Shown piece by piece: positions 1 to 64,000 of a stretch of 64,000 nucleotides of DNA. The first letter of the stretch is position 1. Each line of letters begins with the position of its first letter. This DNA is from Lytechinus pictus (Eukaryota): assembly GCF_037042905.1 (NCBI RefSeq), contig NC_087249.1, positions 49,538,001 to 49,602,000 on the forward strand. Direction: 5' to 3'. A model generated the notes under the pieces. It did no database searches. It saw only the letters and a list, made by a program, of their open reading frames with translations, and was not told the DNA's origin. The translations under genes were made by a program, and so were the position numbers.

Positions 1-29
1 TTTACAGTGTATACTTCTTAAATTTTCAG

Positions 30-3000
30 GTAAATAATCTGGAACCCCCCTTTGGTTCGTGCGAAGATAAAGAATTAAAATACTTTGATCACTACGGCTA
101 TGCGGAGTGCGACCATGAATGCAAAGGCGACTTCTATATTGAACACTGCGGCTGCGTACCTTGGGCTGCTCCGGGTGAGTTGAAAAACTTAATTTAAACG
201 TGGGCTTAATATTCTTCACATGTCAAGTTCAACTAAATAGACCTTTTGCATGTGACGTAATAATCTCATAGCGCCCTCCCTCAGAGGATACAGGAATACA
301 CGTAAACATGGTAAACAGAGTTGTCAGAGATGCACCAGCTGAAGATCACCAATGCATGCCACGCAATGGCATGGACCTCTAAGATGGTATGAATGTACGA
401 ATTTTGTATTAATGGAAGAAAGGAGTGGAGTTAACGGAGTTATAAAATATAAAAAAGAGGCATTCATCAAAATCGAATGGAAATTAACGAAGTTACGCCA
501 TATACACACCGGAATATTAACTTTAAAGCATAATTTATTTGTGGACTGGAGGTGAATTATGGTACAGAACGATTATTAAAAGCTTGCGTAGCTCTCATGA
601 TACTCATATACTTTGGGATTTTTCCAATCCTTCCGACCATAAACAGAAGAGAATATTATCCATGATATTTTCAAGTGATTTTGTGTCAACATGAATAAGA
701 ATTATTATACGTAACACCAGCTAAGGGATACTAATTTTAGTTTCGATCATTTTTTATAATTTCATCAACAGAAAACGATTCTTTAGTGGAGTGCAACAAC
801 TGGGAACTATATACTTGTGTTTTTCCAAATTCCGGTAAGACCATTTTGTAGTTGAATCTAATCATGGTTATTTGATTTTTTTTTTCAGATGATTAAGTTT
901 TTCTTATTTAATCTGTAGTTTATTGCAACCTTTTCCAATAAGTGAACTTTGTGATATTGTTTTGTTTGATCCAAAAATGCTTAGAAAATATATACACATG
1001 TTAAGATTTGAATATCGAGGTGAGGGGATCGCCCCTCCCCGAAAAAAAAATCGACCCCGTCCCCCTGGATCGCTACCTGTGGTACCATTTCACTTGGAAA
1101 TCTACAACCCTTCCCCTTCTCTACCACTCGCAAAATATAGAGTCTGATACAATATGCCCGTTTTTTGAAGAACTTTCCCCTCAGTACTTTTTCGTTTCAT
1201 TACTTTGTATGCATGCAGCGCTGTTTGTAACCAACCATACTTGCGATTGTCCAGTGCCTTGTAGTTTTCGGACCTACAAGCCTACAGTCTCGACGACGCA
1301 GTTCCCGTCGACGTTCTGGACCAATGTCTATTCTGCGCTATATGGTTTTCCTGCAGAGGTTTTTCCGTGAGTATAAAAGGGATATAGCGTCAAATCAAGT
1401 TAATCAGAATAAAAAATGGCAAAATAAGATGAAGTTATCGCTCCGTCGTTTGTTACATGGGAGGGTGATTGATAGATGTTTCAAAATATTTATAATTGAC
1501 AAAGAGTATGTACTATCATCAGAATGAGTAAAATGAGATGTTTTGGAGTGTATCTTAGTGTTAAAAGGGGAAGGATTGTTCGTGTGTGACATCACAAGCT
1601 TGATTGCATTGCCAGTGGAATGATCTCCACGGCATTAGTAACCTCGACGTTAATGCTCATAACTGTCCTATTGTTTGCCCAATCTTTCTCAAACTTTAAT
1701 TTATCTGATTCTTCTATTTTTTTAACAATCTGAATTGTTCCAAGGGTTTCAGTCTCCTCTGAACTCCACCATCTTTTGGTCAATATGAAGACAGTGACGT
1801 TCGGAGAATTCAAGAACAGATAAAATGTATTGTAAAGTGCTCTTCATGACAAAGAACAGCCAATAAGTCTTTGTCGAAAATTGGTGAATCAAGATAGTGA
1901 TTTAGTCATTGACTCTGGACAAACGACACATTTGTAATTTTTTGTCAGCTCTGAAACTTAGGACGAAACTGCTGTTCCGGTTTTGCGACAGAGACCTCTC
2001 AGCTATTCTTTGTCAAACTTTTGACCGGCATTTATATGGTGGCCATGAAAGGACATCGCAATAGACCAAATCGCGGATATTGACGACGAAATTCACGACG
2101 TCGCGAATTTTTTTGCTTGCTTGGGCGGTCCTCATACAAGCGCCAAAAGACAGCTATGATTTCGTGTCGAACACGTGCATGTTGGCATGGGCTTGGCACT
2201 GAATTAAGAAATGAGACATATCGATCTAGCCTGCTGGTATTCTTCAACAACTTACTTAGAATTAGATTTGTCTATAGGCGATGGCAGCCTTAGATCTTAC
2301 AAATCTACATACTTATTGCACTTTTTACAAAAGGATCATAATTTGAAGTTAAACCTACCATTTTCACAGAAAATGTCGTGAATTTCGTGGTAAAATTCGC
2401 GACGAAATCGGCGACATCGTGAATATTTTCGCGAATTTCACGACGAATTGGCGACGTCGTGAATCTCGTCAATATTCGCGATTGGTCTATTTGCGATGCC
2501 CCTTCAGTAGTCTGCAGGCACAGATCCTGATTGAAACTTTGATCAACAAGAGTGCCTCCACGCAAAGACTAGCACATACAAAACAGCCTTTAGTACACAA
2601 GGCATGAGTAGGCTGCACATTCAAACCCTTAACTCGAGTGTAGGGCCACCATGCATTTTCAATACATGTACTTTGTTCGTAGATCCGTTGCGCGTTGTGG
2701 AAGCGAAGAATTGTCTGATCAATAATACATACATGTTCTCTCTTCCTCTCTCTCTCGTTTTCTTTTTCAAACAGGGAAAATATATGTTATCTATCGATAT
2801 ACTTTCAAGAGATGAGTATTCAACAGATAAATCAACAGGTTGATTATACGTTCTTCAGTTTACTTTGTAAGTCCACTCCTCATGCACTTCTTTTTAATGT
2901 TTGAATCCCTCCCCCTCCCCCTCCCTCCCTCCCTCTCCCCTCTCTCTCACTGGGGTCAAGGGAGCAAAAACGAAATTTGTCAAACAGCATTTTCAAAGTG

Positions 3001-3389
3001 TGTTCATAGTATATTTACATAATGAACTATGTGACAATCGGCTTCACGCTGTTAAAATACTCATATTTCCCCTTTCTAGTCAACAGTGTGAAAATGATTT
3101 CACATTGTGTTCCGCACTGTGAACACACTGCAGTATGATTTTTGCATGTTTGCTACACAATCTTTCCCATGTTTAAATATCCATAAGAATAAGTAGTTAA
3201 TATGTATTTTTTTTCGACTTGCTTTCATCAATAATTCTACAATATATTCTATTTTTTTTTATTCTAGGTGACATTGGCGGCTCTCTCGGACTGTGGCTCG
3301 GCGGCAGCGTACTCACTGTATTTGAATTTTGCGATCTTTTTAGTAATTCAATTTATGTCTACACGAAACGAGTGCCAAATAGATTTTGA
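30..3389 (+). CDS. DEG/ENaC (ASIC-like) channel subunit, paralogue A, 3' part only. Exons 30-174, 772-834, 1219-1366, 2775-2866, 3268-3389; the 5' exons lie before the window
   Basis: GT-AG exons join in frame: VNNLEPPFGSCEDKELKYFDHYGYAECDHECKGDFYIEHCGCVPWAAP-ENDSLVECNNWELYTCVFPNS-ALFVTNHTCDCPVPCSFRTYKPTVSTTQFPS...-ENICYLSIYFQEMSIQQINQQVDYTFFSLL-CDIGGSLGLWLGGSVLTVFEFCDLF...RF*. This is the Cys-rich thumb plus TM2 with a GxS filter. Exon lengths 145/63/148/92 match paralogue B. Confidence 0.93.
2046..2506. mobile_element. MITE with long imperfect terminal inverted repeats
   Basis: gaaaggacatcgcaatagaccaaatcgcggatattgacga ... tcgtcaatattcgcgattggtctatttgcgatgccccttc. Confidence 0.7.
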
Positions 3390-4529
3390 CACTATCAATG
3401 CCCATTGAAAATACGTTTTATTTTGTAAGATTATGATAAGTCTTTCAAAATGCAATTTCGTCGGAAGGCAGCACATACATAGATAACTTAACTTTGTGTA
3501 TGTCTTTGAGTAAGGGCGGGGCCACGAGGGGCAAAGAGCTCACACCTGTGATTCTTCAAGTTGTGGGGGGGGGGGGGGGATGACGAGAAAAAGAAAAAAA
3601 AAGAGGGGAAGACAAAATGGAGAAAAATAAAGAGTGTGAAAAGAGAGTTCTGCACCAAGTGAGAGAAAAAGGTTACCTCGCCCCCATCAAAATACCCTGG
3701 TATTATTAATTGTCTGGTTCATAATTATCAGTTAGAACCAGGCCAATAATACATTAATTGGACTAATTATATATTCATGAAGCCATATTCTGGGACCCCA
3801 TGGGCCGATTCCCCGCCAAATTTGGGTTGTGAGGATATTTCATCACGCTCTACCGAAATATGGAATCGCATATGCTGGAATGAAAAATTGGAATATTGAT
3901 GTTTATTTTATGTTTTGTTCATCACCACCTTGCGGTACTATATTTTATACTTTATCCTTTATCACCTTGAAATATGAAAAGTGATACTCTGACGATAAAT
4001 TGAGTACAATAGGTCTCGTCATAATAAATCAGGTTATATATCGCCTCTGAATTCTCTATTTGTGTGATTTTTTTACTCCTTGTACGCCAAATAATGATTT
4101 TGACAAATGTCATTTTTGTATATTATTTTGCAGATATACTGTATATACATGCATTCATATGGAGTTTAAAAAAAGAAATACAGATATCTAACTATTTTCT
4201 GAAAATGTTGTATCATACTGTATTCGAAGATTATGCAATAAATCATACATCTTTCAAAATACATATTGTCTGGAAGTAAATGTTTTGTGAGTGATGTCTT
4301 TGATTTGTAAGAACAGAGTTTGCGTGTTGTTTATGAAAATAGTAAATAATGCTATTTAGGGAGGTGAGGAATGTGATGATGCATGATATTGTTGCTACAA
4401 TGCACAATGTAGATGGTACTATGAAACCAGCAAGAAGCAACGTGTCAAGAATTGATTGTTTGCAAAATACTTTAAATGCATTAAAATAATAGAGATGTAT
4501 ATTACGTATTTAATTATAGATTACAACTT

Positions 4530-4765
4530 TACTACCTCTACTACTAATGCTACTACTACTACTGCTACTACTACTACTACTTCTACTTCTACTATTACTA
4601 TATACTACTACTACTACTACTACTACTACTACCACTACTACTGCTGCTGCATGCTGCCGCTCCTCTTCCTCCTACTTCTACTACTACTACTTCTACTATA
4701 CCACTACTACTAGGCCTATTACAACTATTACTACTACTACTACTGTACCACCACCACCATTATGA
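4530..4765. repeat. (TAC)n degenerate microsatellite
   Basis: Direct inspection; source of the spurious poly-L/T/Y ORFs. Confidence 0.95.
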
Positions 4766-4958
4766 CTATTAGATTATGATTGATTTGTCAGATATTACAT
4801 AATTTTCTTTGCTCCTGAACTCTCTCTCTCTCTCTCACACATTTTTCCCCCTCTCTCTTTCTCTCTCTCTGTCTGCCTCTGTCCTCCTTTCTCTCTCTCC
4901 CTCTCTTACCATGTCCTTTTACTTTCTCATTATGAGTCTTATTTTGATGTGCATATAT

Positions 4959-5219
4959 TGTGACGAGTTAATAATACACGTTTAAGTCTGGAGGACAGAC
5001 TAGAAAAAGGATATATCGCTATGTGAACAACGGACTTGTGAATCTGAATCGTCATGTATATATGTTTGTATATAAACTGTTTTAAAACGATTTGACATGG
5101 CGTGGCTTGTTTGCTAATTCAGGAGTGTCTGAATGGAGAACAAGATTCAGGAGGTTTACGTTGGAGTTTGTCCAGGACAGGTAACAATAAGAGCTTGTAT
5201 GGACCAGCAAACCGTAACA
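4959..5219 (+). repeat. 5' LTR (261 bp) of the Gmr1-like element
   Basis: Direct repeat of 11543-11802; starts TGTGACG, ends CGTAACA. Confidence 0.97.
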
Positions 5220-5220
5220 G

Positions 5221-5234
5221 TGGGGGCTTGTCCG
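5221..5234 (+). other. Primer-binding site, tRNA-Pro type
   Basis: TGGGGGCTTGTCCG lies 1 nt after the LTR and is complementary to the tRNA-Pro 3' end (canonical TGGGGGCTCGTCCG) with one G-U substitution. Confidence 0.85.
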
Positions 5235-5915
5235 TGAGTCAATCCTCCGCCTAACAGTGGGGGCTTGGTGAGAGTCGAACCAGAACTCTCGGCGTAAGTT
5301 GTATCGAAGTACCGTATACCGTATAATGCTAGCGCCGGCGCGACAAAGTCGCATGAACGTATTCGGAGAGTGTGCAATCGTATTCAACGTTCAAGAATGT
5401 CATTAGACATTTGCATGGGTGTGTGTACACGTAGATGTAATGCTAGTGTGTGGATATCGCTGTCAGTGTTGTGTATGACGCTGTGTGGTGGCTCACAAGG
5501 TTGAGTATGGCGTGCCGTTTGTCCCATAGGCAATTCCATGTATTTCAGTGTGTCTCGCTGTGAGATGTGTTTTGTTCACGTAGAGTTGAATGAAATTTGG
5601 GTTGATGATATTTCAACTGGTTAACCATTTTTTAAGGGTTGCTGTGTCGGTTGATGGAAACTGACAGTGTCGACTGGAGTCAAGTTGACAAAAAAAAAAA
5701 AAATTTCAACTGGGGTGACCGAGTCAGGTTACCGTTTCTGTAGGTTGAGGTCATATCTACAGGGTCAGCCAGGTCAGGTTGACATTTTCTTATGTGGTTG
5801 ATATAATTTTCAACTGTGATAACCGTATTGGTTATTGTCTTGGCTAAGAATTAAAGGTTTTCTTTAGCTGTTTCTAGTCTTTTCAGCGTTAAAGATTAGG
5901 GATCTTTTGGTGACC

Positions 5916-8900
5916 ATGGCGGAATTTTCTTTGGACGATTTCGTTGATTCTCCCAGTGTTGAGAAGTTGCTGGTTCTGAAGAAGGTTCATCTCTTGGAGA
6001 TTGCTCATCATTACCAGGTTGCTGAGGTAAGGACTACTTGGCGTAAATTAGAAATTCTGAAAGCTGTAATTCAGTGGTTAGTGGAAGAGGAAGATGTTCT
6101 GCCACTTGAGGCTTTATCTAAGGTTCCGATTGAGTCTGTGAATGTGGACTTGACAGAACAATTACGTTTAAAAGAGTTGGAATTAGAGATAGCGAAAGTT
6201 GAACTTGAACGAGAACAAGTAGTTTTGAGAAGGGAGCATGAGAATGCTAGAGAAAGAGAAGAAATTAGGCAAGTAAAGTCTGATTTTGATGTTGCGAAAC
6301 ATGTTCGAATGGTTCCCGTTTTTCAGGAGGGGGAGGAGATAGAGAAATATTTCCTTCACTTTGAAAAGGTAGCTGTTAGTTTGAGTTGGCCGCAAGAAAA
6401 ATGGTCACACTTGTTACAATCTCAGTTGAAGGGTAAAGCTCGAGATGCTTATTCAGCTTTGTCAGTTGATGATGCGGGTCGTTATGACGTTGTAAAAGCA
6501 GCAGTGTTGCGTGCTTATGAGCTTGTACCGGAGGCGTACGTCAACAATTTCGGAAAACGCGCAAAGATGAGACCGAAACTCATCTTGAGTTTGCTAGGCG
6601 CAAACAACAGTTGTTTGATAGATGGAGTTCGTCACTCCATGCAGATAGCTTTGATAAGCTTAGAGAAATAATTCTTCTCGAAGAGTTTAAGCGTAGTGTG
6701 CATTTCGATGTTCGGTTGCATCTTGAAGAGCAGCAAATAGGAACGCTTAATGAAGCAGCGAAGCTTGCAGATGATTATGCGCTAACGCACAAAATCACAA
6801 ACAAAAAATCAGATGAGACAAACAAATCTGGAAAGTGGAAAAACAAAAACAAAAATGGTGCTTCAGCACACAACAAGAAAGAAGTAAAAGCACGATCTAA
6901 AGATGACGAGCAAGAAAAGAAATGCTATGCATGTCACAAGGTTGGTCATTTTAAAGCAAAGTGTCCTACACTTAAAGGAAAAACAAGTGAATCAAGTAAT
7001 GCACATCCAAATGCATTTGTGAAAAATTTGCTAAGTTCAGAGAGTAGGATTGAGCCAGTTAACTTAGAGAAAGTGAAAAAGCAATATGAACCGTTTGTTT
7101 CTGTAGGATATGTTTCCCTAGCTGGTAGTGTCGAAGCAAGAAAAGTGAAAGTGTTGCGTGATACTGGTTCTTCTCAGTCTTTGATTTTGGAGAGTGTGTT
7201 GCCTTTTGGTGAGAAATCTTGTGTTGGAACTAGTGTTTTGCTCCAAGGAATAGGAGATGGCTTTGTAAAAGCACCCCTTCATGTGGTAAACTTGAAATCA
7301 GACCTTGTTTCTGGTAGTGTGAAAATGGCTGTGAGACCATCACTTCCGGTGGCAGATGTTTCCATCATTTTAGGGAATGATCTTGCTGGTGATAAAGTTG
7401 TGCCATGTCCAGTTGTGAGTGCTATTCCGTGTGAGAGTAGTAAAACAGAGCAGTTGGTTGCAGAATTTCCTACTGTGTTTCCGTCTTGTGCTGTAACTCG
7501 TTCGATGGCAAAGAAAGTAGAGTCTGAATCGAAGTCTAGTGAGCTAGATGAAGTTAACTTGGGAGATTCTTTCTTTTGTCGTTTGGTTGATGATGAATGT
7601 GAATCAAATGTGAATGAGGGTGCAGGAGAAACTCAAAGTACAGAAGAGAAAAATAAATGTGAACCAATGCCGATAAGTAAGAGTAAGTTGTTGGAGGAAC
7701 AACAAAAAGATCCTCAGTTAGTATCCATGTTTGAGAGAGCGATCTCAGAAGAGGAGGCATTGACCGTGCCTGTTTGTTATTATACGAAGTCAGGTGTTTT
7801 GATGAGAAAGTGGAGGCCGATAGATGTTCCTGCTGATGAAGTTTGGAAAGAGGTCCACCAGATTGTAGTTCCTTCTACTTATAGGCCGGAAATACTTAGT
7901 CTTGCTCATGAAGCACCACTTGCAGGTCACTTGGGAGTCTATAAGACTCGGGAGAAAATCCTTTCTCATTTCTTTTGGCCGGGTTTACAAAAGGATGTTG
8001 CAAACTATTGCAGAAATTGTCATGTATGTCAGGTAGTAGGTAAACCGAATCAGAAAATACCAGTCGCGCCATTAAAACCAGTGCCAGCGTTCGATGAACC
8101 GTTTGCAAGAATTATCATAGATTGCGTAGGTCCGCTTCCGAGGACAAAAGCGGGTAATGAATTCCTGTTTACCATTATGTGCGCAAGTACCAGGTATGTC
8201 GAAGCGATTCCACTTAGACGTATCACCGCAAACAATGTGAGCAAGGCGCTGATCAAGTTTTTCACGACTGTAGGATTACCGCGTACCGTTCAGTCTGATC
8301 AAGGATCAAACTTTATGTCGAAAGTCTTTAAGCAAGTGCTAGGGCAGTTAGGGATTGAACATGTAGTTTCTAGTGCATACCATCCTGAATCGCAAGGAGC
8401 ACTTGAGAGATGTCATCAGACACTCAAGAACATGCTCAAAACATATTGTTTGGAGACAGAGAAACAATGGGATGAGGGAATTCCATTGTTGCTATTTGCT
8501 TTGAGAGAATCTGTTCAAGAATCTCTTGGTTTCAGCCCATTTCAGCTCGTGTATGGACATGAAGTCCGTGGACCCCTCAGGTTGTTGAGTGAAAGGTTGT
8601 TGTCAGATGAGGAAGATGTGAATATGTTAGACTACGTATCGTCTTTCCGTGAGAGATTGCATCGTGCTTGTGAAGTTGCTAGGAAGAATTTGTCTGATTC
8701 TCAGGAGAAAATGAAGTCTTGGTATGACAAGAAGTCCATGGAAAGGAATTTCAAGGCAGGTGATGAAGTTTTGGTTTTGTTACCAGTAGTTGGTAATGCT
8801 TTGCAGGCTAGATTTTCTGGACCGTATACCATTATGAAGAAAGTTGGTGATGTTGACTATGTCGTCAAAACTCCAGATAGAAGAAAAACAAAGCGTGTAT

Positions 8901-10462
8901 GTCATGTGAATATGATAAAAGCCTATGTTCGAAGAGATGATGAAAAGAGAGCACAACCAGTGTTGAGTGCTGTAGAATCTGAGCTAAATGATGAAAGTGA
9001 AGAGATGTGTAAAATTGAGAGAGATGAACCATGTGTGAAGTTGAAAAATTCAGAAGTTCTAACACACATCAATGACAAACTAACCCACTTGTCTGAGAAG
9101 GAGAGGAGGGATGTGAAAGAGCTGTTGAATGAGTATCCGCAGTTATTTGCAGATATCCCATCTCGTACTGATGTTGTTGAACATGATGTTGATGTGGGAG
9201 ATACCGCCCCAATCAAGCAGGCACCTTATCGTGCTAACCCAGTAAAGATGAAGAATCTTGAAAAAGAAATAGAGTACATGCTGCAGAATGGCATCATCGA
9301 GCCAAGTAGCAGCGCATGGTCGTCGCCATGCATCTTAGTTCCGAAACCGGATAAGTCGTATCGTTTCTGTACCGACTACAGAAAAGTCAATTCGAGTACA
9401 AAGACCGATTCTTTCCCGATACCGCGCGTAGATGATTGTATTGACCGTATAGGCAAGGCGAAGTATGTGAGCAAATTCGATCTGCTTAAAGGCTATTGGC
9501 AGATTCCGTTGACTAAGAGAGCGCAAGAAATCTCTGCATTTGCTACACCTCAAGGCCTATTCCATTACACTGTGATGCCATTCGGTATGAAAAATGCGCC
9601 GGCTACATTCCAAAGACTTGTGAATAGTCTTGTCTCTGGTCTTGAAGGCTGTGAAGCTTACATAGATGACTTGATTGTGTATAGTGAAGATTGGGAAGTC
9701 CATGTACAAAGAATCAGAGATTTGTTCAGGAGATTGTCTGATGCCAAATTGACAGTCAACTTGGCAAAGAGTGAGTTTGGAGGTGCTACTGTTAGTTTCT
9801 TGGGTCACGTTGTTGGTTCAGGTCATGTTCGACCACTCTCAGCGAAGGTAGAAGCTATTCTGGCGTTCCCGACTCCAACCAACCGGAAGGAACTGATGAG
9901 GTTTCTTGGCATGGCAGGCTACTACAGACGATTCTGCCATAACTTCTCTGATGTCGTCGCCCCGCTGACCAATCTACTACGCAAGGAGGTGAAGTTCATC
10001 TGGTCCAGTGACTGTCAGAGTGCTTTTGACAAAGTGAAAGCACTCCTATCTACCAATCCTGTACTGGTGGCTCCAGATTTTAGTCAGCCATTCTCTCTGA
10101 TGGTTGACGCTAGTGATGTGGGTGCCGGAGCTGTTCTTACGCAGAAAGATGAACAGGGAACAGACAGGCCCATATCGTTCTTCTCGAGGAAGTTTTCGAG
10201 CAGTCAGAGAAATTATTCCACTGTGGAGAAGGAAACTTTGGCGTTAATCTTTGCACTGCAACACTTCGAAGTGTATGTGAGTGGATCTCAACATGCATTG
10301 GACATATGGACAGATCATAATCCTTTGACGTTTCTAAGTAAGATGAAAAACAAAAATCAAAGACTTACAAGGTGGAGTCTACTGCTCCAAGAGTACAACT
10401 TGAACATTAGACATCTACCGGGAAAAGACAACATTATTGCAGACACATTGTCGCGAGTGTAA
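5916..10462 (+). CDS. Gag-Pol polyprotein of the Gmr1-like element, about 1515 aa once a single 1-nt frameshift at ~6539 is repaired
   Basis: accATGg start. Gag with SCAN-like capsid region (AVLRAYELVPEAY[RQQFR]...LREIILLEEF) and knuckle CYACHKVGHFKAKC. Protease LRDTGS. Integrase HHCC (AH...GH...CHVC) and DDE (IIDCVG, SDQG, GALER). RT YIDD, then RNase H (VDAS, VEKE, TDH, ADTLSR). Confidence 0.93.
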
Positions 10463-11531
10463 ACAAAATCCTAAACTTTGACCAATTTGATAACATGGAC
10501 TTTGTGTGAACTTTGAACTCTGGGCAATTGAAGTTTAACGTCGTGTGTATCAATGTGAAATTCGGACAATAAAAGTTTGATATCATCAATGTGATAAACT
10601 TTGAACGTTTGTCATCGTGTTATGTCATCGTGACGTTTGAGCAGTGAACATTTGACAGCGTGTTGATTCATCGTGACATTTGAACTGTGAACGTTTGATA
10701 TTGTGTATAATCAAGGTGAAATTTGGAAACTGCACTTTCTGTGAACTGTGGAACTTGAAACTTATTTCATCATGTGAATTTATACCTAAATGCTTACTTG
10801 TCATCTCAACCTAATGGATACTCCGGAATGGACTCTCTACCATGTTTGATTTGAAAGTGAACTGAACTTGTGTTTTTTCTGGATTTCTGGATGCCAACTG
10901 TGCTCATGTTTACACTATGTGACTATATCTTGGATCAAGTAATCTGAACCTACTGTGAATCTTCATAAACATTCAATGAACCCTAACTGAAGCGATGATG
11001 TTGAACTTCGTTGAACTGAAACTATAATTGGAAGAAGATATTGGAAATCAGAAGTTTGAACTTACATCTTGAATGATTTCTCGTATTATTGACTTTTGGA
11101 TTAAGTGAAGCAATGCTTTTTATATTGCATTTCTCATAACACTTGGAAGTAATATCATGTATTTCTATGTTGATTATTCATATGAAATTTCTTATGACTA
11201 TGTTTATTACGAACATACATGTATTTCAGAACATGCGTGTACCTTTTGATGAATAAGTTTTACTACATGCATGCGCTATCAATACATGTCTGTTCTACTC
11301 ATTTCATATATACTATGTTTTATATTATGCTTATCTTTTGCCAAAGTATGCAAAATTGCTGCACAAAGAGCGTGAAATTGAAAAAAAGGCATTTCGATAT
11401 GTTTTAATGCACTAACTGTGTTTGGTTAAGCGCTATATTCATTGTGATAATGTTTGTTTATATTAACAAGCAAAATTTGAGTTGCGAACATACTTATTGC
11501 AATTTCTTTGAAAAATTATAAGCATGTTTTT

Positions 11532-11542
11532 AAGGAAGGGAG
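11532..11542 (+). other. Polypurine tract of the Gmr1-like element
   Basis: AAGGAAGGGAG immediately before the 3' LTR. Confidence 0.85.
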
Positions 11543-11802
11543 TGTGACGAGTTAATAATACACGTTTAAGTCTGGAGGACAGACTAGAAAAAGGATATAT
11601 CGCTATGTGAACAACGGACTTGTGAATCTGAATCGTCATGTATATATGTTTGTATATAAACTGTTTTAAAACGATTTGACATGGCGTGGCTTGTTTGCTA
11701 ATTCAGGAGTGTCTGAATGGAGAACAAGATTCAGGAGGTTTACGTTGGAGTTTGTCCAGGACAGGTAACAATAAGAGCTTGTATGGACCAGCAAACGTAA
11801 CA
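11543..11802 (+). repeat. 3' LTR (260 bp) of the Gmr1-like element
   Basis: Direct repeat of 4959-5219. Confidence 0.97.
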
Positions 11803-12049
11803 ATATGTCTTCTTTACTTAGGTTTTCTTTATGTTATGAATGATATGTTTTTAGATCATAATGCAGAACCCTGTGGAAGACCAGCGATTTTTTAATGAAC
11901 GTTTTAATTGTATATATTGTGTAATTTCACATATTTGTTTGTATAAAGCTGAACAGGCTATCCTGGTTAAAGATTTGAAATAAATAAATAAATAATACTA
12001 CTGCTGCTTTGTAAAATGTTCCTTCTATAATTACTACTTTTACTTCTCG

Positions 12050-12076
12050 CGCTACTTCCACTATTACCACTACTAT

Positions 12077-12111
<35 letters not shown>

Positions 12112-12140
12112 TTACTACTACTACTACTACTATACTACTT
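12050..12140. repeat. (TAC)n microsatellite running into the assembly gap
   Basis: Direct inspection. Confidence 0.9.
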
Positions 12141-12464
12141 NNNNNNNNNNNNNNNNNNNNNNNNNNNNNNNNNNNNNNNNNNNNNNNNNNNNNNNNNNNN
12201 NNNNNNNNNNNNNNNNNNNNNNNNNNNNNNNNNNNNNNNNNNNNNNNNNNNNNNNNNNNNNNNNNNNNNNNNNNNNNNNNNNNNNNNNNNNNNNNNNNNN
12301 NNNNNNNNNNNNNNNNNNNNNNNNNNNNNNNNNNNNNNNNNNNNNNNNNNNNNNNNNNNNNNNNNNNNNNNNNNNNNNNNNNNNNNNNNNNNNNNNNNNN
12401 NNNNNNNNNNNNNNNNNNNNNNNNNNNNNNNNNNNNNNNNNNNNNNNNNNNNNNNNNNNNNNNN
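12141..12464. other. Assembly gap (N run)
   Basis: Run of N. Confidence 0.99.
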
Positions 12465-12737
12465 CGTTGTGGCCCAGTGGATGAGTCTTCGGACTTTGAA
12501 ACAGAGGGTCGTGGGTTCGAATCCCCGCCATGGCATAATTTCCAATCGACCCACGTGAGGTGAATGGGTACCCGGCAGGATTTATTCCTTGAACGCTTTA
12601 GCGCCTATTAATATGGCGGCTTAGCTACAGCCTAGGTAATTATGATACCAAGTATCAACGCGCAGTTGAGTATATGCACATCGTAACTGCGCTATATAAA
12701 TGGACATATTACTACTACTACTACTACTACTACTACA
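12465..12737 (+). mobile_element. tRNA-derived SINE, 5' end abutting the gap
   Basis: A-box TGGCCCAGTGG, B-box GGTTCGAATCC, core gtgaatgggtacccggcag, L2-like tail gcgctatataaat followed by (TAC)n. Confidence 0.85.
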
Positions 12738-14137
12738 TATTCTACTGTCACTGATACGGTAAATTACTATGATTAGAAAATATTGAGGGATTTTTGTGAA
12801 CTAATATTCTGTCTTTATATATCTCTTTCGTCATTATTTTAATGTAATAATGGAATTTTATTTCGTTTTTAGAATGATGTGAGAATGAAAAGTATGATAA
12901 AATGAAAGTTTTATATTTATTGCAGTTTTGGCAATATTTTTGGCTTAACGCACACATCTATCATGCATGCAAATAATATTATTGTCGTAGAATCAAATGT
13001 CTTGGGAGTCAATAGCAATAATGTCATCATCATTATTATCATCATCATCATCGTCATCATCACCATCACCACCAACACCAACATAAATTATTGCTTTCAT
13101 CGTCGACATCATCACTGTCATCACCACCATATTATAGCACGCCATTAAAGATCCAAAAACATAAGCCATTCTTCAATATATTTTATCTATACATTTCTAT
13201 TTACATGATATTACATCAAAAAGATTTTAAGCACGTATGAAAAAATACAATATATTCATATCAAGACAAGACTCAGTAGACTAAACATAACACTATAGTG
13301 CACTAAAGCTAACTTTATTTTTAAATTGAATAGTCTATTATGTTCATTAAGCTATCGGGGGGGGGGGTGTGGAATAAATTACGAGAGACGATAAAATATC
13401 CATTAATTCTCCATTTTCAACATTATCAAGGTGTTTCCTTTGAAATCAGGGGTCAAACGGGAACTGGCATCCAAGAAAATAAGCTGCATAAAGGGGGTGC
13501 CGCAAACTATACAGATAACCTATAAAAATGTGAAAGTATGCTAAGAATAAAATTAATTTTTGACGGCCAATTTATTGATCTCTATCGGAAAAGGAAAGAG
13601 GAGAATATTCGGTCATGTTGGAGGCAATCTGATTGTCTTGTTGGAAAATTCGACAAACACGTATATAACCGTTATTTTGTGTCTATAGACGAGGTACGAG
13701 GTAGAAATATTGCATATCAACCTATTTTTACTCAACATAGCTGTGAAGTATTGCCTTACTGTCATTCGAGAAATGGAATGTAGAAAGCGTTTTACACAGG
13801 AAAAACGCAGTTTATTTTTTTAGTAATTATCTCGCAGTTTAAACAAGTGTCTAAAATCTTACATTACAAATTTCATTTTTTTTTCATATCAAATCTTAGT
13901 GAATCCAAACTGTCAAACAATTTCTGTAATGTTCATATAGTGCAGCGTTGTATAAAGGTTTTAAACAGTGTTTTACAGTGAATAAAAATGCAATTTTCTG
14001 TGGTATTTTGACTACTTTTACGGAAAACTGAGATCCGTGCCTTTTGATTGGCTATGAGCAACTTTAACGATATAAATTCCCAAACAAGACGTTCCGTGGA
14101 ACGCTACCCGGAGGATTGTAGAATGGGCCCTGAAAAC

Positions 14138-17100
14138 TCATTTTCTGGAATTGGGTATCCGTTTAAAATAAGTAAATAGCGAATATCCGAAGAGATCGAA
14201 GAATTCAAAGAATGTGAGGATGCTCCCACCAAGCCACAGTCCCAGCGAACCACCCACGTCACCTAGAGATTAAATAAACAAAATAAACAAATACACAACA
14301 AATAAACAAGAAATAAAGAATATGAATTATTGTCAACAATTTGATAGACACCCACTCGAGTCCCTCCCGCAACTTGGCCCAGCATGCTCAGGGAGCAAAT
14401 CACTCTTTGCTCTTGCCACCGGCCTGGGACCAGGGAGGGCTCCGTTGCATACAAAGTTACCGTTATATGGTAACTTTGCCATGCAATGGTAACTTGCATG
14501 GAATCCTTTATTTTGAATGTCTTTTGATCATCGTTACCATTGTAGTAAGCAGCGGATGGCAAAGTTACCATAATAATAAATGTTATGCAACAGGACCGAG
14601 TAGTTTACCCAGTCTTATGGTTCACACTCTCTTGATTCGGCATCCCCTCAGTCAACTCTGTAACAATCTCCCTCAATGCATAAAACAAGCAACATAACAG
14701 ACGAATTCAAATCCATGTTAAAACATACACCTTTTCATTAAATAACAATTTCCCTTAGTATTTTAAACAGTACCCTAAATTCCTCAGCTGTCAACTATGC
14801 AGTTATGATATTTTTTGCTGAAATTCCTCTCTTTTTTTAATTTCTTAAGCGCTTAGAGACATTTCTTTGAGATAAGCGCCAAAGAGATATTGTCAATCAT
14901 CATTGCATTGATGGGGAAGGGTGGCGCTAACCTTACAACGTCTCTTAGTTTCAGACATTATTATGGTCGTATTCCGATATCTAAACCCGACTCTAGACTA
15001 GGCAATGATATATCATACGCTTTAATAAAACGCCAGTGTTGGTTTACTTTTTCAATATTCATGGCAGATATAATAATAAGGTGCATGTACCACATGATTC
15101 ATTCAAAATTTTTATATGCATATAGTGTATTTAGATTTAATTATTGTTTGACACATGAACCACTTTCCCTATTCATTCATTTTCCAGGCCATGAATCTTA
15201 TTAGAATAAGTTTCTCCCGAAACTCGTGATGTGACCAAGAGAGGCATTTATTGATATACTTACATAAAAAACCGAAGAAAGTATAATCGATCTTCTGGGT
15301 GATCTGCCGGATGCTCATCTCTTTAAAGTATATCGAAAGCATGCAAAAGTTTTCCCTATACATGACAGAAATAATGATAACAATAATAGGCATTATTTTA
15401 TATAGCGCCATCTATCTAGAAAAAGTGCATTGTTATTGTTATTATTACCCCGGCTTTAGCTCGAGCTGCCATTCAGCGCTCAGTGCATTCAAGGAATTAA
15501 TCATGTTAATCCCGTCGGGTACCAATTCACCTCACCTGGGTTTAGTGCAGCACAGTGTGGGTAACTTTCTTGCTAGCTAAAGGAAAACACGTCATGGCTT
15601 GGATTTGAACCCACGTCCCTCTGATTGAAAGACGAGAATCGTTACCACTAGATCACGGCGCCCCCATTTCATAACTGTCATGATATCAATAGAGACTTTT
15701 AGATTCGAACGTCGTCATAGACGACTGCTACGAGATGACGTCATTTTTGGCCTCGCCGGCTAGCAGAATCGAGAACCTCACCACCTCGATTCTGCCGTTC
15801 TCCTAAATCATAGTCGATGTGCACGTGAGTGATGTCATTTCAACATTTCAGCGTGAAGATCAATTGTAATTGATCCTTTCCCTTATAAAATACAGTTTTC
15901 AGTGAATTCACACATTCAAAATTGATGTATGTTGTAAAATGCATTATATTTATCATATTTGAAATTGTTTTCTGAACTCCAAAATTTATATCGCTATTTC
16001 TCCTATCTCGCGTAAAAAGGAATAAAAGCAAGTGAAAGAGCAAGTGTGCACAAGTTGCACCTCCGCATCAATCAATATCAATGCTACATGCGCATTAAGT
16101 GTAAAATACTGACCAGGGGCCAATCAGGAGTGTTCTTTCCTAATTGCAATTCATTGCAAACCTTTGTGTTACGGAGCCCAGGGGTCATTGAAGATTTTAC
16201 AATTCTTGTGGTAATTTCAATATTACACCGACTCAGTGTACCAGGGGAGCCTTTCATCAACATTTTTATCCAACAAGTTGTCAGATCCGACAAATTTCCT
16301 TGATTCTGATTGGCCGATAGTCACCGTTACTATGGTAACTATGATAAAGACAGAAGTCCTTTCATGAAACGCTTCCCTGGAGAACACACCCTGTGTCATG
16401 AAGGTGTCCCCGTCCTCTATCGTAAAGTCCCTAGTACCGAAATTTTTACCCCAATGGTTTGCATTCTAGTCGACATTCAGCGTTTACTCACTTCAAATAA
16501 TCTTCCGAAATAGGGTTTTCAGCTGCCACCTTTTGCTCCCAGTATGCCGAAGGGTATGCCGTGGTTGAGATAGTTGGTCTGTACGATCTTATAGAACAAG
16601 GCACCGGGCAGTCACATGTATGGTTTTGAACGAACGAGCCTGAAAGGAGTGAAATGACGATACAATTACAGTAATGATGGTGATAATGATGAGGATAACC
16701 ACTATTTTGATAATGATGATAACAATAGTAAAAATCATATGAGTGTAGGCCTAATAGTAATGATAATGGTAATAGTAATAACAATACTACTGTCCAGCAT
16801 GTCTATTGCCTCTTAAACAATCATTAGAGCCCACATTTCACGGGGGGGGGGGGGGGGGGGGGGGACACGTACAGATTTTTTATGGGTAGGGCATTCTGCT
16901 GATAAGCAAAAAAGCCCTTACTTCAAAACAAATGGAATGCCTCTGACTGTCTCGCCTGCATTTCGCGATTCAATATAACAGCAGTGCTGATTTTGAATAA
17001 TTATTAACAAAAAGCACCATTCATATACTATTGATATAAAATACTATGTTCATTGACCCTTGATAACCTTTGACCTTGATCATATGACATAAGACTCGTG

Positions 17101-20100
17101 CGAAACGATCAGTGATACTTGATTACCCTACATGTATGTCGACGTTTCATGAACTAGATCCATAAAATTACAAAGGTATGACGGCAATTCTTTGAATACC
17201 CTCAACATGAACTAAGTTCATTGACCCTAAATGACCTTTGACCTTAGTCATGTGAACTTAATCTCAGGCAGGATGTTCAATTCTTGATAACCCTTATGTC
17301 CAAGTTTCATGAACCAGGTCTATATACTTTCTAAGTTATGACGACATTTCAAAAACTTTGGTTAAGATTTTGATATTGATTCCCCAGACATGGTTTGACC
17401 TTGACCTTAGTCGTGTGACCTCAATCTCAGGCAGGATGTTCAATAATACTTGATTATCCTTATGTCCAAGTTTCATGAACTAGGTCTATATACTTTCTAA
17501 GTTATGATGACGTTTCAAAACCTTAGCCTTAGGTTAAGATTTCATGTTGACGACGCCGCCGCCGTTGGAAAAGCGGTGCCTATAAGTCAATAGCCTATAG
17601 AAAAAAATTATACGCCTATCCATCCGTCCTTCAAAAGAGAGGAGCACCTAATATGCAACGTGAAAAATCTCAACATCGAAAATTTACAATGTACAACTTT
17701 TAGCACTTTTAGCCAAGAGATGGGGGGGGGGGGGCATATATCGGATGCCCCAGCCAGGATCAGCGTCTGGTAGAACCTTAAGTGATCAGAGCATTTCTTA
17801 CCATAGTATTGATTTCCACACGTGTAAAACCCAAGAACAGTGCATTCTGCCTCATTGCTTGCCACTGGGAAGAAATCATAATAATAATAATCAGTCATTA
17901 TGAGAGTTTCGATTATAAAAATGTTGAAGTTTTAAAATAATGCTACCCTGGGACCGTATTCCATTCAATTTTCAAGCCAGAAGCTAAAGTACCATACTCA
18001 GTATTTAGCTTAAATCTAATTATTATAGTAATCAGTGGCGTACCGTGGGTTACGGCATTGGGGGGGGCACCAGCAACAATTTTGAGTCACTTCGTGAGCG
18101 CGCGAAGCGCGCTCAGTTGCCAGGTATACTAACCTAATAGAGACATTTTAAAGACAATGCCATTAAACGGATATATATCTCACTAATCAAATAATGCGAA
18201 CGCGAAGCGCGAGCTGAAAATCTTGATATTGAGATCTAAAAAGGGACATTATAATCAAATTTTTGTAATCATGATACGTACCTGTCTCGCTAAACAATGC
18301 GAGCGCGAAGCGCGAGCTGATTTTTTTTTTATATATTGAGCCCAAACAAGAAGATTTAAAGGACTATATTTTAGGAATCCATTAAGAGTATACATATCTA
18401 ATCATAGTCATCTAATGCGAGTGCCAAGCGCATGCTGATTTTGTTAGAATTATATCTAAACACATTAAGCACTTGTATTCATTGTAATCATGAATATCAT
18501 AGGCATCTCACTAATCAAACATTGCGAGCGCAAAGCGCGAGCTGAAAATTTAGATAATTCAGACCTTAAGAGGGGCATTTTAGGGCTTGTTTGTAGGAAT
18601 TCACGAAGACCATACTTATTTCACTAATCAAGTGATGCGAGCGCGATGCGCGAGCAGAAAATTGTTGATATTCACATCAGAAAAAAGGGACATTTTAAAG
18701 GGGAATCCTACCCAAATAAAAACTTGTTTTTATAAGAAAAAGAAAAATCAGACAAGTTGATAGGTGATAGTCTGAACAATATTGGACAAAGAACAAGAAA
18801 GTTATAAATTTTTAAAAGTTGTAAATATTGGTAATCACTATACTCATGAAGACTTCAAATTGGCCGCATATGGGATGCCATAGTGATGTAAGGCAAGGAC
18901 TACTCTTCCTTGTACTCCAATACATATTATGGCTAAAATGTAATTTTTCCCAAAAGTTTTATTTCAAATTATATTTTTCTTTCATGAGGACATTAAACAA
19001 TATACTACCTGGGTTATATTTAGATTACTGCCCCAGGGGAATGGGTACTTAGGAGAAATTAGGAGAAAACCACAAATCCCTGATAATAAAGTACATGGCC
19101 TATGGGAAAGTTGTCCTTGCCCCTTGTCATAATTTACTTACCCAGTTGCCAATTTGAAATCTACATTCTATTAGTGATCTCAATTTTAAAGCAGCTATAA
19201 CTTTCTTATTGCTTGTCCAATTTCTTTCAAACTTTCACCATTCATTTTAATTTATTTTTCTCCTTCTCAACACAGCATTTATGGCCAAGGCTGGATTCCC
19301 CTTTAAGGACCGATCCGAATTCATGGAGAGCAGACATATCTCACCAATCCACTAATGCGAACGTAATCACGGACAGGAAATGATTTATATTAAGACCTTA
19401 ACACGGGGCAATCATTTTAAGTAGTCATGAAAAAGAAGCATATATCACTACATAAAACAATAATAACTCGAAGTGCGAGGAAATATATTTGGTGTATATT
19501 GACTTGAAAACGGGAAGTTTTAGTAAAAACAACATAATTATATGTCTCATTAAACAGACAATGCAAGCACCAAGAACAGTGAAGATATAGGCCCTGAGAA
19601 AATTATGTTTCATAAAGTTATAAAAATGTTTATTGTGTAATGTAACATAACATAATTAGGATATAAAATTATAATGAATAAGAAGTTCCTCTTTCCCACT
19701 TCGTTTCTCTTTCTTTCTCCCTCTTTTTCTCTTTTTCCCCGTTTTTTTTTTTTTTTTTTTTTTGGTCAGCCGATTGGGGGGGCACATGCCCCCCCATGCC
19801 CCCCCGTAGTTACGCCACTGATAGTAATAATAAGTTATAATATCAGAAAACAATAAACACCATCCTGGGTAGTGTTTCATAACATGCATAAATCTTGTCG
19901 TAAAGTTACGCACAATTTAACGCACGACTTTAACATGTTCTAATCACATAGATATCATCGACAGTCACGAATGTGACAAGTCATGCGTAAGTTTTAAAGA
20001 GCTAAATCCCTCAACATCATAACTACATTTATTTTTTCCATCATGAAATCTAATTGATCTTAAAAACTAACTTACACGGACCTATCAAAACTCATTTTTT

Positions 20101-23100
20101 GCTGAATAGGTCTTGATAGAAAAAGGTCTTTGACACTCACTCGGGGTAGCGAAGAATTTGCATCCACATGCGTTAAAGAAAAAATCGCTTTGACATTCAA
20201 TGAAGCATTCAGGAAAACCATATTTATCAAAATACTTCAGGGGTTTATCATGGCACACCCCGTAAGGCTGTTCCAGATTGGAAGTCTGAATATGGAGGAG
20301 AAAAAGAAAGGATGGAGTTAGGCAAACAAGGTTTCTATCATTGCGACATTAGAACGACGAGACGCAGAACACTTTCAACAACACAGAAAATGTATGATTA
20401 AATTACCTTCATGACAAAGAGCAGCCAAGAAGTCTTTGTCGAAAATTGGTGAATCACAGCAGCAGTTTCGTCCTGGATTCTGGACAAACGACAGATGTGC
20501 AATTTTTCGTCAGCTCCGAAACTTGTAACCAAACTGCTGCTCCGGGGGGAGGGGGCACTTCCATTGACGAGTGGATACCATGCGTGACCATGGGGTTCCG
20601 AAAAGCACCCTAAACAAGTATTTTCCATATTCACCAATTTTCGACAAAGACCTCCCAGCTTATCTACGAAGAATACGTACAAAGAACACAATATAGGCAT
20701 AATCAATACTCTAGAGGTGTCATGGTGTAGTGATAAGTCGAGGGTTCGTATCCCAGTCGGTGCCAATGTCCTTTTGAAAGGCACTTATCAGGTATTAAAT
20801 GAGTACCCGGTATGATGTGAAGGTAAATGTGATTTGATTGGCATGTGTGCACTCCAATTAAACGGTTGGCTGCCCAGATACTCTCCAAAGAGTGGAGATG
20901 GTGCACTTTAAGTGTGGAACAGTGATAGATTCAATGACTGGCCTAATGATAATTACATGTAACGTGCTTAGAAACACAAAGTATGAAGCGCTATATAAAT
21001 GTCACTATTATTTTATCATCATGCGGTAGTTACTCCAGGGGCCCGTCTCACAAAGAGTTATGATTGATCCAATCAATCGTAACTCTATATGGAAATCCAT
21101 CAGTGTCATAAAATTTTCTACAGGAAATTTGCACAATGTCCTTTGTAAACAAAAAGAAGCACAGTGAATTTTTAAGAAAACAAAATGCATGAATATACAT
21201 CGAAGCTATAAAATATTTTGAACAAGCATGCATGATACATGTTGACGTTGCTGGCCGTCCATATTTGCGATTGAACGGATCAATCGCAACTCTTTGTAAG
21301 ACGGGGCCCTTCAGTCACACCAACGGTACGATTCCAAACCGACCGATGGTGCGTCAAGGGAAATATCGTCAAGTTTTGGTCGGTCTGGGGATGTTGCAGA
21401 AAAAAGATGCGATCAAACACAACTGCAAATATCAAACCCAACTTGACTTTCTACCAATCAAATAACCGAATTCATAGGGACTTTTGGTTTTCGAATTCTG
21501 CAATGACCATGGAACACGTAACACAAAGATGAGCGATTAATCGCCAATTTGAAAGAACTATTCTAATTGGTTCCTAGTCAGTCCACTGAACAAAATGCGC
21601 ATGCAATGATGATCGTCATAGGTCATTTCATTTAGCGATTAATGCTAACCTTTGTGTTACGCGACAATACAGAGCCTTTAAAGTGCCATCGACTTATAAC
21701 TTTTTATAAGTCGACGTATCTCGCCATATCGACATAATAAGGTTAGGCATGGCAAGATAAAGTATCTCGCCAAGTCGTCAAATCGATGGCACTTTAAAGG
21801 CTCCGTGGTTATCGGTTTCGCCAAGGTGACTGGCGTAAGTGATCTGAGCCGCGGCGTTTCGACGCCTTAGATTTTCGATGGCAACAGAGGATCATATCCT
21901 ACATCACTAGACAAGGCCAAATCAAATTAACGACAACATAAGTCCTTGCCATATCAGTCAGTGTGTTGGTTCGTGAATATTGACAGAAGCGGTGCTGGAA
22001 TATTACCTCGGTCACTTCAACTGCAACATGGGTGTGCGTTCCGGGTGCGATTCCAAAGCCATGATCAACAACGCGCGGTTCTGTGCCATAATCGTAGATA
22101 TGGACTTGAAATCCCGTCGAGATTCTTCCATTAGGCTCGAGGAAGCTTTCGTATTGCTGAACATTGAGCAAGAGTTCCAGTCCGTGCTGTTTACCTAAAA
22201 ATAGTGTGTGAAATGGATAAACCATTAGGAAGAATTCGAAGACGTCCATTTTGTGCATTCTTTTTAAATTTCCAACAGAAAAGTGTGTAACACGACTGCA
22301 TCTCCCACACCATCGCACTAAATAGCTCTCAGCCAGTCACTTGCAAGAGTTTCTCGTAGTTTTTATACCCGTTGGAGAAAATTTGCTGAGTAAGATGTGC
22401 GCGAAGCGCTTACTAGATGAACACAATTAGTTTTCAGAATTTTACTAAGGATGGTTATCAAAATCAGATAAACAAACTCTCAATGAGCAACCTGACCATT
22501 GCGCTCGTAAACTGTCAGATTTTCTATTTAACAAACCCAAAAGTTGGTTGAAATATGAACCGACTAACTATTGGTTTAGAAATACCGATTCATTTGCATG
22601 CAATTTTGTTTTAAATAGCAGTTCATAATTATTTGAACCAACTTACAATCTGAGAATGTAGTACATTTTAAAGTAACATAAGCATTATGTGGTACTGAAG
22701 AATTATTCACAGATTTGTTCTTTTAACTGCTGAGGTGAAAAACTTTATCAAGCATATAACTTAAGCGATGCTAAATGTTTTAAATAACATTTTATATGAA
22801 TTACCCTTTGAACTCTAACGTCACACCATGGACGAATGCACACCCTAAATACGATCGAACTTCAGGCTAGTGATATCAGGGCCCCGTCTTACAAAGAGTT
22901 GCGAGTGATCCGATCAATCGCAACTATGGAAAGCCACCAAAGTCAACATATAAAATGCATGTTTGTTCAAATTTCTTTTTGGATATGATGTACATTCATA
23001 AATTCATCGATTTCTTGACAATTCGGTGTGTTCTCTTTTGTTTACAAATGACATTTTGCGAATTTCCTGTAGATAAAAATAATGACATTGATGGATTGCC

Positions 23101-26100
23101 ACAGAGTAACGATTGATTGGATCAATCGTTACTATTTGTAAAACGGGGCTCTGAAGTCGTATTGTAAATCATACTAGTACGAAACGATTGCTTTCTTATC
23201 GAAATGGATACATAGTCACATATATATTAAAACAGATTGCAACCAACTAATTAAACCTTTCATCTAGGTCCCGTCACACAAACATGACAAAGGTTAACGA
23301 TTAATCTTTAAATGAAATGACCAATCAAGAGCATCGTTACATGCGCAGTTTGCTCAGCAGACTCACTAGGAGCCAATCGGAATCGTTCTTTCATCTAATA
23401 TCGAATGATCGCCAACATTTGTTACTTTAATACTCATTTCAGTTTCATTTGATTCCATTGCGTCGATATAAATTCATATTTGTTATATTTTTTTTCTTCA
23501 GACTGTAAGTATTTACCTGTTCTAGATGATTTGAATGTTATATTCTGTAATTTTTGTACAATTTTTTTGGATTAGGAATAATCATTTTGAATAAATGCTG
23601 TATTAATAATGGTAACTTACCAGATCGGGTGACGGTTACAGGCGGGTTTCCATTGCTTGCATCGTTAAAAATGAAACACAGACCCCAGTCAGTTACCTTG
23701 GTCGTAAAGTTAGCATGACTGAGTGCCCCTGTACTCCTCCATGTGCCACTAAAAAGAAATAAACATTTAACTGGTATAAACAACGCATTGCATGCACATT
23801 AATTGAAAAATTTGAATAGTTTCAAACGATTTTGTAATCCTATTGTTGTCATTCATTATTTTGATTTATTCATTTATTGACTTATATAATTATTGATTTT
23901 TTTATCTATTTATTTATTTATAATTTTTTATTCATTTATTTTGTTTATTTTTTCCTTTGGGGTGGGGTATTTGCACCACGAAGCCACCTTATGTTATAGA
24001 CTAATGGAATAAACCCAAACAGGATTCAAACTCTTTCTCAAAAGAAAAAAATAAATGGTTTACACTTTACACGATATAAGGTAAACAGTAGTGACATTTT
24101 CAATCTAATATTTTTGAGATCCATCAGTTTTGATCATAATCATTGTAGAGTAAGAAACTTACAAAGCAATTGTTTCTTCAGCTCGATGTCCGTATTGAGT
24201 GAATAGCTCGCTCATCGTGACCGAGTCCACATAAGGGGCGTGCGGACTTGACGTATTCACGGCGAAGAAATTGTCGAACAATTCATTGAGAAAGTCCGCA
24301 AACTCAGTCCCTTCAACAGCAGACCGTCTACAGTTATGATAGAGAATAAGACAATTTATTGAAACAAAACACCACTTTAACGTGCTTAAATAAGATTCAA
24401 AATAACATGTTGTACAGATAAAATTTAGAGGGGGTCAGATATAGCGTATTGGGCAATATTTATAAAGACCTGTGTGCTAACGAGCAAAAAAGAAAATTTC
24501 ATTTTATATTAAGTAAAAAATGATATGTCACTCTTTTCCTTTCTTGTCCTCCTTTTTCTTGGTTGTGAAACTTACGGGGGGGGGGGGGGGTGGGTTCATG
24601 ACCCCAATGCCCCCCCCCCCATTCTTTACGCCAGTGATGTATTACAAGGACGTAGGCTGGTTTGAGCATGGGGAGGTGGAACTAAAGTTGTATGGGGGGT
24701 GCACATCTTGGGGAGGTAGAACTAAAGTTTGGAAAATCAACTGTTGAAAGTAGAAGGGGTACAAATTTCGTTTTGCTTCCTAATGTTGGAACCTGCCTCA
24801 GCGGGAGGCTGCATGTGCACCCCCCGCCTACGCCCTTATTGAAATATTGTTAAAAGGTTGATGATGAAAATTTGAAGGAAAAAAATCAGTTTCTTGTCCC
24901 GGCCTTTTCACGGATTTCAGTTTGTACCATTATCAATATTTAAAGGGGTGCCATGCACATTGCCTCTTTTTCAATGATCCAGAATCCGCCTGAATCCCGA
25001 ATTAACCTCCGGGTGATTTCTTTTTCTCAAATCATTGTATGTTTTCATTAACAAGGGTGAAACACCCCCCCCCCCCCCGAAAACGAATTTGCTCTCATCG
25101 AAATTGAATGTGCTTTCACTGTTTTGGCTTCTATATTACCCTGCTATAAGCTAGGCTATTGATTCTTGTGTTCACAGCTTTTTGATGAGCAAATCTTTCC
25201 TGCCGGTACCGATGGCATTTACTTCACCTGGGTCAAGCGTAGCACGATGTGGATGAATTTCACAACCATCCCAAAATCATATACCTGAAAGATGAATTTA
25301 ATTTAGAATTACCTGTAGGTGTTGTAGTTGCATATTGCCACTGTTGGAAAGGCGAGCACTTCTTCATAGTTGGATATCACAGTCACACTTGTTGGGTAGG
25401 TGGCTAGATATTGGGCTCGTATGGTGATATGATATGTTAGCAAACCGACTCCAGATAAGATGAGGAGTAGCCAGAATAACCTAGAAAAAAATCAAGAATC
25501 GTTGAAAAAAAAACATATGGGCCTTACACTTCGCACATTTGACCAAAAAATATGACCTCCCCCCAAAAATCAAACGAAGTTGATTCATTTTAATCAGGGA
25601 GATCACCTTGTTAAATGTAAAAGGCGTGCGCATTTTTTATTATTTACCCTAAAGAAAAAAATGGGCAGCCACTAAAGCAAACCTTATATGACGTACGTAG
25701 AACAAGGGACATATTGATGACGGGGGAGGGTTCGATCCCTTGTCCGGGCCCTTGTGTAACCCACTCCCACAACCACACCCCCACACACACATTAATAGCG
25801 TGACGTCATGTGTACGCCCTTGTGAGATATGAATACAAGTGTAAATCGCATTACAAAACAGCAATGAAGACAATCTGTAGTAAAAGAATGTTCAGATTTA
25901 TTGAAATATTTGAGATATGGCCGAAGATGGGGACTGTATGCCTAACTTAGTTCATAATTTTGCCACGTTGATCTTCACTTGACTAGCTCGCATTTCAAAA
26001 AGGGGATGTAAAACGAACTCACTTCTAAATGATTTATTATGCAAACATACAGCACAGAGCCACACAATTAAACATTGACCAAGAACACTAGAATTCGTTT

Positions 26101-28740
26101 ATAACCTGATAACGGAAATGCAGAAAAAATATTTTCATGAAATTAGTCCGTCGTTTTTCCCCTATAAATTGAGGTGCCATATCAGACAGAGAAAAAGAAA
26201 CTAAAATTCTTATTAAGAAATTTGATTTTATTTTTGAAAAATTATATTCATATTTACGTTGGGAGAAAAAGGCGACATGTTAATTAAAATAAAATAATTA
26301 CAGAAAGAATGGTTTTACAAATTTATTTGATTTATTAATGATTATGCTCTAATAAAAATAATAATTTTGTCTTTCAACAATACGTCGATTTTTTTCGGGG
26401 ACGCAATATTACACGGCTAGAACTTGATTGATGTCACTATAATCCAAAAACAATTACTACCTTGCAAATTGTTATAATGCTGCCATTTTATTTGTAAGCA
26501 TACACACAAAAAACAGAAACTTGCATGTGTTAGTAATCGTACTCAAATGTCAAAATAATTTTGACACTATAGCGACATACTTTGATGAGTACTTTCACTC
26601 AATGAAGGTACTTTGAAAACTCATCTTGTCGAGTATATTTCATTTGACACTATAGTGACACATCAAGTGAGTAAATTTGAATAACTCAATCTAATGAGTA
26701 ACTTAACCCAGTGTAATGAGTATGTTTAAAGTATATTTACTGACTTTTTGAGTATGTGAGCATATTACACACTTGATTAGTTTTAGCGATAATCTGACGA
26801 TTAACTGCGCTGGGAAAATGAGTAGTATATGACTCTTGTATGTGAGTTTTGGGGTGTTGAGATCATGCATCCAAGTAATTTTACTCGGATCTCGCGTTAA
26901 TTGCTTGCGCGCACACGTGATACCGGCCAAATGTGCAGAGCATGAAGACTTTTCTGGTACATGTCTTTTTGTGGAGGAGGGCAAATAAGTGACATCGTCC
27001 ATGATTACATAAATCATGGACGATGTCACTTATTTGCCCTCCTCATAAATGACTCCAGCAATCGTAGCGGCACACTGGCCTTCACTCCCTTCTGGCCCCG
27101 GGGTAGCGGCGCAACAACAGGCTGGTGTGTGGTTACCCAAACCGAGAGGCGTGAGCCTCGGATGGATGAGAATGTAGATCAATGCACCCTGTTGTCACCA
27201 TAAATAGCATTTATGTTTGCCCCATACATGTAGGTCTAAGCTATTATTGTCAAGAAAAGTAATTATAGAAGAAAAGGGGGAAAATAAATAAAAAGACATG
27301 TAGAACTTACCAGAAAAGTCTTCATGCTCTGCACATTTGGCCGGTATCACGTGTGCGCGCAAGCAATTAACGCGAGATCCGAGTAAAATTACTTGGATGC
27401 ATGATCTCAACACCCCAAAACTCACATACAAGAGTCATATACTACTCATTTTCTCAGCGCAGTTAATCGTCAGATTATCGCTTTACCTGGCTGTGAGTTT
27501 TTTCACCCATTCTGCTATCATACCTTACAAACTTGAAGAAAAACTCATTTGTACGGATTGTTTTACATACTTTCACTGACAGGGATACTCAAGAAAAGTA
27601 GTTAATAAGTAATGTCCTTGAAAAAAAGATCAGGTGTAACAGAAACCCAGATTCTCGAGTAAAAACACATACGTTACGAATTTTTGCACTTAATTCTTTA
27701 TGTAAAAAACAATTTTACTCATGGAAAATAGTTCTCGTTTTTTGTGTGTACTGTATTCGAAATTCAATCTATATATACATTAAAAGCCAGTATAAAGTGA
27801 ATTACACTCATCTAACTTTGCAATCTTCCAATGTGTTTCATATTTTTCCTGCTGTTGATTCTCTGTGAAAATGTTATTTATCAATTTTTGTTGGTTCGTA
27901 TCTCGCAATCTGTGTCTGTACTGATTTAATTATCATAGAGCTGTATACAAAGGCCATACACTGTTAAAAAACCCGTGATCTTACAGAAAAAAAGATTTTG
28001 CAGAAAGCAATAACAGAATCATTCTGTAAGTTCATAAGACAGGAATTTTTCTGCAATTTAACAGAACAGGTCTGTTTAAAAAGGGAAAAAGGGTGTTTTA
28101 TTCAAGGAAATTTGTAAGATTCCATACATCAAATACCAATTTCCTGTAAGATTACGCAATCTGGTAAAATTACAGGTGTTCTCGAGATTCTACTGCAGGA
28201 ACTTCTTTTATTTTAAGGAGAAATTTTGTATCTTTAAACTTTCAGCCCAGTTCACACTTTTGAGGGATTTCTATCAAAGAGAAAAACAAATACGCAGTTA
28301 TAATTATTTCGTTCGATCGGGCACCGATGAAAATGAACGTTCGTGCAATATTGTGAAAACAAAACGTTTTTTATTTCATTCACCATTTTTTTAGTTCAAG
28401 ACATGTACATTCATAATAATGCAGTCATGAAATATAAAAGTGACAACCCCCCTTTCAACCCCCTTTGTGGGGGATTACCGAAAACCCAAAAGTAATGCTT
28501 TTAGATGACAGCATACCTTCTGAATGTCACTTCCACAGGGTTGAAGACGTATTTCATTCCCCCGATTCCGATCCCATCCGGGACCGACCTGTAGAAGACG
28601 GCCCACCAAGACACCCTGTCCTGGTACCTTCTGCTTGTCGTTGTGATGGGCACAGTCCTGTCTTCCGGTTGGACCCATCCACTTCCGGTTTTAGGGCCAT
28701 GTTGTTTTTCTGGGTAGGTCTTATTATTCCCCTGTTCCAT
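14138..28740 (-). CDS. DEG/ENaC (ASIC-like) channel subunit, paralogue B, 481 aa. Exons 28517-28740, 25313-25480, 24163-24327, 23621-23748, 22007-22194, 20141-20285, 17802-17864, 16492-16639, 15264-15355, 14138-14262
   Basis: Ten GT-AG exons sum to 1446 nt in one open frame. Motifs: TM1 RRLFWLLLILSGVGLLTYHI, FPTVAICNYN, TDWGLCFIFN, GLELLLNVQQYE...GFQVHIY...GFGIAPGT, thumb cysteines (CDCPVPC), TM2 CDVGGSLGLWLGGSILTFFEFFD. Confidence 0.93.
15375..15665 (-). mobile_element. tRNA-derived SINE
   Basis: Minus strand: ggggcgccgtgatctagtgg...gggttcaaatcc...acccaggtgaggtgaattggtaccc...gcgctatataaa tail. Confidence 0.85.
16243..16379. mobile_element. Small MITE; related copy at ~56471-56604
   Basis: ggggagcctttcatc...atgaaacgcttccc termini and shared internal ttgtcagatc(c/t)gaca sequence. 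Confidence 0.65.
16933..17587 (-). mobile_element. Helentron-like (HINE/DINE-1-type) non-autonomous element with internal tandem repeats, one end truncated
   Basis: Same family as 37346-38223: gtctcgcctgcat subterminal repeat, repeated ccaagtttcatgaactag/tgacctttgacct units, cgacgccgcc...ggaaaagcgg end. Confidence 0.7.
18033..19820. mobile_element. Non-autonomous hAT-type DNA transposon
   Basis: TIR CAGTGGCGTA...TACGCCACTG; 8-bp TSD ATAGTAAT at 18025-18032 and 19821-19828; internal periodic gcgagcgcgaagcgcgagctga motifs. Confidence 0.88.
18699..19302. mobile_element. Kolobok-type MITE nested in the hAT element
   Basis: TTAA on both sides, termini AGGGGAATCC...GGATTCCCCT; a second copy in opposite orientation at ~43790-44564. 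Confidence 0.82.
20716..21020 (+). mobile_element. tRNA-derived SINE, degenerate
   Basis: tggtgtagtg...gggttcgtatccc, aaatgagtacccgg core, aagcgctatataaat tail. Confidence 0.75.
21038..21309. mobile_element. PIF/Harbinger-like MITE (~270 bp)
   Basis: TIR ggcccgtctcacaaagagtt...aactctttgtaagacggggcc; other copies at 22879-23150 and 52096-52366. Confidence 0.85.
21672..21803. mobile_element. Small MITE (132 bp) with 21-bp perfect TIRs
   Basis: GAGCCTTTAAAGTGCCATCGA ... TCGATGGCACTTTAAAGGCTC. Confidence 0.75.
22879..23150. mobile_element. PIF/Harbinger-like MITE, inverted relative to 21038-21309
   Basis: Same TIRs; internal sequence is the reverse complement of the 21.0 kb copy; CAG/CTG flanks. 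Confidence 0.85.
26785..27482. repeat. Long inverted repeat with 175-bp arms (26785-26959 and 27308-27482)
   Basis: Arms are reverse complements with one mismatch (tgggaaaa vs tgagaaaa); the ORF track shows the same peptide on both strands. Confidence 0.95.
26974..27044. repeat. Perfect 33-bp-stem hairpin with a 5-nt loop
   Basis: gaggagggcaaataagtgacatcgtccatgatt-acata-aatcatggacgatgtcacttatttgccctcctc. Confidence 0.95.
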
Positions 28741-31700
28741 GTAGCTTCGCGGTGAGCTTTTGTCTTGTCTCTATCTTATTACCGCTCGCGAGACAACCGA
28801 AAACAAATAGGTACAGATTTCCTTTTCAGTTGAGCCGAGAGAAACAATTCTTACAGTACTACATGTATATCTTCCCAAAGTGCTGATCAGGGATGGGACC
28901 CAGTGTCCGATTTTCTAGTCTATTATTTCTCTCTATATAGATATCCAAACTAAAAGATTCTATTTCGTTTTCTTTTTCACGCAGTCGAACCGAAAGAATC
29001 CATTCTTTGAGTCGTCGTCCTTGCCGAAACCTTTGAAGAATACTAGTCATTGTCTGAAAGTACCACTGTTTCGTGATCACGTTGGGTAGATTTTAGAACC
29101 TTTTGTGCAAATATACTTAGCAGAAATGCAAATTATCTGACCCATTCTTTCCACTTTCACTCGAAATGGGCCTAGTACGTAAGCAAACATCTAATCTACT
29201 GTCTCTCTCTCCTTTTCTCATGTCCTCACCTGTCCCAGCCACCCATCAATAGCCCCTTGATTGACCATCCCCCCCTCTCTCCGATCACTGCTCTCTTTTC
29301 GCTCATTATACGGTAGACAACGAAATTGTACCAGGCCAATCATTACTAGATGGTAAAAACAATAAAAGAGAAATAATTTTTGTTTACGAATATATCCGAA
29401 GTCACCTTCATGCTTCATGCTTTTATTGACTCACGAGCCTCTTTTGTCATGCAAACAGTGGTTTTACAATAATGACTTAAGTGATGTTACATAATTGTTA
29501 CCATCTGCAAGTAACAGCATCCACGAAAAATTAACGAAGCTAAGTGCTTGCCTTCGCGTGCGTTGTTTCCGGTGCTGGCGGAATGGCGCCGTGGCGGTGC
29601 CTTTTAAGGAGGGAATTAAGGAATGGGTAAGTTCCAATTGAAAAGGTAATATGAAATATCAAAATATGACTCGATTAATGAACGAACAGAATAAAAATTA
29701 TAATGGTTCGAAGGCAAAAAGGAAAAAAAAGGAACAGGGACAATGATTCCTGAGCAAGGGGCAACCTTTTCCCCTGTCTTACCCATTGGAGCTACCCTGA
29801 TCCTCTCAGTGCACAATAATATTTCGCAGTGATAATAATTTTGTATTGGCCATTTATTTACAATACCTTGTACCAATAATACTTAAGTGACTAATTTAGT
29901 TCGTGTGGGATCTCATTGTGACGATTGTACTTCCGTTTTTAAACAAACTGATTCAATTAAATATTCATCTCTCTCGCGCGCGCTCTCACTCTCCCACGCG
30001 CACACATCACAGATACACCCACACACTCTCTCTCTCTCCCTTTCTCTTTAGGCTAGCTTAATAGTGATGTTTATTTCACAGCGAAGACCTCTTTGAGTGA
30101 ATAACTTTGCACTTGTTCTGTAATTATGCTTACATCAATATGATTTCGACCTTTTTGTTCCTTCTCTTTTTTCTTTCCTGTATATACACGCATATATGAA
30201 TAAGTTGATTATATTTTCTTCATTTCCAAGGGGGATCCACACTTTACAAGCTTTGCTTTTTAGTGGACCCCCTCATTTCCATTTATACTCAATACTAAAC
30301 TGATTTTTGTTTTACGAAGTAAGAATGCTCGTCTGTAAAATTGTATTTGATTTGTTTTACTTTATATTACTCTGCATTATGTTTTGAATGGAAATGGAAT
30401 AAAGAATTTAATTGAATATTTTTTTATTTTTTTATTTCTCAGTTGCTCTTTTAGCGAGGGATAATCCTTATCCAGATTTTCACTTGTTTCCTTTCATTCT
30501 TATATTCCATATAATAAGCTAAACCTATAAAGTTACACGACTCCAACGAAAGGTAGGCATAATGTTATACATTAGTAAAATCATTTGCAATTGATTTAAA
30601 TAAAAATTAATATTAGCAAATCACATCGAATAGAAATATTTACGACACATTTTGTATTTGCGACAGAAGTTGAAATTAAATTTCAACAATGAATCGAAGA
30701 AATATGTATCTTCTATATGCTTTCAATTGTATTCATTACTATTAAATCATTATTAATATTATCTTCATCAACATCGTAACCATCTCCATCAATCACCATC
30801 ATAATTTTCTTATCAAACTGAGAGTTTAAAATTTGTTTTTATTTCTAGGCTGGTATCTCTTCGCGGCGCCTCTGCATGCATACGACTTGTGACATTACAA
30901 TTTCATTGTACAATGCTAATCGCATATGATGTTTTCAATTTTACATTGATGTTAAACAGTATGAAAAAATACGTGTTAATAGAGTTATCTCACCAGTACA
31001 TGCAGAAACTCCCACAAAGAGAGAGAGACAGAGAGAGAGCGTGAGCGGGGGAGAGAGGGACAAGTGTAGTTTGATTTTTTTTGTGATTTGTTTTTCTAAA
31101 AAAAAAAAGTTGCTGAAAGATTGGCGGCAAGAGAACATGATATCACCTAAATGGCCATTTGTCTCTTTCAAGAGTTTTTAATATATCAAGTACATTTCAT
31201 GGAATGGAATTTATGTGTATTTTTTATTTTGGATTTGTTTAGAGTAACAAATGGTAATATCCAGTAGAATCATCAATTGAAGAGCAATGGCTATTTGAGT
31301 TGCATCTTGATATAAAATAAAAATGATATAATACTTCAGAGATTCAATGTTACATGATTTATTCATTATTTGACAAAAACAAGTGATCAATGCTGTCAAT
31401 GAATAAAGCCCAATCACAAAATAATTGTAGTAATCGGTTTGAGATAGTAAAAGAAAAGCATATACATTCTATACGCAAATCCTGTCAATCGTGTTCCCAA
31501 GGTGGGAATACAAGATTTTTGTATTCATTACTAATTCATCGTAATAAAACTTTTGTAGACAAATATATTAAAGATAGCCTTAATGATGTTTGACCTTGCC
31601 GGAAATGCCGCTTAAAAGTGGCATTAGGTTTCCATTTGCCATTGAATGAGTAAATGAAAGCAACAACTGATGAAACAGATAAACATAAAAACAAAAGAAC

Positions 31701-32199
31701 TAATTGATAAACAAATACACGGACAATTGAGATCCCTTACAAAAAGCCTTTAAGGCCTCAAGGCAGTATGATTTGTGCATAATTATTCACGAATCACGAT
31801 AATGATATTTACAGAAATCAGTACGACGCTTATAGCATAGTAGGTTAGATTGTCTGCGAGAACGTCAAAACACAAAAGAAAAAGAAGATTCCATACTCAA
31901 AAGCATCTAAAGTCAAGTAATGTATATATATTTATATCAAATGGTCGACTATCAAACACTTTGGTACCATATAAATAAAATTATACATCACAGATTTATT
32001 GCCGAGATGTTTTACTCAGCCACACGAAATACAATTTTACTACAAAAATATAAATGTCCTCTGGATTTCATTTATAGGAAGAAGAATGAACAGACTCCGC
32101 CCCGATCTGCAAAAGTGAAGTAGGTCTACAACTTCTCCATGATACTTAATGACAGCACACATTCATCCTCAGTAGATAGTCTAATGCCCGAGATAATAT

Positions 32200-32675
32200 T
32201 TTACACACAGTAGTAGAAACATATTAATACCAGTCAAGAAGTTTCGAGCATCGTACCCAAGTATATACTTTTTTAATTAAGTTACCGAGGTTTTGAACAG
32301 AAAAATCATGTCCAAGTTGTCTTAGATGGATTGCAAATGTATACCATCCAAGTTTAACCATCATCCAGCACATTTTTTTTTTCTATTTATTGATGTACCG
32401 TATTTAATAAAGCTGTACCATCACTATGGAGAAATCAAGAGATCTTTAAAATTGAAAGGCAAAATTACATTACACACTTCATTTAAAAAGACGAAAATAC
32501 CAACGGACCTAATATAGATCCCTGTGGGACGCCCGAGTTCATATTTCAACATTTACTGGAGCAATTGAATGTAAAATAATATATCCTTACTGTTGAACAC
32601 GATTCCAACCTTAGCTTGTCTTTCCTATCAATATCATAAATCATAAGCTTTGCAAGAATGACACTGCATGGATAA
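32200..32675 (-). mobile_element. Degenerate LINE (CR1/L2 group) reverse-transcriptase relic
   Basis: Minus strand reads VILAKLMIY...NSGVPQGSILGPLVF (~32490-32665) and a YLG-like segment near 32255, with stops and frameshifts. Confidence 0.7.
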
Positions 32676-32680
32676 ACTGT

Positions 32681-35600
32681 TCAAGGGGTTCTCCTTGTGT
32701 AAATGTATGTCGAGTGACCGAAGAGATCGAGGATTTCAAAGAAGGTGAGGATACTCCCACCAAGCCAAAGACCAAGGGATCCTCCGATGTCACCTGTTGG
32801 GTGCATAGAAATTAGAATAAAGAAAAGTTACATCAACACATTCGGGGAAAAAAAACGAATTTGCATTTGAAGCATCCTTTATCTCACTTTTATTCTTCAT
32901 ATTGAATGATTTTTTTCTATGTTATAGTTTAGGAATGTGAGATTGGTAACTAAAACATTTGTCTCTCGGAGTGAGAAATGTACCAATGCGCGTCAAAAGA
33001 AGCGATTTCAAAGTTTTCGTTGCTCTGTATGGGTAATTTCTTGACCAAACCATAAGATGTGGTGGCTTCAATCTCAGGGTGCCGTATTCTGAACTTAGAT
33101 CACGCTTTTATGGAGTGCCAATTGTCAACCCATTACCAGGTAAAAATTATTCCAATCCTGCAATAAAAAATTGTCAAAAATTATTATGCCGTGAAATTAG
33201 GATTGGAAAATATGAAAGGTAAATGAATTTTATTTAATTTATCATCTTTGCCATGAAGTATCCATCCTCACTCCAGACAACGTCTGGATCATGTGGTAAA
33301 GAAGTTGGTTGACTTGAAGTCACCCTCGGAACAGCACTTACATGTATTTAGTTCCTCCCCAACGACAAACTATTAGAGGAAATAAAATTATCTATGAGTC
33401 TTAGCAACACTGCATCTACAGATCTATATCGATTTGAGTATATCCAAGCATTTCTACCCTTAATCTATATTATTGAAGATAATGATTTGAACTTACAGAG
33501 CAAGCTGAAGAAGGTATAGTCCTTTTGTTGGACCCGTTTTACCACATTCATCTCTCGAAAGTAAAAGGTGAGACGGCAAATATTTTGTCTGAAAAAATAT
33601 TAACATTGAGGATTAAGAGTATAATATTAGTATATCGGTTGGAAATTTGCTGGTAGTATGGAAGCTTTCAAAGCTAATTGCCTTGGTCTGCAATGATCAT
33701 ACAGCAATATGTATCTACGGGACTGTGGAGGATGGGGTCGACAGGACTTTTCGATTTGGCTAATAAGGATATTACAAGGGATCAAGACTATCCGATATGT
33801 CGATGGCTGTGTCTGCAAGGGATAACTAACGACCCCCCCCCCCCCCCCCGAAGAAAATACTACCAATAATAATAAATGAATGAATAGGTAAAACCTAAAC
33901 AAATAATTTAACAGAAAAAAAAAAAAAAAAAAATTATAACAGTAATAATAATAAAACATCTAAAATTTCCTTCTCTGGGCTATATGGCATCACCATCGGT
34001 TAAACGTTGGATCTGGACGATCCATGGAATCAAGGGCCATAGTGAACACTGGAACGCTTTAACCCTGTTCTACATGCAGATGTCAAGACCGCTCAAAGAC
34101 GGAAAGAAATCTCGAAGCTGGCCAATAGTAATCAAAAGATATTTCAATGATCTCCAGCGTCCTTTACCGTGTTTACGGTTTACTAGTGATCTTTCATTGG
34201 TATTCATGGTATCCCCTTCTATTTTCAATAGTATACTTAAAAAAAGTTTGAGTGGGAATTCATTAAGACGCTCTTTCAATTTTCATTCACCAGTCTTTCA
34301 TCGACCCCCCCCCCCTCCTTATGAACATGCATTATGAATACTCGCGGGTCTTACTACTGTAGTATTCCCCCCCCCCAAAAAAAAAAATAACCAGCTGCAG
34401 AAAAGACCACTACAGAGCGGATAGAATGTCGATTATCTTTCACTAGGCCTATTCCTTCAAGGTGGTTAAGAGCATTTCCTCTATTCTAAGAGAATGCTAA
34501 AAGATCTTGAAAATTCTTATTTTCAGAGGTCTTTTTTAGGTCTCCGTTCTTTGGAATACGGGTAGGCCTACATTACCTGAAGTATTCTGCTGTTTCGTTG
34601 TAAAGAGAAGCCAGTGGTTCCGAGAAGAAATTTGCTGGATAGGCTGCTTGCGATAATGTTGTCACATAATTCCGTGTCGAGCATGGCGGGGTACAATTAC
34701 AACTTACGTTATTAACAAAGTCCCCTGGAAATAACCAATAAACATTCAATAAAATGTTGTGATATATACCCTTAACTGATCCATCTTTATCGATCACAAT
34801 GAAGTTTCATTACAATATACGTGTGCCATTGACAGGGCGTAATTCATCAACAACACATACATGCAACATAATAATGATAATAGCATATAAAGATACATGC
34901 ATAATATAGAAAAGGAATAAAACTTTTATTAAAGACTTCAAAAGAATAGGACTACATTAGAATTTAACGTTGTCGTAATCTAGAATATGAATCGTCCTCA
35001 AGAGAACTAAACAGTATAGATTGAAGTAAGTTGCACATTGTAGAAACTGTAGGAGATATTAACGAGAATTATAGATTTAGGACATTTTGTCTTTTGTAGT
35101 GATCGTGAATTAGACAAGAAAAATAAGGCCAAAATTTATTATGAGATTACCAAACTGGTGACAATAGGGTGCGCCTTATATCGGTTGCAGTGAATAGGCC
35201 GAATTCGCAATGCATCATGGGAAATCTGATTGCTGATTTCCTTAATTTTACCATGGACTCTTTCGTCTACACTGTTGATGATGATTTTGAAACTATATTG
35301 CCTTCGTCAGAGTACTTTACTATTGACAAATTTAAAAATGGCTTTGTTAATGACAATTCATTTTCGTTGTTTCATATGAATATTCGTAGTATTAATAAAA
35401 ACTTTGATCACTTGAACATTTTATTGCAAGAATTGGTTACCAAATTTTCAGTTGTAGGCCTCTCTGAAACATGGCTCTCAGATAATAGTAACCTTTATTC
35501 TCTTCCTGGCTATCACAATCCAGTCGTCAACTGCAGGCACAACAAAACTGGCGGTGGAGTAGCATTGTTTATCTCCTCAACCTTAGAATACCGTGTTACA

Positions 35601-38600
35601 CCTGATCTGAATATAATGAATCAGTCTCTTGAAACAGTTTTGGTTGAAGTGGTTATCCCTGGACAAAGTAATTTTATTGTTGGTGTTGTTTACAGACCAC
35701 CCCAAAGTAGTGTTGAGAATTTTACAGATGAGCTACAAGATCTGCTGTCAAATCCTGTACTTAATAGCAAGAGGGTTTGCTTGTTAGGTGATTTCAATAT
35801 AAACCTTATGCAGTATGGTTCCAGTGCATCAGTGAATAGTTTTTTAGATGCTCTTGCTTCTTTTAATCTTGTCCCGCTTATCAATAGACCTACGCGTGTA
35901 ACCGAAAATACTTCAACATTAATAGACAACATTTTCTCTGTAGTTCAACCGTCAATAAAATCATCTATCTTAATTTCTGATATTTCAGATCACTTTCAGT
36001 AATTGCTTCTTTTCCATTAAGTATAAACAAGGCAAACGCCAAGCGTTGTCTCGCCTGCATATTGCAGTCATGAAGAGAATGCATGTCAAAACTACATGTA
36101 TGCTATATGACTTAGATGGACCTCTGTTACGAGTTTGGCGATCCCACCTCGAAGCTATAGAAAGTTATTGTGTGTACAACACAGCAGTGCCAGTCATGGA
36201 AAGTTCATTGACCTTTGACCTTAATCAAATTCAACTCACATTCGAACTTGACCTGCACCTTCAAGAGATGGACCTCTTGTTTGAATTTGGCAATCCTACC
36301 TCGAAGATATAAAAAGTTATTATGTGTACAATAATGCACAGTGCCAGTCATGGAAAGTTCATTGACCTTTGACCTTAATCAAATTCCACTCACATTTGAA
36401 CTTGGCCTGCACCTTCAAGAGATGGGCCTCTGTTATGAATTTGGCGATCTCACCTCGAAGCTATAGAAAGTTATTGTGTGTACAACACAGCACAGTGCCA
36501 GTCATGGAAAGTTCATTGACCTTTGACCTTATTCAAATTCGACTCCAGTGCCCCAAACTTAGAACTTTGGCCTATTCGCTGCAACCCATAGATGGCGAAC
36601 CATAATTGTGAATCCACCGAATTAATTGCTCCGGGCTAAATAGAGTAACGAAATGATGACGTCAGTTGCCACGGTGTCATGGTGGTCTGGTTCTAAACAA
36701 ATGAACCCGGAGCGTGTTTGTCATATGAGAAAATGGCTGCTAACAGAATTTCACCGCTTGCAACCTCAGAATGATGGTAATTTTTGCAAATACAAATGTG
36801 TATAGAAGATCGTCCGTTGCGACTCTCTTTATAACCAGCCGGTTCGTTGTCATGACAGTGACGTCACACTTCGGTACTCTATTTCGTCTCAGATTTAGGG
36901 TAAGGGTTGCAATATGGTTTTGTTAGGTTTAGGGTAGGGTATAGTGTGAAATCCAGGGTTGAAGTTGGTCATTGGATTAGTGTGTGGAATTTAGAGCGGA
37001 GCAATTGTCGCTGGAGCTTAATATCCGTTCAAACTTCCATAAATATCTAGTTGTAAAAATACGACATAATATGCCATGTAATATGTCTTAACAAGTTCAA
37101 GAGATTTCTGAATAAAGAATGGAGAAAACTGTAAATTATAAGTAAGAAAAATTAACATAATAATAGTAAAAAGCGATTGACTGCTAATTGAATTTAGATA
37201 AATAAATGATAAGTAAACAAAGAGAAATATTTGCATATACTGTACTAGGGTCTACCAAAACAAAAAAGAATACCTCGTAAAACAGTTATTTACAACTAGA
37301 AGATTTAAAGTCCGAAATCTGAAGAAAAAAAAAAAAGATAAAAAATGGAACGCCTCTGGCAGTCTCGCCTGCATTACGCGATTTGATATAGCAGAAGTGC
37401 TGACTTTGAAAGCAGATATTGAATAATTATTCACAAAAGAAAACACTAATATGATAATGAAATATTGTCTATCGACCCAAAATGACATTTGACCATCATC
37501 ATGTGACCTAAGACGTGTGCAAAACAATCATTCATACTTGATCACCCTTATGCCTATCTTTCATGAGCTAGATCCATAAACTTTCTAAGTTATGAATGAT
37601 GCCAATTCAACTAAATAATACTCCCAACACGGCCAGAGTTCATTGACCTTGAATGACCTTTGATCTTGGTTGTGTGATCTGAAACTCGCACATGATATCC
37701 AGGGATACATGGTTGCTCTTATGTCCAAGTTTCATGAACTAGATCTATAAACTTTTAAAGTTATGATGACAATTCCATAAATACCCCCAACATGATCAGA
37801 GTTCGTTGACCCTAAGTGACCTTTTGCCTCTATCATGTGTCCTGAAACTCAGGCAGGATCTTTAGTGATACACCATTACCCTTATGTCTAAGTTTCATGA
37901 ACTAGGTCCATAAACTTTCTTAGTTATGACGACATTTCAAAAACTTGACCTTAGTTAAGATTTCGATATAGATTCCCCCAACATGGTCTAAGTTCATTTA
38001 CCCTAAATGACCTTTGACATTGGTCATGTGACCTGAAGCTCAGGCAGGATGTTAAGTAATACTTGATTACCCTTTTTTTCAAGTTTCATGAACTAGGTTT
38101 ATATACTTTCTAAGTGATGACATTTCAAAAACTTAACATTGGTTAAAATTTCATTCTTAACGACGCCGCCGTCGCCGTCGGAAAAGCGGCACCTATATTC
38201 TCGCTCTGCTATGCAGGCGAGACAAAAATGATTATAGTTACCTAGTACTGGGTTAATGCAAGTAAAAAATTGCCACGGAGAACAATCGGGTACATCACCT
38301 GCCAAAAAAACAAAGAAATCATAAAATTAGAGCAACATAATCTATAGTTCGAGGGTGTAGGCTGGTTTGAGCGTGGGGAAGTGCACATCCTTGGGGGTTG
38401 AACTAGAGCTTGGAAAATCAACTGTAGAAAGCAGAAGAAGGGGTACAAATTTCGTTTTGCTTGACAGTGTCGGAACTCTTCTGCCTCAGCGGGAGGGTGC
38501 ACGTGCACCCCCAGCCTACGCCCTTGTCAGTTCAAACGAAGCTTTTGCCATTTTTATAATCATAATTCTTATTGATGTCAGCTGTTATAAACTGTTCTCC

Positions 38601-41600
38601 CAGTGGTCCCTGCACAAGATGTTATTATCACCTTTTTCATTTTAAAACGTCGAGTGCCTGACAAAAAGGCAGCAAAACTTGAGGCCCCGAGACGGGCGCT
38701 CTACCACTGAGCCATCATGCTCGATCATCTACCAGAATCAATTAATCTTCGAGGCTGTTGCCAACTTTCATTCATTTCACCCCAAAACAGATTTATCTGG
38801 ATAAAAATATCGAGGTAAATGGAAAATGAACGGTGCAGACCCCATCCTTTTTTTCAGATTAATTCGTCAATTCGTCTATCATAATTTGGTCTACCACCAG
38901 TTCGTCTACTATCCACATGGTCTAATTGTTATTAGGTTCACTCACCATTTCGTCTAATTACCATTTGGTCCAATCGCCATTTAGTCCTTGAAACTTTGGG
39001 GGGAAAGATCCTTTGCTCATGCGTGCCCCATATTATGGAACAGACTTCTTGAAGACATCAAACATTGTATCTCTGTTGAGTCTTTCAAAAATGTTCTTAA
39101 AATCTTTCTTTTTACTTCTTAATTTCTTTTATGCGCCTTGATTTGGCGCTTTATAAGTCACATGTATTACTCTTATTATACCATTTGGTCTGGAACATAA
39201 AATGGAAATTAGACCAACCGGTTATGAGACGAAATGGTCGAGCTGGTGATTAGACAAAATGATGATTGGACCAAATGGTTATTAGACCAAATGGTTGTTA
39301 GACGAAATGCTGATTGACGGAATAGCATTAGACTAGAAGGTAGACCATGTGATGAGTGGACGAATTGGCAATTTGCCTTTAAAAGTGACCCTGCCTGAAG
39401 TCTTACTTGGGAGGTTTTCACTCGGCGATGTACTAAGGGTTTAATAACAGAGTAAGTGTATTGTCAAATGCCCTTCCTGACAAAGAACAACCAAGAAGTC
39501 TTTGTCGGAAATTGGGGCAACTTAAGTTCTAGAGCAGACGAAAAATGATGTCGTTCATCAAAGACCAAGGACTAAACCCCTATTTTAATTCACCAATTTT
39601 CGACAAAGACTTCTTCGCTGTGCTTCGTCATGACAGACATTTGACAATACATGTTCTCTGTTCTCGAATCCTCCGTACGTCGCCGAGCAAAAGCTCCCTA
39701 TTCACTTGAGCAGACCAATTCTTTTTGTGGATTAAGACAAAACACTGTATGATTATTATAATCTAAGATGAAATTACCGGGAAAATGCAGGACTTTACAA
39801 CCACACCGAGATGCCAGGAAGCTCCCGACACATTCTATCTTGCACTCCAATCCACCATAGTAGTCGAAATGATTTAGGGTTTTGTTTTCACATTCACCAT
39901 AAACAGGAGGCAAATAAACGTTCTGCAAAAGAAGCAGAAAATATATATTATTGTGGATTATTGTCCGAGTGGAAATCAATCTTACCAATATTATTCTTCA
40001 TATCAATTATTTGTCAGTACTAGTTCTTTATCCCTTTGTTATTTTGCCCCCCCCCCCTCCCCCTTGAGCATCTCTAACGAGATGGATATGGTGCCTATAA
40101 ATTACATATAGGCCCTTTATCATTATTATCATATTGTTTACATGTATACATGCAAAGAATAACACAAAGAAAGTAAGGACTTGTACATCATGTACACATT
40201 TGTATAGACCAACGTGCAGCAAATACAAACTGTTGACATACACAATGTAAATACACCTTTTATTTGTAAATAATTGGATTTAAGTATAAGTTTTCATAAT
40301 TACAATTATCATCACCTTTATAATAATGATAATAATAATAATGATGATGATAATGATGGTAATGAATTATGATAATAATAAAAAAAATAATAAATTATTA
40401 TCATTATTGTACTTATATTACTATTATTTCTATAATTATCATTAATATTATTAATATTATTGATAATAACCCTCACCTCCTCGAGATCTAGTCCAACCAA
40501 TGTCGAAGTCCCAGGAGCTACTGAAAACCCTATATCTTCCATGAAAGGCTGGGTTCCGCGAGGGTATACTGCAACATGCAGTCCCGCTGCCATGTAAGAC
40601 CATGGGTCGTAGAAATATTCATCCTGATGGATATTGACCGATATTAATAACCCAGCTGTTGCCCTGCCTTTAAGAAAAAGAAGAAAATTAGGAAAAATTA
40701 TCCTGTGAACTGGTGAGGAAAGCAAAAATCTCGTGCCATACTTACCGTGTTTACACGCTGCCCCTGCTTGCGGTGCAGACCCGCGAGACGGTGCACACTC
40801 GGCTCGTGGATTATCATGCGTTGCGTTTACACGCTGTCCCAGCTCGCGGGACAAAAATTAAGATCAGTGGATAAAATCATAGAGCTATTACAGATAGCCC
40901 GGGGGGGGGGGCACTCGACCAAAAAAGTAGTAGGTGTGTGTCGCGGGCGAGACAAAAAACGGGGGCCTTGGAGCGGGCTTATTGTAAAAAGGAGGGTCCT
41001 CGGAACGGGCTTCGGAACTACAAATGTTTGTGAAAACGGGGGTCCTTGGAACGGGTCGCCTGCGTGTGAGTGTGTATGCATCCCTATGGAACGTGCATGC
41101 AGCTAGCCCGGCGGTACGGGCGCCGGGTGCGCTAGCGCAGAGGCGATGGTCGGACAGCGGTCTGCGGCCGCTTTTCACCAAAATTGCGGCTCATTGTAGC
41201 AGATCAATACGACCGGAACGGCGTAACGGAAAATATGCGAAGCTTCGGAGCGGATTTCTTTCTTCTTTTTTCTCGATAAGAAGAAAATGCTATGCTTTGG
41301 AGCGGCTTTCTTTAATTGTTCTTTTATCTCAATAAGACAGAAATGCTATGCCTTGGAACGGAAATTTGAGTGTAAAAATGGGGGTCCCCTCCGCGGCACA
41401 TACCCACTATGCATTATATACTGAGTGCCCACCCCCCCCCCCCTCCAGGACAGATAGCTCCATGATAAAATTTACGTCATGAAACGCGCAGTAATTACCG
41501 CGACAGACTTGACTTCGTGTTTACACGGATAAAAATGTCCGTGTCTGCACCGGCTCGCGGGTCTGATCCTACTATTTTGGCGAAGCAAATTTGCCGTGCC

Positions 41601-44600
41601 TGACCCGTGAGCCCGGCGGGGCAATATAATCTCGTTTCCATGCACGCATTAAAAAGGCGAGTCTGTACCACTGAACTGGAAATACGTATGACCAGTTCAG
41701 TGGTCTGCACCGGCTCTCGGATCTGCACCACCAGCCGGTGCAGCGTGTGAACACGGTATATGATCATCGCATTTCATCTTGCACAAGTCGACCTACCATA
41801 ATTCGTTGTAAGCGAAACATGTGCTCTTTACCTATAAGTAGAATTTCACAAAAGTCCAGCAATTTTTTTGTCCCAATAAATTCAACTTTGGCATTTTACT
41901 CTCCTTTCTGTTTCCCATAATTTCCAATTTCCCACTGTTTCTTTTTTATTCTTAAAAAATATATATAGGCCTAAAGGCGCCTTCTGCCCCCTAAGCAACC
42001 CCCAAGAAATAAATATATATATAATACATTGAATAGCTCTCAAAGTAGAAGGGGCACGAGCCTGTTGCCTCCGCCCACCTTGTATTCACCACTGACTTTT
42101 TTATTAATAGGAATAAATGTGATGCAATCACACTATCGATCTTTTTATTCATCAAATAATGAACTTAAACTATCAATTAATTTGATACCTGATTTTTGTA
42201 CTCTTTTCAGCTTTCATTCGTCAGATAAGCAATCAAAATTTACTCAAACATGCGTTACATCTTGAATAAAACAGAACATTAATTGATAAGCGGTGTCTTA
42301 CTAAATATATGGTAAATAAATTGTTCTATTCTAAAAAAAAAATTATTTAACCTGCACCCCGGCCCTGCCAACAAGACAATCAATAGACCGAATGATACCT
42401 GATGCTTCTAACTGGAGACCTTCTAAACCATTATCAGCATCATTGAAGATGAAGCAAGGGCCCCAGTCAGTCATTTTTAACGAGAAGTATTTGGTTGTCG
42501 GATATACGGGGAATCTATTCCAAAAGACCCTGAAATGAAAAAAAATGGGGGAAAAATATTTAAAAACTTTAAAAAAAACTTCGTATAAAAATTCCTTGGT
42601 GAGATCTAAAGTTACTTAAATGACAATAGGAAGTTTACGATTCTACGACGCACGACAAAAAAATTCAAGAACATTGAAAATGTTTTGTCAAACGCCTTTC
42701 ATGACAAAGAACAGCAAAGTAGTCATTGTAGAAAATTCATGAACCAAAAACAGCAATTTCGTCCTGGGCTCTGGACAAACGGAATATTTGTGAGTTTTCC
42801 TCAGCCTTGAAACTTAGGATGTAACTGCTGTTCTGGTTCACCAATTTCTGACAAAGACCTCCCAGCTGTTCATTGTTATTTAACGGACATTTTTAATACA
42901 TTTACTGTGTTCTATAATTCGTTCTGCGTGGCTGTGTGAAAACTCGCTATTCTTGACACATCAGACAAACCTAATTCATGGGTAATCGCAACATAGTTAT
43001 GCCTTTGTATTTTTTCTGGGCAGGACGGGAAAAATGTTCAGAAAATTCCGATTAACATTTTCATTTATTTTTGGCGCCAGAGACTTTTTGATTGATAAAC
43101 TTGGTTTTTTTATGAACAACGGCTTGCGATAAACGCCCCCTCTCCATTCAAGAGTGGGTCGTGTGGTCCAGTGGTTAGAGCATTGGACTCATAATCGCAA
43201 GGTTGTGAGTTCGAATCCCCACTCTGCCATTGTCTCCATTTTGATAAAAAGGCCCAAGATTAATATCTGTCGTCTATAAGCATGTATAAGGTCAGCCACT
43301 ATGACTGATTAACCTAGACGTAAAACATGTAAAATGTTGGTTATATACCAGCTTGCCGTTTACCATGCAGCAAAATGCTGTCCTGCCTATAGTTCCTACA
43401 CGGGAGTTACCATAAACAGAAACGGAAAAAGAGAAGAACATCCCTATACTAAATTCGATCACGATACTCACTCTAGGATAGATTGTTCTAAAATATGTGA
43501 AGTATTGAAGAGCAGATCATTGAAACTACCGGAGGACAGTGTGTCGTAATACTGCGAGACGTTCATCGTGGTCGGATTCACGAAAGTATCAGTCAAAAAT
43601 CTGCCGTATTCTGTTCCATTCACAGCTGATGCCCTGCGAAGATCAATTTATCCAAATTAATGATAGAGTTGTAAACAATATAATCAATCGATTATTGCTA
43701 TTTATTGATATACATGTATATAACGCTTTCTTCATTTTGCACAAAATTATTGTTCATGATCCATTGTGAAGATCGTGATCTTTTGCTAAAAGGGGAATCC
43801 AGCCTTGGTCACAAAATGTCGTGTTCGAAAGGAGAAAGATAAATAAACAGAATAGTGAGAGTTTGGAAGAAATCGGACAAGTATTAAGAAAGTTATGGCT
43901 GCTTTAAAATTGAAATGTAGATATCAAATTGGTAATTGGGTAAGTAAATTATGACAACGGGCAAGGACAACGTTCCCATAGGCCATGTACTTTTTTATCA
44001 GGAATTGTGATTTTCTCCTAAGCACCCATTCCCCTGAGGAAGTAATCTAAATATAACCCAGGTAGTATATTGTTTTATGTCCTCATGAAAGAAAAATATA
44101 ATTTGAAGTAAAACTTTTGAAAAAAAAAGAAGACATTTTATATATTGGAGTACATGGAAGAGTAGCCCTTGCCTTATATTACTATGGCATCGCATATCCG
44201 TCCAATAAAAGTCTCCATGGGTATTATAGTGTTTACCAATGTAACAACCTTTTAAAATTCACAATTTTTTAATTGTTTGTCCAATATTGTTCAAATTTTC
44301 ACGACTCAACTGGTCTGATTTTGCTTTTTCCTCTCCTCTAGAACAGGGGTGTGAGAGTTCAGATTTTTATCTGATTTCAGATTTTTTTTGTTTATATTTT
44401 CAGCTTAATTTCAGCTTATTTTTGGCCTTCCTCTGTCCAAAAAGTATGGGAGCTGTTTCTATTTCAGACTTTTTCAACACTTCAGCTTTTTTCAGATCTT
44501 TTTATTTGTGACCACTCACACCCCTGCTCTAGAAACAAGTTTTTATTTGGATGGGATTCCCCTTCATTTTTTCCATGATCTTCGTGATCTACACATGGAT

Positions 44601-46733
44601 GTATAACTTCCATTTTTTTTTAAATAAAATCATGTCTACCTCACCCTCCCCTTCTCCTTCTCTCTCTCTCTCGCTCTCTCCCACTTTCGTCTCTTTCTCT
44701 CTCCCCTCCACACTTTCTCTTCTTCCCTCACAGATTATTAAATTTTCGTCATTGTTACTTAAATTTGCATAGAATGTGTCATTTGAAATACAGACAATGG
44801 TCAGATTAAAAGCTTATTTCTGAATGTTCACTCTGGGTCTTTAACCTCTGCATTCATCTACATGTATTATGTCCAACGGTTGAGGGCGTCCAACAAGAAT
44901 AAATTATGTCCGGTAAAACGACATTTCTTTCACATTTATGTTTATTGCGAGGAATGTACTTTGGAAAATCATTCCAACATCGCTATGAGCGCGAATGAAT
45001 TGTGAGTAGAGAATGGAATGATTTACTTATTTTAACACGAATATGTTTCTGGTAATTACTCTTAAGACGTTAAAATTTAACAATTAAGAATGAAGAAATC
45101 AAGAATTAATACATTGCAATTTCATTTGCAATCGCATTTAATCATAATGTTGGAAGGATTCATACAGCGCCAAAAACTTTTATTTCTGATTATGTCTAAG
45201 TGCTTTACATTATACTTATTATCACCCCGGTCTTCCGGTCCTGGCACAATCTTGTATGTACTTTCTCCACTCCCTGGGAAGCATTCCCACAAGAGTTCTA
45301 AGATTCCATCGCCAGGCATATACTTAGGCTTTCGCATCACCCCTGTTACCCATTTAACACCTGGGTGAAGAGTGGCAAAGTGTGTATTGACTCCTTGCCG
45401 CGGTGGGATTCGAACACACGCCCCACTTGTTACAAGGCAAGAGTCCGAACCGTTACACCACGACGCTTCCAGTGTTTAATTTGGAAACCCATTTGTAACG
45501 ATTGTTGAATTTTGCCGTTAGGCAAAACACAACGCCATAACCTTACCTGTATCTATTGTAGCTGCATATGGCGACTGAGGGAAATTCTATAGAAGAGACT
45601 TGGTTGATGCTAACATCCACACTCTTGGGATGAGATGCAAAGTGCATTGACCTATCAACAACCTGATATAAACACACACCGAAGCCGCTTAGAACCAATA
45701 ATGTCCACAGAAATCTGGAAAAGAGGAAAATTAAACACAAAATATATATCTTTTCACTTGTTATTTACTGTAACCAGTGATACTAGCTGATACCTGTCGT
45801 CACCAGTTGTGACCGGTTGTCACCAGTTCATACCAATCGTTACCAGTAGTCATCAGATGTATCAGTCGATACCAGTTGAAACCAGTTGTTACAATCTGTT
45901 AAAACCAGGCCATCTAACTTTATTAAATACTTAAAGCGGATGAGGATTTTATAATCATCAGATTAACTCATGAACGAAAGATACGACAAACTGCTACGCT
46001 TTCTCTTCCCGCTTTCTTCAAAACGTTTCTATGAAAGGAGACTTGCATGTGGTTAAAACGTTTCTATGTTCTATTTTTTTGAATTATGCCATGTTATATG
46101 AATAAAACTTCAATGCTCAGAGAAAGGCTGCTCCGCAGTGCGAAATGTTATATAAAGACCGATTATTACCATTTTATCACAATATGATTAACTATGGTGA
46201 TCAAATATTTATCAAAAATTGATCACAATTAAAATCTAAGTTTTTGAAATCACCTCTCATTCTTTGGTGTTTTTTTTTGCGTTTTTAAAAAGACCAGGAG
46301 TCGATTTTTTTACTCATAAAAATGTTGAAAAGGGTCTTTAATAACACGCTTGCGTCCGGTAAGTACAGTAATTGGTCTGAATGTTGATGGGTCTTGTTGG
46401 GACAGCTACATCAAGTTCAGGAAATTCATTTATTAAAATAGACTGATCTTAATGTTCTTACCTGCGCCATCTAACCTCTCCTGCGTTGAATGCATATTTC
46501 AGCCCAGCCAAGCCTACCGAGTCGGGTACAGATTTGAAGACTACGGCTATCCATGAAACTCGGTCCCGGTATTTCGGGTAGTCGAAAGAGGTCGTAACCG
46601 CACCATCGCGTACCGTTCCGGAAACGGTAGTGACCGCGGTCTTGTGCGGCAACTCGTCAGCCTCTTGCGCGCTCTTGACCGTGATTCTTCGCGCGGAACC
46701 GCGATATGTATTCACCGTTTCAAGGTCATCCAT
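32681..46733 (-). CDS. DEG/ENaC (ASIC-like) channel subunit, paralogue C, 492 aa. Exons 46462-46733, 45547-45714, 43472-43633, 42399-42529, 40477-40667, 39778-39922, 38242-38298, 34577-34724, 33497-33588, 32681-32793
   Basis: Ten GT-AG exons sum to 1479 nt in one open frame with the same intron phases as B. Motifs: TM1 RRFLWTLLVLSGFGVCLYQV, FPSVAICSYN, TDWGPCFIFN, GFSVAPGT, LPPVYGEC, CNCTPPC, TM2 CDIGGSLGLWLGGSILTFFEILD. An acceptor-like ttttatag just upstream of the ATG suggests a further 5'UTR exon. Confidence 0.92.
35217..36002 (+). mobile_element. LINE (CR1/L2 group) ORF2 fragment, APE endonuclease domain only
   Basis: Open frame with FHMNIRS, GLSETWL, GGGVALF, VYRPP, LGDFN, RPTR, LIDNIF, ISDHF; stops right after SDH. 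Antisense within an intron of gene C. Confidence 0.9.
36027..36545. repeat. Helentron-like element fragment with ~2.8 tandem copies of a ~153-bp unit
   Basis: gtctcgcctgcat at 36048-36060; units start at 36114, 36266 and 36420 (agatgg...gtgccagtcatggaaagttcattgacctttgacctt). Confidence 0.8.
37346..38223 (-). mobile_element. Helentron-like (HINE/DINE-1-type) non-autonomous element with an internal ~150-180-bp tandem array
   Basis: 13-bp inverted subterminal repeats gtctcgcctgcat (37362-37374) and atgcaggcgagac (38211-38223), adjacent short hairpin, (cgc/cgt) microsatellite, A/T-run flanks, no clear TSD. Confidence 0.75.
38352..38524. mobile_element. Small hAT-like MITE; related copy at ~24648-24836
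   Basis: agggtgtaggc...gcctacgccct termini and shared ttggaaaatcaactgt...ggggtacaaatttcgttttgctt. Confidence 0.7.
38868..39367. mobile_element. Foldback-like element with modular inverted subterminal repeats, interrupted by the L2 tail
   Basis: caattcgtc...gacgaattg termini; left arm repeats (t)tggtcta/ttcgtcta, right arm repeats tagaccaa/tagacgaa. Confidence 0.65.
38988..39180 (+). mobile_element. L2-type LINE 3' end fragment
   Basis: Translates WGERSFAHACPILWNRLLEDIKHCISVESFKNVLK, the typical ORF2 C-terminus, followed by a gcgccttg...ggcgctttataag tail. Confidence 0.75.
39409..39698. mobile_element. Near-palindromic MITE; related copies at ~1790-2020, ~20405-20690 and ~42625-42950
   Basis: gggaggttttcactcggcga...tcgccgagcaaaagctccc with long internal arms gacaaagaac...gtctttgtcg and cgacaaagac. 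Confidence 0.75.
40743..41758. mobile_element. MITE with 19-bp TIRs carrying a nested insertion
   Basis: TACCGTGTTTACACGCTGC ... GCAGCGTGTGAACACGGTA. Confidence 0.75.
40898..41449. mobile_element. Nested non-autonomous DNA transposon with an 8-bp TSD
   Basis: TSD ACAGATAG at 40890-40897 and 41450-41457; termini CCCG(G)nCACTC...GAGTGCCC(C)n..CCAGG. Confidence 0.82.
43156..43400 (+). mobile_element. tRNA-derived SINE
   Basis: A-box TGGTCCAGTGG and B-box AGTTCGAATCC, imperfect cloverleaf stems, continues into non-tRNA body; 3' limit approximate. Confidence 0.7.
43790..44564. mobile_element. Kolobok-type MITE, inverted copy of 18699-19302
   Basis: aggggaatccagccttgg...ggattcccct; internal sequence is the reverse complement of the 18.7 kb copy. 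Confidence 0.8.
44344..44526. mobile_element. hAT-type MITE nested in the Kolobok MITE
   Basis: TIR CAGGGGTGTGAG...CTCACACCCCTG; 8-bp TSD CTCTAGAA at 44336-44343 and 44527-44534. Confidence 0.88.
45160..45470 (-). mobile_element. tRNA-derived SINE
   Basis: Minus strand: gtggtgtaacgg...tgttcgaatccc...cacccaggtgttaaatgggtaac core...ggcgctgtatgaa tail. Confidence 0.8.
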
Positions 46734-47854
46734 GTTCCTGTTCTATAAAAAGGAAAAAAATGATAAACTGGAGATGATGAACAAGGGCATCACCTCTAAC
46801 AAAAAAAAAAGGATAAATAATGAAAGATTCATACATTTTGGGATCCCTGCATTAGAACTTCATTAACAATGTTCAAAGCAGAAGGCGTAAGTATATAGGA
46901 ATTATTTTTTACAGACATAAATAAATCCTTGTTAAGGTCTTAACCCCTAACATATTTGCGGCAGGTGTTGTCAATTTGCTCTGAAGCATATTAAACATCC
47001 ATTTCAAATGCGGTTTGTAAATTTTATCATATAATATTATTACTATTATTGTATTCTTTTATCATTTTACTCTTACTATAATTGCGTCTTTATTATACTT
47101 TACCACCAAGGTAAATTCGGGGCACTTTGCCTTCTTCTCGTTAGTTACTTTATTATATACGTGTATAAGAAACCTTTTATTATTCAATCATCATCCAATG
47201 ATAATTAATACATGCAATATTTTAAATATTTTTTTAAACCGTGAGAATAAAAGTTAGAACTCAATATACTTTTGCAATACTTTCGAAATTAATATTAATC
47301 TAATGCCCATTAACATGTAATTCTCCATCAGGACTTTAATGGCTAAATTATTTTGTTGATGACCAGGGCTTATTTTAGACACCCCAAGATATATAGTGTC
47401 TACATTTTTAATATTTTGTCCCATTTCTCCCTGATAGTCGCACCGATTTTTGTCTCAGTTCAACTCTATTTTCAACTACATGTATATATCTCACAATTAT
47501 AGTTTTTAATGATTATTTTGCATAGAAACTACAACTTGAAAAATACTAAAATACCGTCAAATACCTTATTCTGAGCATATTGTCATTATAGTATTGTTAT
47601 TGTTTAGCATAAACATAAAAGCTTCAGTTTTAAAATGATTGAATATAATAGTGCCGAAACGTGATTCCTATCCCATTTCACATCAGCGTGTCCTTCCTTT
47701 ACCACATAATGAAATAAAATAACAAAATGTTCAAAATTAACTTTAATATACCAACAATCCGCATGATCAGTATAGTATCGTGTAACATTAATGGACGGTC
47801 GTTATGTGCATTTTCAGTTAACCGTTCAGAGGGCTATTGCCATAAATCTTGTTA

Positions 47855-48427
47855 AAGGAAAAGTTCACCCAAACAAAAACTTGATTTGAATAAAAAGAGA
47901 AAATCCAACAAACAACACTGAAAATTTCATCAAAATCGGATGTAAAAGAACTTTTAAGAAGTTTTGCTCAATTTCGAAAAAAAAAACAGTTATATGCGCA
48001 TCCTGGTCGGTATGCAAATGATGAGACTGATAACGTCACCCACTATTTCATTTGTACTTTATTATATGACATATTCTAATTTTCTCCTCGTTGTCAAGTG
48101 AAAAAACGATTATTTCGTCCCTGAACATTTGGAAGTGTCATTGTTTAATACGATATGGTTCAGTCAAGTTAGTCCTTATTGTCAAATCTGTAAAAAATGA
48201 AATATTGTATCATTCAAACAATAAAAAACAAAATAAATAGTGAGGGACACCATCGACTGTCACATCTGCATGTCACTGAGTTGTGCATATCACTTATGTG
48301 AAAAATAAGCAAAACTTTAAATGTCATAACTTTTTTATTTTACATCCGATTTAGATGAAATTTGCAGAGTTATGTTGATTTTTCTTTATATCATATTAAA
48401 ATCAACACTTTTCTGGGGAGGACTTCA
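47855..48427. mobile_element. Kolobok-type MITE, degenerate
   Basis: ttaa|aggaaaagttcaccc...ggggaggactt; subterminal tttcatcaaaatcggatgtaaaa and ttttacatccgatttagatgaaa are inverted. Confidence 0.65.
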
Positions 48428-49922
48428 ATCAGTGAGTATCAATTGGCTATAAGCTATACTTATACACGCAATTATAATTGAAAGCCCGCGAACATAAACA
48501 TGTAAACTGGCTAAAAGATGACATTATACATGTTATACATGATTGAAAAGCACTTTTCTCGTTAACACTGTTAATGGTATTGACAAAAGTTTCGAAGAAA
48601 TTCTCGGGAAAGCATACTATTGCTTTGGCTTGGTTTGGTTTGTGAATCTTTATACAAATTAGTATAAATCAATTAACTGACGGAAATTCTTAGCATTCTA
48701 ACATTTTGAATAACTGAAGATGTTAGAGTTAACTGAATATAGATTAAAACTGGTTTATTTAACCTAAAATTCAAGCTTCGGAAATAAAAAAAACCGAGTC
48801 AATTACAGTATACTGGCGTACGGAAACATCACACTTATCACATACAATATACCTACACCTTGGGATCTTTGGCGATACTCAGGCTTATCTAAACATCAGA
48901 CAACGATCCTTAGCTACAACGCAAACAGAAGAACCCATATCAGGAAGAAATCATGGACGTCCAAATCATTGTCGAAACAACTTTCCCTTCTCAAATATGG
49001 TGGAAATTGGAATTTGTTTCCCTCTAAAAGTCTAATTATTCCAAAATTTAGAGAAGCAGGGGAAAACGCACGACGGTGCCGACTTTGCAATATGTACAAC
49101 AGATCAATGCAGCTATTGAAAAATTGGTTCGTTCGCGCAGGTTGTTTGAAAGTCTTTATTTGCACACCGTTTTGTTTGGCAGGTAAAGAAGTGATCTGGC
49201 CGGAGGCGCAAAAGACATGAATTACTCCTACAAGACCATGAAGGCGTATAAAAAGATGACACAATGTGAAAAGAATGATAGACAGATAGCCACAAAGACA
49301 TGAAAGAGACCAGTGATGAGGAAATCGGCTAGGTGTGGGGCGTATAGATGAAGGGGATAGCCTTTTTTGGCATACTGACATGACTGATGGTGGTGGTGGG
49401 GGGAGGGGCGGGTGCATCGCAACATTTTTACAAAGTGAGCGGGGTAGTTGTTTTGGTCAGAATTATAAACTTTAACAGTTTCATTTTTATGAAAATTAAT
49501 CATTAAATCTAATGTTTCGTTCTTTGGCTAGTTTGCTTTGCTCGCTCGCAAATATTTTAACCCAACCCCACAAAATGTTTGGTTTATTTTAACCCTAGAC
49601 CCTATTCAAATTTGATCTCAAAGTTGACAATTACCGTGAAAAATGGGCGTACTGAATTGTCATATATATTTGTAATTGTATATAACACCAATTTTAAATG
49701 GAGTATCTGAAATAATGAGAAGAAAAGGAAAAAGCAAGCATGAGAAGGACAAAAGTATATAGAGATGACGCAATTATGTTGTTCTCTAATTCCACTTGTT
49801 CTTTTCATCGAGCGGTTCTATCCAACAGGAGGTAACGTAGACACAACGGATCAGCAAACAATTCTTCTTGAACATGGCGAGGATACATACATCCCTTCTC
49901 ACTACGTTTAATTTTCTCTTAA

Positions 49923-50857
49923 GGACGTTCCACAGTTAAAGTGAAATCCATGTCATTTTCACCAAACTTTGCACATAGATACTTTAGAACCTTAATATTC
50001 GAAATATGCAAAAATTAACATAGGTCCATGTGCTTGATTTTTTGCTATAGCGCTTCAAAGTTCACCCAAATTGATGTTCTTAAAAATTGCGCATTCAAAA
50101 GAATTTGGCATTTTTAGACCGCCCAAGATTACTACAATGAGTTTAAACCTCTATTACTCAGTCAAAATACATGAAAAAGTCATCAAATTTCGCAAGAGAG
50201 TTAATAATTGTATCGTTAGAATGGAGAATCTATTTATAGTGCTATTTGTTTGCAATTTTAAGTTTAACAGCTCTGTCAGTTCTTAAAAAAGGCGTAAACG
50301 ATAACAAAATCCCAATCTGAAAAATTTTAAATTTCAGTAACAAACTACAAACGTACAATAAATGCTGCACTTTATTCAAAATCCATGTCATTTTCACCAA
50401 AATTTGCAGAGTTGTAGAGGAAGGTATACCTAAGAGGTACAAACATTGAAAAATAGGGGTTCATGTGCTTGTTTTTAAACTATCAGCATTTTTATTAGAG
50501 CAAATGTGCTTTTTAAAACACCAAAAATGCGCCGAATGCTTTGTATCTATGTGAAGAAAAAAATCAAAATCACTCTACCATTTATTCAAACTCGGAGTAA
50601 TATCCGTGATTCTTGGCAGCAATGCAGAGTAAAGTATTTTGAAATTGTATAATTTTTTTTTTAATGGTCCATGGAATAATTCAATTTTTTAGCTTCATGA
50701 AATAACGCATCGGATCTGCAGTTAAAGTGCAGAAGATGAGAAAAATCAGCTCATACCCGCAGCTAATTAATCACTTGTTCATCCATTGTGACGTCAGCGC
50801 GCAGAGTGTAAACTATGCGCAGATCATAATGCGCACAAACATAACTGTGGAACGTCC
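49923..50857. mobile_element. Kolobok-type non-autonomous transposon
   Basis: 16-bp perfect TIR GGACGTTCCACAGTTA...TAACTGTGGAACGTCC with TTAA on both sides. Confidence 0.88.
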
Positions 50858-51659
50858 TTAATCGCTAAATGAATTGGCCTATCACGATCACCGTTGCATG
50901 CGCATTTTGCTCACTAGACTGACTAGGAACCAATCAGAATTGCTCTTTCAAATTAGCGATTAATCGTAAACCTGTGTGTTACGTGGCCCTGGACATTTTA
51001 GCCAGCTTATGCCGACGTAATGTATTTCTATGGCAGCATGACCCTGAAACCCCAACCCCTTTTTTTTACTTGTTTAATCATTTATTAACACACCAGCACC
51101 CCTCTTATAGAAAATCGTTCATCGGCCACTGCATGGCAAGACTATGTATCACTTAATCCTTTTTATTAATATCAAGCATTCTGATATCAAGAATATCTTT
51201 TTGACAATACAAAATATTAAGAAATTGAATATGCCTACACTCTTAAAATGTTGGGCAACATACTGCCCACACAACAGTTAAAATTATCCAACTCTGGGAT
51301 TTTTCAACCAATACTGTGTAGTTTTGTAGTGAAAAAAGTTTTCACTACAAAATGGAGATCAAATTGGGCCCCGAGAAATTTGAAGAGCAAAAAAAGATTT
51401 TACTAAAAAAGGGAGGTCATGCGGTTCCCAAAATTTGAAAAGCAAAAAAAAAAGGTTTCACGACAGACGAAAGGTCATTTTGGTTACATTTCTCAATTAT
51501 TAGGCCTACACATCTTCCAGAAAACCTGGCTATGGAAAATAATACACGCAGTACCCCCCAGCACCCCCGCATCCCAGGGCCATGATGGAAAGCCTGCAAA
51601 CTCAAAATCTAAATGCATGTTTAATCGATGATGTGGTTTACGGTACACCATGTGGAGTG

Positions 51660-51925
51660 TTATAGAAACAGTGGAAAGAAGAAGAAAGGGAAATGGATAG
51701 GCGAGAAAGTGGAGATTTGAGAGTAGAGTATTCTTTTCTTGAATGTAGTCCTGAAAAGGACTGTAAACCAGAAGAGATTGATGAGTTGAAAAAAAACAGC
51801 TTGAGTAGTAGGATGGATGAGGAGATGCTGGCTTGAGTCGGCGAGTAGAGATGATGAGTAGAAGCAGAAGAGAGACTCGACGTTTCGGGCAGGTTGACTG
51901 TCCGTCTTCAGGACTGTCCGTCTTC
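51660..51925 (-). mobile_element. Penelope-like element terminal-repeat relic with a hammerhead-like core
   Basis: Minus strand CTGAAGA-c-ggacag-tcaac-ctgccc-GAAA-cGTC followed by a pyrimidine-rich tract. Confidence 0.5.
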
Positions 51926-52095
51926 CCAAATGCATGTTTGTTTGTTTTTCAAAATGTTTTCTGTATAATCATGCATTCATCGTTGTCTTGCCAAAAATAG
52001 TGTACTTCTCTTTGTTCACAAAAGTACACTGTGCAATTTTTTTTTTTTTTTTAATATGATAATTATGGATTCCATAATAGAGTTGAGGTTGATCA

Positions 52096-52366
52096 GGGTT
52101 CCGTCTTACAAAGAGCTGCGATTGATCCGATCAATCGCAACTATGGACGGCCAGCAACATCAACATCTATGTATGAATGTTTGTTCAAAATATTTTCTAG
52201 CTATGATGTATATTCATGCATTTATTGTTTTCTTGAAATTCCTGTGCTTCTTTATGTTTACAAAGGACATTTTGCAAATTTCCTGCAAAAAAAAAATATG
52301 ACACTGATGGATTTCCATAGAGTTACGATTGATTGGATCAATCGTAACTCTTTGTAAGACGGGCCC
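52096..52366. mobile_element. PIF/Harbinger-like MITE, third copy
   Basis: ccgtcttacaaagag...ctctttgtaagacggg. Confidence 0.85.
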
Positions 52367-52440
52367 TAGATCAATCACAAGCCAGTTTTTGTGAGACTGG
52401 ACCCAGGTGTGCTTGGTCCTATATAATACATATCGTGAGA

Positions 52441-52699
52441 CAGTGGCGGATCCAGGAGGGGGGGGGGGCACATCTGGCCCATGTCCCCTCCCTCCCTCCC
52501 TTTTGAGAGCCATAATCAAAATGTTTAAAGTAAATATGCCGTTTTTACCCAAGTGCCCCCACCCTTTGAAAGTGAGGACCTTTTTTTCTTCTTTTCCTTG
52601 TCAAATTTTCAATTTTAAGTGAAAAGCTTTTTTTCCGTTTGTCAAAATTTCATCGGGAAAATGTACCCCCCCCCCCTCGGAAAATCCTGGATCCGCCCG
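52441..52699. mobile_element. hAT-type MITE
   Basis: cagtggcggatccagga...tcctggatccgcccg; 8-bp TSD TCGTGAGA at 52433-52440 and 52700-52707. Confidence 0.82.
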
Positions 52700-54687
52700 T
52701 CGTGAGAGAACACTCAATTTCAGTCAGCATCAAGTATCGATTGCCATCCTAATAATGATAATAATTCACCCCTAGAAAGTACGATGTCTCCTTTTTCCAG
52801 AAATAACGATACTTAAAGGGCACTTAAAAGGGGCCGATAACATGCCTAATTGATATTGTTCTCGCGTGGTATTGATCTCTCAATTAAGGTGTGACATATC
52901 GATTCGTGCCAATCCGTGAACACGGAATTTCAGATCTTCATTGTCTAAAAAGGTTATTGTATACCTGTCAGAGTTCATGCTGTGATTATGTAAGAAACTC
53001 CGGGGTTTTTTCGAAGGGGGGGGGGGGGATGTAGTCTGCAGGCGGCACAATTTTCACAATGAGATATTTTTTAACCGTAATTTAGTTTTAGTCTTTGCAT
53101 TTTTTCTTGTAATGTACTCGATTAAGCATTGTGTATTTACAATGTATATTATTTTTTTTTATAATATGTCATTTACGTTGCATGCAAATGACCCAATGGA
53201 AGAACAGCGGTATTATGTTAACACCGCTGAAACGGGCAATCCTCCATATTTTTTATTTGACGATATATTTTTTTTTTTTTATTTGATCATGTTTATATTT
53301 TGTTTTATATGGAAATAAATACAAACAAACAAACACCCTGATTTAAACTTTGATCATCAAAAGGGTCTCCACGCAAAGACTAGCACATAAAAAATATGAT
53401 GCCAGTAGACTAGGCATTATAGGCTGCGCATTCAGACCCTTAACTCGAGAGAAGGGTTTGCACAGCAGACTTGGGGGAGGGGGCAGAAAGAAGACTGTGT
53501 AACCTAAAATTCTGTCTAAATACATTATTGTGGTATGATTTCCAGAATATCAAAGAATATATCGATACTGCAGTATTACTAAAGATTCATTATTTTGTAA
53601 GGAAAGTTGGAATAAATTTATTTTACCAAGACTTATTGATTTAAGTTTCAATTAGGGTAAATTCTTGCAGATTAGAAAGTGTTCCTCAGTAAACCTTAAA
53701 GAGTCATCTTTACTTGACGTTGTATTCCACTCAGAACATTTCTCGAAACATATCAATAAAATTCTTAATGTTTAAATTTTGTGACGTCACAAGCGAGCAT
53801 CTCCTCTTTTTCAATGCGATGTAAATTCTTTAAAATGTTATTTTTTCTGGAAACATTTTCTAAGAAAATTACGATTTTTTTAATCACAAGAGATCTCATT
53901 TCATACACGCTTCGACACGAAGTCACTATCCATATTCAAGGATCCAGGTTTCATATACCCATACGTGATATGAGAGAAATAACTGAAAAAAAAAATCGAT
54001 GTCGATTGTCGTGCAACAAAGGAGAAGTATGAATAGATCCCTGTATTTCAAATCTAAAGCCACCTTCGTTGGTTGCTATGGCGCTGGAAATAGGGGTATT
54101 TTGTTATCCCTGTGGGTCCAGCACTAAGGAACACGCGATATATTTCAATAAAGTGAGACTATTCATCTCTTAATTGTAATCCTTTATTAATTCACAAAGA
54201 TTTGATAAATAGAAAATAGAACCTCAACATAACAAATTGGTAGGGGGTTGGACCTTTCCCAAATACCTCTCAGAGTTGGTTTCTGTTATATGAAGCCCCT
54301 TTATCAATCAACATGATCAAAGCTTTTGAATTTTAACTCCCTCCGTGACCTCTTGTATGTGTATACATCTTCAACAATATAATTCAGAGGACAACGAATA
54401 TAACGATACACCGCTCCATATAATGTAATATACAAACTGACTTTTTAAAACGGTTATTTTTCCAAATCATTTGATTTTGCTCGGTTGGGAAGACTCTAAT
54501 GCATTTGCACCACAATATGTTACAAAGATCAAATGGTAGAATCGCAGAACGCTCCCAATACGCCCCTTTCAGGATTGTATTTAACATAACCATCGCAATT
54601 TACAATAAACTCGATAATCCCAGTTGTGTTTGATTTTTCGAGACTATACAGTACAACATATATGACATTATAATAGTTTAGATTTAA

Positions 54688-55271
54688 AGGGGTACTCAGG
54701 GCTGAAAACGATTATATCTAAATAAATAGAATAAAATTCACTGAGCAAAGTGCTCAAATTTCATTAAAATCTGATAATAACGAAGATATCTAAATTAAAA
54801 GTTTAGCAATATTTTGTGGAAACAGTTATAGATATGCACTACGTAATGAATATTCATTAATTAGGTGGGATGATGTTGTCACATCCCCCTTTTCCTTTTT
54901 CTTATGTTATAACATAAAATCATAATTATTTAATATTTTCATGCTTGTGTGTAAGATATGTCTCTCTTATCATAAAATAAGCTGCAGCAATATTCATCAA
55001 ATCAGTTGTCAATTATTTTTGTTTAGTTTTTGGAGGACAAATTTTGAATAAACAATTCATGTAATAAAATACAAACGAACAAGTGGGGGTATTAGTTTGC
55101 TCATTGTGTACTCTTGAAGATATGCATACAACTGTTTTACTGAAATAATGGAAATGTTTAAAATGTCATTACTTTTATTCCTTGTCCGATTCAGTGAAAT
55201 TTCCAGTGTTTCGTTTGTCTGATTTTTCTTTATCTGTTCAAATCATATTATTTTCAACCTTGAGTACCCCT
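54688..55271. mobile_element. Kolobok-type MITE
   Basis: ttaa|AGGGGTACTCA...TGAGTACCCCT|ttga. Confidence 0.78.
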
Positions 55272-55903
55272 TTGAATGCATTAAAAACATTCTACAGAAA
55301 ATAGTACAGGAGATAAAATAAGAGTAGTATATTATAAAAAAGGAAAATTAATGGCGACAATGTTTTAAACAAAGAGAGAATGATTGTGTTTACATTTATG
55401 TGAGTGTTAGACAAGATGTCTAAAATAGAATTAGAAATATATGTACAGTCTTCCAGCCAGTCTTTCTATCAGACATTTTGTCTGTCAGTCATTCTGTCTA
55501 TCAGACATTTTGTCTGTCAGTCATTCTGTCTGTCAGTAGATATCGATGTTGCCGAAGACGACACCGATGATGCTTAAGACGTCGATGTGTATCTTTTAAT
55601 CATTCTGTCAGTCGCGGCCATTTGGTCTGTCATTCAGACTGTAAGACAGTTTGTCTGCCAGTCAGCCATTTTATCTGTCATTCAGTGTGTAAGACGGTTT
55701 GTCTGTCAGCCATCTTTTGGTGAAAGCAAACTTGGTGTCGAAGCGAGAAATTCTTGGGCCAAGCCTGTGTATCTTCGGGAAACTCTCATATCAAGAAAGC
55801 ACTGTCAGAAATCCGATCCGAGCAGTATGTGTGTGTGTGTGTGTGTGTGTGTGGGGGGTGATAGCAATATTTTGACCTGAAAATTCAAATTTTGGGTGAC
55901 ATC

Positions 55904-56297
55904 CCACACCAAGGGCTATGTATACGGGGCTATTATACTACCATCTTTCAGTTAAAGGTCTATAACGATATTTTCGATGGCTATACTGTAATAGATTTGT
56001 TGTGATATCAGTAATGAATTACAGTAAATATCAATATGCGAGAGAGCGAAGCGAGCGAGCAAATTTCATCAGTTGGGAGACAAAATGGTGTCCAAAAACC
56101 TTCAACTACTGTGCAATTACCACACCACGGGCAATATATACTGTAGATGTGTACATAATACTACCATCTTTCGGTCAAAGGCATATCACTATTTTTCGAC
56201 GGCTATATGGATTTGTTGGGATATAAAGTAATAAATTACAGTACATATCAATATACGAGCGAGCGAAGCGAGCAAACAAATATCCATTAGTTGGAAA
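55904..56297. repeat. Degenerate tandem duplication, ~215-bp unit, two copies
   Basis: cacacca...atactaccatctttc...ttttcga(t/c)ggctat...gagcgaagcgagc...agttgg occurs twice. Confidence 0.75.
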
Positions 56298-57495
56298 ACA
56301 GAGTGATGGCCAAAATCGTCTTTCAATAGACCAGTTCAGTATTACCTCATGGGCAATTTTGTTCAAATGACCTTTCATTTCTTACATTATGATAGGCAGA
56401 TTTCAAAGCAAGATATTAATTATGTAAGCATGCCTTACATAGCAGGATGCAGAAATTGTATAGACCATGCAGGGGAGCGTTTCATGAAAGGTCCCATTTT
56501 ATACGACAGTTACCATAATAACAGTGACTCTCAGCCAATCATTATCAAGGAAAGTTGTCAGATCTGACAACTTGTCGGACGGAATAGTTGATGAAACGCT
56601 CCCCATGCGACTAGAATAGCACACTAATGAACACTCTATGAAAGTATGTGTTGCATTATTACTTGAATGCAAGGTCATGTGACAATCCACTTTGCCGAAT
56701 GTGAAATACCAGTCGCTAGTGGACGCATTAATGTTTTTATGGATCTAATGAAAAACAAAATGCAAAAGAATATAAGAATAATCAAGATACTAAAGTTGGT
56801 GCCTATCTCATTAGATATTAAACCATCATGTCACTTTTAGTACGAATGACCTTCTTGTGATCATGCGCATAATGGAACTCCGAATTGGCTTATTAAGGGT
56901 GTGTAATTGTTGGAGAAAAGCTGTGAGCGCAGTGAGCGAGCCTTGAAAAAGTCGCTTCAGTAGTTTAAAATGGTATGCATACAATTATTATAGAGGGTGA
57001 TAAGTGTAAATTATAAATAACTTAAACTTTGGAAGATTTTGATTTTTTTAGACCAAAACTACCTTTATTTTGTAGCGAAAACCCCCTTTTTTTGCTTGCT
57101 TGTCAGATTTCTTGGAACCGAAACGACCTTCATTTTGCAGTGAAAACTTTTTTTTTGCTTGTCAATTTTTTCTAGACCAAAACTACCTTCATTAATGTTT
57201 GAAAGATGGACCATGGTAACCTCGAAAATTATCGCTTACAAATACGTTTTAAATATGTTAATATGAATTCTCTCGAGGTCAAAGTAATACTATTTGATTC
57301 CAAAGGAAATGATAGTCATCACAAGTCAATCAGTAGAGTTTTTTCTTTTGCATCGCGCCATCAACGGCAACAAGCGAGGGCCACTCTTCGTTACTTGTAG
57401 CGTGGACTTACTGTGCTTGTAGTATGTTCCTGTGGGTTGATCAGATGGGATCGGTATGCAGAGTGCGACATAATTGATAATGATCTAAAAAGCGC

Positions 57496-60400
57496 TCAAG
57501 TTACTAAAAAAATATTCATGACTGAACATTTATTAATAAATTTCAGAATCTGATCTGCGTGACGTTTCCAAATGTATGAGGATGTTCCGATGCGAACTTC
57601 GACCTCGTAAGAGACCGGTCCTAACTTCCTCGTTATCCTTCCTGGGACCCACTTCTTCCCTTTTGCGTAGTTGCGGGCCACTACGTCATCGCCCTCTGAG
57701 AACTCGCGAATCGGACGGGAGTCGTGGTGTAGCTTTTGCGAAAGCTGATTCTTTTCAACAGTGGCCTTATTATCTGGTATTGCCATGTTGACTCGCGTGC
57801 GAAGCTTTCGTTTCATCAACATCTCGGCTGGTGTTTGCAAGGTTACCGAGTGCGGTGTAGATCGGTAGGATAGAAGGAATCTGGCTACGCGTGTCTGGAG
57901 TGGTCCTGACATCTTTCGAAGTGCTGCTTTCACGGTCTGAACAGCGCGTTCCGCGAGGCCATTTGTCGCTGGGTGATATGGCGCACTTTTCACGTGACGG
58001 ATGCCATTCGCTTTCATGAATGCACTGAATTTCTCGCTTGCGAAACAAGGACCATTGTCGGACACTAAGGTATGCGGTATTCCATGTGTTGAAAACACCT
58101 GTCGGAGCTTATCGATTGTGATGCTGCTAGTCGATTCGCGTGTGACTTGAACTTCGATCCATTTTGAATACGCGTCAACAAGGATTAATAGCATCTCTCC
58201 TTGCACTGGACCCGCATAGTCCACGTGCACACGGGACCAGGGTTGACTCGGATGCTCCCATGAATGTAGTGGTGCTTTTGGTGGATTTCGTTGGTGCTCC
58301 TGGCACTGTGGACATGCTCGGACTTTTTGCTCCAAGTCCGTATCGATTTGGGGCCACCACACATGGCTTCTTGCGATAGCCTTCATTTTCACAATGCCCG
58401 GGTGCGCTTCATGGATTTCTTCTATCATATGATCGCGACACTGGGGCGGTAGCACCACTCTACCCCCCCAAAGCACACATCCTTCATGTACACTTAGCTC
58501 ATTTTTACGGATGTAATAAGGATTCATTTCCTTCTTCATTTCACCCGGGTTATCCGGCCAACCGGTCATAGTATAATTGCGCACTCTCGCCAAAATCGGA
58601 TCCCTTTGGGTCATGGCGCGAACTCGCGAAGGTGTTGTCGGCGTCTTCTCCAACTCGCTCATTAGCAAGACGATTTCCTCTGGTACGGGTGGTTGTTTTG
58701 CAGTCGCTTTCCTCGGAAGGCGGCTTAACGCATCGGCATTAGCGTTTTCGGATCCCGGTTTGTACACAATTTCATATTCATACGCTGCTAGAATCAGTGA
58801 CCAACGAATCACTCTAGGGGAAACCATCAGCGGAATTGCTTTGTTGTTGCCAAATAAGCCTAGCAGTGGCTTGTGATCGGTGATGATTTTGAAACGTCGG
58901 CCATACAGATACGTGTGGAATTTCTTAACTCCAAATACTATTGCTAACCCCTCTTTGTCTAGCTGCGAATAATTTCGCTCCGCGGAATTCAGACTGCGCG
59001 ACGTATAGCCTATCGGCCTTTCCGATCCATCCTCCATCACGTGAGAAAGTACTGCCCCCACTCCGTAAGGGCTGGCGTCACATGATAGGACCAGCTGTTT
59101 GGTGTTGTCGTAGTGGGTCAAGATTTTCGCTGACTTCAGACTTTCCTTCGCTCGCTGGAATGCGGCTTTCTGTTCTTTCCCCCACTGCCAGTGTGAGGTG
59201 TTTCGGAGCAGACGATGTAGCGGCTCTAGCACTGTCGACAGATTTTGCATGAACTTTCCGTAGTAGTTCAGCATACCAAGAAATGCTCTCAGTTCCTTGA
59301 TATTTGTAGGCGCTGCCATCTCGGTAATTGCTCTCACCCGATCTTCTGTCGGCTGCAGCCCCTCAGCGCTGACCATGTGACCAAGATACTTCACTTCTTT
59401 CACGAGAAATTCGCATTTTTCTCGTTTTAGACGCAGCCCCGCATTCTTAAGTCTTTTAAGGACCTGTTCCAGGTTGTTGAGGTGCTCTGCCTCCGAACTG
59501 CCTGTTACTAGAAGATCATCCAGATATACAGCGACTCCAGGAATCCCAGCTAGCAGATTGTCCATCGTTCGCTGGAAAACAGCTGGTGCTGTAGATATTC
59601 CAAACGGCATTCTGGTGTATTGGAATAATCCACGATGTGTATTAATGGTCACTAATTCGCGAGAGTCTGGAGACAAGACTAATTGCTGGTATGCGTGGGA
59701 CATGTCCAGCTTCGTGAACTTCTTCCCGTTAACGAGTTTGGTGAATAACTCGTCGATCCTGGGAATCGGATAAGTATCCGATCTTGCAGCACTATTCACT
59801 GTAAGTCGGTAGTCTCCGCAAATCCGAATTGTGCCGTCTGCTTTGTCAATAGGAACGATTGGCGCAGCCCATTTCGAATACTGCACTGGTTCCAAAATCT
59901 TCTGACCCAACAATCGATCAATTTCTTGATTGACGCGATCGCGACGTGCGAGTGGAACTGGGCGGGCTTTAAGGAACTTTGGTTTGATAGCTGGATCAAT
60001 GTCAATGTCGACCTCTACGTCTTTAAGTGTTCCGAGCTCCTTATTAAATACCTCTGAGTGGCTGGAGAGAAGACTACTCAGTCGGTCTTCAATGACGCTG
60101 AACACCTCCTGCCAATCGAGCCGAATAACTTTCATCCAGTCCCTTCCAAGAAGGCTTGGCCCCGCCCCCTTAGCAACCAGAAGTCTAAGCGATGCCGTCT
60201 GGTTGTTATGGCTGACTGGTACGATGCATTCTCCCATCACCTCAATTTTTCCTTTATTGTAGGTGCGTAATTTCACTCGGCTATCTCGCAACTTCAATTT
60301 TTCGCCCCCTTTCCATGTTTTCTTCCATGTCTCCTCACTGATGATCGTAACGCCCGACCCAGTGTCGATCTCCATGGCAACGACCTCTCCTTTTACATTA

Positions 60401-61290
60401 ATGTCCACTGTAAATGGTTCTGAGGTCTTATTCTCTTTCGTCGTATGGTAGAGAGTATACACCTCCTCCTCTTCTTCCAGGTGGTGGCTTTTTTGGCTCC
60501 TCTCCTTAGCTGACCGCGACATGTATTTTTTTCCTTTATCTTTCCCTTGATCTGCCTTTTTGCTCGATCTACATACTCGGGAAAAATGACCTTTCTTTCC
60601 ACATTTATAACATTCCTCCCTTTTCGCTGGACATTCCTCACTTTCTGTGTGCATGGCTCTCCCACAGCGAAAACATGATGCGTCCTTGGACCTCGGACCC
60701 CGCTGATTTCGACCACTCCTCGGCTCCCGAACTTTGTTAACCGTTTCACTGCCGGGTTGTTTTCCTTCACGGAGGTCTGCCGTATTTCGATCGGCCGTTT
60801 CTATGGCGGTGGCAAGTGAAAGTGCCTTATCGAAATCGAGCGCGACTTCGGCCAACAGTCGTCGCTGGATCCTGTCATCATTCACCCCACACACCAATCT
60901 ATCTCGCAGCATCTCTTTAAGATTAGTCCCAAAATTGCAATGTTCAGCCAGGTGTCTCAACTGAGCTACATAATCCGAAACTGACTCACCGGATTTTCGT
61001 TGTCTTGAGTTGAACTTGAACCTCTGAACAATTTCCGATGGCTTCGGAACCTTGTGGTTCGTCACCGTTGCAATTATAGTCGAATAATCCACTTGTCCTG
61101 GCTTCTCCGGTGCCAACAAACTTGAAATCAGCCTGTAAGTCTGTCCTCCACAAACGGAGAGTAAGATAGCTCGCTTCTTCTCCACGTTGGCGATGTCGTT
61201 GGCGGCAAAGAAATGTTCTAGGCGTTCGGTGTACTGCACCCAGTCGCCACTTTCCACCTGAAACTCCCCAACTGTCCCGAAGGTAGTCAT
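57496..61290 (-). CDS. Gag-Pol polyprotein of a Ty3/Gypsy (Mag-clade-like) retrotransposon, 1264 aa
   Basis: Uninterrupted ORF. Gag (WVQYTERLEHFF, QRFKFNSRQRKSGESVSDYVAQL, LRDRLVCG) with two Zn knuckles (CFRCG...H...C, CYKCGKKGHFSRVC). Protease IDTGS, RT YLDD, RNase H (CDAS, DKE, TDHKPL), integrase HHCC and DDE, C-terminal GPY/F-like module. Confidence 0.95.
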   Translation of the reverse strand: MTTFGTVGEFQVESGDWVQYTERLEHFFAANDIANVEKKRAILLSVCGGQTYRLISSLLAPEKPGQVDYSTIIATVTNHKVPKPSEIVQRFKFNSRQRKSGESVSDYVAQLRHLAEHCNFGTNLKEMLRDRLVCGVNDDRIQRRLLAEVALDFDKALSLATAIETADRNTADLREGKQPGSETVNKVREPRSGRNQRGPRSKDASCFRCGRAMHTESEECPAKREECYKCGKKGHFSRVCRSSKKADQGKDKGKKYMSRSAKERSQKSHHLEEEEEVYTLYHTTKENKTSEPFTVDINVKGEVVAMEIDTGSGVTIISEETWKKTWKGGEKLKLRDSRVKLRTYNKGKIEVMGECIVPVSHNNQTASLRLLVAKGAGPSLLGRDWMKVIRLDWQEVFSVIEDRLSSLLSSHSEVFNKELGTLKDVEVDIDIDPAIKPKFLKARPVPLARRDRVNQEIDRLLGQKILEPVQYSKWAAPIVPIDKADGTIRICGDYRLTVNSAARSDTYPIPRIDELFTKLVNGKKFTKLDMSHAYQQLVLSPDSRELVTINTHRGLFQYTRMPFGISTAPAVFQRTMDNLLAGIPGVAVYLDDLLVTGSSEAEHLNNLEQVLKRLKNAGLRLKREKCEFLVKEVKYLGHMVSAEGLQPTEDRVRAITEMAAPTNIKELRAFLGMLNYYGKFMQNLSTVLEPLHRLLRNTSHWQWGKEQKAAFQRAKESLKSAKILTHYDNTKQLVLSCDASPYGVGAVLSHVMEDGSERPIGYTSRSLNSAERNYSQLDKEGLAIVFGVKKFHTYLYGRRFKIITDHKPLLGLFGNNKAIPLMVSPRVIRWSLILAAYEYEIVYKPGSENANADALSRLPRKATAKQPPVPEEIVLLMSELEKTPTTPSRVRAMTQRDPILARVRNYTMTGWPDNPGEMKKEMNPYYIRKNELSVHEGCVLWGGRVVLPPQCRDHMIEEIHEAHPGIVKMKAIARSHVWWPQIDTDLEQKVRACPQCQEHQRNPPKAPLHSWEHPSQPWSRVHVDYAGPVQGEMLLILVDAYSKWIEVQVTRESTSSITIDKLRQVFSTHGIPHTLVSDNGPCFASEKFSAFMKANGIRHVKSAPYHPATNGLAERAVQTVKAALRKMSGPLQTRVARFLLSYRSTPHSVTLQTPAEMLMKRKLRTRVNMAIPDNKATVEKNQLSQKLHHDSRPIREFSEGDDVVARNYAKGKKWVPGRITRKLGPVSYEVEVRIGTSSYIWKRHADQILKFINKCSVMNIFLVT

Positions 61291-61497
61291 TTTTCCGACT
61301 TTAATTTCGCTGCAAAAGAAAAACTATTATCACAGTTTATCCTCGTCGCCACTAAATGACAAGTTTCACTCTGTATCATTAACTTATTTAGACGAATAGT
61401 ACGAGCAAGAAACAAACACATGAGGACACAAAGATGGCTGATTTAACTCTCCCTATAATATCGCACTGCGCAGGCGCAGCTTTACAATGTTGCCACA
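57496..61497 (-). mobile_element. Gypsy (Mag-like) LTR retrotransposon, apparently 3'-truncated; putative 5' LTR ~61357-61497
   Basis: PBS TGGCGACGAGGAT (minus strand, 61339-61351) is complementary to the tRNA-Ser(GCT) 3' end. Upstream is a TG...TGTCA segment. I found no second copy of it and no PPT downstream of the ORF. Confidence 0.8.
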
Positions 61498-61574
61498 TAA
61501 ATCATTATCATACATACATTACAACTCACTCTTGCTACTTTCTTCCCCTTCCTTTCTTTCATGCTTTACCCCAT

Positions 61575-62030
61575 CTCACCATCACCACTATCATCGTCGC
61601 CATCTTCATCATAATTATCACAATCGACGTCGTCGTCATTGTCATCATTACCATCACCACCATCGTCATCAACATCGATATTATCATCGTCATCATCTTC
61701 ATCGTCATCAACAACATCACCATCTTCATCGTCATCAACAACATCATCATCATCATCATCAACATCAATATTATCATCAACATTATCATCAATATTATCA
61801 TCATCAACATCATCAATGTTAACACCGTCAACATCATCAATACTGTCATCATCATCATCATCTTCAATAGTATCATCATCAACATCATCATAAATAACAT
61901 CATCATCAATATTATCATCATCAACATATTCATCAATGTTACCATCATCATGATCATCAACATCATTATCAATATTATCATCAACATCATTATCGATATT
62001 AACATCATCAACATCATTATCACAATCATC
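61575..62030. repeat. Long degenerate (ATC/AAC/ATT)n trinucleotide tract
   Basis: Direct inspection; source of the poly-I/H/S/M ORFs. Confidence 0.95.
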
Positions 62031-64000
62031 CTCCTCCTTACCCCATTCAACGACCCTCTACTCCTCTCCTCACTCCAGCCCCCCCCCCCCCCCACCTGTA
62101 CCCCTCTCCTCTACTGGCGTACAGATTGGGGGGGGGGGGGCTTGGGGGTTCTTCCCCACGCCATATCAAGCCCCTTCAATTTTTTTTTCTCATTACGCCA
62201 CTGCTCTCCTATTAACCTCTTTCTCTTCCTGCCCAACTATCTCTACCCGGCCCATTACCTCAGATCATTACACATGGATATGATTAACTTATTTTCATTA
62301 TGATCATAGGAGACGAGATATTTTTATACTCTGAAATAATGAGTATACATTTAGAAATACCCGGCGAAAGGAAGCTACCTTGATATCTCTGGAATCTAAC
62401 AACATGCAATTCCTCTCCATAACCACAATCAGATGTGATCAAACTCAAAACGTGCATTGACCAATCAAATTTGCCCTTACAGGCATTGCATCGCTCAATA
62501 TATCGTACATAAACCAGCTAAAACCGTCATTTCAAATCTGCGAATGACTGCAAGAGTTTGTGTTCCAGGGCCTATAGAATCCTGTTTGACACTTCCTTAG
62601 TGACGTCCTTTGAACATAGTAGGTTCCTGTATAGTTTTTAAACTACTTAATTTAGCTTTAGATCGATGTTGATAAGCAGATTTTACATTACGGCTTTATT
62701 ACATCGAAGAATGTGATAATTTTTCTGACATATTATTAGTGTGTAGAAATTACTATCATTATGTGCGTTGTCATGGTTGCTGCTCTTATTTCATTGATAT
62801 CAAATCGTCAACATCGTTATCATTGACTTCATTACCAGTCATTATCATATTGAATTATTGATCATCATCAATGTTATAACCATGGGTACAAAAATGTATT
62901 TTAGAAAGGGATAGACTTTTTAAATGTCAAATTTTTCTCTAAACTGATAATTTGTACTTCCTCAGAAAAAAAAAAGTTCCTATCATGTCGGTCACTCTGC
63001 AAACTTCATGTCTTAACCGATTCTAGTGAAATTTTTAAATTCAAAACTGCAGTCAATTTTGGCAAATGACAATTGAGAAAATGTTGTCTGCAGTTGGCAA
63101 AAAACTTTCTGTACAATCCCCAATTTGTTTCAATTCGATGACTGTCTTCATTCTGTCAGCGATCTTTTTCCGAAATCAAGTATTAATGATTTTTCTTTAT
63201 TCCCTGTGCACACGCTGAAGACTAGAACTTTGGGATAATCATAATTGTAAGCACGGATAAGTTCATGGTGATGATGTAAAATGATTAAAGCTCACTTCAA
63301 ATGTTCAACAAAGCAAAATAATATTCTTCTCGACAGAATGACAATGTGTCATCAAATCGAACAATAAGTACAGTTTTCTGTGGTAACAACAGAACAATAA
63401 TTATCGAGCAATAGGAAAATTCTGAGGAGGCCGGATAAGGTGCATGGGTCATAAATTTTGACAATTTTAATCGAAAAATCTAAATCTAAAATTCAAACCT
63501 TATATCTACTACTTTCTATCCCTTTTCTCCTTTTTTGTAATATTAGTCGCGATTTTTTTATTTTATTTTTGTTGTATAAGTATTTATTTTTCTTGTTTGT
63601 CATTTATCCTTTTTTTTTTTTTTGGGGGGGGGGGTCCATTGCCCGGCCCACTCCCATCATCTGTACGCTAGTATGCCTACCTATTGGTGATAATGACTCT
63701 CATTGCAAATAAGCGCTTCACATCTGTTTCAGTCTCACACAACATTGGAATTTATGTTTTTATCTACGCTTTTAAATTTCACATATTAATCATTCACACT
63801 ACAAACATGCTATCCTTCCATATTAACATGATTAATGTCAAAACACTCACTCTCATGCAAAGAAGTGACATGTTGATACCAGCGTCTGGTGTGTACTTTT
63901 GAATAAGTACCAAGCTGAATGGCTCGAACATATTGTTCATTTTATTTTACTGTATCCACAAGCAGGGAAACGTTTTGGTGGCAATTTTAGGTAAGCTGAA

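Follow-up and report, generated by a model that had tools for sequence, protein, structure and literature searches.

Intact DEG/ENaC genes without the pre-TM1 histidine belong to an old, selectively constrained subfamily of Ambulacraria

'Most if not all' DEG/ENaC channels are said to share a conserved His-Gly (HG) motif in front of the first transmembrane helix (TM1), and mutation of its Gly in ENaC is a cause of human disease. That the His creates a second constriction below the selectivity filter has been known since 2020, and a role in selectivity and gating has been argued for it from point mutants; His29 builds this lower constriction and bonds to the Ser of the GAS belt (PMC7308080). 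A stretch of 64,000 nucleotides of Lytechinus pictus chromosome DNA (NC_087249.1, positions 49,538,001 to 49,602,000; hereafter the window) contains three tandem DEG/ENaC genes, A, B and C, in which this His is missing and which already bear the RefSeq name 'acid-sensing ion channel 1C-like'. Are such genes degenerate or wrongly annotated, or do they encode channels of their own kind?

Gene models and use of the first exon

Genes B and C consist of 10 exons each, all introns are of the GT-AG type, and the spliced translations are identical to the RefSeq proteins (Table 1). In both genes, exon 1 ends at an AG/GT donor inside the second Arg codon of the pre-TM1 module. The last exon of B encodes the GGS belt and TM2. 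Gene A lies partly in the window; its His-less exon 1 (G-I-G-G-M-K-Y) is located approximately 10.8 kb upstream of it, at chromosome positions 49527181-49527294. The peptides of B and C quoted in the preliminary description of this locus both exist, but on the minus strand; a plus-strand reading of the same coordinates was rejected, as it yields only unrelated peptides with stops. The interval given there for B (28517-28625) has the correct start and ends one base short of 28626, and the three residues that close each quoted peptide, LFW for B and FLW for C, are encoded by exon 2 of the respective gene.

Table 1 Features of the three DEG/ENaC genes in window coordinates
Feature	Position	Strand	Product, content and basis
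Gene B, coding exon 1	28517-28740	minus	XP_054754151.2, 481 aa; ATG at 28740; disordered N-terminal tail, then His-less pre-TM1 module; translation, spliced mapping, transcript contigs
Gene B, pre-TM1 module	28517-28626	minus	Y39 to first two bases of R75
Gene B, exon 1, 5' untranslated part	28741-28900	minus	Transcript contig colinear with genome to at least 28900
Gene B, coding exons 2-10, span	14138-25480	minus	Exact spliced translation; Pfam ASC match 4.5e-80
Gene B, exons 2-5	25313-25480, 24163-24327, 23621-23748, 22007-22194	minus	
Gene B, exons 6-10	20141-20285, 17802-17864, 16492-16639, 15264-15355, 14138-14262	minus	Exon 10 including stop
Gene C, coding exon 1	46462-46733	minus	XP_054755178.2, 492 aa; module G-L-A-G-L-K-Y...RR; spliced mapping
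Gene C, coding exons 2-10, span	32681-45714	minus	Spliced mapping; Pfam ASC match 7.8e-73
Gene C, exons 2-5	45547-45714, 43472-43633, 42399-42529, 40477-40667	minus	
Gene C, exons 6-10	39778-39922, 38242-38298, 34577-34724, 33497-33588, 32681-32793	minus	
Gene A, last five coding exons	30-3386	plus	XP_054755180, 509 aa; tblastn and ORF comparison
Gene A, exons in window	~30-173, 771-836, 1212-1367, 2776-2868, 3260-3386	plus	Boundaries approximate

The missing His could simply reflect decay or an annotation artefact, in that the paralogues are degenerating or that the annotated first exon is wrong and the true transcript starts at an HG exon. The sole hint in this direction is an 'H-G' at residues 14-15, in the disordered tail of B and of its Strongylocentrotus purpuratus orthologue, which neither A nor C nor any other paralogue has. 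In one study, two samples yielded spliced transcript contigs of 2 kb that link exon 3 of B to exon 2 and exon 2 to exon 1 at the predicted junctions (24327/25313 and 25480/28517, respectively) and extend over exon 1 from 28515 to 28900 in one sample and from 28515 to 28815 in the other. Exon 1 of B is the sole 100% copy in the genome, and a retrocopy is therefore unlikely given the spliced contigs. A scan of the window for an alternative exon encoding HG found nothing usable. Furthermore, the reading frames of B and C are intact over 10 exons, and gene B, the only one compared in this way, has a dN/dS of 0.19 relative to its Lytechinus variegatus orthologue, with six synonymous and no non-synonymous changes in the module. 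The motif is also conserved from sea urchins through hemichordates. For gene B, purifying selection, the spliced exon 1 and the lack of an HG exon in the window thus lead us to reject both decay and a hidden HG exon, in agreement with the preliminary description, which had taken the module to be selected and had named an HG-containing first exon as a possible refutation. As an account of the His-less genes in general, decay or misannotation has become extremely improbable. In two raw RNA-seq runs, of which approximately 6% was sampled, no reads mapped to the exons, a sample too thin to show absence; the expression of gene B may be restricted or low.

Family membership and the exchange of the histidine

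The predicted proteins were assigned to the DEG/ENaC family by the Pfam profile PF00858 (ASC) with 270 (B), 246 (C) and 268 bits (A) at a cut-off of 23.6, the matches covering positions 6 or 7 to 454 of the 455 profile positions (E-values 1e-73 to 1e-80). Among solved structures, phmmer identified ASIC2 and ASIC1 (1e-49) as the closest relatives, followed by BASIC (1e-34) and ENaC (1e-24). A monomer model of B predicted by AF2 (pLDDT 82.6; ~63-75 in the pre-TM1 part) comprises a helix at residues 45-56, a turn at 57-61, a helix at 62-66, TM1 at 72-102, and TM2 at 436-475, which is broken at the GGS belt. The pre-TM1 part is hence predicted, at moderate confidence, to be a helix-turn-helix like the re-entrant loop of vertebrate ASIC1 and ASIC2. 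All top Foldseek matches of the model were ASIC structures (E ~1e-38), the best being a domain-swapped human ASIC1a aligned over 451 columns. The TM-score to vertebrate ASIC1/ASIC2 (6vtk, 9e4a, 6l6p; phmmer E ~1e-49) was 0.75-0.8 over 451 columns, although the sequence identity is only 26-30%. Shared with these channels are the two TM helices and the large cysteine-rich ectodomain of ASIC fold, the di-arginine followed by the TM1 Trp, D-I-G-G and the filter Ser (GxS). Among the family features of sequence and fold, the pre-TM1 HG is the one that is lacking. As the literature handles HG as a hallmark of the family and not as its definition, DEG/ENaC membership rests on the remaining features.

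The gap-free alignment to ASIC noted in the preliminary description was reproduced by phmmer against solved structures, where I-G-G-M-K-Y of B is placed on L-H-G-L-A-H of ASIC1/2. G60-G61 of B are located opposite the ASIC H-G, so that the His is exchanged for Gly and the Gly is kept. The earlier view that the entire motif had been replaced consequently applies to the His only (G-G in B, A-G in C). Across the subfamily, the residue in place of the His is G, A, S or T, with V or P in single members; hemichordates and the starfish have Ser or Thr there, and the sea-urchin members have Gly, Ala or Ser. The motif Gly (G61 of B) is invariant, as are R74, R75 and W78 (B numbering) and the cysteine columns C125, C210, C302, C331, C369, C371 and C375, and the GxS filter retains its Ser. 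Besides the missing His, other invariant changes are GGS, C-D-I-G-G and a W after G-L. In the filter, G-G-S is invariant in the echinoderms and a short hemichordate clade, and G-A-S is found in a long hemichordate clade.

Compared with vertebrate ASICs, the subfamily thus shows Gly, Ala or Ser for the His, Gly for the Thr at position -2, GGS for GAS and Cys for the Gly preceding D-I-G-G, and a phase-2 intron splits the pre-TM1 part from TM1. In addition, the subfamily does not conserve H73 and D78, two palm/wrist residues for proton sensing in rat ASIC1a which are listed as fairly conserved among all ASICs (PMC9949801). Thr and Ile of B align with H73 and D78, respectively, in the phmmer comparison, and most paralogues read H-P-K-S-V-D-V in this region. 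By a strict definition of ASICs, HG, the GAS belt and the proton-sensor residues are therefore all missing.

Bona fide ambulacrarian ASICs belong to the same superfamily, occur in the same animal group and carry the same automatic 'ASIC-like' names. The ASIC of the hemichordate Schizocardium californicum is proton-gated with PNa/PK ~2.9 (PMC9949801). Unlike the subfamily described here, this functional channel keeps HG (I-H-G-V-K-H), and in the accessible part of the alignment of PMC9949801 the ambulacrarian ASICs have a GAS belt (G-G-N-M-G-L-F-L-G-A-S) instead of GGS. The His-less subfamily is probably a lineage distinct from these ASICs. It lacks the proton-sensor residues of ASICs, and HG persists in true ambulacrarian ASICs; judged from sequence, the name 'acid-sensing ion channel 1C-like' is therefore unlikely to describe the function of these genes. 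Our search of the literature found no functional data on the His-less ambulacrarian subfamily. The preliminary description had proposed an undescribed system, which went too far: RefSeq already names the genes ASIC-like, and with Caenorhabditis elegans DEGT-1 a DEG/ENaC subunit is on record that lacks the pre-TM1 HG and yet had wild-type ion permeability ratios measured as DEGT-1d (PMC8536179). DEGT-1 differs in being a single nematode protein with a GAT filter, whereas the subfamily keeps the motif Gly and the filter Ser. The His-less genes are a variant of a known family.

Distribution and origin of the His-less genes

In the L. pictus genome, at least 12 paralogues lack the His, each with a phase-2 donor after RR, and at least 17 paralogues have a canonical [S/T]xHG located in the same exon as TM1. 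The recurrence of the module, together with the same donor, at 12 genomic places is far beyond chance. A profile of the sea-urchin module retrieved 35 proteins from 1.84 billion representatives, and all named ones were sea-urchin DEG/ENaC proteins. This search also gave a few repetitive false positives and missed the starfish and hemichordate members; its outcome is thus silent on the wider distribution. The module Y.DRVSW...SVPD of the preliminary description is indeed shared by His-less paralogues, but was seen only in sea urchins and is narrower than the conserved core G-x-[S/A/G/T]-G-x-K-[Y/F]...RR. A His-less core combined with C-D-I-G-G was found in sea urchins, Patiria, Ptychodera, Glandiceps and Saccoglossus.

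The phase-2 intron inside the RR codons is common to sea urchins, a starfish and the two hemichordate clades, and these four lineages have the same exon structure and the same intron phases. All 33 His-less rows formed one clade in a phylogenetic tree (SH-aLRT 92.8) beside two vertebrate ASICs, with few outgroups that did not include BASIC, ambulacrarian ASICs, or cnidarian or placozoan relatives. This final tree was constructed without the fly Nach and P0071; in a first tree, the long-branch Nach had joined the long hemichordate clade. The shared His-less core and the phase-2 RR intron point to a single ancient loss of the His in Ambulacraria. B and C, and likewise A with its part in the window, are intact genes under selective constraint and belong to an old His-less DEG/ENaC subfamily of Ambulacraria.

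Predicted consequences for the lower pore

How might such channels work? Below the filter, the pre-TM1 module would still adopt the helix-turn-helix form of the re-entrant loop, and the subunits would form trimeric cation channels. With the ring of three His absent, the lower constriction and the His-Ser hydrogen bond to the neighbouring belt would be missing, so that Na+ would be poorly distinguished from K+ in such a pore, and gating would be shifted or altered. Mouse ASIC1a provides the analogy: H28A, G29A and T26 mutants conduct, do not differ in permeability between Na+, K+, Li+ and Cs+, and show a pH50 shifted to the left, with a PNa/PK of 0.8 and a pH50 of 7.3 for H28A (PMC8404453). Weak Na+/K+ selectivity would be expected here by analogy, as the mutants carry small residues at the same positions as the subfamily; they are engineered single changes in a His-adapted background, whereas the subfamily had time for co-adaptation. 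We estimate this time at roughly half a billion years. The expectations for selectivity and gating are purely analogical and come from mutants of a protein with 27-30% identity, and co-evolved changes, such as the GGS belt, the Gly at the T26 position and the Cys before D-I-G-G, could restore selectivity. The lack of conservation at H73 and D78 makes activation by ASIC-type proton gating improbable. Taken as a whole, we give an even chance to the explanation that the constrained His-less subfamily forms trimeric, poorly Na+/K+-selective channels with altered gating. More tentatively, and somewhat doubtfully, the subfamily, with ~12 genes in one sea urchin, may represent natural, co-adapted counterparts of H28A with a wider His-less lower pore, which would be non-selective, possibly Ca2+-permeable and not gated by protons.

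Exchange of the His in ENaC alpha for Ala, Asn or Cys largely abolished the current (PMC7308080), and homomers of the proteins described here might therefore be silent. The genes could then encode obligate heteromeric or modulatory subunits, which co-assemble with each other or with HG paralogues and tune gating or selectivity, the size of the lower pore being graded by whether a trimer contains one or two subunits without the His. DEG/ENaC heteromers are common (ENaC, HyNaC, ASIC2b), the genome keeps both His-less and HG paralogues, and A, B and C are tandem neighbours, although gene adjacency by itself is weak evidence. However, mASIC1a H28A homomers conduct well (PMC8404453), and the His is missing from an entire subfamily and not from one member. 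We consider obligate heteromers unlikely.

The subfamily might also consist of ordinary, Na+-preferring DEG/ENaC channels, in which GGS, the Gly in place of T26 and further co-evolved residues have assumed the role of the His, so that its substitution has little functional consequence. The stability of the His-less state all through Ambulacraria, with invariant GGS, C-D-I-G-G and W after G-L, is consistent with such compensation, as is the comparatively robust selectivity of ENaC towards pre-M1 mutations (PMC8404453). In ASIC1a, however, even mild pre-M1 changes abolish selectivity (PMC8404453), and the long hemichordate clade lacks the His yet has GAS, which indicates that GGS is not required as compensation. 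To a fully compensated pore we likewise assign a low probability.

An old multi-gene clade that persists without the His under purifying selection represents a natural experiment on the role of this residue. Its GGS and GAS branches offer a ready comparative series for the His and the residues that co-vary with it. If the His-less channels are indeed non-selective, the 'universal' HG gate would be dispensable, and evolution would be able to tune DEG/ENaC selectivity at the re-entrant loop.

Gene models and the His-less module

An all-against-all comparison of open frames revealed three paralogous genes in the window, and the products of A, B and C all give full-length matches to Pfam ASC (PF00858). 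The peptides that the preliminary description had read in exon 1 of B and C are encoded exactly as worded by the reverse strand (B, Y-Q-D-R-V-S-W-W-A-V-F-Y-R-S-V-P-D-G-I-G-I-G-G-M-K-Y-V-F-N-P-V-E-V-T-F-R-R; C, Y-R-D-R-V-S-W-I-A-V-V-F-K-S-V-P-D-S-V-G-L-A-G-L-K-Y-A-F-N-A-G-E-V-R-W-R-R). The strand had to be corrected, as the forward strand there reads as unrelated text with stops, and the peptide ends LFW (B) and FLW (C) belong to exon 2. An AG/GT donor directly follows both peptides and splits the second Arg codon of each.

Against solved structures, B was closest to ASIC2/ASIC1 (E ~1e-49), followed by BASIC/ASIC5 (1e-34), ENaC (1e-24) and FaNaC (1e-23). The gap-free alignment to ASIC was reproduced, with i-g-g-m-k-y-v-f...r-r-l-f-w of B on l-h-g-l-a-h-i-f...k-r-a-l-w of ASIC1. 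Of the proposed loss of the pre-TM1 His-Gly (HG) motif, only the replacement of the His (Gly in B, Ala in C) holds; the Gly is kept in this alignment. The absence of the His from both paralogues is not confined to them: a whole-genome search with the B module returned 12 loci, each with this type of module and, in every case, a shared phase-2 donor after R-R at its end. A Pfam model search located numerous other ASC genes with a first match beginning at profile position 1-4; of 19 examined, 17 have the canonical [S/T]-x-H-G-[I/L/V] and TM1 in one open frame, uninterrupted by an intron. With at least 12 His-less loci against at least 17 HG genes, the genome contains two types of DEG/ENaC N-terminus that differ sharply. 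An H-G-P in the disordered tail of B (residues 14-15), ~45 residues before the canonical site, recurs in the S. purpuratus B orthologue; it is probably coincidental, since A, C and the other paralogues lack it.

Features of the window and of gene B (window positions unless otherwise indicated)
Feature	Position	Strand	Description
Window	C5:49538001-49602000		Chromosome piece of 812-Mb genome
Gene A, XP_054755180	left edge	plus	509 aa; last five exons inside window, first exon ~10.8 kb upstream (locus L002)
Gene B, XP_054754151.2 (P0050)		minus	481 aa; 10 coding exons, all introns GT-AG, spliced translation equals protein
Gene C, XP_054755178.2 (P0006)		minus	492 aa; 10 coding exons, all introns GT-AG, spliced translation equals protein
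B exon 1	28517-28740	minus	Contains module
C exon 1	46462-46733	minus	Contains module
Tail H-G-P of B	~28696-28701	minus	
Segments joined by B contigs	24163-24327, 25313-25480, 28517 onward		
Inverted repeat, B intron 1	26706-27029, 27304-27576		
Short repeat, B intron 1	27964-28285		
LTR retrotransposon	4959-11796	plus	Between genes A and B
Its direct repeats	4959-5212, 11543-11796		254 nt each, 100% identical, 6584 nt apart
Its open frame	6521-10459		1313 aa
Assembly gap	12141-12464		Adjoins LTR retrotransposon
Second pol open frame	57499-61323	minus	1275 aa, Ty3/gypsy-type

The window also contains retrotransposon sequences. The open frame of the LTR retrotransposon encodes SCAN, integrase, RT and RNase H, and the location of the integrase upstream of RT is unusual for Ty3/gypsy-type elements. 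The domains of the second pol frame follow the usual order (zinc knuckle, RT, RNase H, integrase), and this frame is 38% identical to the LTR retrotransposon over 439 aa.

Selection on gene B and use of its first exon

In L. variegatus, the orthologue of B (XP_041477856.1, locus L032) is likewise split into the same ten exons. The whole-gene dN/dS between the two was 0.19 at a dS of 0.115 (Nei-Gojobori), which agrees with the earlier assertion that the module does not reflect neutral decay, and residues 38-82 of B showed six synonymous and no non-synonymous differences. Public runs were aligned to window positions 24100-28900 (exons 1-3 of gene B). Two samples from a single study (X1 and X2), in runs that we guess to be RNA, each yielded one 2.0-kb contig that joins exons 3, 2 and 1 and skips exactly the two predicted introns, which end CT..AC (GT..AG on the minus strand); it is colinear with the genome to position 28900, which lies 160 nt upstream of the ATG. 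Its source is unlikely to be a processed DNA copy, because the genome holds exon 1 of B at 100% identity only once. An HG-containing first exon, which would have undermined the preliminary description, was absent from a six-frame scan of the window, and the B contigs use the His-less exon 1. Decay or mis-annotation was thus excluded for B by the low dN/dS, the spliced contigs and the lack of an HG-type exon in the window. Two raw RNA-seq runs sampled at ~6%, a depth little informative on absence, yielded no reads on B exons, suggesting that B expression is not ubiquitous.

Within intron 1 of B, the arms of an inverted repeat translate 94-100% alike on opposite strands, and a short repeat reached a summed word depth of ~1000-1700 in transcript-like contigs of X1 and X2; these repeats are probably dispersed transposable-element fragments. 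Two RefSeq isoforms each exist for the L. variegatus orthologues of C (P0080/P0081; 492 and 504 aa) and A (P0083/P0084; 492 and 507 aa), and alternative splicing may therefore occur in the cluster.

Distribution and age of the subfamily

Full-length searches recovered relatives from sea urchins (Lytechinus, Strongylocentrotus, Diadema), the starfish Patiria miniata and the acorn worms Ptychodera flava, Glandiceps talaboti and Saccoglossus kowalevskii. The His position is occupied by Gly, Ala or Ser in sea urchins, Thr in the starfish, Ser, Ala or Val in short hemichordate proteins, and Ser, Thr or Pro in a second, longer hemichordate group (~660 aa). Of the novel motif initially proposed, a core common to the His-less proteins, G-x-[small]-G-[I/V/L/M]-K/R-[Y/F]...R-R...W, is conserved, and the Y-x-D-R/K-V/M-S-W...S-x-P-D part was seen in sea urchins only; every named match of a module profile was echinoid. 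Both His-less groups have Cys before D-I-G-G, where ASIC has Gly, at what we take to be the 'degenerin' position. The GxS selectivity filter (belt) is invariably G-G-S in the echinoderm and short hemichordate clade, and G-A-S is kept in the long hemichordate clade.

The same exon architecture was found in L. pictus B and C, L. variegatus B, P. miniata and the short and long genes of P. flava: exon 1 breaks off within the second Arg codon (phase 2), exon 2 measures 168-171 nt, and small exons (57-63 nt and 92 nt) recur at matching places. One extra 534-nt exon in the long clade (9561-10094 of locus L034, encoding P. flava P0077) inserts 178 aa immediately ahead of the exon ending at C-D-I-G-G, which explains the length of these proteins. 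At another P. flava locus (L033, GCA_041260155.1 CM083789.1:9701818-9733137), products of 472 and 473 aa share their start coordinate, with ends at 13382 and 30820. Here splicing may link one His-less first exon to either of two tandem exon 2-10 sets, which would provide alternative whole channel bodies behind one shared N-terminus.

In maximum-likelihood analysis the echinoderm and short hemichordate clade was well supported (SH-aLRT 99). All 33 His-less proteins grouped into a single clade, separate from vertebrate ASICs and two distant DEG/ENaCs (SH-aLRT 92.8), in line with the subfamily postulated earlier, in a tree obtained after removal of two long-branch outgroups and without BASIC, a true ambulacrarian ASIC or amphioxus. 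Because the proteins share one clade, the intron and derived residues, the sequences favour a single loss of the His before the echinoderm-hemichordate split; with these thin outgroups, the sister group and restriction to Ambulacraria lie beyond the reach of the tree.

Relationship to ASICs and predicted pore

An AlphaFold2 monomer model of B (45-sequence family alignment; mean pLDDT 82.6) comprised a disordered segment (residues 1-42), a helix (45-56), a turn (57-61, I-G-I-G-G), a short helix (62-66) and TM1 (72-102), with a pre-TM1 confidence of ~63-75. TM2 was broken precisely at G-G-S (452-454), a break also present in the domain-swapped ASIC pore. Foldseek ranked human ASIC1a in its form with a domain-swapped transmembrane domain first (9e4a, 451 columns), and matches included chicken ASIC1-SMA (6vtk, 450 columns), the first structure showing the re-entrant loop. 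The model is consistent with a preserved loop in B, of which a monomer is no proof.

The expression insert of a proton-gated hemichordate ASIC encodes ...D-I-H-G-V-K-H... (Marti-Solans et al., PMC9949801), whereas B has G-G and C has A-G there. Ambulacrarian ASICs aligned in that study have G-A-S belts, and H73, D78, E411, E416 and K211 are given as fairly conserved in all ASICs (PMC9949801); opposite H73 and D78, B has Thr and Ile in the alignment to solved structures. The subfamily is therefore related to ASICs by sequence and fold but lacks several ASIC hallmarks.

His29 of cASIC1 faces the threefold axis, creates a constriction of 2.1-2.6 A beneath the GAS belt and hydrogen-bonds Ser445 of the neighbouring subunit, and replacing the same His of ENaC alpha by Ala, Asn or Cys strongly lowers the current (PMC7308080). 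We regard it as unlikely that the His-less proteins are obligate heteromeric or modulatory subunits: mouse ASIC1a H28A, G29A and T26C/E/V are functional, with Na+, K+, Li+ and Cs+ equally permeable and the pH50 shifted to ~7.2-7.3 (PMC8404453). C. elegans DEGT-1 is a DEG/ENaC without HG, yet wild-type ion permeability ratios were reported for it (PMC8536179). A fully compensated pore with ordinary channel properties seems improbable for the subfamily. The subfamily pore would retain every structural element except the His side chain, with Gly at the T26 position, so that a wider lower constriction, lacking the His-Ser bond between subunits, should result. By analogy with the ASIC1a mutants, the proteins are expected to form cation channels that discriminate weakly between Na+ and K+, show altered gating and are activated otherwise than by ASIC-type proton sensing.

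The earlier designation as an undescribed system goes too far, as the channel family is a known one. A, B and C are already annotated in RefSeq as ASIC-like, names that are best-hit labels, and published DEG/ENaC trees probably contain members without naming them and with their N-termini trimmed. The literature searched contained neither a description of the HG-less ambulacrarian subfamily nor functional data on it (Lynagh et al. 2018 lies outside it). The subfamily is an ancient, naturally occurring exception, spread over many genes, to a motif that is usually called universal, and it allows a direct experimental test.
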